Source: a bacterium
GTDB taxonomy: Bacteria > Patescibacteriota > Minisyncoccia > Phycocordibacterales > UBA2100
Length of the DNA stretch: 46,555 bases
Assembly: GCA_038128225.1 (NCBI GenBank)
Contig: JAYPJF010000003.1
Span: 1-46,555, forward strand
Direction of reading: 5' to 3'
The translations under genes were made by a program, and so were the position numbers. Under the pieces are notes generated by a model. The model had not been told where the DNA came from. It saw nothing but the letters and a program-made list of their open reading frames with translations, and did no database searches. How positions within the stretch are numbered: position 1 is the stretch's first letter; the number at the start of each line of letters is the position of its first letter. This document shows, piece after piece, positions 1 through 46,555 of this stretch.

Positions 1-1035
1 GTCGGTATTGGTACCACCACTCCGTGGAGAAAAACTTCAGTTGCGGAAACTGCTTCAAACCCGCAATTCGTGATCGCCTATGACACTACGCGGTACGCTG
101 ACTTCCAGGTGGACTCTGTTGGAGACCTTATTATTAATCCGCAAGGCGCCGATGCGTATTTAAATGACGACAATATGTGGGTGTGTACGGGCGGCAGCTG
201 TCCTACCGGCACCCCTTCAGGAACAGGTAATTTGGTCGTGGAAACAGGACTTGCGGTGGGCACCTCAACGCCGAGCGGCAGTCTGGTTGCGCTTCAGGCC
301 GCTGACAACAGCACGTTCGTGCGACTTACTGCAGCTGGTAATGCGCGGTTCTCTATCGGCACCGATTCGAGTGGCAACGTGCTCCAGTACTCATCAAACA
401 GCAAAGATATCCGATTCGGAACTACGTCAGCACCGACACAATTGGTGATTAAGGGGGACTCGAACAAAATCGGTATTGGCACCACGACACCCGCTGAGCA
501 GCTTTCTATACAGGAGCGCCTCTTCGTTGGCGCCGGTGGTGTCTCCACACTCGGTCAAGCGACCTCAACTTTCATGGGCGACATAAAAATCCTCGGCAAA
601 CTCGACGTGTCGACGATTGACCCGGTCTATACTATCGATGGAACCAAGTACGCTACCTACGGCCACTCGACTATTGGAGTGAAAGAGGAAGTGACCGCGA
701 AGTTTGCCGTGAAAGAATACGATGAAAAACGACAGTTGTATAAACACACAGTGGTGTTCCCCGCACAAAAAGAAGGAAGCGATTTGTGGCTTTTCTACCA
801 AGTCACGGATTTCGGAGAAGACTGGGAGCACTTAGTGGTGAACCTTACCCCGGCATTTGATGGTCGGGTCTTCTACGAAGAAGACACGGCGACGGGCACA
901 ATGACAATCTATGCTGACAAGCCAGGGAATGTTTCGGCGCGCCTTGTTGCTGATCGCTACGATGCGGCTCAATGGCCAAATCTCCGCCCAGACCAGGACG
1001 ATCCTTACACGAGTCATACGGTGCCACGAAAGTAG
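1..1035 (+). CDS. C-terminal part of a large surface/fibre-like repeat protein (5'-truncated by window edge)
   Basis: Frame is open from base 1 (VGIGTTTPWRK...). Recurrent GIGTTTP/AVGTSTP beta-repeat motifs; C-terminal 'LDVSTIDPVYTIDG..YATY' domain; stop TAG 1033-1035. Confidence 0.7.
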   Translation, partial: VGIGTTTPWRKTSVAETASNPQFVIAYDTTRYADFQVDSVGDLIINPQGADAYLNDDNMWVCTGGSCPTGTPSGTGNLVVETGLAVGTSTPSGSLVALQAADNSTFVRLTAAGNARFSIGTDSSGNVLQYSSNSKDIRFGTTSAPTQLVIKGDSNKIGIGTTTPAEQLSIQERLFVGAGGVSTLGQATSTFMGDIKILGKLDVSTIDPVYTIDGTKYATYGHSTIGVKEEVTAKFAVKEYDEKRQLYKHTVVFPAQKEGSDLWLFYQVTDFGEDWEHLVVNLTPAFDGRVFYEEDTATGTMTIYADKPGNVSARLVADRYDAAQWPNLRPDQDDPYTSHTVPRK

Positions 1036-1056
1036 CCGCCGTGATACACTAGCTTT

Positions 1057-1653
1057 ATGAAGCGTGTTTTCGGGAAAAAATCTGTAACAGTGCTAGTTCT
1101 CGTCGTTGTATTGTTCGCAACAATCATTATCTACTCTGCTTCAGCATCAGCGGTGACGACCATCACTGAAACTTCCAGTGTTACTGGCAGTCTTTCGGTT
1201 CTCGGTGCGCTTTCCAAAGGGAGCGGTACTTTTGTGATCGATCATCCACTCGATCCCAAAAACAAACTCCTCTATCACTCATTTGTCGAGTCGCCTGATG
1301 TAAAAAATATCTATGACGGTGTCGCCACATTAGACAGCTCGGGTGTTGCGAGTATTGAACTCCCGCGTTACTTCTTTGCACTGAATAAAGATTTTCGTTA
1401 CCTAGTGACTCCGCTTACTAACCCGATGCCCAACCTCTATCTTAAAGATGACGTGCGCGCTGCATGGTTTGGGATGGGCAAGCCGGTTTTCAAGATTGCC
1501 GGAGGCACACCGGGCGGAGAGATTTCTTGGCAGATTACCGGCATACGGCATGACCCGTATATTCAAGCGTATCCGATGGCAAATGAGTTAGAAAAAGGCC
1601 CTGATGCTTTGGTCAATGCGGGTGAATGTCTTTTTAAGCCATTATGCAACTAA
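1057..1653 (+). CDS. Exported protein with 'SKGSGTFVIDHPLDP' C-terminal domain (paralogue 1)
   Basis: N-terminal hydrophobic signal ending ASA; domain IDHPLDPKNKLLYHSFVESPD...SWQITGIRHDPY; TGnTACACT 6 nt before ATG. Confidence 0.75.
   Translation: MKRVFGKKSVTVLVLVVVLFATIIIYSASASAVTTITETSSVTGSLSVLGALSKGSGTFVIDHPLDPKNKLLYHSFVESPDVKNIYDGVATLDSSGVASIELPRYFFALNKDFRYLVTPLTNPMPNLYLKDDVRAAWFGMGKPVFKIAGGTPGGEISWQITGIRHDPYIQAYPMANELEKGPDALVNAGECLFKPLCN
1211..1320 (+). repeat. 110-bp perfect direct repeat, copy 1
   Basis: tttccaaagggagcggt...ctatgacggt is identical to 1771-1880; flanks differ. Confidence 0.95.
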
Positions 1654-2195
1654 CGCGATACAGCCTCCTCGCTTTTTTGATTCTTGTGGTGATCGTTCCT
1701 GCACTTGCGGTTGCCGTGGTGCTTTCAGGAAATGTACAGATGCAACAGACGCTTTCGATCACGGGTTCTATTTCCAAAGGGAGCGGTACTTTTGTGATCG
1801 ATCATCCACTCGATCCCAAAAACAAACTCCTCTATCACTCATTTGTCGAGTCGCCTGATGTAAAAAATATCTATGACGGTATAGCGCGGCTTGATACAAA
1901 TGGCGAAGTCTCTGTTACGCTCCCTGAGTACTTTAAGGCGCTCAACAAGGAATATCGATACCAATTATTTGCTCTCTACGAACCAATGCCTGACTTGTAT
2001 GTTAAAAAAGAAGTGGAACAAAATGTCTTCATTATCGGCGGAGGGGAGCCCAATGGAATGGTGAGCTGGCAAGTAACCGGAATCCGTAATGATCCGTATA
2101 TCCAAGCGAACCCGATTGTCGTTGAGGTACCAAAAGGCCCGGGAGAATTAGTGAGAAAGGGACAGTACCTTATTCCTGAAGCATACGAAAATTAA
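1644..2195 (+). CDS. Membrane-anchored/exported 'DHPLDP' domain protein (paralogue 2)
   Basis: N-terminal TM segment followed by the same domain as 1057..1653; overlaps the upstream stop by 10 nt. Confidence 0.75.
   Translation: MQLTRYSLLAFLILVVIVPALAVAVVLSGNVQMQQTLSITGSISKGSGTFVIDHPLDPKNKLLYHSFVESPDVKNIYDGIARLDTNGEVSVTLPEYFKALNKEYRYQLFALYEPMPDLYVKKEVEQNVFIIGGGEPNGMVSWQVTGIRNDPYIQANPIVVEVPKGPGELVRKGQYLIPEAYEN
1771..1880 (+). repeat. 110-bp perfect direct repeat, copy 2
   Basis: Identical to 1211-1320 (offset 560 bp). Confidence 0.95.
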
Positions 2196-3541
2196 GGTGT
2201 TGTGACGTAGGCGCCGAACTCGATGAATGTTTTAAGAAGCGTAGGCGGCGCTTGTTCGAGAGTTGCGCTCATATCGTGCGTCTCGCGCGGGTCTTTCGCA
2301 GTATTGTATAACCCAATACCGTCAGGGTCGCTCGTTTTAACTTGCGGCGCGTACGGATTGCTGACACCATTCGAATAAAATAACTTCCAGTCCCCAGACT
2401 TAACCCCATACGAATCTGGTTCAATGAGAGCTCGTGGTGAGCCCGAAGCGCCAAGTTCATCGAGCGTTGTTTGGAAACGCCCTCCTTTTCCAATTTCTGC
2501 TGCGTAATACGGCATGCCATTTACAAAATATAGCGGACCATCTGATTTATTAAATATATGAGCACCAACAAATTGCTCTGGAATTTCAATTCCGGCTAGG
2601 GCAGCGAGTGTTGGGGCAATATCAATTAAAGACACCGGTGTTGCACTCGTCTCAGGGGCCATCCCTGGGACAAAAACGAAGAGAGGTACATGCACCTCTT
2701 CTTCATGCAGTGTAAGTGCGTGGCCAAGAAGTCCGTGTTCACCGAAGGCTTCGCCGTGGTCTGAGGTTACCACGATGATGGTGCGCGTGAGGTCATCCGT
2801 AGTTAGCGAATCGAGTATGTGCGCGATGCGTTCATCCATTTGCGCTATGCCTTGATCGTATCTGAGTTTGAAGATTTCAGTAGTAGTTGCATCGTACGCA
2901 CTATTGGCTTTTTGGATATCGCTCATGGTTACGATGGGAAATTCATTTGTCTTTCCAAAATATTCGTCATAAGGGCTCTGTGGTTTGTATGGGTCATGCA
3001 CATTGAAATCATGAACGAACAAGAAATAGGGCCTTGTTTGTGTCCGCAATTCTTTAATAGCGGAGATCGCTAAATCCATGGGCGATTCAGCGCGTGTTAA
3101 TTCGCCATCACTGAATGGTCGGTAGATGGCATCAAGAATGAAAAGCAGCTCATCATCCACCAAGGCGCGAATGACGTATCCACTGCTGCGCAAAAGGCCG
3201 ATTAATTCTGGGCGATCAACACCCTCAAGGTCTTTGTAGGTGATGGCGTGCGGATACTCTGAAAACAGTGTTGAAGAAATTGATGGCAGCGTCCATGGCG
3301 CCGTTGCGTATGCGTTAGTAAAAAGTGCGCCGTGCTCTTTAAAAAATGCGGTTGTTTTTGGCATTGTGTCGCGCGTGCCACCGAACGCTTTGATGTGGGA
3401 AGCACCAAGCGTGTCCACAACTATGAAAAGCACATTGCAATTACTGCATAAAGAGGGGAGTTCAGTTTTCGAGCCTTGCAGTGCAATAAATCCAGCCAGG
3501 AGGGCTAACAGGGAGATACCGAGTAAAATCATGCTACGCAT
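2192..3541 (-). CDS. Sulfatase-like / alkaline-phosphatase-superfamily hydrolase or transferase, N-terminal membrane anchor
   Basis: NVLFIVVDTL, APWTLPS (Thr at nucleophile position), HDPY, TSDHGE, HVPL, SLIDIAPT, LYN..DPRE motifs. Confidence 0.85.
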   Translation of the reverse strand: MRSMILLGISLLALLAGFIALQGSKTELPSLCSNCNVLFIVVDTLGASHIKAFGGTRDTMPKTTAFFKEHGALFTNAYATAPWTLPSISSTLFSEYPHAITYKDLEGVDRPELIGLLRSSGYVIRALVDDELLFILDAIYRPFSDGELTRAESPMDLAISAIKELRTQTRPYFLFVHDFNVHDPYKPQSPYDEYFGKTNEFPIVTMSDIQKANSAYDATTTEIFKLRYDQGIAQMDERIAHILDSLTTDDLTRTIIVVTSDHGEAFGEHGLLGHALTLHEEEVHVPLFVFVPGMAPETSATPVSLIDIAPTLAALAGIEIPEQFVGAHIFNKSDGPLYFVNGMPYYAAEIGKGGRFQTTLDELGASGSPRALIEPDSYGVKSGDWKLFYSNGVSNPYAPQVKTSDPDGIGLYNTAKDPRETHDMSATLEQAPPTLLKTFIEFGAYVTTP

Positions 3542-3623
3542 CGTGGTTACTGTACCATTTAAAACGCTTAGACACAGGTGGAACTTTTTTAGAAGCTCTG
3601 TATCATATGCACAACAGTATGGT

Positions 3624-4454
3624 ATGGCTATCGTGAGGAGACAGTATTTAAAGCTTGTGGTGTGGGCCGCGGCTCTGGTGAGCTTTGTCGCATTTTTCTC
3701 TAGAACTCAAGCTATTACCGATCAGGAGTGGCAGGCGTACATCGTAACTAACAAAGATGAGATGAAAGATTCGAGACTCGCTTCGTATCGTCAGTCCACG
3801 TACTATCGTCAAAGCACGTACTATCGTCAAAGCACGTACTATCGTCAAAGCACGTACTACAGTCAAGGCACGTACTACAGTCAAAGCTACTATCAATCTT
3901 CATACCAAACGACGTTTACTGATGCAGTGAGCGTACAGGGGAATCTTAGTGTTACAGGAAGCATCTCCAAAGGGTCGGGTTCGTTTGTGATCGATCACCC
4001 CTTAGATCCAAAAAACAAACTCCTCTACCACTCGTTTGTTGAGTCGCCTGATGTGAAAAATATATACGATGGCATTACTACGCTTGACGCTAAAGGCGAG
4101 ACAGAGGTCAAACTCCCCTCGTATTTTGCGGCGTTGAATAAAGATGCGAGATACCAAGTGCGCGGTGTCGGCGTGTCGCAACCGAACTTGCATGTGGCGC
4201 GCGGTGTTGAAAACAACCGTTTTGTTATTGCAGGTGGAGTCCCCCACGCGAAAGTGTCCTGGCAAGTGACGGGGATACGGCATGATCCATATATTCTCAA
4301 AAATCCGATTGTTGTTGAAAAGGAAAAGAGTGATGGCGAACCTGTGGCGCAAGGCAGTTTTCTTTTCCCCCAGTATCCTTCTACACGATACCCGCTCCCC
4401 TCAGACACGATTCTGGCATGGGTGAAGAATCTTTTTACAATTGAAAAAAAATAG
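3624..4454 (+). CDS. Exported 'DHPLDP' domain protein with YYRQST hexapeptide repeats (paralogue 3)
   Basis: Start re-assigned to ATG 3624 (MAIVRRQ..., signal peptide ending TQA) because the 3240 start overlaps the sulfatase gene; Tyr/Ser/Thr/Gln repeats precede the DHPLDP domain. Confidence 0.75.
   Translation: MAIVRRQYLKLVVWAAALVSFVAFFSRTQAITDQEWQAYIVTNKDEMKDSRLASYRQSTYYRQSTYYRQSTYYRQSTYYSQGTYYSQSYYQSSYQTTFTDAVSVQGNLSVTGSISKGSGSFVIDHPLDPKNKLLYHSFVESPDVKNIYDGITTLDAKGETEVKLPSYFAALNKDARYQVRGVGVSQPNLHVARGVENNRFVIAGGVPHAKVSWQVTGIRHDPYILKNPIVVEKEKSDGEPVAQGSFLFPQYPSTRYPLPSDTILAWVKNLFTIEKK
3786..3893 (+). repeat. 18-bp in-frame tandem repeat, about 6 units
   Basis: tatcgtcaaagcacgtac x3 exact (3804-3857) plus degenerate flanking units; encodes (YRQSTY)4-YSQGTY-YSQSYY. 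Confidence 0.95.
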
Positions 4455-4468
4455 GGCACTGTGTAGGC

Positions 4469-5674
4469 ATGATAGTCTTTCGCGAGCAGATCGCATGGGT
4501 GCTTGGTGCATTCATTTTGGTTGCGATGATCGCATCGGTATGGTGGTTCGGCTTTGGATTTGGACCTCGATACAGTGAGGCGGAAACGATCGCGAAGGGC
4601 GTGCGGACATTTGATGAATTGTCGGAGAGGTTTCGCGTTTTGGCACAGGACAAAGGTGCTCGCTATGCGTTTGAGGTACTCGGGAGTGCGCCACTTCCAC
4701 CGAATACGGATATTCATCTTTTGGGACATGTAGTAGGCGATGAGCTCTACGCACAAGAAGGAGTGGGCGGTATTGCCTTCTGTACACAAGATTTTCGCAA
4801 CGCATGCTCGCACTCGATTGTGATTGGTGCACTTGGGGAATTTGGAGAAACTGCACTCCCCTCTATTCGAGAGGCGTGTGTCCGCGCTCCTGGCGGCCCC
4901 GGCGCGTATACGATGTGTTATCACGGTTTAGGACACGGTGTTTTTGCATATTTTAGCTATTCAATGCCGGAAACAGTCGCGTTTTGTGAAAAGACAGGAA
5001 CCGATGCCTATAACAATCGCGAGGCTATCGAGTGCATAGGCGGCATGATTATGGAGTTGATGGGTGGCGGTGGGCACGATCGGGACGCGTGGCAAAAAGC
5101 GCGCGAACGATACCTCGCCTCCTCAGACCCACTTCGCGTGTGTATGGACGACGCAATCCCATATGAAGCAAAGAGCACCTGTCTTGCTTACCTCACACCT
5201 TTCTTGTGGGAGCGCGCAGGTATTGATATCGGAAATCCTAATCCGGAAACTTTCCCTGCGGCATTCAAGTTTTGCGACCAGGTGCCTGCACGCGAACCCG
5301 AACTTCGCGCCGCGTGTTTCGGCGGCTTTGGAAAAGAATTTGTGCCACTGGTTGGTGCTCGTGATGTGCGCGCGCTTAGCTCCTACGCTGATGAACAATT
5401 TAAGACCATATATACCTGGTGTTCGTCTGCGGGGCACACTGAAGGGATTGCCGCCTGTATCACTGACGCTCTCGCATCTTTTTTCTGGGGAGGGGAAAAT
5501 GATCCTGCTGTTTCGTTCGGGTTTTGTAGCACGGTCGCGCAGCAGGATGAGCATGGTGGCGATTCATGTTTTGCCGCGCTCGCGGACAACATCGTGTCAT
5601 ACATTACTGGGGATGCACAGCGAGATTTATGTGCTCGGTTGCCTGAAAAATATCAAGCTATATGCACACAGTAG
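4469..5674 (+). CDS. Membrane-anchored His/Cys-rich helical protein (paralogue A)
   Basis: N-terminal TM; HLLGH, ACSH, CYHGLGHG, CIGGMIME; many paired Cys. Confidence 0.75.
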   Translation: MIVFREQIAWVLGAFILVAMIASVWWFGFGFGPRYSEAETIAKGVRTFDELSERFRVLAQDKGARYAFEVLGSAPLPPNTDIHLLGHVVGDELYAQEGVGGIAFCTQDFRNACSHSIVIGALGEFGETALPSIREACVRAPGGPGAYTMCYHGLGHGVFAYFSYSMPETVAFCEKTGTDAYNNREAIECIGGMIMELMGGGGHDRDAWQKARERYLASSDPLRVCMDDAIPYEAKSTCLAYLTPFLWERAGIDIGNPNPETFPAAFKFCDQVPAREPELRAACFGGFGKEFVPLVGARDVRALSSYADEQFKTIYTWCSSAGHTEGIAACITDALASFFWGGENDPAVSFGFCSTVAQQDEHGGDSCFAALADNIVSYITGDAQRDLCARLPEKYQAICTQ

Positions 5675-6552
5675 TTTTCTTGCTCACGCTCATTTTTCCT
5701 GGGGTACTTTTTGCGGTTGAATCTGCAGTGCCTGATTGGGAGATGCTCATCGAACAACAAGGGGCAGAAAAGGCGTATGTACAATTAGGCATTTTCACCG
5801 CTCACGATGATACCAACGAGCAACATGATGAAGCGCACCGTTTTGGAGGCGCTCTGTATACGCGCGCTGGGTTAGAGGGCTTCTCCGTGTGTGACGAACA
5901 GTTTTCGTACGGATGTTTTCACGAGTTTATTGGTCGTGCGATTGCCCAGCACGGACCGTCGGTTGTCGCTTCTCTTAATGAAAGATGTCTTCAAACGCCA
6001 GACTTTTTAAAATGTCAGCACGGGGTTGGACACGGGCTCATCTCTTGGGCAGGCTATGAGGAAAAAAATCTCATGCAGGCGCTTGAGCAGTGCGCGACAC
6101 TCGAACGTTCTGATCCGATCGGCGGCTGTCCGGGCGGCGTGTTTATGGAATACGATTTACGCACCATGCTTGGCGCGGAAGGAGAAGTCAGGCCCGGATC
6201 TCGGGGCGATCTTGCCGATGTGTGCGCCCGGGTGCCAAACGCATTCAAAAACGCGTGCGCATACTGGAGGCCGCAATGGTGGCACGAGTTATTTTTTGAC
6301 GGTAGCCGCACGCCCGCCACATATCGTACGCTGGGGTCACTATGTGATGCATTTGAAAAAGAAAGGGGTAACTATCGTGCCTGTATTGAAGGGTTTGTGA
6401 CGACATTCCCGCACTTCATGAGCGACCCGCGCACCGACACACCATTATGTTCCGTTATACCAAGATCATCGGGTGGGCGTACGGCATGTGTTACTCAGAT
6501 ATTTCGTAATTCTACTGCAGGATCGCAGTGTCGCTTGGCGAACTCAGAATAG
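5662..6552 (+). CDS. Exported His/Cys-rich helical protein (paralogue B)
   Basis: Signal peptide; HDEAH, GCFH, CQHGVGHG, CPGGVFME. Confidence 0.75.
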   Translation: MHTVVFLLTLIFPGVLFAVESAVPDWEMLIEQQGAEKAYVQLGIFTAHDDTNEQHDEAHRFGGALYTRAGLEGFSVCDEQFSYGCFHEFIGRAIAQHGPSVVASLNERCLQTPDFLKCQHGVGHGLISWAGYEEKNLMQALEQCATLERSDPIGGCPGGVFMEYDLRTMLGAEGEVRPGSRGDLADVCARVPNAFKNACAYWRPQWWHELFFDGSRTPATYRTLGSLCDAFEKERGNYRACIEGFVTTFPHFMSDPRTDTPLCSVIPRSSGGRTACVTQIFRNSTAGSQCRLANSE

Positions 6553-6976
6553 TCATTCGTACTATTTCAATAACACCGTCAGCGTTGTAGATAATAGTTG
6601 CGAGAACGCGGTCACCAGGGGTTACCGCATCAAGCGTAATTCCTGTTTTGTTTGAAAAGCCCACGAGCGTATTTCCTTCGATTCGTGGCGTCAGTTTAAA
6701 GATGTGAACTTGAGAACCAATATGTGCACGAAGATACTGGGGTGTGATTAGCTTAACGTCTTGGGCAAAAATCTCCAGCACCATTGTTCTTTGGTCTAGG
6801 TCTGTACTTACTACCGTCGCCTCACGATGTACGGGACCGTGATCAGTGAGTGCTTCGCTAAGCTCCGATAGTTGCGTGTATTGTTTACTGAATACCACAA
6901 GCACGAACCCGAATGTTGTGGTCAGTATCGCGATGTATACAAGAGCTATGAGGTATGCACGGCTAGGCGGGATCAT
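6512..6976 (-). CDS. Membrane-anchored hypothetical protein, OB-fold-like beta domain
   Basis: TM segment then ATVVSTD...MVLE...VTPGDRVLA. Start ATG 6976 chosen because it overlaps the upstream stop (alternative 7009). Confidence 0.55.
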   Translation of the reverse strand: MIPPSRAYLIALVYIAILTTTFGFVLVVFSKQYTQLSELSEALTDHGPVHREATVVSTDLDQRTMVLEIFAQDVKLITPQYLRAHIGSQVHIFKLTPRIEGNTLVGFSNKTGITLDAVTPGDRVLATIIYNADGVIEIVRMTILSSPSDTAILQ

Positions 6977-7358
6977 AAAAAGAAATATTTTTTGCTTTAA
7001 GACCTCCATGCGCCGTTAATATAGAGTCAACTTCGATGATTACACCAGGTGGTATGGCATAGGGAGGTTTGATGTCTAAGGATTGTGAGTTGGTGCGAAC
7101 TCCATTGTCTGCATTGGCATATCGAAGAACAAACCACTGAGTGGATTGATCGGTTTCTATACGCACACGCGTTGTTTTTTGCATAGAGTGTGCTGTTTCA
7201 AGTACGATTAAATTTCCGGTGTGCGAGACAACAGCTCCTGTGTAGCGGGGAATTCGTGGAGACTCAGAAGCTGCGAGATGTGTTGGAAGTGCGTACCAGC
7301 CATGACCAAGTAATAGTCCCGCGATCGTTCCTAAGACACCTACGTACACGCCAATCAT
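6963..7358 (-). CDS. Membrane-anchored hypothetical protein, OB-fold-like beta domain
   Basis: TM segment then GAVVSHTGNLIVLE...PGVIIEV. Start ATG 7358 lies 6 nt after a minus-strand TACAAT. Confidence 0.55.
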   Translation of the reverse strand: MIGVYVGVLGTIAGLLLGHGWYALPTHLAASESPRIPRYTGAVVSHTGNLIVLETAHSMQKTTRVRIETDQSTQWFVLRYANADNGVRTNSQSLDIKPPYAIPPGVIIEVDSILTAHGGLKAKNISFYDPA

Positions 7359-7364
7359 GAGCAT

Positions 7365-7374
7365 ATTGTACACT
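7365..7374. promoter_or_regulatory. Overlapping back-to-back -10 boxes (candidate bidirectional leaderless promoter)
   Basis: ATTGTACACT gives TACAAT on minus (7365-7370, 6 nt before ATG 7358) and TACACT on plus (7369-7374, 7 nt before ATG 7382). Confidence 0.55.
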
Positions 7375-7381
7375 AGCCTAT

Positions 7382-9226
7382 ATGGAGAGTGGCCGTCTGT
7401 ATTTTGAAAAAATGGCTTTTGCTTTGAGTACACTACTTATCAGTACGCTCGCTATTTCACCCCTCCTCTCTTTTTTTACTGGTGCGCCAATCATGACTCT
7501 TTTTTTTAGTATGGCCCTGCTTGGTCTTGTGCTACTCATGGTGGCAAATAGAGCGCATATGGCGCCCGCCTTGTCGATACATTTTTATGTCGCACTTGGG
7601 ATCTTAATCGGGTTGATTGTGTGGTGGTCGGTGCAGTATTCATGGGTGTTTGCGTTGTTTGGCGATAGTTTCTCCATAGACGGCGGAGCAGCACTACTGA
7701 TGTGTTTGGGATTTTTTATTGTGGCGCATATAGGAAAACCTACAGTCGCATTGCGAGCGGGCGCACAAGGCCTCCTCACAGGATGCGCGCTTTTAGCGGC
7801 AGGCACTGCACTGGTTCTGTTTTTCGGGGAAGATGCATCATATACGCTATCGCACGTATTTATTATCAGTGTGGGCGGAATGATTTCTTCCATACTATTA
7901 ATCGGACTCGGCGGAACAATACGCATGCTAAGTATAATTTGCCTCGGCAGTACCGTACTGTTTGCAGCGCTGTCACAGGAAGAAATCGTGCTTGGAGCAG
8001 TTGTTGTATCGCTCATTACCGCGTTATCACTTGATGCTGTATGGGCGCGAGCTCACCGTGCGGAGCGTCGGGTGTCGTCCTTTGTAAACAGTATTGCGGC
8101 ACTGGCACTCGTCGTGTGTGCAGGAAGTTTCTTTATCGGTGGTCAGCACGATGCGCGTATTTCCGATATGCGTCCTTCGTTGATTTCATCACTCCAAACG
8201 CTTTCGAGTGAAAGCAATCAGAATCCCGCCGTTCTCTTTTTGGGAGCTGGCCCCACAGCGTTTACTCGGCTTTGGGATTACAATCGCGTGGGTGCGGCGA
8301 ACGCTGTGGAGCAGTGGAACTCTGAAGTGCCTGTAGGTTTTAACAATTTCGTAACACTCACGGCCACCATTGGACTTCCGTTGGTCATCGGTATTCTTCT
8401 TGCTGGCGCACTTTTGATTGCGACACCGCTCTCTTTTTTGATAACACGCACAGCTATACCACGTGAGCATTTTTTTTATGCGCTCTGCTTTCTTTTTACA
8501 GGCGTATATATGTACGCGTCTATGTTTGTATACGCATTCGATTTTTATGTCGTTGCGCTTGCGAGTTTGATTATAGGGTTTGCGGCGCGCTTTCAGACAC
8601 AAAAAGGTTTTCAGCATGTATATCAGCGGGCAATCGTGGGAGGCATCGCCATGCTATTTCTTTCCTTTGGGGCACTCGGTGTGTATACGACTGTTTTGCA
8701 CGAGAAAGGAGTGAACCTGATCAGCGAAAACCCGCACAATACCGGGCGCGCGATCAGCGTACTCTACGCTGCGCATCGCGCGCTTCCCCTTCCAATATTT
8801 TCTCGCACGATAGCCGCCTCACATGAAAAGAACGCTGATGCGCTGATGCATGACTCATTTATAGATCCGGAGAACGGCAAGAAACAGGCGCTCACCGAAC
8901 TTGATTTAGCTATCTCGTATGCAAATGAAGCGGTTAAGTATGGCCCTGTATCGCATCAAAATTATATTGCAGTTGCGCACGCAACGTTACTGAGCGCATT
9001 ATTGAGTGGGGACACAAGCGCTTTTGATGAGGCGGTGATTTATTACCAGTACGCACGTGCATACGCGAAGCGACACCCGTTTCCAGCGTTTTTGGAAGGG
9101 CAGGCACACTTTCTCGCGGGGGATATGCACACAGCAGAAGAAGTACTTATCGAAGCGATTCGGTTGCGACCACAGTATACTGAGGCGCAGGCGCTCCTCA
9201 AAAAAGCTCAGGCACAAGCTCCATGA
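7382..9226 (+). CDS. Polytopic membrane protein, O-antigen-ligase (Wzy_C)-like, with C-terminal TPR-like repeats
   Basis: Many TM helices; loop LFLGAGPTAF...WN...GFNN..TLTATIGL; C-terminal AIRLRPQYTEAQ TPR-type helices. Confidence 0.65.
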   Translation: MESGRLYFEKMAFALSTLLISTLAISPLLSFFTGAPIMTLFFSMALLGLVLLMVANRAHMAPALSIHFYVALGILIGLIVWWSVQYSWVFALFGDSFSIDGGAALLMCLGFFIVAHIGKPTVALRAGAQGLLTGCALLAAGTALVLFFGEDASYTLSHVFIISVGGMISSILLIGLGGTIRMLSIICLGSTVLFAALSQEEIVLGAVVVSLITALSLDAVWARAHRAERRVSSFVNSIAALALVVCAGSFFIGGQHDARISDMRPSLISSLQTLSSESNQNPAVLFLGAGPTAFTRLWDYNRVGAANAVEQWNSEVPVGFNNFVTLTATIGLPLVIGILLAGALLIATPLSFLITRTAIPREHFFYALCFLFTGVYMYASMFVYAFDFYVVALASLIIGFAARFQTQKGFQHVYQRAIVGGIAMLFLSFGALGVYTTVLHEKGVNLISENPHNTGRAISVLYAAHRALPLPIFSRTIAASHEKNADALMHDSFIDPENGKKQALTELDLAISYANEAVKYGPVSHQNYIAVAHATLLSALLSGDTSAFDEAVIYYQYARAYAKRHPFPAFLEGQAHFLAGDMHTAEEVLIEAIRLRPQYTEAQALLKKAQAQAP

Positions 9227-9253
9227 CGTGTCGTGGTCGTGTACAATACCACC

Positions 9254-10327
9254 ATGTCGTTCATACGCTTCTTGTCATACCACAACGCGATACCTGTCGG
9301 GTTTTCTTTACTCGTTCTTTCGTTTGGGTCGGCATTTGCGGCAAGCGAAGAAGTCCGAGATTCGGTTTTTTCGCAAGAGCAAATCGTGGTTTCGGTAGAC
9401 AATACATACATAGCCACGAAAGACTTATCACAGTACACGCCGCGGGTATCGATAGTGCAGGTGACTGAAGACGAAAGCTCCTACTACGTATCGTATGATC
9501 TGATGACTATCGATCTTACCGATTATGTGTGGCAAGATGTGACAAAAAAATCCCAGATGCGCGTTGACAAGGCGCTACTAGGGAACTCGGTTGATTTGGG
9601 TGTGTATGTTACCGAGCAGCTTGCGCAGATCATTGACCATGAGATCGTATATCTCAGAGAAGTGCAGGAAATTGAAAAAAGACAGGTCTCGCAAAAAGCT
9701 ATCGCAACCGAATATGGGGGTCTTGTAGGAAAGTTTCTCGACAATACGACCGAGGTACTCCCCGGGTATACTCCAGTCATCGTTGCGCCTGTTGCGCTTG
9801 ATACAACACAAGTTGCGTCGGCAGCAGCGTCTACACAAACGCAAGGCCAGACTGGTAGCGTATCCTCAGGCGATTCAAACGACTCCGAACCACCAACTAT
9901 TCAGATTCTCGGTAATACTCCCGCGCGCGTTCCGCTTGGAGCCTCATACGCAGATTTGGGTGTTGCTGTTACCGACAATCGAGATTTAAATCCAAGGGTG
10001 ACAGTATTTGTTGATGGAAAAGAAGTTTCGTATGTTTCTCTTGATACCGCAAGTGTGAAGGACTGGGTTATTCGTTATGAGGTGACCGACCAAGCGGGAA
10101 ACATGGCATACATCGAGCGAATCGTTGAAGTATTTGATCCGAATCCGCGTATAGAACCTGCAGACAATGCCGCAGGAACAAGTACCGAGTCGACCGAAGT
10201 TACTGAAACGGAAATTCCTGTAAACGAAGCCTCCGCTCTTGCGACGTCGACTCCGGAGGCGACGCCACTTGTTGTACCTGAAAACACCGAAGCCGCCACA
10301 ACGCAAGGCACTAGTACGCCAGAATAG
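9254..10327 (+). CDS. Exported protein with DUF5011/Ig-like domain and acidic Thr-rich tail
   Basis: Signal ending AFA; PPTIQILG..P..V..G..YADLG...TDNRD...YEVTDQAGN; TACAAT 6 nt before ATG 9254. Confidence 0.75.
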   Translation: MSFIRFLSYHNAIPVGFSLLVLSFGSAFAASEEVRDSVFSQEQIVVSVDNTYIATKDLSQYTPRVSIVQVTEDESSYYVSYDLMTIDLTDYVWQDVTKKSQMRVDKALLGNSVDLGVYVTEQLAQIIDHEIVYLREVQEIEKRQVSQKAIATEYGGLVGKFLDNTTEVLPGYTPVIVAPVALDTTQVASAAASTQTQGQTGSVSSGDSNDSEPPTIQILGNTPARVPLGASYADLGVAVTDNRDLNPRVTVFVDGKEVSYVSLDTASVKDWVIRYEVTDQAGNMAYIERIVEVFDPNPRIEPADNAAGTSTESTEVTETEIPVNEASALATSTPEATPLVVPENTEAATTQGTSTPE

Positions 10328-10344
10328 CATGAGTATACTGAGGC

Positions 10345-11373
10345 GTGCCTCGAATAATTTACATAGCCATCGCGGGTGCACTGCTGGCTGGTTTTGCTGT
10401 GTACGCATATACGCCTGAAGTAAAAGTGCCTCTACCGCACGAAGATCCAGGTGCATTTCGCGCATATTGGGAAAAAGAGACAGAAAGAATAGGATTTAAA
10501 GTCGCGTTTGAACGACTCAAAAAAGAATACCAGACTGAAACGCCTAGCGATCAGCATTTTGCCGTGCATATTTTTGGTGAAATTATTTACGAGCGTTTTG
10601 GTATTAATGGAATCAATCAGTGTGATCCCGTGTACGGGTTTGGGTGTCACCATGGATTTCTTGCGCGTATTGTGGCGGAAGAAGGAGTTTCAGTAATACG
10701 GAAGCTCGATGATGCTTGTATACAGGTTTTTGGCTCACCACTTGCAACGGGTTGCCAGCATGGCATTGGGCATGGCGCGCTCGACCTTGCCCAATGGGAC
10801 GTACTCCGAGCGCTCGAGTTATGCTCAAACACGACGGAGATCGTACCAATTTTGGGGTGCATGTCAGGTGTATTTATGGAGTACTTCAATCCACAAAATA
10901 CGGGGATACCGGGTGTTAACGCACCGGAATCTCCGCCGTTTGACCAAAATCAGCCGTTCGACATTTGTTTGACCATGAGTGAAAAACACCGACGTTCTTG
11001 TTATTTTGAAATGCCGGTGTGGTGGTTGGGGCGTACAGAGCATGATTTTCTTGCTGCAGGATCATTGTGCGAACGTGCGCCAGACGATGTGGCAAAAGAG
11101 TACTGCTACCTGGGATTTGGCAACATCGCAGGGCCGATGAAAAACTTTTTGAAGGAAGACTCGCTTGCAATTTGTGATCAAATGCCGTCCCGTGATGGAC
11201 GTGTGTTATGCACCGCAGGAGTGTATTGGAGCTTCATTGCTGATGAAAAATACGCGCAAGACGCTGATGGTATTTGCGAACGTCTTCAGGGTGATGATGT
11301 GACAATCTGCAAACAGAAAGGAAACATCACGTGCTCGTATGAAGGGACGTGCGACCGGAATTACAATTTGTAG
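10345..11373 (+). CDS. Membrane-anchored His/Cys-rich helical protein (paralogue C)
   Basis: HFAVH, GCHHG, CQHGIGHG, CMSGVFME; TATACT 5 nt before GTG. Confidence 0.75.
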   Translation: MPRIIYIAIAGALLAGFAVYAYTPEVKVPLPHEDPGAFRAYWEKETERIGFKVAFERLKKEYQTETPSDQHFAVHIFGEIIYERFGINGINQCDPVYGFGCHHGFLARIVAEEGVSVIRKLDDACIQVFGSPLATGCQHGIGHGALDLAQWDVLRALELCSNTTEIVPILGCMSGVFMEYFNPQNTGIPGVNAPESPPFDQNQPFDICLTMSEKHRRSCYFEMPVWWLGRTEHDFLAAGSLCERAPDDVAKEYCYLGFGNIAGPMKNFLKEDSLAICDQMPSRDGRVLCTAGVYWSFIADEKYAQDADGICERLQGDDVTICKQKGNITCSYEGTCDRNYNL

Positions 11374-11375
11374 GT

Positions 11376-12629
11376 ATGATTACTCCTGCGACGACACGAA
11401 CAACACTGTTTCTGTGTGCCGCGGCGCTCGTGTTCATTAGTCCTGTTTTTTTGTATCAGTATGCGGGACAAGTACGAGACATGTACAACGCGTATCAAAC
11501 GGGGCACACACTACAGGAGCTTGCACAGAAAGCCGTTGCGCAATGTTCTGGTGAAGTATACAAACCTGCGTGTTACGACGAAGTGCTCCCCGCATTCATG
11601 GATACAGGGCTTTCCATGGAAGATGCGTTTCGTGTGACTCGCTATGTGCAGCAACTTGATCCTTCGTATTGGTATTGTCATGTGCTCGGCCATCGCCTCA
11701 GCGAACGAGAGACGGCAAAAGATCCTCAGCAATGGGTGGGTGTTATCGGCCGTTGTCCGTCAGGAGTGTGCTCAAACGGCTGTATACACGGCGCGTTTCA
11801 GGAACGGTTTAGAAAAAGTGAAATGACGCCCGAAGAGGCGTATGCGCTTATCCCTGAATTACAGCACGTATGCGAAAGCAGCGCGACAAAAACCTTTACC
11901 GGACTGGAACAAGGCAGTTGCTACCATGCGTTAGGTCACCTCACGATGTATATGACAGGAGCAGACGTATCACACGCGCTCAGGATGTGTGAGGAACTTG
12001 CGTACAAGGATGATGGGCGCGATTTTCGACGATTATGCTATGACGGTCTTTTTATGCAGATATATCAGCCGCTTGAACCAGAGGATTTTGGATTAGTGGC
12101 GAATATTGCACCTAAAACACAGATGGCAGCAAAAGCGTTTTGTGATACATATTCTGGCGAAGTTCGTAGTTCGTGTCGAAGCGAGTCTTGGCCATTGTTT
12201 GATGCAGAAATTCACACACCAGAAGGACTAGTGTCGTTTTGTGATAAAGAAACAAACGTGGATTCGCGGCGCACATGTTATTCGGGCCTTATGTATGTGA
12301 TCACGCCAAGTTTTGATTTTGACGCCCGCAAAGTTGCGGCATTTTGTGAGGCGCTTCCGGAGCGTGTGCAAGGGTTGTGTTTTGGAAACGCAGCGTCGCG
12401 TACCATCGAAACAGACTATGTTCTTGCCGATAAAGCGGTTGCCATCTGCGAAAGCGCTGGTGACATGAGGGAGCGGTGTTTTGAAGAATTACTATTCTAC
12501 TCGAACTACAATTTTCATCGAGATTCACTCGAGCAACAAACATTTTGCTACGCGCTCCCGATTCCGTGGGCAGTGCGGTGTGGTGAGAAAGAGGGTGAAC
12601 AGACACTGCATCCGCAAGATGCTGTATAA
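11376..12629 (+). CDS. Membrane-anchored His/Cys-rich helical protein (paralogue D)
   Basis: CHVLGH, GCIHG, CYHALGH, CYDGLFMQ; ATG 11376 just after the upstream stop. Confidence 0.75.
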   Translation: MITPATTRTTLFLCAAALVFISPVFLYQYAGQVRDMYNAYQTGHTLQELAQKAVAQCSGEVYKPACYDEVLPAFMDTGLSMEDAFRVTRYVQQLDPSYWYCHVLGHRLSERETAKDPQQWVGVIGRCPSGVCSNGCIHGAFQERFRKSEMTPEEAYALIPELQHVCESSATKTFTGLEQGSCYHALGHLTMYMTGADVSHALRMCEELAYKDDGRDFRRLCYDGLFMQIYQPLEPEDFGLVANIAPKTQMAAKAFCDTYSGEVRSSCRSESWPLFDAEIHTPEGLVSFCDKETNVDSRRTCYSGLMYVITPSFDFDARKVAAFCEALPERVQGLCFGNAASRTIETDYVLADKAVAICESAGDMRERCFEELLFYSNYNFHRDSLEQQTFCYALPIPWAVRCGEKEGEQTLHPQDAV

Positions 12630-12656
12630 GCTGGAGAGTGTGGTACCCTGGCTTTC

Positions 12657-13016
12657 ATGCGATGGATGTATGGGGTTGTGGCGGTAAGTATAGTGGCCGC
12701 GGGGTTTGTTTTTTTTCTACGTGCGCCAACTTCTCCTCAACAGACGGTTATTATTACCCTAACAGGCTCTGGGTATGAGCCGGCAGAAGTTTTAATTGCG
12801 CAAGGAACACAAGTTATATTTAGAACTACTGAGCCGCGCATGTTTTGGCCGGCTTCAAACCTCCACCCATCACATGGGATCTATCCAGAGTTTGATCCTA
12901 AACGACCACTCGAACCATCAGAAACCTGGGCATTTGTTTTTGATACTGTAGGGGAGTGGCGTTTCCATGACCACCTTGCTCCGTATTACACAGGAACTAT
13001 TACCGTAACTAAGTAA
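12657..13016 (+). CDS. Cupredoxin/plastocyanin-fold protein with atypical ligands
   Basis: G(Y)EPAEVLIAQGTQVIF, FVFDTVGEWRFHDHL...TGTITV cupredoxin strand pattern; no Cys in the sequence. Confidence 0.75.
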   Translation: MRWMYGVVAVSIVAAGFVFFLRAPTSPQQTVIITLTGSGYEPAEVLIAQGTQVIFRTTEPRMFWPASNLHPSHGIYPEFDPKRPLEPSETWAFVFDTVGEWRFHDHLAPYYTGTITVTK

Positions 13017-13018
13017 TC

Positions 13019-13525
13019 ATGACCTGTAAACAAACATTTCTGTTTTTTATCTGCGCAACTTTGATCCCGTTGAGTGTTTCTGCGCACAGTAACACAACTT
13101 CAATTGAAGTTCCGGTGGGCGAGCGCATCGTAGATATCGGGTACAACCGTACTTTTGAGGCAGGGGTTCCGATCCTACTTGATCTTGGTATAAAAAATGC
13201 AGACCAAACTACAATACCGTTTACCGATACCTGGGTTCGTGTGTCTCATCACGACCAAACCATGTTTTCTGCGCCGATTTTTAATGGGGCTTTGGGAGGC
13301 GCGAGAGTCACGTATGTATTTCCGCAGGCCGGAACGTATACGGCAACGGTGCGTTTTTACAACGACGGGAAAGAGATCGTTACCGCAGATGTACCTATTG
13401 ACGTTATTGCGGGAGAAACAAAGGGGCCTTTGTGGCCAATAGTGGTTGTAGGAGTTTCAATAATAAGTCTCGCGACTGGAGTAGGTATTGGATTGTTGGC
13501 ACGTAGGGCGCGCAAGAGAGCGTAG
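13019..13525 (+). CDS. Exported Ig-like (YtkA/FixH-like) protein with N-terminal His and C-terminal membrane anchor
   Basis: Signal SVSA|H; YVFPQAGTYTATVRF; C-terminal TM plus basic tail RRARKRA. Confidence 0.6.
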   Translation: MTCKQTFLFFICATLIPLSVSAHSNTTSIEVPVGERIVDIGYNRTFEAGVPILLDLGIKNADQTTIPFTDTWVRVSHHDQTMFSAPIFNGALGGARVTYVFPQAGTYTATVRFYNDGKEIVTADVPIDVIAGETKGPLWPIVVVGVSIISLATGVGIGLLARRARKRA

Positions 13526-13589
13526 TACTTTTCCCACCCAAACAAAGGAGGAGGTCTTTACTCAAAGCTCGATACGGTATACTTGGCAC

Positions 13590-14615
13590 ATGGTACGTGT
13601 CGCAATCAATGGGTTTGGAAGGATTGGGCGCGCGTTTGTTCGCACCATGTATACGCGTAAAGCGAACATGACATTGGTTGCGATTAACGATCTCGGTGAC
13701 GCGAAAACGCTCGCGTACTTGCTCAAATACGATTCAGTCTATGGGCGGGCTCCTTTTTCGGTGAACCACGAGGAGGATGCGTTGGTGATCGACGGTTTAC
13801 GAGTTCCTGTTTCGCATGAACTCGATCCGGCGAAACTTCCCTGGAAGGCGTACGCAGTTGACGTTGTGGTTGAATCGACAGGAGTGTTTACGAGTTATGA
13901 AAAAGCGAAAGCACATCTTGCTGCAGGAGCGAAACGGGTAGTCATTTCTGCCCCAGTTAAAGACGCCCCCGAAACCGCAGGGGTGCCAGGAGCAACTATT
14001 TTAATGGGAGTAAATAACGAGCGGGTCGGATCATACACAATTACATCAAACGCCTCGTGCACCACAAATGCCGCGAGCCCCCTTATTGGGATTCTTGATG
14101 AAACCGTTGGGATCGAGAAAGCGATTCTCAATACGGTGCATGCGTATACCGCGAGCCAATCAGTGGTTGATGGACCGTCCAAAAAAGAACGACGCGAAGG
14201 GCGTGCTGCAGCGCTTAATCTTGTTCCAGCGTCCACGGGTTCGGCGATTGCTGTTACGCAAGCGTACACGGCACTTCAGAATAAATTTGATGGGATTGCG
14301 GTTCGTGTTCCGGTTCCCGCAGGTTCTTTGGTTGATGTAACGTTTATTGCAAAGCGAGCCACTACGGTTGAAGAAGTTAATACAGCATTGATTCAGGCTG
14401 CGCGGAGCGATCGTTGGAAAAATATATTTGCTGTGACTGAGGAAGAGTTGGTGTCGACAGACATCGTTGGCGAACCGTATGGGTCTATTGCGCAATTGGA
14501 TATGACGCGAGTGGTCGGAGGAAATTTAGTAAAAGTACTTGCGTGGTATGACAACGAAATGGGGTACGCGCAGACGCTCGCGCAGCACGTTGCTGAAATC
14601 GGGAAAAGTCTATGA
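13590..14615 (+). CDS. gap: Type I glyceraldehyde-3-phosphate dehydrogenase
   Basis: VAINGFGRIGR, ESTG, SNASCTTN, WYDNE; start ATG 13590. Confidence 0.97.
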   Translation: MVRVAINGFGRIGRAFVRTMYTRKANMTLVAINDLGDAKTLAYLLKYDSVYGRAPFSVNHEEDALVIDGLRVPVSHELDPAKLPWKAYAVDVVVESTGVFTSYEKAKAHLAAGAKRVVISAPVKDAPETAGVPGATILMGVNNERVGSYTITSNASCTTNAASPLIGILDETVGIEKAILNTVHAYTASQSVVDGPSKKERREGRAAALNLVPASTGSAIAVTQAYTALQNKFDGIAVRVPVPAGSLVDVTFIAKRATTVEEVNTALIQAARSDRWKNIFAVTEEELVSTDIVGEPYGSIAQLDMTRVVGGNLVKVLAWYDNEMGYAQTLAQHVAEIGKSL

Positions 14616-15070
14616 AAGTGTATCTTGCCGCAGATCATCGGGGCTTTAAACTTAAAGAACATCTTAAAGCATTCCTTGTTGGGCTCGGGTATGACGTGGC
14701 AGATGTGGGGGCGCATGAGTATGACCCCGCTGATGATTATCCGGATTTTGCATATCCTGCCGCTCGGTTTGTTGCCGCAGAAGAGGCGCGCGGCATTTTG
14801 CTCTGCGGCTCAGGTGCTGGTGTTCTCATTGTTGCGAATAAAGTTCCAGGAATTCGTGCTGCTGCAGGATTTAGCGAAAAAGAAGTAGTTGCTTCACGCG
14901 TAGACGATGATAGTAATGTACTTACGATTTCTGCAGATGAATGCTCAGTTGAAGAAACAGAGACATTCTCCCGCTTATTTTTGGAAACGCCGTTTTCAGG
15001 TGAAGAACGCCATGTTCGCCGTTTGAGCAAGCTTATCGATATCGAACGAGCGCATATGCGCGAACTATGA
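14612..15070 (+). CDS. rpiB: Ribose-5-phosphate isomerase B
   Basis: ADHRG, DYPD, LCGSGAG, ANKVPGIRA, RHVRR. Confidence 0.95.
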   Translation: MKVYLAADHRGFKLKEHLKAFLVGLGYDVADVGAHEYDPADDYPDFAYPAARFVAAEEARGILLCGSGAGVLIVANKVPGIRAAAGFSEKEVVASRVDDDSNVLTISADECSVEETETFSRLFLETPFSGEERHVRRLSKLIDIERAHMREL

Positions 15071-15759
15071 GAGTTATTCCCGCAGTAATGCCGCGCACGT
15101 GGGAAGACTTAGAAGAGAACCTACAGCGTGTCGCTTCGTTTGCCACAGAGGTGCAAATCGATATCGTTGATGGCGAATTCGATGATGATGTAACCTGGCC
15201 GTTTATTGAACGAGCGCAGTGGCCGGAAATGGAGCGCCTTGGCGAGGGTGGTCACCTGCCGCTCCGGGAGAGTATTGAACAGGAGGTTCACCTTATGGTG
15301 CGAGAACCCGAGCATCTGGGCATGCTGTTTCTTCAGGGTGGTGCACGACGTTTGATCGCGCATCTCGAGTCGTTTGATACCGAAAGTGACGCGCGTCGCA
15401 TTCTTGCGAAGTGGCGTGAAGCAGGAGCACAGGTTGGAATCGCACTTTTGCTTGATACAGAGCTTCCGGAAGTGTACTCGTTGGTGTCAGACGTTGACGT
15501 GGTGCAGCTTATGGGAATTGCAGAAATTGGCGCTCAAGGGCATATGTTCGATGAGCGTACACTTGCGCGTGTCCGTGATATACGCACACGATTTCCCCAT
15601 GCCAGTATAGCGGTTGACGGAGGCGTGAACCTAGAGACTGCGCCGAGTATTGTGAAGGCAGGCGCTGATCGCCTCGCAGTCGGGTCTGCAATTATGGGGG
15701 CAGAAGACCCACGTATTGTGTATGAACAACTTGCGTTACTCCAAGCACGCATTCTATAA
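15067..15759 (+). CDS. rpe: Ribulose-phosphate 3-epimerase
   Basis: QIDIVDGEF, EVHLMV, QLMG..G.QG, VDGGVN, VGSAI. Confidence 0.9.
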   Translation: MRVIPAVMPRTWEDLEENLQRVASFATEVQIDIVDGEFDDDVTWPFIERAQWPEMERLGEGGHLPLRESIEQEVHLMVREPEHLGMLFLQGGARRLIAHLESFDTESDARRILAKWREAGAQVGIALLLDTELPEVYSLVSDVDVVQLMGIAEIGAQGHMFDERTLARVRDIRTRFPHASIAVDGGVNLETAPSIVKAGADRLAVGSAIMGAEDPRIVYEQLALLQARIL

Positions 15760-15766
15760 TTTGCGC

Positions 15767-15997
15767 ATGGCTATCCAAAAGAGGTTTGTGAGCGATTGGC
15801 GACAAGGGGTACTTGGCTCACTCATGTTCACCTTTTTTTTGAGCGGGGCATGGTATACGAACGTACACGATGATGAGTCTCATACGATTACACTGCTGCA
15901 GAAACGCACAGCCGCCTTACTCTGGGAAGGAGCCTTGTTGCAGTGCAACCCGCGAAATAATGACTTGTTTGTGACGTGTGCAGGGTATCTGGATTAA
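15767..15997 (+). CDS. Small (76 aa) membrane-associated peptide ending C...FVTCAGYLD
   Basis: TATAAT 6 nt before ATG 15767; one hydrophobic segment; two C-terminal Cys. Confidence 0.55.
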   Translation: MAIQKRFVSDWRQGVLGSLMFTFFLSGAWYTNVHDDESHTITLLQKRTAALLWEGALLQCNPRNNDLFVTCAGYLD

Positions 15998-17688
15998 AAA
16001 GTGAGTGTTTGGTCACTCAGGATTTCAATTAAGCGAGAATAAGGATAGGCTTGTTGTACGCGCGTATCGGAAAGATAACTCGTCATGTAGAAATTTTTTA
16101 AATCAAGCACGGCCGGGGCTGTCCATGTTGCGCGAACCGGAGTAACGCTCGAATTAAATGTGGCGAGCAACAATTGTGGGCGTGCATGTGAAGCGGTTAC
16201 GCGGTCAATCTGCGGCAGTTCTCCGTTTTTCGCAAAATCCAAAATAGTAGTGTTGACCCCGTGCAAGATCGTTTGATCATACGAGCCAGAATTTTCTTGA
16301 TACATATTGGCTACAGTGTACAGAACATAGAGATCGTCTTTTAAATACTCATACACCCACCGGTCTCCACCTTGAATTAATTGATTAATAAGGGTGATGT
16401 ATGCATCAAGTGCGTCACTCGCAACAACAGGGGACTCGACAATGTTTTTTTCAAGTGCGACTGCGTGCGTACGATCCACGCGGTTATTCTCGGGTATACG
16501 TGAGAAAAACTGATACTTTTTGATTAGGTGAGCAATGTCATAAAGTGTGTGCACGCGCGCATACGTGTCGAAACCGGCGGCGCACATGTATGAAGTTACT
16601 GGCCGCTCCCACAAAAACAGCTGGTCTTCGGGGAGAGACTGCGGCCATTCTAGCGATATGTTGGGAAAGGTGTTTAATGTGGCGTCGAAGAAATGAATGT
16701 CATTCAGTGGCACTAGTGTGTCGCGTTGCGTCGAGGGAATAGCTTCGCGTGTTACGGTGCGGGTGTAAAAAGTGTAAAAAGTGGGAGTGTCTTTTTGTAA
16801 ACACATGTCATGTTTAAGCGCGATCATCTCTCCTTTGTGTAATGCATCAGCTTTTTGGGGTATGGCGTGTATAAATGCGGATTGGAAAAAACGGACAGAT
16901 GCAGGTATGGGTTCTGTTTTTAGTAATTCCGTTCCTTGCACGATGTTTACCGGAAAATCGCAGTTTTGTGATGTTGAGGGGGTGCATGCGATCCTTGCAC
17001 TAAAATCAGCGCCCGAATTGTCTATTGTGTCCCGTATGTTTGAGAGAGTTCGCGTTAGAAAAGCAAAGTTCATGATTCCGTCAAATGTGTGAAATACATT
17101 GTCTGGTTCAGCCGTCTGCGCATCTGAATAGTGTGCGAGGAATTTCTTGCTCACTTTTTCCGCCGAAAAGATGGTTTTGCGCAGAGACCGGTCATATGCA
17201 GAGAGTAACTCATCGCGCGGGTGCATAACGAGTGCTCTGCGTGTATCCTCGAGATCGGCCATCGCTTCAAGAAATTCTGTATCAAACAATGGCGCAAACT
17301 CCTTTCTGATGGCTGGAGTGTAGCGGGAAGTTATGTATGCGCCATAGGCTTTGTAAACACTGCTTGCTTCGCGCAGTTTTCCGGTGTCGGTTCCACTTAG
17401 AGAAAACGAGGGGTGGGCACGTAAAAGGATTGATACATACGAAAGTTGCAACACCAAAAATTTTATACGCACAGAAGACACTTCAGTATGCGTTTCATTT
17501 TTGATGCGATACACAATGCCGTTATCTACCCGGTATTCGTTACCACGGACGTGCATATTCGGGACAACATACGAGCTGACCAATTTCTGTAACTCGAGAA
17601 CATGGGCGCGAGCTGTAACAAAATCATACCCGCCTGCGGCGACGAGAAGTATCGCGAATAGCAATACTACGCGCGTTTTGGTGGCCAT
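15994..17688 (-). CDS. Hypothetical 564-aa protein with N-terminal anchor
   Basis: Long ORF with N-terminal hydrophobic segment, overlapping the upstream ligase gene; no family recognised. Confidence 0.7.
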   Translation of the reverse strand: MATKTRVVLLFAILLVAAGGYDFVTARAHVLELQKLVSSYVVPNMHVRGNEYRVDNGIVYRIKNETHTEVSSVRIKFLVLQLSYVSILLRAHPSFSLSGTDTGKLREASSVYKAYGAYITSRYTPAIRKEFAPLFDTEFLEAMADLEDTRRALVMHPRDELLSAYDRSLRKTIFSAEKVSKKFLAHYSDAQTAEPDNVFHTFDGIMNFAFLTRTLSNIRDTIDNSGADFSARIACTPSTSQNCDFPVNIVQGTELLKTEPIPASVRFFQSAFIHAIPQKADALHKGEMIALKHDMCLQKDTPTFYTFYTRTVTREAIPSTQRDTLVPLNDIHFFDATLNTFPNISLEWPQSLPEDQLFLWERPVTSYMCAAGFDTYARVHTLYDIAHLIKKYQFFSRIPENNRVDRTHAVALEKNIVESPVVASDALDAYITLINQLIQGGDRWVYEYLKDDLYVLYTVANMYQENSGSYDQTILHGVNTTILDFAKNGELPQIDRVTASHARPQLLLATFNSSVTPVRATWTAPAVLDLKNFYMTSYLSDTRVQQAYPYSRLIEILSDQTLTF

Positions 17689-18836
17689 AGAATCTTACGC
17701 AAACGAACGGACTTGGTTTCGGGAAAACGCTCCGACTCAAGTGTCACGGTGAGAGGGTCAAAAGAACCAAAACGGATCAAGTCACCCAGTGTCTTTTGGG
17801 GTGCAACGCGCAAATCTCGCGTTACCAGGTTGCCAAAGAAAAACTCAGGATTTTTTATGTTCTGCATTTTTGGAGACGGCACGAGGCGCAAATGCGCTTT
17901 TCCATGTTTGCTTACGCCATCGTCATGTTCCGTAACTTCTAATCGATATGCAATAAAGTTTTCGAGAAACGGCTTCATGATCTGATCGAGTTCTGCCACA
18001 TGAAAAACAGCGCCCGCACAAAAGAATCGGTCGAAATTCAATCGACCAAATAAGTGTAGCGTTTTTGTTGCACCGCAGGCGCAAGGTTCTTCTACGATTT
18101 TTCCAGCGTCGCCTGTCAGGTAGTTGGGCAGGTCGGGCGTGGAAACGACAATCTCTCCTACGCCATCGGGGTCGGGATCTTTGATCCACATTTCATACGA
18201 TGGAATTGGGTGTACAACCGTAAAATCGGCTTCCGGATATCGTGCATATAAAGCGTCGCATCCAAGTCCGGAATTATTTGTTTCCGCGTGCCCGTATTCG
18301 TCAATGAGGCGCTGCAGATTAGGAAGATACTTGCGAATCTCTTTTTGCTCACGTACAGGGAGCGCCTCACCCGAAACTCCAAGAGTGTGTACGTCAGCGA
18401 GGCTTTCAAGAGCTCCTTGTGCGTCGAGTGTTGCGAGAAAACTGCGCAATAAAGATACAGGGCTCCCATAGAGTGACCGCGGATGAATTTCGCGCATCAA
18501 TTCTCCAATGTTTTGCAGGCGTATTTCCGCCGGCCCGAGCGATATGATTTCTCGCACCGGACTCATGTGGAAAAGGCGGTTTGTCTCGAGACACGCATTT
18601 GATGGCGCCATGCCGATTGATACGTACGGCGATTCCAAGAGCGGAAGGTGCGCGTACTCTACGGCGAGATCGTTAAGATTTGAAAGAAACACGCTTATAC
18701 CCGCCCCACTTGTTCCGCTCGTTGTTTTGATCGCCATTAACTTTGTGGTCGGATCACCAGGCTTGTAGTGTTCAACACCCAAGACATTATTGGTTGTTAA
18801 ATTAGCTTTTGAGGTGAATGTGGGGTTATTTTTCAT
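17667..18836 (-). CDS. Phenylacetate-CoA ligase (PaaK)-like adenylate-forming enzyme
   Basis: TTSGTSG, SGE, DEYGHAE, YLTGDAG, CACG...LFGR; start ATG 18836 overlaps the upstream stop. Confidence 0.8.
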   Translation of the reverse strand: MKNNPTFTSKANLTTNNVLGVEHYKPGDPTTKLMAIKTTSGTSGAGISVFLSNLNDLAVEYAHLPLLESPYVSIGMAPSNACLETNRLFHMSPVREIISLGPAEIRLQNIGELMREIHPRSLYGSPVSLLRSFLATLDAQGALESLADVHTLGVSGEALPVREQKEIRKYLPNLQRLIDEYGHAETNNSGLGCDALYARYPEADFTVVHPIPSYEMWIKDPDPDGVGEIVVSTPDLPNYLTGDAGKIVEEPCACGATKTLHLFGRLNFDRFFCAGAVFHVAELDQIMKPFLENFIAYRLEVTEHDDGVSKHGKAHLRLVPSPKMQNIKNPEFFFGNLVTRDLRVAPQKTLGDLIRFGSFDPLTVTLESERFPETKSVRLRKILWPPKRA

Positions 18837-19638
18837 ATGCGACGATATAAAAGGAGTCTTCGTTATGTTGACAAGAGCATCGCGCAGGAGCTTTTTCAGT
18901 GTGTATGCCAATACTGTATCGAATCAAGGGTGTTGGTGTGAGGAATAGTTTTGTCGCGTACGTCTCAGGCCCTGTTTCAAGCAAGGTGTCCTCAAGTACA
19001 TGAAAAAGTATTTTTTGTTTTGAAAGACTCTCAGGACATGCTTCGGCAATACTTCCATACTCGGGGATGTATAGTTGAATAGAAAGAGGTACGGGTGCCG
19101 CTGCGGAAAGAGTCTGCATGTCAAAACGCGCATCAAGTACTCTAATGTGTTTTAAGGACGGCAGTTGCGCGACAAAAGGTAGATATAATTCAGCGCCACG
19201 CATGTTAGTAATAAAAGAATCAACGGCGTACCGCTGAGCAGCCACTTTCGTTACTTCAGGGAGATCATGTGCCAAGAACGCAAGCGTGTTACGCTCATAA
19301 AAATACACCCCTTTCTCCATGCTTTCTTCTCGTTCAATCATTGCAACGAGCGGCCGGGTACTTTCCGCGAATCCAAAGGGCTCTTTGACAAGATCACGAT
19401 GAGTCCGCGCCATAAGAAACGCAGGAGTCCCGTATACGATTTTCATCCAGTGCGGTTCGTTTCGGTCGGTGTATATGCGATTCTTATAAGGATGCGCTGC
19501 AAGTATTGCTCGCGTGAGCGGTGGGAAATTTTTGTGCGATGGTGTGTTTCCTGAGACACGCTCTTGGTAGAAGTGGGCCGTTGGGTGGTTCAACACGAGC
19601 GAGCATATATCTTCTGCCCGCTGTTTTTTCTCATGCAT
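18826..19638 (-). CDS. Degenerate PaaK-like protein (no TSG loop)
   Basis: FY...FPPLTR N-terminus and PTPLIRYSIG...CSC C-terminus resemble the PaaK family; adenylation motifs absent; TGnTATAGT 6 nt before ATG. Confidence 0.55.
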   Translation of the reverse strand: MHEKKQRAEDICSLVLNHPTAHFYQERVSGNTPSHKNFPPLTRAILAAHPYKNRIYTDRNEPHWMKIVYGTPAFLMARTHRDLVKEPFGFAESTRPLVAMIEREESMEKGVYFYERNTLAFLAHDLPEVTKVAAQRYAVDSFITNMRGAELYLPFVAQLPSLKHIRVLDARFDMQTLSAAAPVPLSIQLYIPEYGSIAEACPESLSKQKILFHVLEDTLLETGPETYATKLFLTPTPLIRYSIGIHTEKAPARCSCQHNEDSFYIVAYEK

Positions 19639-19744
19639 GGAGGCACTATACCATTACGCGGTGGTTGATAATTTTACCTTTTTTGGTATATCCATGTACG
19701 GAGAAAGCGCTTGGTGCGTTTTCTACATTAGGAGGATCGTTAGC

Positions 19745-20806
19745 ATGATGAGGTTTTTGAGAGCTGTTGCTCTGCTGCTCGCAGTGAGTATCTGCGGGTA
19801 CGCCGAAGCAGCAGAGAAGATTCGCCTCGGCATGTGGGGTGGCTACTACCCTGATGCCGTGATCGAGATTGCGAAGGATAGGCTCGGGCTCCTGCCCGAT
19901 TTCGAATTCTTCCAGTCGACTGACTTCGCCGTGCAGAATGCGGCACTCGGCGCGCAGCTTGTCGACCTCACGACTTCGCAGGAGCGCTTGTTCACTTGCG
20001 ATCCTGCGTGGAATTGTCGGTATGCTGCCCACCTTACGGTCGGTGGCAATTACGTGCTCAACACTGCTCCGAGCATTGTTTTCCGCGACGTCGGCAAGGT
20101 CAAGAATGTTTTGTACGACTTTGTGCTTGGGGACTCACGCTGCACCAATGCAGTGAACGATCCGAGCCAAGTCGGTGGTCCTGCCGCGTATCTCAACTCA
20201 TACCTCGACGACAAGAATGAGGAACTTAAAGCCGCCGGAGAGACTCCAATCGAGCTTTTCTGTGGTACGCGAGAGGATTACGCGAATGAGGTCGGGTCCG
20301 GGAAGAAGGACAATCGACCTTATGTCATCTACGATGTGAAGATTGGTGGCGCATCCAAACGGATGGCGGCCCTTCTCAGGAATGACATTGATGCAGCCAT
20401 GCTGCATATTCCACTGTACTTTACTGCTGAAGACGCCGGCTTTTCTCGACGTCTTAACTGGCTCGATCTCCCGGTCAACCAGATCGGCGGCATGCCTGAA
20501 GCAGGGCTTATCGGGACAGCCGAGTTTCTTGCTACGGAGCGAGGGAAGCAAGCGATCAATGACCTCTGCAAAGCCTACAATCAAACCGTAGACTGGATTC
20601 GTGCGCATCCCGACGAGGGAAGAACTGAGTTGATGACTCGTGTTGGGGCGAAGGACCTCAAGGACATGAAAGCCGCAGCGGACGAGCTCTACGGCATTGT
20701 TACTTTGCTCGCCGCGTGCGATGCGCCCAGTGACGAGCAGGTTGCGTCACTGAAGCGCTACTATCGTGCTCTGGAGCTTCCTGTTGAGTCAAACTGGAAG
20801 CGGTAA
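19745..20806 (+). CDS. ABC transporter substrate-binding protein, SsuA/TauA/NMT1-like
   Basis: Signal AEA; KIRLG, RMAALLRNDIDAAML, AYNQTVDWIRAHPDE; SD AGGAGG 19730-19735. Confidence 0.75.
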   Translation: MMRFLRAVALLLAVSICGYAEAAEKIRLGMWGGYYPDAVIEIAKDRLGLLPDFEFFQSTDFAVQNAALGAQLVDLTTSQERLFTCDPAWNCRYAAHLTVGGNYVLNTAPSIVFRDVGKVKNVLYDFVLGDSRCTNAVNDPSQVGGPAAYLNSYLDDKNEELKAAGETPIELFCGTREDYANEVGSGKKDNRPYVIYDVKIGGASKRMAALLRNDIDAAMLHIPLYFTAEDAGFSRRLNWLDLPVNQIGGMPEAGLIGTAEFLATERGKQAINDLCKAYNQTVDWIRAHPDEGRTELMTRVGAKDLKDMKAAADELYGIVTLLAACDAPSDEQVASLKRYYRALELPVESNWKR

Positions 20807-20813
20807 GATGTTT

Positions 20814-20850
20814 GCGCCGGCAGCGATCGTTTCGCTGCCGGCGTTTGTTT
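20814..20850 (+). terminator. Intrinsic terminator-like hairpin after the binding-protein gene
   Basis: GCGCCGGCAGCGA-TCGTT-TCGCTGCCGGCGT followed by a T-rich run. Confidence 0.7.
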
Positions 20851-20897
20851 TTGCATGGTGAATTGATACACTCACGTAGGAAAAAAGGAGGTGCTGC

Positions 20898-21713
20898 ATG
20901 GATATGCGAAAGCCTCTCGAAAGTACGATAGGCAAAGATCTTCCAACGGCGCATGCGGCCGTGGTTTGGCTATGTGTGGTGGCTGGGCTTCTTGCATTGT
21001 GGGAGTGGGCGAGTCGGGAGTTACTTATCCACTCGCTCCTCAGTCGACCATCGCTTGTGCTGCGCGATTTCGTGCACCTGGTACTGTACGGAACCAATGT
21101 CCCTATCAAAGGGGCGTTGTGGGAACATTTCCTCGCAAGTACTCGGCGTGTGTATGTTGGTATCGCCGTAGGCGCATTGATCGGGTTTCCTCTCGCATGC
21201 TTTGCGATGACTATCCCTATACTGCGTAGTGGGCTACGTTTGATCCTACCGGCTGCGGCAACCACACCAAGAGCAGCCCTCGTGTATCTGTTCGTGGTGT
21301 TTTTCGGCATTTACGAGTTGCCGAAGTATGCGGTAGGTATCTGGACGGCGTTTCTCTTCCAGCTGATGTTTGTGTACCAACATACAGAGCGTTTGCTCAC
21401 TACGCAGCGAGAAATTCTAAATGCGGCAGAAGAATTCACCGGCTCACGCTGGTGTGTGATTCGGTATGTTCTCGGACCTCTGCTTTTACCTGCATTTTTT
21501 GACGCAGTCTTTTTGGCGAACGCGTCCCTGTGGGCCTTGCTCGTTGTTACAGAAGAAGTCAATGCACGGCAAGGTATGGGCGCGATTTTCGCTTACGCAT
21601 ACGAGACGGTGCAAATCTCAATGATGATTTCAAGCATGATTCTTCTCTCAATCTGCGGGATGATCACTGGATGGGCGATCGACCGAATTAAGCGGAAGGT
21701 GATATGGTGGTAA
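20898..21713 (+). CDS. ABC transporter permease, SsuC/TauC-like
   Basis: LWEWAS...LLSRPSLV, HFLASTRRV, EAA-like ILNAAEEFTGSRW, GMGA; SD AAGGAGGTG. Confidence 0.85.
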   Translation: MDMRKPLESTIGKDLPTAHAAVVWLCVVAGLLALWEWASRELLIHSLLSRPSLVLRDFVHLVLYGTNVPIKGALWEHFLASTRRVYVGIAVGALIGFPLACFAMTIPILRSGLRLILPAAATTPRAALVYLFVVFFGIYELPKYAVGIWTAFLFQLMFVYQHTERLLTTQREILNAAEEFTGSRWCVIRYVLGPLLLPAFFDAVFLANASLWALLVVTEEVNARQGMGAIFAYAYETVQISMMISSMILLSICGMITGWAIDRIKRKVIWW

Positions 21714-21715
21714 AC

Positions 21716-21741
21716 GAAAGGGCAGCTCCGGTTGCCCTTTC
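21716..21741 (+). terminator. Hairpin terminator
   Basis: GAAAGGGCAGC-TCCG-GTTGCCCTTTC directly after the stop. Confidence 0.7.
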
Positions 21742-21776
21742 TTCGTGCAAAAATTTTGCATGATACACTATTTCCA

Positions 21777-22643
21777 ATGGCGCTCAGTGATAACGAACGA
21801 ATGGTGCTTACCGAAAAGACGAACCAGATACGCCAGTCTATTATTGAAATGCTTGTTGAGGCAGGAAGCGGGCATACTGCGGGGCCTTTGGGTATGACCG
21901 ATGTGTTTACGCTTCTCTATTTTCATATACTCAGACATGACCCCGCGCGTCCGGATTGGCCGGACCGCGATCGCGTCATTCTTTCAAACGGTCATATCTG
22001 TCCGGTGCAATATGCGACGATGGCACACGCGGGCTATTTCCCTGTAGAAGAATTGAAAACGTTGCGCAAACTTCACTCACGCTTGCAAGGACACCCACAT
22101 CGAGAATATTTGCCGGGAATCGAGGTAAGTTCCGGGCCGCTTGGTTCCGGATTTGCACAGGCGATAGGTATGGCGATCGCAGAGCGCATTGACAACGGGC
22201 GTGGATCGCAGAAATATTTTTACGCATTCACCGGTGACGGTGAACTCGATTGCGGCATCATCTGGGAAGCGGCAATGCTTGCAGGACGAGAGCGACTCCA
22301 AAATCTCATCGCGATTGTGGACAGGAACGACATTCAAATTGATGGGTTTACACACGACATTATGCCGCTTGAACCGCTGAAGGCAAAATGGGAGGCGTTC
22401 AACTGGCATGTGCAGGAAGTAGATGGGCATAATTTTGATGCGCTGGAAGAAGCGCTCGGGCAAGCAAAGAGTGTGAATGACAAACCAAGTATCATCATTG
22501 CGCATACTATACCTGGGAAAGGCGTTCCCGAATTTGAGCGCGACTATCGCTGGCACGGAAAACCGCCAAATAAAGAGGAGGCAGAACGAGCACTCAAAGC
22601 ACTTCGTTCGTTGGGTGGAAAAGTCACGAGCGAGCACGAATAG
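21777..22643 (+). CDS. tkt: Transketolase, N-terminal subunit
   Basis: SGH, DRDRVILSNGH, LQGHP, GPLGSG, GDGE TPP motif, HTIPGKG. Confidence 0.95.
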   Translation: MALSDNERMVLTEKTNQIRQSIIEMLVEAGSGHTAGPLGMTDVFTLLYFHILRHDPARPDWPDRDRVILSNGHICPVQYATMAHAGYFPVEELKTLRKLHSRLQGHPHREYLPGIEVSSGPLGSGFAQAIGMAIAERIDNGRGSQKYFYAFTGDGELDCGIIWEAAMLAGRERLQNLIAIVDRNDIQIDGFTHDIMPLEPLKAKWEAFNWHVQEVDGHNFDALEEALGQAKSVNDKPSIIIAHTIPGKGVPEFERDYRWHGKPPNKEEAERALKALRSLGGKVTSEHE

Positions 22644-22645
22644 CT

Positions 22646-23008
22646 ATGCAAGAACTTCAAAAGGAAATTAAAAAGTTTCTTCAGGCGCGAAAGTGGTGGC
22701 CACCGACACCTGCAAATGCGGCAAAGTCTATTGTGCTTGAAGCAGCGGAGTTGCTCGAGCTTTTTCAGTGGTCGGCACCTTCTATCGCGGCGTTGAAAAA
22801 AGATACAGAAAAATTCACAGCAGTTCGAAAGGAACTTGCTGATATATTTATTTATGGACTCCAGATGGTTGAGTCACTTGGGCTAAATGCGGAAGACATC
22901 ATCCGAGAGAAGATGGAACATAATGGGAAAAAATATCCAGCAGAAGCTGTACGTAAAAATCAGGGTGCATATCTAAAACTAAAAGCCGAGTACCGTAAGG
23001 GTCAGTAA
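22646..23008 (+). CDS. MazG-like nucleotide pyrophosphohydrolase
   Basis: SIVLEAAELLELFQW, ELADIFIY, KMEHNGKKYP. Confidence 0.85.
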   Translation: MQELQKEIKKFLQARKWWPPTPANAAKSIVLEAAELLELFQWSAPSIAALKKDTEKFTAVRKELADIFIYGLQMVESLGLNAEDIIREKMEHNGKKYPAEAVRKNQGAYLKLKAEYRKGQ

Positions 23009-23012
23009 AAAT

Positions 23013-23999
23013 ATGTTGCAAAAAGACACCAATCAAGATCTCTTTCTCCCGACAGTTGAGCAAGTGCCGCTGCGGGCAGGGTTTGGCGAGGGACTGGTAG
23101 AGGCGGGGCGCGCCGACGAGCGCACTGTGGGCCTCTGCGCGGACCTTACCGAAAGCACAAAAATGGATGCTTTCAGAAAAGAATTTCCTCAGCGGTACGT
23201 GCAAATTGGTGTTGCGGAACAAAACCTCGCCGCGGTCGCCTCGGGTATGGCCGCGATGGGCAAGATTCCTTTTATTTCATCGTATGCAATGTTTAGTCCT
23301 GGTAGGAATTGGGAGCAGATTCGTACGACGATTTGCTACAATGATCGCCCAGTAAAAATTGTCGGCTCGCATGCAGGGGTTTCAGTTGGTCCGGATGGCG
23401 GCACTCACCAGGCTATTGAGGATATGGCAATCATGCGGGTTATCCCTCGAATGGTGGTGGTAGCACCATGCGATTCGATCGAAGCAAAGAAAGCGACGCT
23501 CGCGCTCGCTCGAACAACCAATCCAACTTATCTCCGTTTGGCACGAGAGAAGACGCCTATCATGACCACACCTGAGACTCCTTTCGAGATTGGAAAGGCG
23601 TACGAAATGTGGCGAGGGGAAAATCCAAAAGTTGCGATTATTGGATGTGGGCCGGTGCTCCATAACGCACTTACTGCAGCTCGGGTACTTGAACAAGCGG
23701 GGATTAGTTCGGTGGTAGTAAATTGTCATACTATAAAACCACTCGATGAGGCAGCGATAGTCTCTGTGGCAAAAGAAGCAGGGGCTGTGCTGACTGTCGA
23801 AGAGCACCAGGTGGCTGGGGGACTGGGCAGCGCGGTTGCGGAACTGCTCGCACGGACACACCCAACACCGATCGAGTTTGTCGGCGTACAAGACGCTTTT
23901 GGCCAATCGGGGAAGCCGGAGGAATTGATTGAATACTACGGAATCGGAGCGACTCATATCGCGGACATGGCGAAGAAAGCGGCGGCTCGGAAAAATTGA
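23013..23999 (+). CDS. tkt: Transketolase, C-terminal subunit
   Basis: ADLTEST, GVAEQN, GPDGGTHQ, TIKPLD, EEH..GGLGSAV, FGQSG. Confidence 0.95.
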   Translation: MLQKDTNQDLFLPTVEQVPLRAGFGEGLVEAGRADERTVGLCADLTESTKMDAFRKEFPQRYVQIGVAEQNLAAVASGMAAMGKIPFISSYAMFSPGRNWEQIRTTICYNDRPVKIVGSHAGVSVGPDGGTHQAIEDMAIMRVIPRMVVVAPCDSIEAKKATLALARTTNPTYLRLAREKTPIMTTPETPFEIGKAYEMWRGENPKVAIIGCGPVLHNALTAARVLEQAGISSVVVNCHTIKPLDEAAIVSVAKEAGAVLTVEEHQVAGGLGSAVAELLARTHPTPIEFVGVQDAFGQSGKPEELIEYYGIGATHIADMAKKAAARKN

Positions 24000-24061
24000 T
24001 TTATACATTTTTTGTGTTATAAACATTTTGGCCGGCATAGGTGTCGGAGAGAGGAGGAATC

Positions 24062-24691
24062 GTGTTAGCCAGAATCACGCAACTGGTCACGTGGCTGATA
24101 ATTCTCTGCGTGGTGATTGTGATTCTGTCTTCCGTCAACATGCTTCCGAAGTTTTCGGATTGGTGGAAGACGCCACAGCAAGCGACCAAAGAAGTTGTTT
24201 CTGCGGATGATCTCGAGTGCCTTTCGCTCGAGATTTGGCACTCAGGTTCTAAAGGTAAAGCGTCAAGGCAGGTCATGACCCTGATTGGCCTTACGGCGTG
24301 GAATCTTTCCCACAAGACTGGGAAGAACCTGTGCGTGATTTTCGAGAAAGGACTTGCCATGATCCCCAGCTCAATGTGGGGAGAAAGTCCGATCATCCAC
24401 AACCGATCGTGGATTAAAGGAGCTGAAATAACATGGCATGGGAAGTTTGGGTATGCGCAAGAGGTTGCGCAAGCCATCATTGATGGGACGTATATGAGCA
24501 CGCTTTCTGCTGACGACGCAAGAGTGGGCTCGTGTGCAGTGAAGTACGTGCGGGTTGAGGAGGGGTTCCTTCTCAAATGGTCTGTACCTGGCGGACTTCA
24601 AGCGTTGCGGGATGGGCTCAGAAAGGAGTTCGGAGAACCCGTGTATACCGTTGGGGGCTCAGAGCCGTTTGAATTCTTCTGCCCGAAATAA
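24062..24691 (+). CDS. Membrane-anchored protein, degenerate SleB/Hydrolase_2-like domain
   Basis: SD GAGGAGG before GTG 24062; TM; ECLSLEIWHS...WN...NLCVIF...AQEVAQAIIDG resembles the CLA..IY.EARGE pattern. Confidence 0.5.
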   Translation: MLARITQLVTWLIILCVVIVILSSVNMLPKFSDWWKTPQQATKEVVSADDLECLSLEIWHSGSKGKASRQVMTLIGLTAWNLSHKTGKNLCVIFEKGLAMIPSSMWGESPIIHNRSWIKGAEITWHGKFGYAQEVAQAIIDGTYMSTLSADDARVGSCAVKYVRVEEGFLLKWSVPGGLQALRDGLRKEFGEPVYTVGGSEPFEFFCPK

Positions 24692-24705
24692 GTGGAGTGG
24701 GTCTA

Positions 24706-24747
24706 GAAAAAGTGGCGTGGCGCCTTGTGTGCCACGCCACACTTTTT
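24706..24747. terminator. Bidirectional terminator between convergent genes
   Basis: A-run, GTGGCGTGGCGC-CTTGT-GTGCCACGCCAC, T-run. Confidence 0.75.
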
Positions 24748-25732
24748 ATGCAACCTGCTCTAAAGTATATTCAGCGGGTGCAGACGTAACTAAGGCCTCG
24801 AGTTTCTCTCGTGTAAGCAATCCTTTTTGTGCCCCAATCTGTTGCACTACATACGCGGAGTTGATCGGGCCACGAATGAGAGCCTCAGGTAGCGGCAAGC
24901 CAAGCGCGAGCATGCTCGTAATCGTTGATGCATACGCGTCCCCCGCTCCGGTTCTGTTCTTTGGAGGCAAAGGGTCAGGGTACATGGGCACTTTCCACGC
25001 ACCGTCACCTGAAAGTATCCACGCACCGTTTGGTCCATCGGTCACCGAAACGATTTTTGGTCCCATGTTTTGAATGCCACGCATCAATTCAAGTATGTCT
25101 TGAGAGTCTGATCCCAGGATTCGTTGCGCCTCTTCTTTATTGCAAAAAAACAGCTCCGCCACTTCATACATATCAGGAATTTTTCCCTCAACACTAAGTT
25201 TGATCTGAAATGTACCAGGTTGGAATGCAAGTTTTGTTCCACTCTGTTTTATGTACGCTGCAAGCTCGTGATGATACGGCTCTCCGTGTTCGCCCGTTGA
25301 AGTAAAGTATATCCACTCAGGCGCCTCATCAAATGAGGGCATGCGGTATGGCCATTGTTCATGATTGATGAGGATGGTGCGCTCAGGGCCAAAACGAAGC
25401 ACATAATGATGATGAGTAGCAAGGTTCTCATGGCGGCGCACCAACGAAACATCGAGACCATCTTTTTCCCATACAGCGAGACATTCGTCTCCGCCGCGGT
25501 CAATGCCAATGTCAGTGACAAGCGCCGATTGTAGACCAAGGCGCCTTGCTGCGATCGCTGCATTTCCGGCATTACCTACGCCAGGGACAAATTCAGCTCC
25601 TGCGTACGGGATTTTGTCGCCAAAGCGCATGCTTAAGTATTTTTGACCGCGCTCCTCGTACACGGTCGCGTCTTCAAGAGAAATAAAGGTGTCATTCGTA
25701 ACGTCTCCAACGGCCACGAATTGATACTTCAT
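24746..25732 (-). CDS. PfkB-family carbohydrate kinase
   Basis: GNAGNAA, NKEEA, VTDGPNGA, RTGAGDAY; start ATG 25732 lies 7 nt after TGnTACACT. Confidence 0.92.
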   Translation of the reverse strand: MKYQFVAVGDVTNDTFISLEDATVYEERGQKYLSMRFGDKIPYAGAEFVPGVGNAGNAAIAARRLGLQSALVTDIGIDRGGDECLAVWEKDGLDVSLVRRHENLATHHHYVLRFGPERTILINHEQWPYRMPSFDEAPEWIYFTSTGEHGEPYHHELAAYIKQSGTKLAFQPGTFQIKLSVEGKIPDMYEVAELFFCNKEEAQRILGSDSQDILELMRGIQNMGPKIVSVTDGPNGAWILSGDGAWKVPMYPDPLPPKNRTGAGDAYASTITSMLALGLPLPEALIRGPINSAYVVQQIGAQKGLLTREKLEALVTSAPAEYTLEQVA

Positions 25733-25780
25733 ACTAATGAGTGTAGCATGCTCCTGGTTGAACTTATGGAGGAAGAAAAG

Positions 25781-26245
25781 ATGATTTCTGCACCTGAATT
25801 TGTGCGCGTGAGGGACGCGGGACTCCAACCGAGCGAATCTTTTACAAGGCGCGCCCAATCGGGCCCGTGCGTCCATATCTACGGACCTGAAACGTGTCTC
25901 ACTGAATTAAGTGAGTCCGAATGGAATGCCATCCAGCGGGCGATTGCGAGTTCAGATGCTTTGGTTTCTGTGGTGCATCTTGCGGTGAATCATGGGATAA
26001 ACGAAGATCGTGTGCGCAAGGTACTAGCTGAAGTGGTTGCCACACAGTTTGAACCACTACGGGAAGTGGGGGTTATCTCAAGGATCTCATATGGTTTTGG
26101 ATCAGGGGGGCCCCGGATCATCATCACCATTTTCGGTCCGTATGAGCTCGAAGCGAGACAGCGAACTATTCTGGGGCGTGTTGAGAATGTCGCGTTTCAG
26201 CACATGCACGAGTCTCCTCCCCGTGGAATACGAGTGACGCATTAG
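25781..26245 (+). CDS. Hypothetical protein (single-gene islet)
   Basis: SD GGAGGA before ATG 25781; followed by a hairpin; no family recognised. Confidence 0.55.
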   Translation: MISAPEFVRVRDAGLQPSESFTRRAQSGPCVHIYGPETCLTELSESEWNAIQRAIASSDALVSVVHLAVNHGINEDRVRKVLAEVVATQFEPLREVGVISRISYGFGSGGPRIIITIFGPYELEARQRTILGRVENVAFQHMHESPPRGIRVTH

Positions 26246-26249
26246 TTTT

Positions 26250-26273
26250 CGACCGCGCCTTAGGGCGCGGTCG
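26250..26273 (+). terminator. Hairpin
   Basis: CGACCGCGCC-TTAG-GGCGCGGTCG. Confidence 0.65.
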
Positions 26274-26293
26274 TTGCGTGATATACTTACGCA

Positions 26294-27148
26294 GTGAAGA
26301 CGCTGCGCGAGACAATGCAAGAGCTTCCAAAAAGTGAGGCGCTCGGGCATTTCAATATCTCGGATTCGACGCAAGTGCATGCAATTTTTGAGGCAGCGCG
26401 CGAACTGGGTGTCCCGGTTCTTATCGGTGTTTCAGAGGGAGAGGCGGAATTTTTTGGTGTGCCGCAGATCGCAGCGTTTGTGACGTCAATGCGGGTGCAC
26501 CATGAGTATCCAATCTTTCTCAATGCCGATCACGTACACACGGTGGAAGGATGCAAAAAAGCAATCGACGCAGGATTCGATTCAGTTATTTTTGATGGAG
26601 TGAAACTTTCCGAGGAGAAAAACATTGCAGGCGCAAAAGAAGTGGTTGCTTATGCGCGCAACAGCGGCCGCGATGTGCTTGTTGAGGCTGAGCTCGGGTA
26701 TATCGGAGCCTCAAGTAAGGTACTGGATGAAGTTCCTGAAGGTGCAGGACTTGACATGACGACCCCGGAATTAGCGGAGCGATTTGTTTCCGAAACGGGT
26801 ATCAACTTGCTTGCGCCATCTGTTGGGAATATTCATGGCATGTTAAAGAATGCTCCTGAGCCCAGACTTGATATTCCAAGGATTAAAGCTATCAGCGAAT
26901 CGGTGCAGGTGCCTCTTGTTTTGCACGGCGGATCAGGCACAAGCGACGAAGATTTTCGCGCGGCGATAGAGGCGGGGGTGCGCATCGTTCACATCAACAC
27001 CGAGATTCGTGTTGCGTATAGAAAGGGAATTGAATCGGCGTTTGCGAATGATCCGAACGAAGTCGCCCCGTACAAATATTTAGCTCAAGGAAAACGCGCG
27101 GTTACTGACGTGGCTTCAAAGCGGTTACACTTATTTATGAATCGGTAA
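26294..27148 (+). CDS. fba: Class II fructose-bisphosphate aldolase
   Basis: GHFN, NADH, GFDSVIFDG, EAELG, GNIHG, LVLHGGSG, HINTE. Confidence 0.95.
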   Translation: MKTLRETMQELPKSEALGHFNISDSTQVHAIFEAARELGVPVLIGVSEGEAEFFGVPQIAAFVTSMRVHHEYPIFLNADHVHTVEGCKKAIDAGFDSVIFDGVKLSEEKNIAGAKEVVAYARNSGRDVLVEAELGYIGASSKVLDEVPEGAGLDMTTPELAERFVSETGINLLAPSVGNIHGMLKNAPEPRLDIPRIKAISESVQVPLVLHGGSGTSDEDFRAAIEAGVRIVHINTEIRVAYRKGIESAFANDPNEVAPYKYLAQGKRAVTDVASKRLHLFMNR

Positions 27149-27150
27149 TT

Positions 27151-28122
27151 ATGGCTACCATCTATATAACGCGGGCGATACCAGACTCTGGTCCTCGGCT
27201 TCTTACGGATGCAGGACACGAAGTGATTGTGAGCCAGAAAGACGGCGTGCTTAGCGCAGAGGAGTTAGAAACCGAACTGCGGAAGCATGCACCTAGTGCG
27301 GTTATTTCACTTTTGACCGATGCAATCACTGGCGATATTTTTGACTCTGCTCCGCAGGCGAAAATTTTTGCAAATTACGCCGTAGGATATGACAACATTG
27401 ATCTTACTGCAGCAAGGGAGCGCGGCGTGGTTATTACAAATACCCCCGGAGTACTTACTGATTCAGTAGCCGAACACACTGCAGCACTGATTTTTGCTAT
27501 TACCAAGCGAATCCCCGAAGCGGATCGTTTTACACGCGCCGGCAAATATGCAGGATGGGCCCCAATGCTCCTACTAGGCTCTGACCTCAAAAATAAAGTA
27601 TTGGGTATTCTGGGAGCAGGAAGAATCGGGAGTCGCGTGGCGGAGATTCTAGGTGCCGGAGCCAAGATGCGTGTAATTTATAATGACATCAAACAAAGTC
27701 CTGATATGGAACGGGCGACCGGCGCGCAGTTTAGGAGCACTGTAGAAGCGGTTCTTGCCGAAGCTGATGTGGTTTCAATACATGTGCCGCTACTCGACGC
27801 CACACGTCACTTACTTAACGCATCGCGCTTGAGGCAGATGAAGCCAACGGCGTATTTGGTCAACACATCGCGTGGACCGGTGATAGATGAAGCAGCGCTT
27901 GTTGACGCACTCCGCGCGGGCGTCATTCGTGGTGCCGCGTTAGATGTTTTTGAAAACGAACCCACGCTTGCTCCAGGACTTGTCGAACTCGATAATGTAA
28001 TTGTGACTCCACATACGGCATCTGCCACTGAAGAAACGCGGGCGCTGATGTCTGAGCTTGCAGCTCAAAATGTTCTCGCCTTTCTCGCAGGGAAAACTCC
28101 TCCTCATGTAGTCAATACATAG
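27151..28122 (+). CDS. D-isomer 2-hydroxyacid dehydrogenase (glyoxylate/glycerate reductase type)
   Basis: AVGYDNID, NTPGVLT, GAGRIG, NTSRG, LDVFENEP, TPHTAS. Confidence 0.93.
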   Translation: MATIYITRAIPDSGPRLLTDAGHEVIVSQKDGVLSAEELETELRKHAPSAVISLLTDAITGDIFDSAPQAKIFANYAVGYDNIDLTAARERGVVITNTPGVLTDSVAEHTAALIFAITKRIPEADRFTRAGKYAGWAPMLLLGSDLKNKVLGILGAGRIGSRVAEILGAGAKMRVIYNDIKQSPDMERATGAQFRSTVEAVLAEADVVSIHVPLLDATRHLLNASRLRQMKPTAYLVNTSRGPVIDEAALVDALRAGVIRGAALDVFENEPTLAPGLVELDNVIVTPHTASATEETRALMSELAAQNVLAFLAGKTPPHVVNT

Positions 28123-28131
28123 CACGCATGA

Positions 28132-28158
28132 ATCCGGGACTTATGGCAAGTCCCGGAT
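28132..28158. terminator. Hairpin between convergent genes
   Basis: ATCCGGGACTT-ATGGC-AAGTCCCGGAT. Confidence 0.65.
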
Positions 28159-28168
28159 ACCTAATGCT

Positions 28169-28438
28169 TCAAATCGCTCGAGGCGGTGACCCAAACACCA
28201 GCCGAAGTTGGAAAACGACTTGGCCGTTTCGTATTTTTTTTGCAAGTTCCTCATGAGCGATCACCTCCCCGCCGCCTTCGTATTGGTACAGTGGTACCTT
28301 CCGCGGCGCTCCAGTTTTTTGGCTGAGAATACTCGCGAATGAGTGAGTACTGCGCATGGTTGGTCGCCTCATGAAGAGGCGCAAGACTTCGTCGCGGTCG
28401 AGCATGGGCTCGAAGTCTCCCATAGGGCTATGCTTCAT
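28169..28438 (-). CDS. Small hypothetical protein (single-gene islet)
   Basis: GAGGTG SD on the minus strand just upstream of ATG; 89 aa. Confidence 0.5.
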   Translation of the reverse strand: MKHSPMGDFEPMLDRDEVLRLFMRRPTMRSTHSFASILSQKTGAPRKVPLYQYEGGGEVIAHEELAKKIRNGQVVFQLRLVFGSPPRAI

Positions 28439-28574
28439 TGGACACCTCGCTCTCTCCCCGTCTTAAAGGTAGCATGTTTGTGTTTCGTGGGCACGTGACA
28501 ATTAACGGCTTTGGAATCAAGTGCCAGCGACTGCATCCTTGATTTTCATACGTTTGTCAGTATACTCGTAGCTC

Positions 28575-29210
28575 ATGTTAACACTGGCAGTCAAAAAGCG
28601 AGGAACCGAGGAAAGTGCCGCACACGTGCGTACGCGCGGTTTCGTTCCTGCTGTTTTTTACGGTAACAAAGAAGCAGCTACTCCTATCGAATTTGAAAAG
28701 CGTGCGTTTGATAAGTTGTGGCGAGAAGCGGGCGAGACCACGATTGTCACCTTGAACGGCCTTGAGGAGCCGAAAGAAGTTTTGATAAAAGAGGTGATGC
28801 AACACCCGGTGACTGGTACTGTTGAGCATGTTGATTTTTACGTGCTTGAAAAAGGAAAGAAAATCGAAATCGCAATCCCTATTGAATTCGTGGGTGAAGC
28901 ACCAATTGAAAAAGACGGAGGTGTTATCGTTAAATCACTTCATGAAATTGAGATTGAGGTTGATCCGCGCAACATGCCGCAGCATTTCGTTGTCGACCTT
29001 TCTGTTCTAGTGACAATGGACAGTGCGGTGCATGCAAAAGATATTGCACTTCCCTCAGGAGCGTTACTTATGATTGATCCCGAGGCTACGGTAGTTTCAG
29101 TGACCGAGAAGGAAGCGGAGCCGACTCCAGAAGAAGCAGCACAAGGTCCAGATCTCACTGCGCCAGTGCCTGAAGGAGAGGTGGCGCCACAAGAAGAAGC
29201 GAAAGAATAG
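28575..29210 (+). CDS. rplY: 50S ribosomal protein bL25 (Ctc form)
   Basis: RTRGFVPAVFYG, HVDFY, IPIEFVGEAP, acidic tail. Confidence 0.93.
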   Translation: MLTLAVKKRGTEESAAHVRTRGFVPAVFYGNKEAATPIEFEKRAFDKLWREAGETTIVTLNGLEEPKEVLIKEVMQHPVTGTVEHVDFYVLEKGKKIEIAIPIEFVGEAPIEKDGGVIVKSLHEIEIEVDPRNMPQHFVVDLSVLVTMDSAVHAKDIALPSGALLMIDPEATVVSVTEKEAEPTPEEAAQGPDLTAPVPEGEVAPQEEAKE

Positions 29211-29244
29211 TCTTCGTACGACGTCGGTAGTATATACTGACACT

Positions 29245-30522
29245 ATGCGCATATTTGTAACAGTAAGCCTCCTGTTGCTTTTTTGTGCGTGGATTTCTTA
29301 TGCGTATGCTGAGACTGATGAAGAGCGTCGGTTGCGTCTTCAGTCGGAATTGCAGCAAATTGAGCTCGATATCGAACAAAAAAGAGGTGTTCTTAAAGAG
29401 AAGCAAGCCGAGCGCACGACACTCGAGCGTGATGTTGCTATCCTCGATGCGCAGATTGAAAAAGCGCAGCTTTCCATAAAATACCGAACTATTACGCTCA
29501 CCCAATTAAGCTCCGAGATCACTGACAAATTGAAAACAATCACGGCGCTTGATGAGAAGGTAGTGCGTAGCGAAGCATCTCTTGCACAACTCATTCGGCG
29601 CACGCGCGAGATGGACGAGACAACACTTGCTGAACTTGCGCTCAGTGGCTCGCTTAACGATGTGTTCGCGGACATTGATTCGTTTGAAGCGATCGAGCGC
29701 AGTATGCAGACGTCGTTTGACGAAATTGCTGCGTTGCGCGCCGATCTTTCAGAACGCAAGCGAGGACTTGAAGAGCGGCATGAAGAAGAGGATGAGTTGC
29801 GGAAAGTCCAAACTCTCGAAAAACAAGCTATTGAACGGAAAGAAAAAGAAAAGCAGCAGGTGTTGAAAGAAACAAAAGGACAAGAGAAAGCGTACCAAGA
29901 CATTATCAGCGAGCGAGAAAAAAACGCAGCCGAAATCCGTGCGGCATTGTTTGGCTTGCGTGACTCATCAGCTATCAAATTTGAGGATGCATACCGCTTC
30001 GCCAAAGAAGCAAGTGTAAAAACAGGGGTACGCTCCGCAGTTATCCTCGGAATCTTGGCCGAGGAATCTAACTTGGGCGAGAATGTTGGTACAGGAAATT
30101 GGAAGACGGATATGAAACCCGAGCGTGACTGGGAGCCATTTAAACAAATAACGAGTGAACTTGGATTGAATCCAGATACGATGCCAGTCTCTAAAAAGGC
30201 ATGGTATGGCTGGGGAGGTGCGATGGGGCCGGCGCAATTCATCCCCTCTACCTGGATGCTCTACAAAGATCGCATTGCAAATGCAGCAGGGCAGACGCCG
30301 CCTAATCCTTGGGACGCACGCACGGCTATTTTTGCGACTGCCATTCTCATGATGGACAACGGAGCCGATAAAGGGACCCGCGCGGCAGAGCGACTTGCGG
30401 CACTGCGCTATCTTGCGGGTTGGAAAAATGCGACGAGACCTGAGTATGCATTTTATGGGGATGATGTAATGGAGTTAGCAGATAAATTCCAAGGACAAAT
30501 AGATATTTTGGAAGGGAGGTAG
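29245..30522 (+). CDS. Coiled-coil lytic murein transglycosylase (MltB/SLT_2-like)
   Basis: Signal peptide, long coiled coil, ILAEESNLG, GAMGPAQFIPSTW. Confidence 0.85.
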   Translation: MRIFVTVSLLLLFCAWISYAYAETDEERRLRLQSELQQIELDIEQKRGVLKEKQAERTTLERDVAILDAQIEKAQLSIKYRTITLTQLSSEITDKLKTITALDEKVVRSEASLAQLIRRTREMDETTLAELALSGSLNDVFADIDSFEAIERSMQTSFDEIAALRADLSERKRGLEERHEEEDELRKVQTLEKQAIERKEKEKQQVLKETKGQEKAYQDIISEREKNAAEIRAALFGLRDSSAIKFEDAYRFAKEASVKTGVRSAVILGILAEESNLGENVGTGNWKTDMKPERDWEPFKQITSELGLNPDTMPVSKKAWYGWGGAMGPAQFIPSTWMLYKDRIANAAGQTPPNPWDARTAIFATAILMMDNGADKGTRAAERLAALRYLAGWKNATRPEYAFYGDDVMELADKFQGQIDILEGR

Positions 30523-30523
30523 A

Positions 30524-30551
30524 TTGACTTTATAAACAGGCATTGTATAGT
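30524..30551 (+). promoter_or_regulatory. sigma70-like promoter
   Basis: TTGACT-N16-TATAGT. Confidence 0.6.
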
Positions 30552-30583
30552 TTTTTAGGAGTGCAATAAAAGAGAGGTGCTAC

Positions 30584-31006
30584 ATGCGCGCAGTCGAAAG
30601 TCTTCGTAGACTCTTTTTGTCCCCCGAACAGCGCGAATTCCTGCGTAGAAGGGACGGTGAGTCAAGGGCGTATGTTGTCGAAGCTAATGCCTATATTGAC
30701 CGGCTCCACGCCGATTCTGTCTACGGCACGCTATGGCAACTGATTCGCGACACCGTCGGCGAAGCGCGCTTCCGGCGATGTCGTCACGGTGAAGAGGAGG
30801 TCGCCGCGAAGCGGCTCGGCGGTGTATTTCTGAATCACCCTGACTACGAGGTCATCTCGTGGCGAGGTGATCTGAGCGGTACACTCCCCGGTGGGCGTAT
30901 TCTGCACACGGAGAGCGGGAGGACGTTCGACGTTATCATCTTCCTGAATCTCGCCTTCGACCTCACCGAGCGATCAGGCGACGAGAGTCGATGGCCGGTA
31001 GTCTGA
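30584..31006 (+). CDS. Hypothetical protein (single-gene islet)
   Basis: Own promoter, SD AGAGGTG and downstream palindrome; no family recognised. Confidence 0.6.
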   Translation: MRAVESLRRLFLSPEQREFLRRRDGESRAYVVEANAYIDRLHADSVYGTLWQLIRDTVGEARFRRCRHGEEEVAAKRLGGVFLNHPDYEVISWRGDLSGTLPGGRILHTESGRTFDVIIFLNLAFDLTERSGDESRWPVV

Positions 31007-31017
31007 ACTCAACTTCC

Positions 31018-31051
31018 GTCACCCCGCAAGTCGTACGACTTGCGGGGTGAC
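31018..31051. terminator. 34-bp perfect palindrome / terminator
   Basis: GTCACCCCGCAAGTCGT|ACGACTTGCGGGGTGAC followed by TTCTTTTT. Confidence 0.8.
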
Positions 31052-31076
31052 TTCTTTTTATGTATAGTGCCAGTCC

Positions 31077-31331
31077 ATGAAAGCAGACATTCATCCGGCA
31101 GAATATCGCGGGGTCATTTTCGAGGACGTCTCAAGCGGCGCGCGTTTTTTGATTGCGTCAACAGTAGAAACAAATGAGAAATCGAAATGGACTGACGGGA
31201 AAGAATATCCGCTCCTGAAAGTTGAAATCTCTTCTGCGTCTCACCCGTTTTACACTGGTCAGAGCAAGGTTGTGGATACCGCTGGTCGTGTTGAGAAATT
31301 CAAAGCACGCCGAGCTGCGGCTAAGAAATAA
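31077..31331 (+). CDS. rpmE2: 50S ribosomal protein bL31, type B (no Cys)
   Basis: [25 protein letters not shown]. Confidence 0.93.
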
Positions 31332-31346
31332 CGACACGAGTCCCCC

Positions 31347-31365
31347 GACCCCGCGCCGCGGGGTT
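31347..31365 (+). terminator. Short GC hairpin after rpmE
   Basis: GACCCCGC-GCC-GCGGGGTT. Confidence 0.45.
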
Positions 31366-31378
31366 CTATACTATACCT

Positions 31379-32362
31379 ATGGTGAAATCATTCGATCCAA
31401 CACAATACGCAAACGATCATCGGGTCTCCTATTTGCTGCAAGAATGGGAACGGTTAATGCACGCCGAAGAAGACGCACGAGAACTATTACAGACGGATGC
31501 CTCTATGCAGGAATTGGTTGATAAAGAACTTGCGGATATTGATGCGCAAAAAAACACGCTTATTGAGCAAATCGAAGCGATCACAAAAGAGGAGGAAGAC
31601 GCCGAGTCTCCTGCGGAATTAGTACTTGAGGTGCGTGCGGGTGCTGGCGGTGACGAAGCGGCACTCTTTGCTGCCGAGCTTGCAGCGATGTATATCAAGT
31701 ACGCGGAACTTAGAGGATGGAAAACAAAAGTACTGTACGACTCTCGAACGTCGCTTGGAGGTTTTAAAGAAGCGTCGTTTGAGATTAAAGGGAAAGACGC
31801 ATACGATCTTTTGAAATACGAAACAGGAGTGCATCGCGTACAGCGAATTCCAGAAACCGAAAAGCAGGGGCGAGTACATACGTCGACCGCATCCATTGCG
31901 ATGCTTCCGGTATACAAGCGCACGAAGATTGAAGTAAGCCCGACGGACATCGAGATGGAGTTTTCGCGGGCAGGCGGCAAAGGTGGTCAAAACGTGAACA
32001 AAGTCGAGACGGCGGTGCGGCTCATACACAAACCCACTGGTATTGATGTGCGCTGTACGTCAGAGCGCAGCCAACAGCAAAACCGTGAAAAAGCTATGCA
32101 GCTGTTGCTTTCCAAACTTCAGGTGCGCAAAGACGAAGAAGAGGCAAAAAAACGCTCAGGTGATCGTGCTGCCCAGATTGGTACGGGGGATCGTTCAGAA
32201 AAGATACGCACGTATAATTTTCCGCAAGATCGCGTAACCGACCATCGCATCAAAGAATCCTGGTCAAATCTTGAAGCGATACTTATGGGTCGCATCGATC
32301 CTATTCTTGAAGCATTGAGCACAAAAGCTTCCGAACTAGCGGAGCCGGTTGCGGAAGAATAA
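31379..32362 (+). CDS. prfA: Peptide chain release factor 1 (short N-terminus)
   Basis: [21 protein letters not shown] (PxT), [15 protein letters not shown]. Confidence 0.93.
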
Positions 32363-32386
32363 TATTTCTGGTAGAATCGCGCGCGT

Positions 32387-33088
32387 ATGGCAACCATACA
32401 AGAAACTGATGTAAAAGCGCTTTTCGACGTCGGCGCGCACTTCGGCTATCAGCGCGGACGCCGCCACCCTACCGCTGCTCCTTTCATTTTTACCACCAAA
32501 GACCGCAGCGATATTTTTGATCTAGCTCAGACAGCGCAACGTTTTACTGAAGCACGAGAATTTATTTCAAAATGTGCCACAGAAGGCAAAACAGTCCTTT
32601 TTGTGGGTGGTAAAGCGGAAGTCGCAACTCTCGTAAAAGCAGCTGCGGAGAAAGTGGGCATGCCTTATGTTGCGAGTCGCTGGGTAGGAGGCACGCTCAC
32701 CAATTTCAAACAAATCCGCCGACGTATCGATCGAATGGAGAAACTTACTGAAGAACGAGATCGGGGCGAGCGCACCAAATACACGAAGCGCGAACGACTT
32801 ATGCTTGATCGGGAGATCGAGGAACTCGAAGCTCGATTTGGTGGCTTGCGCGCACTCACCGAGGTTCCTGCGGCACTTTTCGTTGTCGACGCGCGCCATG
32901 AATCAATCGCGGTTGCGGAAGCGAATCAGCTCACTATTCCTGTTGTTGCTCTCGCGAGTTCAGATTGTGATTTTTCGATGATTCAATATCCAATTCCTGC
33001 AAATGATAGTACGATGCAAAGTGTGAAATTCTTTGTTGGAGCAATCGCTGATTCGTATCATAATAAGAAAGCAGCAAAAGCTGTGTAA
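32387..33088 (+). CDS. rpsB: 30S ribosomal protein uS2
   Basis: GAHFG, RWVGGTLTN, IPAND. Confidence 0.96.
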   Translation: MATIQETDVKALFDVGAHFGYQRGRRHPTAAPFIFTTKDRSDIFDLAQTAQRFTEAREFISKCATEGKTVLFVGGKAEVATLVKAAAEKVGMPYVASRWVGGTLTNFKQIRRRIDRMEKLTEERDRGERTKYTKRERLMLDREIEELEARFGGLRALTEVPAALFVVDARHESIAVAEANQLTIPVVALASSDCDFSMIQYPIPANDSTMQSVKFFVGAIADSYHNKKAAKAV

Positions 33089-33090
33089 GT

Positions 33091-33672
33091 ATGGCGACGA
33101 CTGAAGAGATAAAGCGGCTGCGCGATGAGACCGGCGTATCGGTCATGCAGTGCAAAAAGGCACTCGAAGAAGCAAAAGGCGATATCGAAAAGGCAAAAGT
33201 AATTTTGCGGAAAGCGTCTGCAGCGATCGCGGCGAAAAAAGCTGATCGACAGCTCGGTTCTGGTGTTGTTGCTGCATATACACACGCGGGGGGTTCGGTA
33301 CTCGGTGCGGTTGTGCTTTTGTGCGAGAGCGATTTCGTATCTAAGAACAATGAATTTTCAAAACTCGCCTATGACATCGCGATGCATGTCGCAGCGATGA
33401 ATCCGCAATTTATCTCCCGGGCGCACGTACAAGAGCAAGACGTTGCAGCAGCGAAAGCGGTTTTTGAAGACGAGGCGAAAGATAAGCCGGCAGATATTCG
33501 AGAAAAAGTTGTTGCGGGGAAACTCGACAGTTACTTGAAAGAAAAAGTGCTCCTCGAACAGTCGTTTATAAAAGACGCGGAACGTACGATTACCGATTTA
33601 CTTACAGAAGCAACACAAAAATTCGGAGAGAAAGTGGAAATCGCACGTATTGAACGACTCACCGTGCGCTAA
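33091..33672 (+). CDS. tsf: Elongation factor Ts (short form)
   Basis: LRDETGVSVMQCKKAL, CESDFV, AMHVAAMNP, LLEQSF. Confidence 0.95.
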   Translation: MATTEEIKRLRDETGVSVMQCKKALEEAKGDIEKAKVILRKASAAIAAKKADRQLGSGVVAAYTHAGGSVLGAVVLLCESDFVSKNNEFSKLAYDIAMHVAAMNPQFISRAHVQEQDVAAAKAVFEDEAKDKPADIREKVVAGKLDSYLKEKVLLEQSFIKDAERTITDLLTEATQKFGEKVEIARIERLTVR

Positions 33673-33674
33673 CC

Positions 33675-34076
33675 ATGGTCTTTGGAGCAACAATCATTTT
33701 CGGCACATCTCTCAGTGGTTTGGTCGCTTTGTTCATGTTGAAAGCATGGGAAGATCGACGTGGGGTTACGATAGTGCCAGGGGTGCGAAACGCCTTGGAT
33801 GTGTACGCGCTTGAGGCGCGTGCGTTCCTCGTTTCGTTTGACGAGTGGATCGCCCACCTTCCGTCGCGCTCTGTTTTGTACGCGAGGTTTTTTGTCCACG
33901 TTACCGCGATGTCATTTGCGCGAGTCGCCCGTGCCGCAGAACGGGGTGCGCATCGCATTGCCGATCGGGTATCATTGAAGCACCGATTCGAGCGGCGCGA
34001 GACACAATCGGATTTTTTGAAAAAAGTAAGCGAGCATAAAAGCGGACTTGATTCGATTTCGCAGGTGCAGAAATGA
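33675..34076 (+). CDS. Hypothetical membrane-anchored protein
   Basis: N-terminal TM; coupled to tsf (2-nt gap). Confidence 0.6.
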   Translation: MVFGATIIFGTSLSGLVALFMLKAWEDRRGVTIVPGVRNALDVYALEARAFLVSFDEWIAHLPSRSVLYARFFVHVTAMSFARVARAAERGAHRIADRVSLKHRFERRETQSDFLKKVSEHKSGLDSISQVQK

Positions 34077-34100
34077 AATCTTTTGGTACTATGCTCGCAC

Positions 34101-34173
34101 GCCGCCTTAGCTCAGTTGGTAGAGCAACTGTTTTGTAAACAGTAGGTCCCCAGTTCGAGCCTGGGAGGCGGCT
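34101..34173 (+). tRNA. tRNA-Thr(TGT)
   Basis: Acceptor GCCGCC(T)/(A)GGCGGC, D-arm AGCTCAGTTGGTAGAGC, anticodon arm ACTGT-TTTGTAA-ACAGT, GTTCGAG T-loop; CCA not encoded (CCG). Confidence 0.95.
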
Positions 34174-34256
34174 CCGAAAAGTGAGTAGTGATTGTACAGT
34201 GCGGTCGAGTCGAAATCTTTCTGGCCTACCTGTACGAGTGCCTGTTCAGGAGTTTT

Positions 34257-34982
34257 TTACAGACGCTCTCGTGTATCCGAAACTGCACTCGGGGTGTTCT
34301 TTTTAACCGTGCTTGTTGCCGCTTCGGTTAAATCTTCGATATTTGGAACAAGACCGCTTACATCCTCGATGGATTTAAATCCGGAGTACGCTTTATCATT
34401 GATAACCAGAACAGGTAATTGCGCGGGTACATTGTTGATTGTGGCGAGGGTTTCGAGCGCCGGGACACCGATATGGTAGTCGAACGAGTATATGCGCAGT
34501 TGCGGGTAGTCTTCAGAAAGTTTGGTGAGTACGTATCCCTGGCGTTCACAGTCAGGGCAATCATCTTGGTTTGAATAGAAGTAGAGAATAAACACAGGTT
34601 CTAGTTTGCATTTCTGCGCAACGCGGCGCATGAGGATCAGGTCTTTAATTTGTAAGAGAGTATATTGTCGTTTCAGCTGGAGCACTTCCTCGTTTTCGGT
34701 TCCTAGATTTTCTTCCGTGTATGCGAGGCGACGAGAAAGGTTTGCAAGCTCTCGTGACAGTACTGAATTCTCACGGATGTCTGTACAGGAAAGTTCTTGG
34801 AGGAGGTCAAATTGCGTCTCGAGCGACAAAATATCAATTGCAATATTATCTTGAATTGTGCGGATGTTTTCGATTCGCGCAGTATTGAGACGATCGCTAA
34901 TATACAACGCAGTCGCAAAGATCACAGCAGTAATTCCGAAAGCGATAAGGTAGCGAATCCAGGACATAGATGTTATCTCCAC
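34257..34982 (-). CDS. Membrane-anchored coiled-coil + thioredoxin-like (CxxC) protein
   Basis: TM, coiled region, ILYFYS...CPDC, LPVLVIN. Confidence 0.7.
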   Translation of the reverse strand: MEITSMSWIRYLIAFGITAVIFATALYISDRLNTARIENIRTIQDNIAIDILSLETQFDLLQELSCTDIRENSVLSRELANLSRRLAYTEENLGTENEEVLQLKRQYTLLQIKDLILMRRVAQKCKLEPVFILYFYSNQDDCPDCERQGYVLTKLSEDYPQLRIYSFDYHIGVPALETLATINNVPAQLPVLVINDKAYSGFKSIEDVSGLVPNIEDLTEAATSTVKKNTPSAVSDTRERL

Positions 34983-36190
34983 GGTGCCTGCACCCGCAGA
35001 AGTGCCCGCACCGCCGCATTACCAAGCCACCACGGCGCGATAAATGGGTAGAGGGTTATGTAGAGCGGAAGCGCCATAGGGTGGAGTCGTATGCGCGAGA
35101 TTGATTTTCCAATGTAAATGAGTGCAATAACAAGCGCCACCAAAATCACCGACATGATAGTGATCGAGCTTGTGTTAAAGAAAAAGAGTTCTGGAATATT
35201 TGGCCAGTGAAGGGCGAAGCCGACCGTTTCGATTTTAACGTACAGTGAAATTAGGCGTTCAATCGAAATGAATACGAACTGTGCAGTAAAAAATAATGCT
35301 GCGAAAATGGAAATGATGACTGAAGGGAGAATGATCACTCCGAGCGTTCCGTGCTTTCTATTGCCGATCATATGGCGGAAATCCCAAAAGTTCATAATAC
35401 CCCCGTAGGTCCATCGGGTGCGTTGCTTCAATAAACTCCGCAATGTGCGAGGCGCGCTTGTCATTACATGCACATCAGGAGCATTAATGATCCTCATGCC
35501 GCGCTCTTGCATACGCATGGCGATATCCATATCCTCTGTGCCGTGTGCATGGCGCCATCCGCCAAGCGAAACCACCGAGGAACGTCTAAAGAGCGAGAAC
35601 GGACCGGGGGTCACGAAAATTGATCCGGTCACATCAAAGGCGCGTCTAATAAATACCGAGAGTGCATACTCGGCCTGCTGAACACAGCCGAGTACCGTGT
35701 TTGGATAACTGACCATGATCGCGGGTGTAATCGCATCTGCGTTGCGAGTCTCGAGGTGTGTTATCGCGCGCACGAGCGCCTGCGGGTGAACAAATGAGTC
35801 CGCGTCAAGACAACCAACGATGTCTGCATGAGTGTGCGCGAGCGCGGCATTCATCGCGTTAAATTTCCCAGCATTTTTTTGATCGAGAATAGTGATCCTC
35901 GGTTCGTCTTTGAATGTTTGCAATACAGCGAGCGTTTGGTCGGTTGATCCATCGTTTACCGCAATGATCTGCACTTTGTTGTGTGGGTACACGAGCGCCA
36001 GAAGCGAATGCAGTGTTTTTGCGACCGTTGTTTCCTCGTTAAAGCAGGGGACGATGATTGCGACACTTGGGTAGGCACGCAATGCGTGAGTCGGTTTTTC
36101 TTTATACTCAAGAAATGCAAGCAAAAGAAAAATCTCCGTGTACAGAGCAATAAAAAGCAAAATATGGGTTGCCAACGTCATTAAATCCAT
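34973..36190 (-). CDS. GT2 processive glycosyltransferase (PgaC/IcaA/cellulose-synthase-like)
   Basis: IIVPCFNEE, NDGSTD, GKFNAMN, LDADS, TED, QRTRW, C-terminal TMs. Confidence 0.9.
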   Translation of the reverse strand: MDLMTLATHILLFIALYTEIFLLLAFLEYKEKPTHALRAYPSVAIIVPCFNEETTVAKTLHSLLALVYPHNKVQIIAVNDGSTDQTLAVLQTFKDEPRITILDQKNAGKFNAMNAALAHTHADIVGCLDADSFVHPQALVRAITHLETRNADAITPAIMVSYPNTVLGCVQQAEYALSVFIRRAFDVTGSIFVTPGPFSLFRRSSVVSLGGWRHAHGTEDMDIAMRMQERGMRIINAPDVHVMTSAPRTLRSLLKQRTRWTYGGIMNFWDFRHMIGNRKHGTLGVIILPSVIISIFAALFFTAQFVFISIERLISLYVKIETVGFALHWPNIPELFFFNTSSITIMSVILVALVIALIYIGKSISRIRLHPMALPLYITLYPFIAPWWLGNAAVRALLRVQAPWR

Positions 36191-36326
36191 ACAGTGGCGT
36201 GCGCATACTTTACTTGTTTTTTGACACTTTGTCTAATCTCTCTCGTTTGAGATTTTTTTGTTTTCATTCACTCAGTAAACTATATTTTGCATGAAGAATT
36301 AGTGTACGTGGGGTATACTCAGCACC

Positions 36327-37037
36327 ATGGCTCTGTATATACATCCACTAACGAGTGCGATTCGCGACATGGTGGCTATTTTTTCGGATATGGGGTTTTC
36401 AGTAGCAGACGGACCTGAACGTGAGGACGAATGGCACAATTTCACTGCACTCAATGTGCCGCAGGATCACCCGGCGCGTGACATGCAAGATACGTTTTGG
36501 CTCCCCGACGGGAAAGTGCTCCGCACACACACTTCACCGGTTCAAGTGCGCTTTATGGAAACGCATCAGCCGCCTATTAGGATTATTGTTCCGGGGAAGG
36601 CGTTTAGAAATGAGGCGACCGACATGACGCACGAAGCGCAATTTTATCAACTTGAAGGACTTGCTGTTGACACAGATGTCACGCTTGCGCATTTAAAAGG
36701 GACATTGCAGAGATTTTTTGGGGCTTTTTTCGGCGGTACGGTAGAGGTTCGTTTGCGGCCGAGTTTTTTCGGTTTTACCGAGCCTTCCGTAGAAGTCGAT
36801 ATGCGACTCACGAGCGAAAGCGCGCCGCCGAAATTAAAAGATAGATGGATTGAGGTTATGGGTGCCGGTATGGTGCATCCAAAAGTGCTTTCAAATAGCG
36901 GCGTGGATCCCCGCCGGTTTCAGGGTTTTGCATTCGGTGGTGGGATTGAGCGTTTGTGTATGCTTCGCTGGGGTATTGATGATATCCGTTTATTCCACAG
37001 TGGGGATGCGCGCCTCACTCGTCAATTCACTGTATGA
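36327..37037 (+). CDS. pheS: Phenylalanine-tRNA ligase alpha subunit (catalytic core only)
   Basis: HP, NFTALN..DHPARDMQDTF, LRTHTS, FYQLEG, FTEPS, GMVHP, GIERL; in-frame TAG at 36300 precludes an N-terminal extension. Confidence 0.96.
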   Translation: MALYIHPLTSAIRDMVAIFSDMGFSVADGPEREDEWHNFTALNVPQDHPARDMQDTFWLPDGKVLRTHTSPVQVRFMETHQPPIRIIVPGKAFRNEATDMTHEAQFYQLEGLAVDTDVTLAHLKGTLQRFFGAFFGGTVEVRLRPSFFGFTEPSVEVDMRLTSESAPPKLKDRWIEVMGAGMVHPKVLSNSGVDPRRFQGFAFGGGIERLCMLRWGIDDIRLFHSGDARLTRQFTV

Positions 37038-39424
37038 TGGTTAGCTACCAATGGCTTCAAACTTTTTTTGACGGGAAACTCCCCTCGCCGGAGAAAATTG
37101 CTGAAGCGCTTACTTTTGGTGCCTTCGAGATCGAAACGGTCGAAGAAAAAAACGACGACACGATTATTGATGTGAAGGTATTGCCCGATCGTGCCTGTTA
37201 CGCGCTTTCGCATCGCGGCATTGCAAAAGAGATCGCGACACTCTGCGATGTGCCAATCATGCGCGATCCGCTTGCAAAGAGTCGCCCGGAAATGCTGTTC
37301 ACTGATCGTATACATGTCGCCACTGACGAAAAGCGGTGTGCGTATTACAGTGCCGCGTTGATCGAAAATGTTTCTGTGGCACCTTCTCCTGATTGGCTTA
37401 GAAAGCAGCTTGAAGCAATTGGCCAGCGTTCCATCAACAACGTGGTGGACGCCACAAATTACGTTATGAACGAAATCGGTACGCCTTTGCACGCATTTGA
37501 TGCTGAAAAGATGGGCAACGGTATCGTGGTGCGCCCTGCGCACGAAGGAGAACGGATCACCATTTTGGGAGGCGAAGAAAAAGTGCTCACCGAGGCAATG
37601 ACAGTGATTGCCGATGGTACAAATGACGTGCCGCTCGCGATTGCTGGTGTAAAAGGCGGCGCGCGCGCAGAAGTTACCAACACTACGACAAGGGTCGTAC
37701 TCGAAGCAGCGACTTTCCATCCGACGGTTACCCGCAAAACCGCCCAGGTACTCAACTTGCGCACTGACGCATCGAAGCGATTTGAGAACGGCGTAAGCGC
37801 TGCGCTTCCTCTCTATGGGTTGGAAGCGTGCGCGACTCTGATTGCAGACATTGCTGGCGGGAAGTTGGCAGGTATTGCGGAAGCGGGTTCAGCGCATGTG
37901 GTTGCGTATAAACTTGGCGTTTCGGTTGCAGAAGTGAATCGATTGCTGGGGACAGCTCTAAACGAGAAAGAGGTGAGAGCGATTTTGACGCGGCTCGGTC
38001 TTTCGCATGAAAAAGTAGAAAATCCTCGCGAGCGACTGCTCGAAATTGCGAAAGAACAGCTTGGGAAACCATACAAATATGGTGCGAGTGTTTCAAAAGA
38101 TGCACCAGATCGTTTTGATTGCTCATCTTTTATTTCGTGGTCCGCTGCCCAAGTAGGAATTTCAATGCCGCGCATGGTAATAGATCAATGTTTATTTACA
38201 GAGACAATAGCCGCGAGCGCGGCGCTACCTGGGGACTTGATATTTGCAGTTAGTGATCCATTAAAACGAAAACCTTTTGTCTTCACTAAGCACGAAACAG
38301 GAGAGGAAGTCACTCATTTTAATCCAATGGAAGAGAGCCAGGAGTTTATGAAGGGCGCTCGTATCGAAGGTGGAGTAAGTCATGACGGAATCTACCTAGG
38401 AGACGGACTTGTTTTACATGCATCGAGTCAAAAAGGAGAAGTTATAATCGAGAATTATGAAACAAGTGGATCGTTTCAGCACATTGTTTCTTTCAATCGT
38501 TTTTTTGCGGTGAATCAAGAAAGGCTGGTAGTCACAGTGCCTCCAGAGCGCCTCGACCTGCGGATCCCCCAAGATCTTGTAGAAGAGATTGGGCGTGTGC
38601 ACGGATACGAACATATCGCACCAACAACGCTTCCTTCTGGGCGAACAACGATCATTTTCAATCAACGGCATCGAGTTATGGAAACGGTGCGCAAAACTCT
38701 CGAAGAGCTTGGATATATGGAAATCATGACTTACGCACTTATCGGGGAGGGTGAAGTGACACTTGCAAACTCGCTTGCACCAGAGCGGGCGCATTTACGT
38801 GCGTCGCTCGTGCCGGCAATGCAAGAGGCATTGGACAAAAATTATACAAACGCACCGCTTCTGGGAGGTGAGCCGCTGAAATTGTTTGAAATCGGCACCG
38901 TGTTTACACACGATAGCGAATTTTTGAGCCTCGCACTCGGTGTTCGGGCTGTAGGTAAAAGGGGCGAAGAAAAAATTAAAGCCTTACTCCAAGAGGCGCG
39001 ATCTGCTCTCGCGCTCTCGTTTGGCGTACACGAATCAGATATAGGCGCAGAGGTCAAAAATGGGATTCTTACCTGTGATTTAAGCTCATATGTTGATAGT
39101 GGCGTGGGTGGGTATCCAGAAACAGCACGAGTACAAGAAGTACAGTATCGGCCTCCGTCGGTGTTTCCATTTGTGCTTCGAGATGTCGCCCTGTGGGTTA
39201 CCGCTGCATCAGCGGATGAGGTTGCAGAAGTTATCCGAGGAGCAGCAGGGACGTTGTTAGCATCTCTCGAGCTGTTCGATACGTTCGCAAAAAATGAAAA
39301 AACATCGTTCGCGTACCACTTGGTATTTCAGTCGAATGAACGTACGCTCTCCGATAATGAGGTTTCAGAACAGATGACGCGAGTGGAATCCGCACTCAAA
39401 GCAAAAGGGTGGGAAATCCGATGA
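37034..39424 (+). CDS. pheT: Phenylalanine-tRNA ligase beta subunit with inserted NlpC/P60 domain
   Basis: SYQWL, SINNVVDATNY, PLHAFD, TDASKRFE, RLDL..PQDLVEEIGRVHGY, LFEIG, RDVAL...RTLSD; insert about 38012-38520. Confidence 0.95.
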   Translation: MMVSYQWLQTFFDGKLPSPEKIAEALTFGAFEIETVEEKNDDTIIDVKVLPDRACYALSHRGIAKEIATLCDVPIMRDPLAKSRPEMLFTDRIHVATDEKRCAYYSAALIENVSVAPSPDWLRKQLEAIGQRSINNVVDATNYVMNEIGTPLHAFDAEKMGNGIVVRPAHEGERITILGGEEKVLTEAMTVIADGTNDVPLAIAGVKGGARAEVTNTTTRVVLEAATFHPTVTRKTAQVLNLRTDASKRFENGVSAALPLYGLEACATLIADIAGGKLAGIAEAGSAHVVAYKLGVSVAEVNRLLGTALNEKEVRAILTRLGLSHEKVENPRERLLEIAKEQLGKPYKYGASVSKDAPDRFDCSSFISWSAAQVGISMPRMVIDQCLFTETIAASAALPGDLIFAVSDPLKRKPFVFTKHETGEEVTHFNPMEESQEFMKGARIEGGVSHDGIYLGDGLVLHASSQKGEVIIENYETSGSFQHIVSFNRFFAVNQERLVVTVPPERLDLRIPQDLVEEIGRVHGYEHIAPTTLPSGRTTIIFNQRHRVMETVRKTLEELGYMEIMTYALIGEGEVTLANSLAPERAHLRASLVPAMQEALDKNYTNAPLLGGEPLKLFEIGTVFTHDSEFLSLALGVRAVGKRGEEKIKALLQEARSALALSFGVHESDIGAEVKNGILTCDLSSYVDSGVGGYPETARVQEVQYRPPSVFPFVLRDVALWVTAASADEVAEVIRGAAGTLLASLELFDTFAKNEKTSFAYHLVFQSNERTLSDNEVSEQMTRVESALKAKGWEIR
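38012..38520 (+). other. NlpC/P60 (C40) cysteine-peptidase domain nested in pheT
   Basis: AKEQLGKPYKYGA, FDCSSF, ISMPR...DQ, PGDLIF, SHDGIYLGDG.VLHAS. Confidence 0.9.
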
Positions 39425-39425
39425 T

Positions 39426-39974
39426 ATGGTCATTGTATTTCGATCACAATACGCCCCCGATGTGCCTCTTGAATGGCAGCCACGCTCGTGCGCGATCGTG
39501 TGTTTGCGGATGGCTTTCGATTCTTTGAATGTGCAGGCATTGCCAATAAAGAACCTCATCGAGGAGGGTGTAGCAATCAATGGGTATGATGAGAAAGCGG
39601 GTTGGAGACACGATGCTCTGGTAGCGCTCGCGCACAATCACGGTGTCCCTGCATACCGAGAGGAGTTTAAGAGCATGACTGTAGACAGCACAACAAAAGT
39701 CATCTCCGAAGGACCCCATGCAAAAAGCATGGAAGTATACGGGCTTAAAAAAATTACTGCGGAAATCAAACGCGGCGCAATAGTATGTGCCTCAGTTACC
39801 GCAGGATTTGGATCCAACAAAGATTCGCACATAATTGTACTTGCAGAAGTGCTTGCGAATGGGCTGTATTACTATGACCCTTCTGGAAAGACTGCAGAGG
39901 AAGGCGCGCATCAATTTACGACTACAGAGTATTTTCTTTCCCATTGGAAAAAGTTAGCAATTTTTGTTGGGTAG
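39426..39974 (+). CDS. C39-like (papain-fold) cysteine peptidase
   Basis: SQY...RSCAIVCLRM, SHIIVL, YYYDP (Gln/Cys/His/Asp); no signal peptide. Confidence 0.75.
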   Translation: MVIVFRSQYAPDVPLEWQPRSCAIVCLRMAFDSLNVQALPIKNLIEEGVAINGYDEKAGWRHDALVALAHNHGVPAYREEFKSMTVDSTTKVISEGPHAKSMEVYGLKKITAEIKRGAIVCASVTAGFGSNKDSHIIVLAEVLANGLYYYDPSGKTAEEGAHQFTTTEYFLSHWKKLAIFVG

Positions 39975-40079
39975 ATTCAATAACAGTCTGTAAATAAGGC
40001 TTTTTTGGCATCCATGCACTAGTATTGTGCCTGGAAAAATGCTAGTATGTAAGTGCGGGTTAGCCCGCCTTATTCTTTC

Positions 40080-42095
40080 ATGGCAAGCAAAAAAACAGGG
40101 TATACAGCAGAATCGATCACCGTACTTGAGGGTCTCGAGGCAGTGCGTCGTCGCCCGGGTATGTATATCGGAACCACGGGGCCTACAGGACTTCACCATC
40201 TTATTTGGGAAGTGTTTGATAACTCGCGTGACGAGGCGATGGGCGGATTTGCAAATGACATTGAAGTCGCGCTGCTTTCTGGGAATCGGGTGCGTGTTGC
40301 TGATAACGGCCGAGGCATTCCAGTTGAAATACACTCGAAAACGAAAGTCTCTGCTCTTGAAACGGTAATGACCGTACTTCACGCGGGGGGCAAATTTGGT
40401 GGTGAAGGATATAAAGTTTCAGGTGGACTACACGGCGTTGGTGTTTCAGTCGTTAATGCCCTTTCGACGCACGTACGAGCAGAAGTGCACCGTGACGGAG
40501 GCGCACATGAACAAGAGTACAAAAATGGGGGGAAGCCCGTTGCAAAAGTAAAAAGAATTTCCGCATCCGATCGCACCGGGACCATCATTACTTTTACACC
40601 AGATGCGAGTATTTTCCCTGAGATCGAATTTAAGTACGACACAATTGTTGAGCATCTGCGGCAGCAAGCGTACTTGGTGCGCGGCCTCCGCATCACGATT
40701 CTCGATATGCGCGCACTGCCTGACGTTGATGACACGAGCGAATATTATTTGCGTGACCTCGGACTTGATGCGCCCTCCACAACGTTTTACTTTGAGGGTG
40801 GTTTGAAGTCACTTATCGAATTTGAAAACCGGCACCTTGAAAAAATACATAAACACGTGTATTACGCTGAGCGCGAACAAGACGGGGTCACTGTTGAGGT
40901 GGCACTTCAGTATGTGGACGACATTTCCGCGCGCATTTCGGCGTTCGCGAATAACATCTACAACAGCGAAGGGGGCACGCATGTGACCGGTTTTAAAACC
41001 GCATTGACACGCACACTTAACAACTATGCGAAAAAAAGTAGCAACGCAAAAGATGGAGATGCATTCACGGGCGATGATGTTTTAGAAGGTCTCACGGCTG
41101 TCGTTTCTGTAAAACTGCGAGAGATTCAATTTGAAGGTCAGACTAAAGGAAAACTTGGTTCGGTTGAGGCGCGCGGTGCCGTGGAAACTGTATTCTCAGA
41201 GACATTTGCAGAATTTCTTGAAGAGAATCCTGATGACGCGCGCGCAGTTATCGCAAAAGCGGTGCTTGCGATGAAGGCGCGCAAAGCGGCGAAAGCCGCT
41301 AAAGATTCTGTACTGCGCAAAGGCGCACTTGAAGGCCTGTCACTTCCGGGAAAACTTGCTGACTGTCAGGTAAAAAATGCTGCGGAGGCAGAATTATTTA
41401 TCGTTGAGGGAGACTCCGCAGGTGGTACTGCAAAAGCAGGGCGTGATCGCCGTACGCAGGCGGTGTTGCCGCTTCGTGGGAAAATTCTCAATGTCGAGCG
41501 GGCACGCCTCGATAAAATGCTTAGCTCGGAACAGATTAAGAACCTTGTGGTAGCGCTTGGCACAGCGATCGGTGATGTATTTGATCTCGAAAAGTTACGC
41601 TACCACAAAATCATTATCGCAACTGATGCTGACGTAGATGGGGCACACATTCGGACGTTGCTTCTCACGCTGTTTTATCGCCATTTCCGCCCGGTGATCG
41701 ACGGGGGGTTTCTCTATATCGCCCAACCACCGCTCTATAAAATACGAAAAGGGAAAGAGATACTCTACGCCTTTACTGAGGAGGAAAAAGTTAAAATTGC
41801 GGGGAAAGCGGAACCAGTCGAAGTAGAAAGTGCCGAAGAGACAGTGGACGAAGAGAGTTTAGAGAAAGAGAAAAAAAGTAAGCTAACGGTGCAGCGCTAC
41901 AAGGGACTTGGTGAAATGAATGCTGAGGAGCTTAAAGAAACAACGATGGATACTGCAAACCGGATTTTGCAGCAGGTGACAATTGATGACGCACGCGAAG
42001 CGGATAAAACATTCGATATCTTAATGGGTACTGACGTTTCATCCCGTAAATCGTTTATTCAAGCACACGCAAAAGAAGCGCAGTTGGATGTATAA
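40080..42095 (+). CDS. gyrB: DNA gyrase subunit B (type II topoisomerase B subunit)
   Basis: LEGLEAVRRRPGMYIG, DNGRGIP, GGLHGVG, EGDSAGG, PLRGK, DADVDG, QRYKGLGEM. Confidence 0.95.
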   Translation: MASKKTGYTAESITVLEGLEAVRRRPGMYIGTTGPTGLHHLIWEVFDNSRDEAMGGFANDIEVALLSGNRVRVADNGRGIPVEIHSKTKVSALETVMTVLHAGGKFGGEGYKVSGGLHGVGVSVVNALSTHVRAEVHRDGGAHEQEYKNGGKPVAKVKRISASDRTGTIITFTPDASIFPEIEFKYDTIVEHLRQQAYLVRGLRITILDMRALPDVDDTSEYYLRDLGLDAPSTTFYFEGGLKSLIEFENRHLEKIHKHVYYAEREQDGVTVEVALQYVDDISARISAFANNIYNSEGGTHVTGFKTALTRTLNNYAKKSSNAKDGDAFTGDDVLEGLTAVVSVKLREIQFEGQTKGKLGSVEARGAVETVFSETFAEFLEENPDDARAVIAKAVLAMKARKAAKAAKDSVLRKGALEGLSLPGKLADCQVKNAAEAELFIVEGDSAGGTAKAGRDRRTQAVLPLRGKILNVERARLDKMLSSEQIKNLVVALGTAIGDVFDLEKLRYHKIIIATDADVDGAHIRTLLLTLFYRHFRPVIDGGFLYIAQPPLYKIRKGKEILYAFTEEEKVKIAGKAEPVEVESAEETVDEESLEKEKKSKLTVQRYKGLGEMNAEELKETTMDTANRILQQVTIDDAREADKTFDILMGTDVSSRKSFIQAHAKEAQLDV

Positions 42096-42102
42096 TGCGC
42101 GC

Positions 42103-43167
42103 ATGGGCTTTAACGATGCGCCTTCGGTCAAAAAACCTACAGAGGACGAGATAGAGAACCCCGAGAGGCGTTGGTTTTTGAAAGGTCTTGGTGCGACGAC
42201 AGCGATAGCGGCGTTTGGAAGGCTCATGCCGTCACCAGCTCAGGCAACAGAAGAAAATATAAGCGCTGTAATAGAGAAATTTAGACGCGAGACTCGTGCA
42301 CTCTTTACTAACCCACAATTTCTTGCTCGCATCGAGCATGCTGTCACTCTTGAGGATCCGGCGATTGTCGATGTGTTCAAGCGTCTAGCGCTGGTCACAG
42401 AAGAAATGATCGAAGAAAGTTCCTTTCGACTTCCGCAGGGTTTACATGCGGGTTCGCGGGTGCTCGAAAGTGACCGAGGGTATGGAAACAGTACCGTAGT
42501 CAGGTTCCGAGATAGTGAAGGAACTATACGACACGCAGAAGTGACCGCAGCGCATGTTGTGGTCGGAGTGCATGGAGAATTTTCTGATGTCGCATACAGC
42601 GAGGGGTGGCGTACACTCTACCCGAATGGTCCCGATATTGCTGTTCGAGAGCTAGACAACAAGTATGTACAACCGGGTGAGGCACTTCACTTGGCAGCCG
42701 GGCAAGCTAGTCACGATATCAGTGGTGATATCGGCACTATGTTGGCAGTCGACCGAGATCTTGTCAGTGAGAAAGAGTTTTCTGCCCCCCAAAAGAAGCG
42801 TTTTTTGAGTCTTGTTTCTCCACGTATTGCGCACAAAGTATACGAACTGAGGTATGAGGGGGTTGAGCGCACCAAGGAAACAGAATGGGTAATTGATCAG
42901 GCGAACGATCAGCGGTTTATGTTAATTCCTCCCACCGAAGTTACTGGTACCGGTTTCGATTCCGTTCCGGCACGCGGATGTTCCGGGACAGCGATTGTAT
43001 ATGTACCTCACGGAGCCCGAGGAGTTCACCTTGGCGGCGTCCTCACTGCAGTAGGGCCAATTCCAGTTTCAGGAGTAACGTATTTTGTTGCGCTAATTCA
43101 TGACCACCAAACGGTTCGCGAAATGATTGAAAAAAATCTTGGCGTGTCACTCTTGAGAACTCAATAA
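42103..43167 (+). CDS. Trypsin-like serine protease with twin-arginine-like leader
   Basis: ERRWFLKGLG...AQA; VTAAH, DIAV, GCSGT triad motifs; TATAAT 6 nt before ATG 42103. Confidence 0.65.
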   Translation: MGFNDAPSVKKPTEDEIENPERRWFLKGLGATTAIAAFGRLMPSPAQATEENISAVIEKFRRETRALFTNPQFLARIEHAVTLEDPAIVDVFKRLALVTEEMIEESSFRLPQGLHAGSRVLESDRGYGNSTVVRFRDSEGTIRHAEVTAAHVVVGVHGEFSDVAYSEGWRTLYPNGPDIAVRELDNKYVQPGEALHLAAGQASHDISGDIGTMLAVDRDLVSEKEFSAPQKKRFLSLVSPRIAHKVYELRYEGVERTKETEWVIDQANDQRFMLIPPTEVTGTGFDSVPARGCSGTAIVYVPHGARGVHLGGVLTAVGPIPVSGVTYFVALIHDHQTVREMIEKNLGVSLLRTQ

Positions 43168-44118
43168 TTATTGCACTATCAACTGGGTGGTGAGTTGGTT
43201 ATTTACGCGATTTGACTCCGAAATAGTTTGGTTTGGATCAGCGACGATACGAATTGAGCCGGGTACGACGCGATCAAAGCTTAGAGTGAATTCGATGCGG
43301 TCGGCGGGATTAAGTGATGCTTGAATCGGAGATACGTAGTGATACGCAGGCACCGTGGGGAGATCTGCTTCAAACATCCAAGAGCCGCTTGCACGTCCGC
43401 CGCGGTTGACTACTTGGAAGCGGGTGGCCGCAATCTCGTTATTGAAAACGATTGGCTTCGGAATAAATGCACGCGTGCGGGGATCGAGCACCCCATGCGC
43501 GATGAGTTCTACTGAAAGATCAGCTGGGCCTGCGGGTTTCGCTGGGGTGGTTCCGGTGTTTGGAGGAGTTTGCGTGACCGGGCGCTCGGGTTGGGTTGGG
43601 GTTTGGGTCGCAGCGAACACCGTGACGCTCGCACTTGCTTCAGCGCGTTTTTCCCCGTTACTGTTTGTATACGCAACACTAAAGGGTACCTCGACGACGT
43701 TCACGCCTGGTGAAAGTAGTGGGCGCACCGTGAGTGATTTTACGTCGGTAGAAGGAAGCGCATACGGCATCTCGCACGTGACAGGAACAAAACTATTTTC
43801 CTCTTCTTGAACGTCAAGCTGTACACCTTCTGCGCACGCATACGCAAATGAATACAATCCAATCTCGCTTGCGTTGTGTGTCCACGTGATCGTGAAAGGT
43901 ATGTATGATTCAAGCCGTTCGGAAGGAAGTGTGATGGTGAGCGTGCGATCTTGTGCAGAAAAAGGAGCGGCGAGTATAGAAAAAATGCGCGGCGCGAATC
44001 GCACAGCATTGATGGCACCCCAAAGACCAATTGCAATGATGATGATGAATCCAGCAATCGCAAGAATATTGCCGAGAGCGCCAAAACGCTTTTCTTCAGG
44101 TTGTAGTATCTGGTTCAT
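43168..44118 (-). CDS. Membrane-anchored protein with C-terminal CARDB-like Ig domain
   Basis: TM, Pro/Thr linker, PADLSV...VVNRG...ADPNQTISESNRVNN. Confidence 0.75.
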   Translation of the reverse strand: MNQILQPEEKRFGALGNILAIAGFIIIIAIGLWGAINAVRFAPRIFSILAAPFSAQDRTLTITLPSERLESYIPFTITWTHNASEIGLYSFAYACAEGVQLDVQEEENSFVPVTCEMPYALPSTDVKSLTVRPLLSPGVNVVEVPFSVAYTNSNGEKRAEASASVTVFAATQTPTQPERPVTQTPPNTGTTPAKPAGPADLSVELIAHGVLDPRTRAFIPKPIVFNNEIAATRFQVVNRGGRASGSWMFEADLPTVPAYHYVSPIQASLNPADRIEFTLSFDRVVPGSIRIVADPNQTISESNRVNNQLTTQLIVQ

Positions 44119-44201
44119 GCATTTCTGAAATTAACCATACGAATATGGGGGAAGTATGGCATCCTTCAAAAGGCTTGTCAAACATGGGTTTTCGTGGTCC
44201 T

Positions 44202-44229
44202 TTGACAAATGGCTTAAATACAATATAAT
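44202..44229 (+). promoter_or_regulatory. sigma70 consensus promoter, leaderless geometry
   Basis: TTGACA-N16-TATAAT, 6 nt before ATG 44236. Confidence 0.75.
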
Positions 44230-44235
44230 TCTGTC

Positions 44236-44919
44236 ATGAGTCAAGGTGCATCAAATAGGGGGATGACTTTAAGCGTGGCAAGCCTCGTCTTCGTCACGTC
44301 GCTTTCTGCGTTTGGGTCAATCGGTCTCGTCCCTTGCTACATTGATCGCACCTGTGCAGAAACGAACACTGTTGTACAAGCATTACCTGACGCCTCAGGT
44401 AATCTTGCGCTCGCGTCTATTCCACGTTTGGGAGGGGTGCTGCCACCGCCTACAGGCACTCAGGAAATTGAGTACCCGCTTGAGCCGACACGCATCGTGA
44501 TCCGGTCACAGGGAATCGATCTCCAGATATTAAATCCTCACGGCACCACTATTAAAGAACTTGATGACGCGCTTCTTTCAGGAGCGGTTCGTTATCCACT
44601 CTCGGCACAGCTGAATCAAAACGGAAACATCTTCATCTTTGGGCATAGTTCACACTTGCCAATCGTAAAAAACCAGATGTTTCGTGCATTCAACAAGCTC
44701 TCCAGCCTTAAGGAAGGGGACACTATTGAATTGCATGGCGGTGGGGAAGTACATACCTATCGCGTGAACGTGGTACGCAAAACAGATGCTAGCGACGAAA
44801 CGATCGACCTTTCGGCTTCACAAGGCAAAAAACTTACACTTTCAACATGCGACTCATTTGGTGCGAAGACCTCACGATACGTGGTTGAAGCTGAATTTGT
44901 AGGGAAGAAAATACAATAA
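44236..44919 (+). CDS. Sortase
   Basis: N-terminal anchor; IFGHSS, LTLSTC, SRYVVEA (His/Cys/Arg). Confidence 0.88.
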   Translation: MSQGASNRGMTLSVASLVFVTSLSAFGSIGLVPCYIDRTCAETNTVVQALPDASGNLALASIPRLGGVLPPPTGTQEIEYPLEPTRIVIRSQGIDLQILNPHGTTIKELDDALLSGAVRYPLSAQLNQNGNIFIFGHSSHLPIVKNQMFRAFNKLSSLKEGDTIELHGGGEVHTYRVNVVRKTDASDETIDLSASQGKKLTLSTCDSFGAKTSRYVVEAEFVGKKIQ

Positions 44920-45010
44920 ACTCGAGAGCTCGAACCATTGACTTTTTAGCATTTTAGTGTAGAGTTTCTGGCGGAAGCACGTCGAAACAACAGATAGAAA
45001 GGGGGTAGCG

Positions 45011-45418
45011 ATGAGAATCGCGATCCTGTTTTGCCTGATCATCGCACCCTTTCTTACGGGGTGCTTCGATGACTGCGGGAAGGACCCGAAGTGCTATCAG
45101 GCGAGAGCGGCAGCCGAAGAGCAAGTCATTAAGGCCAAGGCGGAAGCGGAGGTGGCCAGAATTAACGCTGAGGCGGAAGCCGATGCGGCGCGCGCCACTT
45201 CTCGCTCTGGTTTCGCCCGCGAGTACGACGCCCTGCACGAGCGTATCGGCAAGCGTCGCTCGGGTTCGTGCGGTGCTAAAGTCGACCGCATGAAGAAGTG
45301 CCTTGAGGCAGCCGGCGTCCTCGACGAGTGTCAACGCGACGGCTGCAAGGTAAACTGCTCGACCGAGGTTCGAGCGGTGGCGCAGCGGTGCGCTCGGAAA
45401 GCCGGCGGCACGTGGTGA
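45011..45418 (+). CDS. Putative lipoprotein, Cys-rich with Ala/Glu helix
   Basis: Lipobox LTG|C; multiple Cys; SD-like AAGGGGG; promoter TTGACT-N16-TAGAGT at 44938. Confidence 0.6.
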   Translation: MRIAILFCLIIAPFLTGCFDDCGKDPKCYQARAAAEEQVIKAKAEAEVARINAEAEADAARATSRSGFAREYDALHERIGKRRSGSCGAKVDRMKKCLEAAGVLDECQRDGCKVNCSTEVRAVAQRCARKAGGTW

Positions 45419-45428
45419 TAGGTTGTGG

Positions 45429-45464
45429 GGAGGATGCTTCCGAGCGTTCTCCTCACCTCTTTTT
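45429..45464 (+). terminator. Hairpin with downstream T-run
   Basis: GGAGGATGCT-TCCG-AGCGTTCTCC then TCACCTCTTTTT. Confidence 0.5.
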
Positions 45465-45549
45465 TGTACGAAGATCGTATTTCTTTTTTGAAAAAGAAAT
45501 GTGACCTCTGTACAACAGAGGATGGTGAAACGCATGGAGGAGAAACACC

Positions 45550-46194
45550 ATGCACTACAAGTTCTTTGGCATACTCGGTCTCATCCTCGCGGTTCTCGGG
45601 ACTCCCGCAATCGCGGAAGACGTCACCGTGACCGTGGCTCCTACGGTGGAGGTGGAGGCTGAGTCCGCAGCTTCTGCGAAGGAGGAAGGCGAGCTCGACA
45701 TCGAGGATCCGTTCTCGGTCACGTTCGACGATAAGAGTCTCAGTGGCCCGGCTATCTGCAGTGACGTATCGAGTCCTCCCGAAATATCGGCGACGGACTC
45801 GTACATCAAGGTCCTGATTCTTCTGCCCTCAAAAGGGCTGGGTGGCGCGGCTTCCGGCACCTACAAGCTGGAAGTTCATCACGCCGCCGATCAGGCGCGC
45901 ATCGACAAGAACCGGTGGGTGCGGGGGGTGCAGGATTGTGTGTACGGCGACGACGGCCAGAAGGCAGTGCATGTCACCTGGTATCGGATCGGTGCACGAC
46001 TTCAGGGACGGTACTACGTCACCCCGATGTACCTTCCGGTCTCGGCGTTCGAGGAAAACATCGTGGTGCGAACGAGGCTGGACAAAGTCTCGGGCGCACC
46101 GCGATTCGTCGGCGAGTGGAAGGACCGGGAACGGGAAGACAAGCCTTACCGTCTCTTTCTCGCACGAGTCGAGGAGGACGGCGAGGGCGACTAA
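45550..46194 (+). CDS. Secreted hypothetical protein
   Basis: SD GGAGGAG; signal peptide ending AIA; GC-rich codons. Confidence 0.65.
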   Translation: MHYKFFGILGLILAVLGTPAIAEDVTVTVAPTVEVEAESAASAKEEGELDIEDPFSVTFDDKSLSGPAICSDVSSPPEISATDSYIKVLILLPSKGLGGAASGTYKLEVHHAADQARIDKNRWVRGVQDCVYGDDGQKAVHVTWYRIGARLQGRYYVTPMYLPVSAFEENIVVRTRLDKVSGAPRFVGEWKDREREDKPYRLFLARVEEDGEGD

Positions 46195-46211
46195 TCTTCG
46201 CGAGAAGAAAT

Positions 46212-46240
46212 GGGCGGGCTTTCGAGCCCGCCCCTTTTTT
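46212..46240 (+). terminator. Intrinsic terminator
   Basis: GGGCGGGCT-TTCG-AGCCCGCCC-CTTTTTT. Confidence 0.85.
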
Positions 46241-46242
46241 AT

Positions 46243-46271
46243 TTGACATATCGATCATACGATGATATAGT
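46243..46271 (+). promoter_or_regulatory. sigma70-like promoter
   Basis: TTGACA-N17-TATAGT with TGn extension. Confidence 0.7.
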
Positions 46272-46301
46272 ATAAACACTTAGTAAATGTATTAAAGTCG
46301 T

Positions 46302-46555
46302 ATGCAAAAAATTCATCAGATCGCTAAAGTTTTCACGTTCTGCGCAGTAACTGTATTGGTTGTTGCCTCTGCGCCAGTCTCGCTTCACTCTGCGTATGCA
46401 AGCGGATGGGACGACACTACCGATTTTGGTGGTGGCTGGGATTCATACGCCTTTGGCTCAACAGACTTCGGCGGAGATTGGGACTCTTACGATTTCGGCT
46501 CTACCGATTTTGGTGGTGGCTGGGATTCATACGCCTTTGGCTCAACAGACTTCGG
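46302..46555 (+). CDS. Exported tandem-repeat protein (3'-truncated; absent from ORF track)
   Basis: Manual translation: MQKIHQIAKVFTFCAVTVLVVASAPVSLHSAYA|SGWDDTTDFGGGWDSYAFGSTDFGGDWDSYDFGSTDFGGGWDSYAFGSTDFG; no stop before the window end. Confidence 0.8.
   Translation, partial: MQKIHQIAKVFTFCAVTVLVVASAPVSLHSAYASGWDDTTDFGGGWDSYAFGSTDFGGDWDSYDFGSTDFGGGWDSYAFGSTDF
46417..46555 (+). repeat. 42-bp coding tandem repeat with 84-bp higher-order period
   Basis: 46417-46471 is identical to 46501-46555; the intervening unit is a codon variant. Confidence 0.9.

Follow-up and report, generated by a model that had tools for sequence, protein, structure and literature searches.

A conserved operon of cysteine-stapled alpha-solenoid paralogs with a putative metal site and cupredoxin-like and Ig-like partners

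The window analysed here, a 46,555-nucleotide stretch of a contig from an ultra-small patescibacterium, holds in split form one copy of the conserved operon P1-P2/3-P4-cupredoxin-Ig-like (Table 1). Four of the genes, P1 to P4, belong to an unnamed family of five-histidine solenoids for which we use the working label FAM. P1 and P2 share 13 nt where the first gene ends and the second begins, and the gene for an accessory Ig-like surface protein, with homologues in 9 of 73 related loci, sits between the two FAM pairs. In 12 of these loci the array is preceded by a homologue of the accessory gene that lies upstream of P1, and the product of this accessory gene has no match in Pfam or NCBIfam.

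Table 1. Genes of the split operon and its accessory genes in the window.
Feature	Coordinates	Strand	Description
Accessory upstream gene	3240-4454	+	exported; Tyr-rich STYYRQ repeats; conserved C-terminal domain (..FVIDHPLDPKNKLLYHSFVESPDVKNIYDG..)
P1, P1-type FAM paralog	4469-5674	+	401 aa; N-terminal membrane anchor
P2, P2/3-type FAM paralog	5662-6552	+	296 aa; N-terminus signal-peptide-like
Accessory Ig-like surface protein	9233-10327	+	Pfam Bact_surface_Ig-like, E 1.4e-7
P3, P2/3-type FAM paralog	10345-11373	+	342 aa; numbering reference
P4, Tyr-type FAM paralog	11349-12629	+	426 aa from GTG; ATG at 11376 possible
Cys-less four-His cupredoxin-like protein	12657-13016	+	119 aa; N-terminal anchor
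Ig-like beta-sandwich protein	13019-13525	+	168 aa; C-terminal membrane helix, basic tail

A sequence-only reading of this DNA had described four paralogous proteins with common histidine and cysteine motifs, and all of the motifs it quoted are found in the translations. In the order P1, P2, P3, P4 these are HxxxH (HLLGH, HDEAH, HFAVH, HVLGH), CxH (CSH, CFH, CHH, CIH), CxHxxGH (CYHGLGH, CQHGVGH, CQHGIGH, CYHALGH) and CxxGxxM[EQ] (CIGGMIME, CPGGVFME, CMSGVFME, CYDGLFMQ). Mutual identity is 22-26%, and an alignment of the four has 27 invariant columns, including four His and 13 Cys. Their likeness is far beyond chance, as judged by E values against a 52-sequence family profile (P1, 1.9e-59; P2, 3.7e-76; P3, 1.1e-111; P4, 2.1e-55). 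All four proteins open with a hydrophobic segment, and among the family ORFs whose N-terminus is complete 288 of 320 have such a segment ahead of the domain, which supports the earlier view that they are exported.

The five-histidine motif proposed as common to the four holds in number but not fully in position. P3 has H71, H75, H103, H139 and H143 together with M178, and its Cys pairs lie at 93-101, 125-137, 160-172, 208-219, 242-254, 277-289 and 311-322. P1 has the corresponding five His (H83, H87, H115, H152, H156), M195 and seven Cys pairs; its key residues read HH CC H CC H G H CC G M, after which come four more Cys pairs. All five His and the Met are present in P2, but the sequence stops short of the final Cys pair (alignment gaps in the last two Cys columns), so the repeated pairs ascribed to all four proteins follow the seven-pair family pattern except at this point. 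The key residues of P4 are Y107, C110, H111, H115, H147, H193, H197 and M236; in P4 and its orthologues the HxxxH is displaced by one helical turn, such that the first-His position is an invariant Tyr (Y107), H111 is the counterpart of the second HxxxH His in P1-P3, and one more invariant His is added at H115. Because of this shift each protein has five His, one of which is not positionally equivalent in P4. P4 also has an additional N-terminal Cys pair, C66/C75, and an invariant pair, C110/C141, that is specific to the Tyr-type in a 56-sequence alignment. The sequence-only reading began P4 at the alternative ATG, position 11376.

The suggestion of a new family is borne out, in that FAM is real, new, unnamed and very large. 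The family profile matches 6917 cluster representatives and identifies 8 paralogs in the 801-kb source genome; there is no match in Pfam (E <= 0.1), NCBIfam or PDB sequences (E <= 10), and no published description was found in the literature. The distribution is patchy and accessory, with FAM present in 18 of 200 genomes in a class sample and in none of seven from the same order. Arrays reach 9 genes within 13 kb, one 3580-aa protein has up to 12 FAM-matched stretches, and giant surface proteins join FAM domains to a GH3 glycosidase domain (P0050) or FG-GAP repeats (P0077). These features, and the company that FAM keeps with surface proteins of the Ig-like, FG-GAP and Tyr-rich repeat kinds, would suit a structural scaffold or adhesin, a rigid disulfide-stapled block whose His cluster is structural (for example Zn-binding) or pH-sensing and takes no part in transport or redox. 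We consider this distinctly unlikely, as a five-residue polar cluster invariant at ~25% identity is rare for purely structural repeats, and the three ordered paralog types and the cupredoxin fusions suggest a working assembly and not interchangeable bricks.

The AlphaFold model of P3 (pLDDT 92.5, pTM 0.88) is an alpha-solenoid of 17 helices, and covariation in FAM reveals i/i+34 couplings; the all-helical, repeat-built character agrees with the helical solenoid first proposed, and the fold search returned no specific match among the matches listed. Each FAM protein would consist of about seven helix-turn-helix repeats of ~34 residues, with one disulfide staple per repeat. Cysteines C93 and C101 occur together in 229 ORFs, are jointly missing from 109 and disagree in one, and for C242 and C254 the corresponding counts are 287, 58 and none; these two pairs also give the two strongest covariation signals in the family. 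Since the pairs are lost together we argue that they form disulfides, as the claim of disulfide stabilisation had it. A DsbA-like gene is found in 8 of 74 loci examined (the 73 related loci and the window), the source genome has a VKOR gene ~2.5 kb from one FAM paralog, and VKOR-FAM and DCC1-like-FAM fusions occur once each among 29 long members scanned. Such associations might point to a thiol-disulfide or heme/quinone redox protein resembling human COA7, a mitochondrial, disulfide-rich solenoid that reduces disulfides of copper chaperones. COA7 is reported to be a heme-binding Sel1-like protein with disulfide reductase activity and is tied to copper-site assembly (PMC8892353). We regard this as highly improbable: the FAM cysteines are C-x8-12-C pairs that bridge helices and not CxxC, their pairwise loss is that of structural disulfides, there is no Sel1 Pfam match, and the oxidoreductase fusions are rare and would fit equally if the disulfide machinery mainly served FAM proteins.

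Of 542 family domains, 523 retain the complete set of four core His. Among 352 locus ORFs, H75 is retained in 335, H103 in 342, H139 in 337 and H143 in 339; position 71 is His in 268, Tyr in 65 and Phe in seven, and position 178 is Met in 254 and Asn in 52. A caveat to a metal reading is that one 'ligand' is thus Tyr or Phe in 72 of the ORFs and another is changed from Met to Asn in 52. The His are located in Gly-rich helix segments (FGCYHG, GCQHGIGHG and GCxSGVFME in the 52-sequence alignment). A few degenerate members drop several key residues jointly (e.g. HEHQIS, HDHLNS, NYQHNI), and multi-domain giants keep the site in all domains except one per protein. Covariation gives the register in which successive inner helices stack (L106-G140, V110-A145 and G142-G175), and these couplings would set H103, H139/H143 and M178 next to one another. 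Covariation also links H75 with H103, H139 and H143, H139 with M178, and H71 with G140, although the signals among the His come from a few degenerate sequences and from the division into subfamilies, and may mirror ancestry and not contact.

We suggest that P1-P4 are membrane-anchored extracytoplasmic alpha-solenoids whose first repeats would present, on their inner helices, the four nearly invariant His, one further residue that is His or Tyr, and another that is Met or Asn, making up a putative transition-metal site or possibly two adjacent sites, one of three His and the other of two His and Met. A relationship to hemerythrin or to the type-3 copper proteins, with which the sequence-only reading compared the motifs, is not supported: there is no Pfam or PDB-sequence match, and neither is among the fold matches listed. 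The His ladder could instead line a non-metal groove that binds or cleaves an envelope or host polymer or a small molecule, the paralogs differing in specificity. A glycan, a peptidoglycan fragment, a phosphate ester or a lipid head group can be imagined as its ligand. Alpha-solenoids generally bind ligands on the concave face, the genome's 8 diverged paralogs fit varied specificity, the GH3 and FG-GAP giants and the adjoining Ig-like and Tyr-rich surface proteins are in keeping, and there is no sign of a metal importer or client. We nevertheless find it unlikely, as four to five invariant His and a Met, set in Gly-rich helices of paralogs that share only 22-26% identity, are more usual in a metal or cofactor site, a specificity groove should vary among paralogs, and the recurrent cupredoxin fusion would have no obvious role.

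The four FAM genes had been described as two tandem pairs, which is too modest, given the genomic paralogs and the conserved operon of which the window has a split copy. Comparison of the 73 related loci identifies a same-strand operon with cupredoxin-like and Ig-like partners, in which 408 of 414 cluster genes share one strand. A P1-type gene is first in the array in 47 loci, and in 48 a P4 gene comes after P2/3. In 30 loci the genes run P1, P2/3, (cupredoxin-FAM), P4, and in 31 a P4/Tyr-type gene is immediately 5' of a cupredoxin or Ig-like gene. The conserved order of the paralog types argues for distinct roles in one assembly, and the P1, P2/3 and P4 types may be non-redundant members of a conserved surface operon. 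No conserved permease was found in the 73 neighbourhoods. No FTR1/EfeU or CopD permease was found in the 100%-complete source genome and a multicopper-oxidase/NirK-type gene is present in just 5 of the 18 FAM-positive genomes, so that FAM comes with no obvious client or means of import for copper.

The cupredoxin-like partner has the motif WPAS..HP.H....FD...HDH, with H70, H73, D80, H104, D105 and H106. It scores 23.3 bits against Pfam Cupredoxin_1, under the cut-off of 27, and shares 40% identity (E 8e-32) with the N-terminal domain of P0049, a fused FAM member; its profile matches amicyanin over the full length (E 2.1e-8), with the copper Cys aligned with D105. Residue conservation was taken across 115 such domains, of which 70 are N-terminal to a FAM domain in fusions (70 of the 352 FAM genes) and two are joined to the Ig-like protein. 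A cupredoxin-like gene lies within 6 kb of the array in 55 of 73 loci. A link between FAM and proteins of copper type exists, and in this respect the sequence-only reading, which proposed a Cu/Fe site, is supported. Relative to amicyanin and plastocyanin the partner shares the first copper-ligand His (H70), but has Asp for the ligand Cys, lacks the C-terminal His and Met ligands, and adds three invariant His (H73, H104, H106) around the site. Passages of the literature on these bacteria treat single cupredoxin genes as blue electron carriers (PMC5581439, PMC12931201); these ligand differences argue that the present partner is not one. The link to FAM is not exclusive, as the same four-His domain is found in 74 of 182 FAM-negative genomes as well as in 12 of 18 FAM-positive ones, and in all 10 long ORFs examined it is C-terminal on DUF5667 proteins, some with Kazal domains, with no FAM domain.

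The predicted signal peptide of the Ig-like partner ends in SVSA, and the next residue, the predicted first of the mature protein, is a His in 29 of 29 homologues. The invariant residues are H23, E30, D39, G41, W72 and G93. A homologue is present in 28 of 73 loci, and in the class sample the gene occurs in 4 of 18 FAM-positive genomes and 1 of 182 FAM-negative ones. Its AlphaFold model (pLDDT 91.9) has H. pylori CrdA as the best structural match (Z 11.7, rmsd 2.7, 102 aligned), a match only 1 Z unit above unrelated Ig-like folds; it also matches P19/HftA/Tp34 (Z 9.1-9.5) and PmoD (Z 8.4), and Foldseek ranks generic PKD and RhoGDI domains at the top. This first residue of the mature protein resembles a histidine brace. 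With YcnI (DUF1775), CopC and other histidine-brace copper proteins the protein shares signal-peptide cleavage that exposes His1, a beta-sandwich and a C-terminal membrane anchor, but 25 members scanned have no DUF1775 or CopC Pfam match, and the source genome has no CopD partner. YcnI binds Cu(II) through a monohistidine brace made of an N-terminal His, a Glu and a Trp (PMC8424229); an invariant Glu and Trp accompany the His here too, so that the two proteins agree in the kinds of residue.

The products of the four neighbouring genes, together with the two copper-protein-like partners, probably form a candidate kind of metal-handling machinery at the cell surface. We infer for FAM an extracytoplasmic metal site, most likely copper, that works with the cupredoxin-like and Ig-like partners, and give this an even chance of being right. 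The Cys-less cupredoxin with its His/Asp site and the Ig-like protein with its histidine-brace-like N-terminus would themselves be metal proteins, and these partners may bind the metal at the surface, hand it on or cycle it between redox states, any transfer or catalysis being putative.

Iron is the other metal to be weighed, with the cupredoxin-like protein oxidising Fe(II) and FAM and the Ig-like protein holding Fe(III), much as an EfeO-like ferroxidase system would. Five His with the conserved E179 are reminiscent of diiron ligand sets, and in structure the Ig-like partner is close to HftA, Tp34 and FtrA-P19 (Z 9.1-9.5), P19 proteins that bind both iron and copper. EfeO/EfeM of the EfeUOB(M) iron-uptake system also have a Cupredoxin_1-type ('Cup') domain without a classical blue site, N-terminal to an extracytoplasmic all-helical metal-binding domain (M75), and that system likewise occurs both fused and split ('M75-only') (PMC9174327, PMC3143127). 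The N-terminal His and the His/Met set favour copper over iron (PMC8424229). The FAM helical domain is unrelated to that of EfeO/EfeM, P1-P4 having no Pfam M75/imelysin match, and is Cys-stapled and multi-paralogous; no EfeB-like neighbour was seen in the loci, and the lack of FTR1/EfeU in the genome and of a conserved permease in the neighbourhoods also weighs against iron, which we hold to be very unlikely.

The Helicobacter proteins HcpB and HcpC are disulfide-bridged solenoids of Sel1-like repeats. With these and COA7 FAM shares an alpha-solenoid that is exported or lies in an oxidising compartment, built of helix-turn-helix repeats of ~34-36 residues with a Cys pair each. FAM differs in having no Sel1 or any other Pfam match and no PDB-sequence match, HcpB, HcpC and COA7 are absent from the fold matches listed, the Cys spacing is 8-12 residues and not 7, and the His cluster has no counterpart.

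The non-coupled binuclear copper monooxygenases PHM and DBM have five His and one Met, split into three His and two His plus Met. They have a beta-sandwich fold and are not homologous to FAM, but the ligand inventory is alike, and by analogy we conjecture that the FAM residues may be grouped into two such sites, H71, H75 and H103 in one and H139, H143 and M178 in the other.

The four paralogous exported proteins of the window (P1 to P4) belong to FAM, our name for their unnamed five-His, Cys-paired solenoid domain family. The motifs picked out by the sequence-only reading (HxxxH, CxH, CxHxxGH and CxxGxxM[EQ]) are all present in the four translations, and its statements that the proteins are exported and highly diverged outside these motifs are supported: each protein has a hydrophobic start, a hydrophobic segment lies upstream of the FAM domain in 288 of 320 family ORFs with a complete N-terminus, and pairwise identity among P1-P4 is only 22-26%. 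The invariant residues of the four-sequence alignment include four His and 13 Cys, together with one Met and several Gly.

Genes of the FAM operon and its surroundings in the window
Feature	Coordinates	Strand	Remarks
Membrane-anchored sulfatase-family protein	2192-3541	-	matches Pfam Sulfatase (E 9.4e-36); oriented divergently to the operon
Exported Tyr-rich repeat protein	3240-4454	+	zero Pfam or NCBIfam matches
P1, FAM ORF	4469-5674	+	401 aa
P2, FAM ORF	5662-6552	+	296 aa
Small anchored protein	6512-7009	-	between P2 and P3
Small anchored protein	6963-7433	-	between P2 and P3
Polytopic membrane protein	7382-9226	+	614 aa; TPR-like C-terminus; only faint Pfam/NCBIfam matches
Ig-like surface protein	9233-10327	+	Pfam E 1.4e-7; between P2 and P3
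P3, FAM ORF	10345-11373	+	342 aa; numbering reference
P4, FAM ORF	11349-12629	+	426 aa from GTG; alternative ATG at 11376, the start taken by the sequence-only reading
Cupredoxin-like partner	12657-13016		Cys-less, four-His
Ig-like partner	13019-13525		
Glyceraldehyde-3-phosphate dehydrogenase-like protein (presumed)	13488-14615	+	recognised by eye from sequence; downstream of the operon

FAM is a very large family without a name, a Pfam or NCBIfam profile, a solved relative or a specific fold match. No Pfam or NCBIfam family is matched by P1-P4 at E <= 0.1, and a profile of the four sequences has no match among PDB chains at E <= 10. A word-indexed search with P3 yields 49 relatives, of which all that are named are 'hypothetical protein' entries of Parcubacteria, Patescibacteria or Paceibacterota; similarly, each of the 30 nearest ESM Atlas clusters comes from CPR phyla and is unnamed ('hypothetical protein'), and restriction of that search to named clusters gives no usable match. 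A 52-sequence profile (A2), searched against 1.84 billion representatives of 50%-identity clusters, gives 6917 matches at E <= 0.001, of which 5366 reach E <= 1e-10 and 1937 reach E <= 1e-30; some of these proteins are matched in as many as 12 separate stretches. We found no description of the helical family in openly accessible articles on CPR/Patescibacteria copper proteins. We note two metagenome giants, P0050 (3580 aa) and P0051 (2143 aa), in which FAM is matched up to 12 times and six and five domains, respectively, are alignable; the His/Met set is intact in all but one alignable domain of each, the exception reading HRRYHY, and P0050 ends C-terminally in a GH3 glycosidase domain and LRV/HEAT repeats.

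The source genome (801,540 bases in 6 contigs, rated 100% complete) has eight FAM copies, four in the window and four on another contig. FAM is found in 12 of 300 genomes of the same phylum, 18 of 200 of the same class and none of seven of the same order, and is thus an accessory system of patchy distribution, with multiple copies wherever it occurs. Its share can exceed 1% of an 800-kb genome, with eight genes here and up to nine within 13 kb elsewhere.

The AlphaFold2 model of P3, built on the A2 alignment, is confident (mean pLDDT 92.5, pTM 0.88) and has 17 helices, the first of which is the N-terminal anchor. The Cys residues of P3 fall in seven pairs (93-101, 125-137, 160-172, 208-219, 242-254, 277-289 and 311-322), in each of which the first Cys lies at the end of a helix and the second at the start of the helix that follows; the pairs recur every 32-35 residues, with one 48-residue exception, and a G-C-x-[H/S/x]-G motif recurs after FAM Cys pairs. 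Among 352 FAM ORFs from the source genome and 73 related loci, Cys are lost only in pairs: C93 and C101 are both present in 229, both absent in 109 and discordant in one, and the corresponding numbers for C242 and C254 are 287, 58 and zero. These same two pairs take ranks 1 and 2 in a mean-field covariation analysis of 536 unique domain rows (Neff 523), with C277-C289, C311-C322 and C208-C219 inside the top 60. Couplings between residues i and i+33-35 (R216-A250, L106-G140, V110-A145, G142-G175 and K251-D284) read as the signature of stacked repeats. Many mid-rank pairs (C101-M178, M178-C242 and C101-C242) plainly mirror subfamily structure and not contacts, and so little weight is given to covariation except for the Cys pairs and the i/i+34 register. 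The model, the Cys spacing, the paired loss and the couplings together describe an alpha-solenoid in which every helix-turn-helix repeat has one disulfide, bearing out the disulfide-stabilised helical solenoid that had been proposed from the sequence.

A DsbA-like gene is present in eight of 74 loci (the 73 related loci and the window), and the single VKOR gene of the source genome (contig C1, 41937-42299, minus strand; L082) is about 2.5 kb from a cupredoxin-FAM fusion paralog at about 44759-46240 on the plus strand of the same contig (L008). Together with the export segments, these genes fit the formation of extracytoplasmic disulfides in FAM. A role of FAM itself in thiol or cofactor redox chemistry is rated below the reading of FAM as a copper protein, which is developed below.

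In P3 numbering, H75 is present in 335 of the 352 ORFs, H103 in 342, H139 in 337 and H143 in 339, and all four are kept in 523 of 542 domain rows, multi-domain giants included. H71 is present in 268 (replaced by Tyr in 65 and Phe in 7) and M178 in 254 (replaced by Asn in 52), and the rare degenerate members have lost several cluster residues at once. A five-His motif common to all four proteins had been claimed; the core His are indeed invariant, but the P4 type departs from it, since its 56 aligned sequences have an invariant Tyr at position 71, His at 75 and, a helical turn further on, an additional invariant His (H115), as well as a type-specific invariant Cys pair, C110 and C141. The P4 equivalents of the P3 cluster are Y107, H111, H115, H147, H193, H197 and M236. 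The other extracytoplasmic Cys of P4 are all in regular family pairs, and C110 and C141 are therefore probably bonded together; this putative bond would tie the helix of Y107, H111 and H115 to the start of the H147 helix.

The stacking register suggested by covariation would bring H103, H139/H143 and M178 level with one another on adjacent inner helices. H75 covaries with H103, H139 and H143, H139 with M178, and H71 with G140, couplings behind which lie few sequences and subfamily structure. The support for convergence of the His is indirect. Four to five invariant His and a Met on Gly-rich helices that stack tightly in an exported scaffold locked by disulfides, kept at about a quarter identity, are best explained by a putative metal or cofactor site. 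Alternatively, the same residues could line a groove for a non-metal ligand, or FAM could have a structural role; both are rated below a site for copper.

Related loci provide a context for the arrangement in the window. One genome per species was scanned, giving 291 relatives from which the best 73 loci were kept, nearly all of them Patescibacteria MAGs by their titles. FAM genes in these loci form same-strand arrays of 1-9 copies, with 408 of 414 cluster genes on one strand. When genes are typed by their best match among the eight paralogs of the source genome, a conserved order emerges of P1, P2/3, (cupredoxin-FAM), P4, cupredoxin and Ig-like protein; P1 to P4 is complete in 30 of the 73 loci, P2/3 is followed by P4 in 48, and P4 by the cupredoxin or Ig-like gene in 31. 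A cupredoxin-like domain is present in 55 loci and a gene of the 13019-13525 type in 28, and there is no conserved transporter among the clustered ORFs. The fixed order of the three FAM paralog types suggests that they would share one assembly, with labour divided between them.

In the window the P1/P2 and P3/P4 ORFs each overlap by a few bases, and the two tandem pairs recognised from the sequence do exist, but they are half of the eight copies in the genome and form a single operon interrupted by a 3.8-kb insert. No homologs of the polytopic membrane protein or of the two small anchored proteins were seen in the 73 related loci, and these three genes, which split the operon between P2 and P3, thus look like a lineage-specific insertion. 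Homologs of the presumed dehydrogenase gene occur in nine of the 73 loci, such that the flanking synteny is partly conserved. The exported protein upstream of P1 combines Tyr-rich STYYRQ repeats in tandem with a C-terminal domain that is conserved (FVIDHPLDPKNKLLYHSFVESPDVKNIYDG...); in 12 of the 73 loci its homologs directly precede the FAM array, often in several tandem copies. A homolog of the sulfatase adjoins the FAM array in one related locus, L070.

A Pfam scan of 29 long FAM members finds Cupredoxin_1 in eight and nothing in 16, and one each has VKOR, a DCC1-like oxidoreductase, GH3 with LRV/HEAT, FG-GAP repeats, and a weak unrelated match. The VKOR-FAM and DCC1-like-FAM fusions (P0087 and P0184) have lost none of the five His and retain the Cys pairs. 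Among 115 cupredoxin-like domains, 38 are standalone and 70 are fused to FAM, all 70 at the N-terminal side; two others are fused behind a 13019-type protein and five are in other long ORFs. The cupredoxin-fused FAM type usually has Asn in place of M178 and is without the first disulfide. A second fusion joins both partner proteins: L045:8192-9223 and L055:6184-7239 are single ORFs composed of an N-terminal-His Ig-like domain, a membrane helix and a four-His cupredoxin domain.

The cupredoxin-like partner scores 23.3 bits with Pfam, under the cut-off, but shares 40% identity (E 8e-32) with the N-terminal domain of the 510-aa FAM member P0049, which together with a second fused relative, P0165, matches Cupredoxin_1 above cut-off. 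Proteins of this type keep the motif WPAS..HP.H....FD...HDH, and 96% or more of the 115 domains have any given one of H70, H73, H104 and H106, whereas no Cys is conserved among them. A profile of the type matches amicyanin over its full length (E 2.1e-8), with H70 at the first copper ligand and D105 at the position of the copper Cys; the C-terminal His and Met ligands of amicyanin align to non-ligand residues. The partner is thus a cupredoxin by fold and homology that lacks the His, Cys, His, Met ligand set, and with Asp at the Cys site and two further ligands missing it is a remodelled His/Asp cupredoxin rather than a blue electron carrier. In the accessible text of two papers, the single-domain 'cupredoxin/plastocyanin' of Patescibacteria is mentioned solely in the presumed role of electron donor to NirK (PMC5581439, PMC12931201). 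Because the blue-copper Cys is missing, the partner should not be read as such a donor, and the habit of annotating it as a 'plastocyanin/cupredoxin' electron donor is corrected here. Ten other genomes of the class (L083-L092) encode a Cys-less four-His cupredoxin with the motif WPAS..HP.H..FD..H[DN]H as the C-terminal domain of proteins of 411-615 aa that begin with DUF5667 and, in four of the ten, also have a Kazal-type domain. None of the ten ORFs has a FAM domain and their genomes have no FAM match, so that the four-His cupredoxin is a general surface module of the class.

The Ig-like partner has a signal peptide with a small-x-small site after the hydrophobic segment, and in all 29 homologs the residue next to this site is His. 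This His is predicted to be residue 1 after cleavage, as in a histidine brace. H23, E30, D39, G41, W72 and G93 are invariant, and the AlphaFold model (pLDDT 91.9) shows a sandwich of eight strands and, C-terminal to it, a membrane helix. The top match in a VIA wide search is the H. pylori copper-resistance protein CrdA (Z 11.7, rmsd 2.7, 102 residues aligned), for which no structure paper was found in the literature searched; iron/copper P19 proteins (Z 9.1-9.5) and PmoD (Z 8.4) score lower, amid many unrelated Ig-like folds at Z 8-10.7, and Foldseek returns generic PKD and RhoGDI domains. B. subtilis YcnI binds Cu(II) through a monohistidine brace of N-terminal His, Glu and Trp and is membrane-tethered, according to the accessible text of its description (PMC8424229). 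The Ig-like partner resembles YcnI in its predicted N-terminal His, accompanied by Glu and a conserved Trp, and in its membrane tether, but differs from both YcnI and CopC in that 25 members have no Pfam match to DUF1775 or CopC at E <= 1, with only weak PKD/Ig-like matches and a YtkA-like match in two of the 25 (E 0.051).

It is these partners, a His/Asp domain that derives from a cupredoxin and is present as a fusion in a fifth of the FAM family, and an N-terminal-His sandwich of a type known to bind Cu(II), that make copper the leading candidate for the metal of the putative FAM site. Among 200 genomes of the class, the four-His cupredoxin is present in 86 (12 of 18 FAM-positive and 74 of 182 FAM-negative genomes), the Ig-like gene in five (four FAM-positive, all with 6-8 FAM matches, and one FAM-negative) and a multicopper-oxidase/NirK-type gene in 24. 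A link of FAM to the latter gene was considered and is weak (5 of 18 versus 19 of 182; Fisher p 0.047), and as related genomes are non-independent, p values overstate the associations of FAM with all three genes. The source genome has one multicopper-oxidase/NirK-type gene and one HMA-domain gene, and no CopD permease was found in it. Handling of iron, by a logic like that of EfeO and P19, is a further alternative; P19 proteins are among the structural matches of the Ig-like partner, and the FTR1 permease (PF03239) has no match in the complete source genome, although control genomes were matched. It is rated below the copper reading.

A broader scenario, which we consider unlikely, is that FAM represents a new class of extracytoplasmic copper proteins acting in surface oxidative chemistry or a copper relay. 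Two mononuclear copper sites, one of three His and the other of two His and Met, would lie next to each other on the disulfide-stapled solenoid, the Cys-less His/Asp cupredoxin and the histidine-brace Ig-like chaperone would load or reduce these sites, and the P1, P2/3 and P4 types would build one hetero-oligomeric machine. If true, supposedly fermentative Patescibacteria would have, on the cell surface that contacts their hosts, either a copper relay or an oxidative chemistry that depends on oxygen or peroxide. To our knowledge, the envelope biology and host interaction of CPR bacteria are largely unknown, and the His/Met cluster and its two partners with remodelled copper-protein folds provide a bench-testable hypothesis of an unrecognised CPR surface metal-handling system. 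If the metal site is real, FAM adds a new architecture for extracytoplasmic copper (or iron) chemistry.

Comparisons with characterised families bear out the suggestion that FAM is new, but not the likeness to hemerythrin and type-3 copper proteins that had been drawn with it. Foldseek with the P3 model gives nothing at E <= 0.001 and only designed armadillo repeats at a TM of about 0.2, and two VIA searches, a wide search and a second look, give generic solenoids at best, with Z 6.3 (HEAT/PC/TOG alpha-solenoids) and Z 6.1. This likeness to HEAT, ARM and TPR proteins is generic, with no Pfam match at E <= 0.1 for P1-P4. With the Sel1-like/Helicobacter cysteine-rich proteins FAM shares the solenoid with a disulfide in each helix-turn-helix repeat, but the Sel1 repeat profile has no match in any of the four proteins at E <= 0.1. 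Membership of EfeO/imelysin is not supported, with no M75 Pfam match and no FTR1-type permease in the source genome. Hemerythrin is a four-helix bundle with H, HxxxE, HxxxH and HxxxxD diiron ligands, and has neither a Pfam nor a PDB sequence match to FAM, whose model is a 17-helix solenoid. Type-3 copper proteins (tyrosinase and hemocyanin) have six His (3 + 3) on a four-helix bundle; FAM has no Pfam match to them and only five His, one of which is Tyr or Phe in 72 of 352 ORFs. Hemerythrin, tyrosinase, hemocyanin, imelysin, Hcp (HcpB and HcpC) and COA7 are all absent among the fold matches listed for P3, which does not prove that the folds differ. The sets of three His and of two His and Met, into which we propose to group the FAM cluster, are the ligand inventory of the PHM-type monooxygenases.

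What the first reader, a model, noticed from the sequence alone, without database searches (positions are those of the whole stretch)
37034..39424. PheRS beta subunit carries an intact NlpC/P60 peptidase domain inserted inside its B5 domain
Seen: the B5 sequence (...ILTRLGLSH / LVVTVPPERLDL..DLVEEIGR) is split by about 170 in-frame residues with all NlpC/P60 hallmarks: LGKPYKYGA, FDCSSF (Cys363, TGC 38120), PGDLIF, SHDGIYLGDG (His450) and VLHAS (His462). Established: NlpC/P60 domains are usually exported peptidoglycan endopeptidases/amidases, while PheRS is cytoplasmic and this fusion is not part of the canonical PheT architecture. Inference: an essential synthetase has gained a probably active thiol hydrolase. 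Possible roles include aa-tRNA/peptidyl editing, muropeptide recycling to supply amino acids in an auxotroph, self-processing, or surface moonlighting against host cell wall.
Basis: partly seen in the sequence, partly recalled or inferred. Interest (0 to 1): 0.9.

Follow-up and report, generated by a model that had tools for sequence, protein, structure and literature searches.

The report
Peptidase module nested inside PheRS beta
The only phenylalanyl-tRNA synthetase beta subunit of this tiny-genome (CPR/Patescibacteria) bacterium carries a conserved, apparently active cell-wall-type cysteine peptidase domain inside its B5 domain, and this B5-plus-peptidase unit, usually followed by a second cysteine peptidase gene, also exists on its own in relatives, so it looks like a self-contained enzyme riding on an essential translation protein.

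Summary
ORF 37034-39424 (796 aa) is the genome's only pheT. A p60-type NlpC/P60 domain (Pfam 56 bits, cut-off 23; Cys363/His450/His462) sits cleanly inside the B5 domain.

It is not an artefact. An independent metagenome contig bridges both junctions. 115 of 168 collected PheT relatives carry the insert at the same site, with Cys in 113, His450 in 114 and His462 in 109 of the 115.

The insert is as conserved as the B3/4 domain. It occurs in 85 of 301 genomes of the same order and in a few B2-containing PheTs elsewhere in the phylum.

New here:
- The B5::NlpC/P60 unit is separable. It survives as a 198-226-aa gene beside a monomeric PheRS in a family without PheT.
- In one genome it is fused to a C39_2-like cysteine peptidase, next to MraY-like and D-Ala-D-Ala carboxypeptidase genes.
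- That C39_2 gene (window 39426-39974) lies directly downstream of the insert in 48 of the 53 genomes that have both.

The canonical editing residues of B3/4 are intact.

Best reading is a cytoplasmic two-peptidase module, probably acting on gamma-D-glutamyl (peptidoglycan-derived) peptides and hitch-hiking on PheRS. The substrate is inferred, not shown. My literature searches found no description.

The parts
36327..37037 (+). pheS, short alpha subunit (236 aa, catalytic core only); its stop overlaps the pheT start
   Evidence: Pfam tRNA-synt_2d 298 bits, residues 5-234; ORF list
37034..39424 (+). pheT, PheRS beta subunit, 796 aa, lacking the B2 (tRNA_bind) domain and carrying the NlpC/P60 insert
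   Evidence: no tRNA_bind hit; query 41 aligns to Tt 152; only pheT in the genome
37337..37858 (+). B3/4 editing domain (residues 102-275); R132, T141, N142, H153, E224, T244, A246 match the T. thermophilus editing-site residues
   Evidence: Pfam B3_4 193 bits; residue mapping from the printed alignment; the list of editing residues is recalled from the literature
37889..38017 (+). B5 domain, N-terminal half (about residues 286-328)
   Evidence: Pfam B5 in two stretches; alignment ends at query 326 = Tt 436; model elements E292-296, H298-305, H311-320, E324-328
38018..38521 (+). NlpC/P60 (MEROPS C40, p60-type) cysteine hydrolase domain inserted in B5 (about residues 329-496)
   Evidence: Pfam NLPC_P60 56.2 bits; PDB sequence hits 7cfl_A 1.1e-12, 4xcm_A, RipC, CwlO, MepS; Foldseek 7cfl_A TMt 0.87
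38120..38122 (+). Catalytic Cys363 codon (TGC)
   Evidence: Cys in 113 of 115 insert-bearing PheTs, Ser in 2
38249..38368 (+). Variable loop inside the NlpC/P60 domain (residues 406-445), between PGDLIF and the His450 strand; length varies from about 0 to 40 aa among relatives
   Evidence: alignment A1; lowest confidence of the model, pLDDT 68-73 at 411-430; mean pairwise identity 31%
38381..38383 (+). Catalytic His450 codon (CAT)
   Evidence: His in 114 of 115
38417..38419 (+). Third catalytic residue His462 codon (CAT)
   Evidence: His in 109 of 115, otherwise Y, N, D or Q
38522..38614 (+). B5 domain, C-terminal half (about residues 497-527)
   Evidence: Pfam B5 stretch 493-525 on profile 35-67; query 500 = Tt 444; most conserved segment, 59% mean pairwise identity
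38621..39133 (+). B6/B7 catalytic-like module (about residues 530-700)
   Evidence: Pfam tRNA_synthFbeta residues 530-627
39158..39421 (+). B8 / FDX-ACB anticodon-binding domain (residues 709-796)
   Evidence: Pfam FDX-ACB 63 bits
39426..39974 (+). 182-aa papain-fold, Peptidase_C39_2-like cysteine peptidase (invariant Q8, C22, H135, D151). It starts one base after the pheT stop codon and is the conserved partner gene of the insert
   Evidence: no Pfam hit of its own, but 8 of 8 homologues other than its own cluster carry PF13529; Atlas top clusters are C39_2, score 0.97; invariant residues; model pLDDT 94.6 and Foldseek hits to C39 domains, Alr0975 and PeiR; co-occurrence
40053..42095 (+). gyrB, a conserved downstream neighbour used as synteny anchor (context only)
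   Evidence: Pfam DNA_gyraseB, Toprim, HATPase_c; a long ORF that reads by eye as gyrB (not scanned) lies in the same position in loci L004, L005, L009, L013

Best explanation
The beta subunit of this organism's only PheRS hosts a complete, catalytically competent p60-type NlpC/P60 cysteine hydrolase in a surface loop of its B5 domain. B5 plus NlpC/P60 forms a self-contained module. It works together with the C39_2-like cysteine peptidase encoded immediately downstream, and it does not take part in aminoacylation or editing. PheRS serves as an always-expressed cytoplasmic carrier. The most likely chemistry is the canonical one of the family. Cys363 attacks a gamma-D-glutamyl-diamino-acid amide bond of peptidoglycan-derived stem peptides in the cytoplasm, for turnover or salvage of wall peptides in an organism that has Mur ligases but no recognisable route to D-Glu or meso-DAP. 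The second peptidase would trim the products. Shown: the architecture, its conservation, retention of the catalytic residues, separability of the module, and the gene pairing. Inferred: enzymatic activity, cytoplasmic location, substrate, and cooperation of the two peptidases.
For: Real and selected:
- 115 of 168 collected PheTs carry the insert and 53 have 0-6 residues at the site. Cys is kept in 113, His450 in 114, His462 in 109 and D401 in 115 of the 115.
- Mean pairwise identity of the NlpC/P60 core is 45%, against 40% for the PheT core and 46% for B3/4.
- In a strain variant, 4 of 4 substitutions in the insert are synonymous, against 4 of 8 elsewhere in pheT.

Canonical family:
- The GxPYxxGA, DCS, PR..Q, GDL.F and H.G.Y motifs are kept.
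- The best solved relatives are DL-endopeptidases.

Separable module:
- In family f67, 4 of 4 genomes (99-100% complete) have no B3_4 hit. The three loci read (G090, G187, G257) have a 382-aa PheS+FDX-ACB enzyme followed by a 198-226-aa protein. For G257 this protein was aligned to PheT residues 292-522.
- G133 has an insert-less PheT elsewhere. It also has a 400-aa B5::NlpC/P60-C39_2 fusion beside Glycos_transf_4 (MraY-like), Peptidase_S11, CAP and DUF218 genes.
- Stand-alone modules fall among the PheT inserts in a module tree.

Partner gene:
- In 301 genomes of the order, 53 have both, 32 the insert only, 15 C39_2 only and 201 neither. In 48 of the 53 the C39_2 gene lies directly downstream on the same strand.
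- Among 41 close relatives the partner was found in 6, all insert-bearing.

Not editing: the B3/4 residues R132, T141, N142, H153, E224, T244 and A246 are kept (the residue list is recalled).

Context in the genome:
- It has 3 Mur-ligase ORFs.
- It has no hit for Asp_Glu_race, DAP_epimerase or Aminotran_4.
- Two M23 peptidases could serve wall growth.

Precedent: cytoplasmic NlpC/P60 peptidases that cleave peptidoglycan-derived peptides, namely YkfC (PMC2954226, abstract seen) and chlamydial YkfC (PMC9928106, abstract and section headings seen).
Against: - No substrate or activity data exist, and the substrate rests on family resemblance and one genome's neighbourhood (G133).
- Most relatives lack the insert, and 28 of 31 insert-less close relatives have no NlpC/P60 hit at all. 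The function is therefore dispensable in the clade.
- Glutamate racemase does not track the insert: 1 of 10 insert-bearing against 7 of 31 other genomes.
- No other known recycling enzymes were found in the genome (Amidase_2, Peptidase_S66).
- In f67 the freed module is still translationally coupled to the PheRS gene, and all freed forms keep both B5 halves. This could mean a lasting physical or functional tie to PheRS or tRNA.
- 32 of 85 module-bearing genomes show no C39_2 hit.
- I had no coordinates of the model, so I could not check that the active site is open or where it points.
- The co-occurrence statistics are inflated by shared ancestry.
Confidence: 0.45

Rival explanations
1. The module is an active cytoplasmic cysteine amidase pair, but its substrate is not peptidoglycan-derived. 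It could act on another gamma-glutamyl or isopeptide compound, such as a glutathione-like thiol, a poly-gamma-glutamate-like polymer, or a protein or peptide conjugate.
For: Structural neighbours of the partner include the primitive phytochelatin synthase Alr0975, caught as an acyl-enzyme with glutathione (2bu3, 6tho), and amide-forming or amide-cleaving papain-fold enzymes such as CtaG and PeiR. No other recycling enzymes were found in the genome. The insert is dispensable in most relatives.
Against: The insert keeps the sequence motifs of DL-endopeptidases, and its closest solved relatives are peptidoglycan hydrolases. The one relocated copy sits among cell-wall genes.
Confidence: 0.2
2. The domain serves the synthetase. 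It could be a thiol hydrolase or transferase acting on aminoacyl- or peptidyl-tRNA (extra or replacement editing), or it could transfer Phe from Phe-tRNA to an amine acceptor through a Cys thioester.
For: The domain is embedded in PheRS and is the only NlpC/P60 in the genome. When the beta subunit is lost in f67, and with it the B3/4 editing domain, the module stays, overlapping or directly abutting the end of the PheRS gene. All freed forms keep the B5 halves. The NlpC/P60 superfamily includes acyltransferases (LRAT-like; recalled).
Against: The B3/4 editing residues are intact in the full-length protein. G133 keeps the module away from pheS and pheT, fused to a peptidase. The motifs are those of peptidoglycan endopeptidases rather than LRAT-like enzymes. 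Most relatives manage without it.
Confidence: 0.12
3. PheRS, or the released module, reaches the cell surface or the host and acts as a lytic enzyme on the host's or the organism's own wall (moonlighting).
For: NlpC/P60 enzymes are typically extracellular. The lineage is thought to live attached to hosts (general knowledge of CPR bacteria, recalled). It is the only NlpC/P60 in the genome.
Against: No signal-peptide-like N-terminus in PheT, PheS or the 182-aa protein (hydropathy), nor, read by eye, in the stand-alone and fused forms. Two M23 peptidases are available for wall cleavage. A heterotetrameric synthetase is an unlikely secreted enzyme.
Confidence: 0.08
4. The insert is a tolerated passenger or a purely structural or regulatory appendage without catalysis.
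For: It was lost many times: 24 state changes on the PheT core tree, and it is absent from 216 of 301 genomes of the order. A few members have Ser for Cys (2 of 115), Leu for His450 (1 of 115) or a substituted third residue (6 of 115).
Against: The catalytic residues are kept in 95-98% of 115 diverged sequences. Conservation equals that of B3/4. Substitutions within the species are synonymous. The module survives on its own in several architectures.
Confidence: 0.05
5. Assembly or annotation artefact (chimeric contig or mis-joined genes).
For: None found.
Against: An independent contig bridges the whole gene. The same architecture is seen in 114 other PheT sequences and in 72 frames of at least 650 aa among 301 genomes.
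Confidence: 0.01

Closest known systems
Bacterial PheRS beta subunit (PheT), e.g. Thermus thermophilus 1PYS/2IY5 chain B
   Same: B1, B3/4, B5, B6/7 and B8 domains in order; a pheS-pheT operon; editing-site residues kept.
   Different: No B2 (tRNA_bind) domain. About 170 residues of NlpC/P60 lie between the positions matching Tt 436 and 444. It scores below the TIGR00472 equivalog cut-off (382.7 against 402.65).
[quoted passage not shown]
   Same: An NlpC/P60 cysteine peptidase without an export signal. These enzymes act on peptidoglycan-derived peptides, in the chlamydial case in a reduced genome (abstracts seen).
   Different: YkfC has SH3b domains that shape its specificity (PMC2954226 and PMC4600125, abstracts seen). 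Here the accessory domain is the B5 domain of PheRS and the host protein is a synthetase. No activity has been measured.
Secreted NlpC/P60 DL-endopeptidases (C. difficile Acd24020 7cfl, T. thermophilus 4xcm, RipC, CwlO, LytE, MepS/Spr)
   Same: Closest sequence and fold relatives; Cys-His-His triad and surrounding motifs.
   Different: Those are exported or lipoproteins with LysM, SH3b or coiled-coil partners. The insert has an extra SVSK-type insertion before the DCS motif and a variable 0-40-aa loop before the His strand.
Hydrolytic domains built into aminoacyl-tRNA synthetases (the CP1 editing domains of class I enzymes, B3/4 of PheRS; recalled)
   Same: A hydrolase domain nested in a synthetase polypeptide.
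   Different: Those act on mischarged tRNA and are not papain-fold thiol enzymes. Here the nested domain belongs to a peptidoglycan peptidase family and remains functional-looking when detached.
Peptidase_C39_2 / C39-like papain-fold proteins (B. anthracis 3erv; PCAT1 and ComA peptidase domains; Alr0975; PeiR)
   Same: The partner ORF has the fold (TM by query length about 0.6) and an invariant Gln-Cys-His-Asp set.
   Different: No transporter attached, and no Pfam hit for the window's own copy. It has a family-specific GW.HD..LAHNHGVPAYREEF motif.
Mitochondrial-type monomeric PheRS (human FARS2, 3cmq/3tup)
   Same: The f67 relatives have a 382-aa PheS core plus a C-terminal FDX-ACB domain and no B3_4 hit.
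   Different: They are bacterial, and they are followed by the freed B5::NlpC/P60 gene.

Membership tests
NlpC/P60 (Pfam PF00877, MEROPS C40) | Profile match above the curated cut-off | tested here: met
   56.2 bits against 23, E 3.9e-15; 62.5 bits summed in the genome search
NlpC/P60 (Pfam PF00877, MEROPS C40) | Catalytic Cys at the start of a helix, His on a beta strand, and a third polar residue | tested here: met
   C363 begins helix 363-373; H450 lies in strand 450-456 and H462 in strand 459-464; aligned to the same residues of 7cfl_A and 4xcm_A
NlpC/P60 (Pfam PF00877, MEROPS C40) | Papain-like alpha+beta fold | tested here: met
   Foldseek 7cfl_A and 9ubf_B, TM 0.87 by target length
NlpC/P60 (Pfam PF00877, MEROPS C40) | Hydrolysis of gamma-D-Glu-diamino acid (or a related amide) bond | not testable with these tools
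   Needs an enzyme assay
Bacterial PheRS beta subunit (TIGR00472 pheT_bact) | Equivalog model above the curated cut-off | tested here: not met
   382.7 against 402.65 bits. The shortfall fits the missing B2 domain and the split B5; a public source names a relative 'beta subunit-related protein'
Bacterial PheRS beta subunit (TIGR00472 pheT_bact) | Domain set B1, B2, B3/4, B5, B6/7, B8 | tested here: inconclusive
   B3_4, B5, tRNA_synthFbeta and FDX-ACB are present; tRNA_bind (B2) is absent. The insert-less relatives seen with the window's B2-less protein as query have frames of about 640 aa, too short to hold B2
Bacterial PheRS beta subunit (TIGR00472 pheT_bact) | Sole copy, adjacent to pheS | tested here: met
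   One B3_4 hit in the genome; pheS lies directly upstream and overlaps
Bacterial PheRS beta subunit (TIGR00472 pheT_bact) | Editing-site residues of B3/4 | tested here: met
   R132, T141, N142, H153, E224, T244 and A246 align with Tt R240, T249, N250, H261, E334, T354 and A356; which residues matter is recalled
Peptidase_C39_2 (PF13529), for the partner ORF 39426-39974 | Profile match | tested here: inconclusive
   The window's copy has no hit even at E 10. 8 of 8 homologues other than its own cluster carry PF13529. The G257 and G133 copies score 46.1 and 43.9 bits
Peptidase_C39_2 (PF13529), for the partner ORF 39426-39974 | Papain-fold with Gln, Cys, His and Asp | tested here: met
   Invariant Q8, C22, H135 and D151 in 9 sequences; Foldseek hits to C39 domains
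YkfC-type muropeptide-recycling endopeptidase | SH3b domains that select a free N-terminal L-Ala | tested here: not met
   No SH3b hit. The resemblance is functional (cytoplasmic NlpC/P60) and not family membership

The most novel reading that the evidence does not exclude
The B5::NlpC/P60 module is not a mere passenger. It would physically couple Phe-tRNA synthesis to cell-wall peptide chemistry. B5 would hold the module on PheRS or tRNA, and Cys363 would take an acyl group (Phe from Phe-tRNAPhe, or a wall peptide) as a thioester and hydrolyse or transfer it. That would be a new, thiol-based tRNA-linked editing or transfer activity. It would explain why the module stays glued to the PheRS gene even after the beta subunit and its B3/4 editing domain are lost.
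Probability: 0.1. Interest if true: 0.93.

Novelty: new variant of a known kind. Interest (0 to 1): 0.72.

Why it matters
Aminoacyl-tRNA synthetases are among the most conserved proteins. I know of no case of a papain-fold peptidoglycan-type peptidase nested inside one, and three literature searches that paired NlpC/P60 or insertion terms with this synthetase found none.

The case is well suited to study. The same module occurs in four natural states:
- inside PheT;
- free beside a monomeric PheRS;
- free elsewhere in the genome;
- fused to its partner peptidase.

This offers a ready-made comparative experiment on why an enzyme is housed in an essential protein.

If the substrate is wall-derived peptide, it points to a salvage or turnover route in ultra-small CPR bacteria that have Mur ligases but no recognisable D-Glu or DAP synthesis. 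If the substrate is tRNA-linked, it would be a new kind of quality control or transfer.

Practically, automated annotation demotes these genes to 'beta subunit-related protein', which could be misread as a missing pheT.

Tried and rejected
- Complex prediction of PheT residues 283-530 with the 182-aa protein: verdict 'no answer' (score 0.00). It is not used as evidence either way.
- Expression: no RNA holder was listed among the sequencing runs, so nothing can be said on transcription.
- Link to D-Glu supply: Asp_Glu_race in the 41 close relatives does not separate insert-bearing from other genomes (1 of 10 against 7 of 31). Dropped as an argument.
- Complementary distribution (insert-less genomes having a free NlpC/P60 instead): not seen. 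28 of 31 have no hit, and 3 have weak hits, of which G005 (25.2 bits) just clears the cut-off and G035 and G037 fall below it.
- Single clean origin: the PheT core tree (168 sequences, insert columns removed) interleaves the two states. It shows 24 changes, against 45.1 +/- 2.5 with shuffled labels and a minimum of 36 in 500 shuffles. There is phylogenetic signal, but many losses (or gains, or tree error). Many supports are low and the root is a midpoint, so I claim no direction for single events.
- In the module tree the outgroup was not monophyletic. I only say that free modules fall among PheT inserts.
- The set of 168 is biased: it holds the best hits to an insert-bearing query. P0002 (identical to the query minus Met1) was dropped.
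- 'Shorter' homologue search for a donor NlpC/P60: the best four (40-43% identity) are themselves B5-flanked modules or fragments. The next best are ordinary 156-aa lipoprotein-type enzymes at about 30% identity, so no donor was identified.
- GC of the insert is 42.9%, against 51.9% and 49.8% in the flanks. Given the age of the insertion I do not read this as recent transfer.
- Pfam on the 182-aa ORF gave nothing even at E 10. Its family came from homologues, the Atlas and the fold.
- Geometry of the active site in the full model could not be examined, because no coordinates are returned.
- Literature: searches found no paper on an NlpC/P60 domain in PheRS or on a monomeric PheRS in Patescibacteria. 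Subscription journals and supplements are not covered.
- Small-frame hits G205, G068, G158, G211 and G249 were not read. G272 and G273 look cut by contig ends.

Full report
**1.

Window 37034-39424 (+) is one open frame of 796 codons, kept as P0001. Pfam finds these domains:
- B3_4 at residues 102-275 (193 bits);
- NLPC_P60 (56.2 bits against a cut-off of 23; two stretches);
- B5 in two stretches, the second covering residues 493-525 on profile positions 35-67;
- tRNA_synthFbeta at 530-627;
- FDX-ACB at 709-796.

There is no tRNA_bind (B2) hit. NCBIfam gives pheT_bact at 382.7 bits, just under its 402.65 cut-off, plus weaker hits to RipC, RipB, p60 and MepS-type endopeptidases.

Aligned to T. 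thermophilus PheT (2iy5_B), query residue 41 matches Tt 152, so B2 is missing. Query 326 matches Tt 436 and query 500 matches Tt 444. The extra 170 or so residues therefore sit in one loop of B5.

pheS (36327-37037, 236 aa, catalytic core only) overlaps the start. The genome held for this window is 801,540 bp in 6 contigs and 100% complete. It has one B3_4 hit and one NlpC/P60 locus, both in this gene.

**2. It is not an artefact**

A 5223-nt contig from a run of a different study (X5) covers 36900-39327 with 12 substitutions and no gaps. A contig of X3 is identical, but X3 may be the source sample. X4 pieces tile the gene.

Of the 12 substitutions in X5, the 4 inside the insert are all synonymous. 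Of the 8 elsewhere in pheT, 4 are synonymous.

**3. The insert is an old, selected feature**

A search with the insert region found 25 PheT-length proteins, the query's own cluster among them, all with the same five Pfam domains. The 24 others are 35-58% identical to the query in the insert. Some are named by their sources as Zambryskibacteria, Paceibacterota or Patescibacteria.

A full HMMER scan of 1.84 billion cluster representatives added many more. I aligned 168 sequences: the query plus all retrieved, dropping P0002, which is the query without Met1. Results:
- 115 carry an insert of 120-180 residues at this site, and 53 have 0-6 residues there, with nothing in between.
- Among the 115, the nucleophile is Cys in 113 (Ser in 2).
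- His450 is kept in 114 (Leu in 1).
- The third residue is His in 109 (Y, N, D or Q in 6).
- Asp401 is kept in all 115.

Mean pairwise identity is 45% for the NlpC/P60 core. This compares with 40% for the PheT core, 46% for B3/4 and 30% for B6/7. Only an internal loop (406-445) is variable, at 31%.

**4. Fold**

An AlphaFold2 model built on 149 sequences has mean pLDDT 94.9 and pTM 0.83. Only residues 411-430 are less confident, at 68-73.

Foldseek against the PDB ranks PheRS beta chains first (E about 1e-47). For the insert it finds the C. difficile autolysin catalytic domains 7cfl_A and 9ubf_B (TM 0.87 by target length). [quoted passage not shown]

By sequence, the best solved relatives are 7cfl_A (1.1e-12), 4xcm_A, RipC, CwlO, LytE and MepS. 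The insert is thus a canonical p60-type member, with the usual GxPYxxGA, DCS, PR..Q, GDLxF and HxGxY motifs.

**5. Distribution**

Among 41 close relatives:
- 10 have the full 1-796 match: G000, G001, G007 (split over two contigs), G008, G010, G015, G017, G023, G025 and G038.
- 27 have PheT in two matched pieces (about 1-325 and 495-796). Where the frame is not cut by a contig end, it is about 590-715 aa long.
- 2 match only the FDX-ACB part, in frames of about 385 aa.
- 2 have no match.

The pattern is coherent within genera.

In an even sample of 301 genomes of the same order, 85 match the insert (72 of 271 high-quality genomes; 65 of 190 genera). 72 of the 85 lie in frames of at least 650 aa.

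In an even sample of 401 genomes of the phylum at E <= 1e-8, there are 9 matches including G000 and G025. Five of them lie in frames of 941-955 aa. The two I read are PheTs that still have B2 (tRNA_bind) and carry NLPC_P60 at the same place in a split B5.

On a PheT core tree with the insert columns removed, the two states interleave. There are 24 parsimony changes, against 45.1 +/- 2.5 for shuffled labels. So the trait is heritable but was lost, or less likely gained, many times. Supports are often low and I do not rely on single nodes.

**6. The B5::NlpC/P60 unit is separable from PheRS**

This changes the interpretation.

(a) Family f67. In 4 of 4 genomes (99-100% complete) no B3_4 domain is found. 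The three loci I read (G090, G187, G257) show:
- a 382-aa enzyme made of the PheS core plus a C-terminal FDX-ACB domain, that is, a mitochondrial-type monomeric PheRS;
- then, overlapping or abutting its end, a 198-226-aa protein with an NLPC_P60 hit of 60-61 bits in the two copies scanned;
- then a long ORF that reads by eye as gyrB (not scanned).

This is the synteny of the window with PheT reduced to the module. The G257 protein aligns to P0001 residues 292-522, which is the whole B5 domain with its insert.

(b) G133. It has an ordinary insert-less PheT (657-aa frame). On another contig it has a 400-aa protein that aligns to P0001 292-528 and continues into a Peptidase_C39_2 domain. Its neighbours are a CAP-domain protein, a Glycos_transf_4 (MraY-like) protein, a Peptidase_S11 D-Ala-D-Ala carboxypeptidase and a DUF218 protein.

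(c) Further free copies. One is in G288, in another neighbourhood with no B3_4 hit in a 94%-complete genome. One is in G041, as a paralogue beside an insert-bearing PheT. Three metagenomic proteins of 187-199 aa have the same build.

In a tree of modules, the free copies fall among the PheT inserts in several places. The outgroup was not monophyletic, so the rooting is uncertain.

**7. A partner gene**

The 182-aa ORF begins one base after the pheT stop codon (39426-39974). It has no Pfam hit of its own. The other evidence on it is:
- All 8 homologues outside its own cluster carry PF13529, Peptidase_C39_2.
- The protein atlas puts it with C39_2 clusters at a score of 0.97.
- Gln8, Cys22, His135 and Asp151 are invariant in 9 sequences, beside a GW.HD..LAHNHGVPAYREEF motif.
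- Its model (pLDDT 94.6) resembles C39 peptidase domains, the C39-like 3erv, the primitive phytochelatin synthase Alr0975 and the pseudomurein endoisopeptidase PeiR, at TM about 0.6.

Among the 41 close relatives it was found in 6. All 6 are insert-bearing, and in each it lies directly downstream of pheT.

With a profile over the 301 order genomes, 68 have it. The cross-tabulation with the insert gives both 53, insert only 32, partner only 15 and neither 201. In 48 of the 53 the partner lies downstream on the same strand, within 2.5 kb of the insert. The odds ratio of 22 overstates independence, because relatives share ancestry.

The pairing also holds for the free module in G257, and it becomes a fusion in G133.

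**8. What it most likely does**

The catalytic apparatus and the family motifs are those of gamma-D-Glu-diamino-acid endopeptidases. Read by eye, neither PheT, the free modules, the fusion nor the partner has an N-terminal signal-like segment; hydropathy was computed for the window's PheT, PheS and partner.

The synthetase's own editing site looks intact. R132, T141, N142, H153, E224, T244 and A246 align with Tt R240, T249, N250, H261, E334, T354 and A356. Which residues matter is my recollection of the PheRS editing literature.

The genome has three Mur-ligase ORFs. It has no hit for glutamate racemase, DAP epimerase or class IV aminotransferase. It has two M23 peptidases that could serve wall growth. 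It has no Amidase_2 or Peptidase_S66.

Cytoplasmic NlpC/P60 enzymes that cleave wall-derived peptides are known: YkfC (PMC2954226, abstract seen) and chlamydial YkfC (PMC9928106, abstract and headings seen).

I therefore commit to a cytoplasmic two-peptidase module acting on wall-derived gamma-D-glutamyl peptides, carried by PheRS, at about 0.45 for the whole statement. I put about 0.9 on 'real, selected, catalytically competent' and about 0.75 on 'autonomous module with a C39_2 partner'.

**9. What speaks against it**

- The substrate is not shown.
- Most relatives lack the module, and 28 of 31 insert-less close relatives have no NlpC/P60 at all.
- Glutamate racemase does not track the module.
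- The cell-wall neighbourhood is one genome.
- The freed module in f67 still overlaps the PheRS gene, and every freed form keeps both B5 halves. A lasting tie to PheRS or tRNA is therefore not excluded.
- The complex prediction gave no answer and is not evidence.

**10. Novelty**

Searches of the paper library found nothing on such a fusion, and nothing on a monomeric PheRS in Patescibacteria. The terms were:
- NlpC + P60 + phenylalanyl-tRNA synthetase;
- NlpC + PheRS;
- aminoacyl-tRNA synthetase + candidate phyla radiation + insertion + domain;
- monomeric + phenylalanyl-tRNA synthetase + Patescibacteria;
- NlpC + Patescibacteria + peptidoglycan + host.

The library lacks most subscription journals, and supplements were closed. 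Public annotation calls relatives 'hypothetical protein' or 'beta subunit-related protein'.

The parts are known families. The architecture, its separability and the gene pairing are new as far as I can tell. I rate it a new variant of a known kind, with interest 0.72.

Noticed in passing
L004 3738-4886 (-), L005 1779-2927 (+), L009 1437-2585 (+); also G027 and G037: Bacterial monomeric, mitochondrial-type PheRS: a 382-aa PheS core plus a C-terminal FDX-ACB domain, in genomes with no B3_4/PheT hit (4 of 4 f67 genomes, 99-100% complete). Two further relatives match only the FDX-ACB part, in frames of about 385 aa. One literature search found no description for Patescibacteria.
   Followed up: partly
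window 36327-37037 and 37034-37160: The whole PheRS is minimised. PheS is 236 aa (catalytic core only, Pfam residues 5-234) and PheT lacks the B2 tRNA_bind domain. PheTs of other classes of the phylum (L012, L013) keep B2.
   Followed up: partly
L008 2175-3377 (-) and neighbours 1463-6360: In G133 the B5::NlpC/P60 module is fused to the C39_2 peptidase (400 aa). It lies beside CAP, Glycos_transf_4 (MraY-like), Peptidase_S11 and DUF218 genes.
   Followed up: yes
G000 whole genome: The genome has three Mur-ligase ORFs but no hit for glutamate racemase, DAP epimerase, class IV aminotransferase, Amidase_2 or Peptidase_S66. The source of D-Glu and diamino acid for its wall is unexplained.
   Followed up: partly
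window 38021-38509 against its flanks: The insert has 42.9% G+C, against 51.9% and 49.8% in the two flanking parts of pheT (window 49.6%). The cause is unknown; it may be amino-acid composition.
   Followed up: no
G000:C1:285792-286103 (+): There is a second Peptidase_C39_2 hit (24.9 bits) in the genome, inside a 753-aa open frame. It was not examined.
   Followed up: no
window 34973-36190 (-): A family-2 glycosyltransferase (405 aa) lies upstream of pheS. The f67 loci L004 and L009 also have a membrane protein upstream of pheS, separated from it by a 286-291-aa ORF. I read it by eye as a glycosyltransferase and did not scan it, so the neighbourhood looks syntenic over long distances.
   Followed up: no
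L011 1977-2639 (+); G205, G068, G158 hits: About 220-aa free NlpC/P60 proteins with B5-like flanks occur beside a PheT gene in the same genome: an insert-bearing PheT in G041 and frames of 666-693 aa in G068 and G205 (G158 was not checked). In the module tree the G041 copy groups with inserts of B2-containing PheTs. Only the G041 copy was read.
   Followed up: partly
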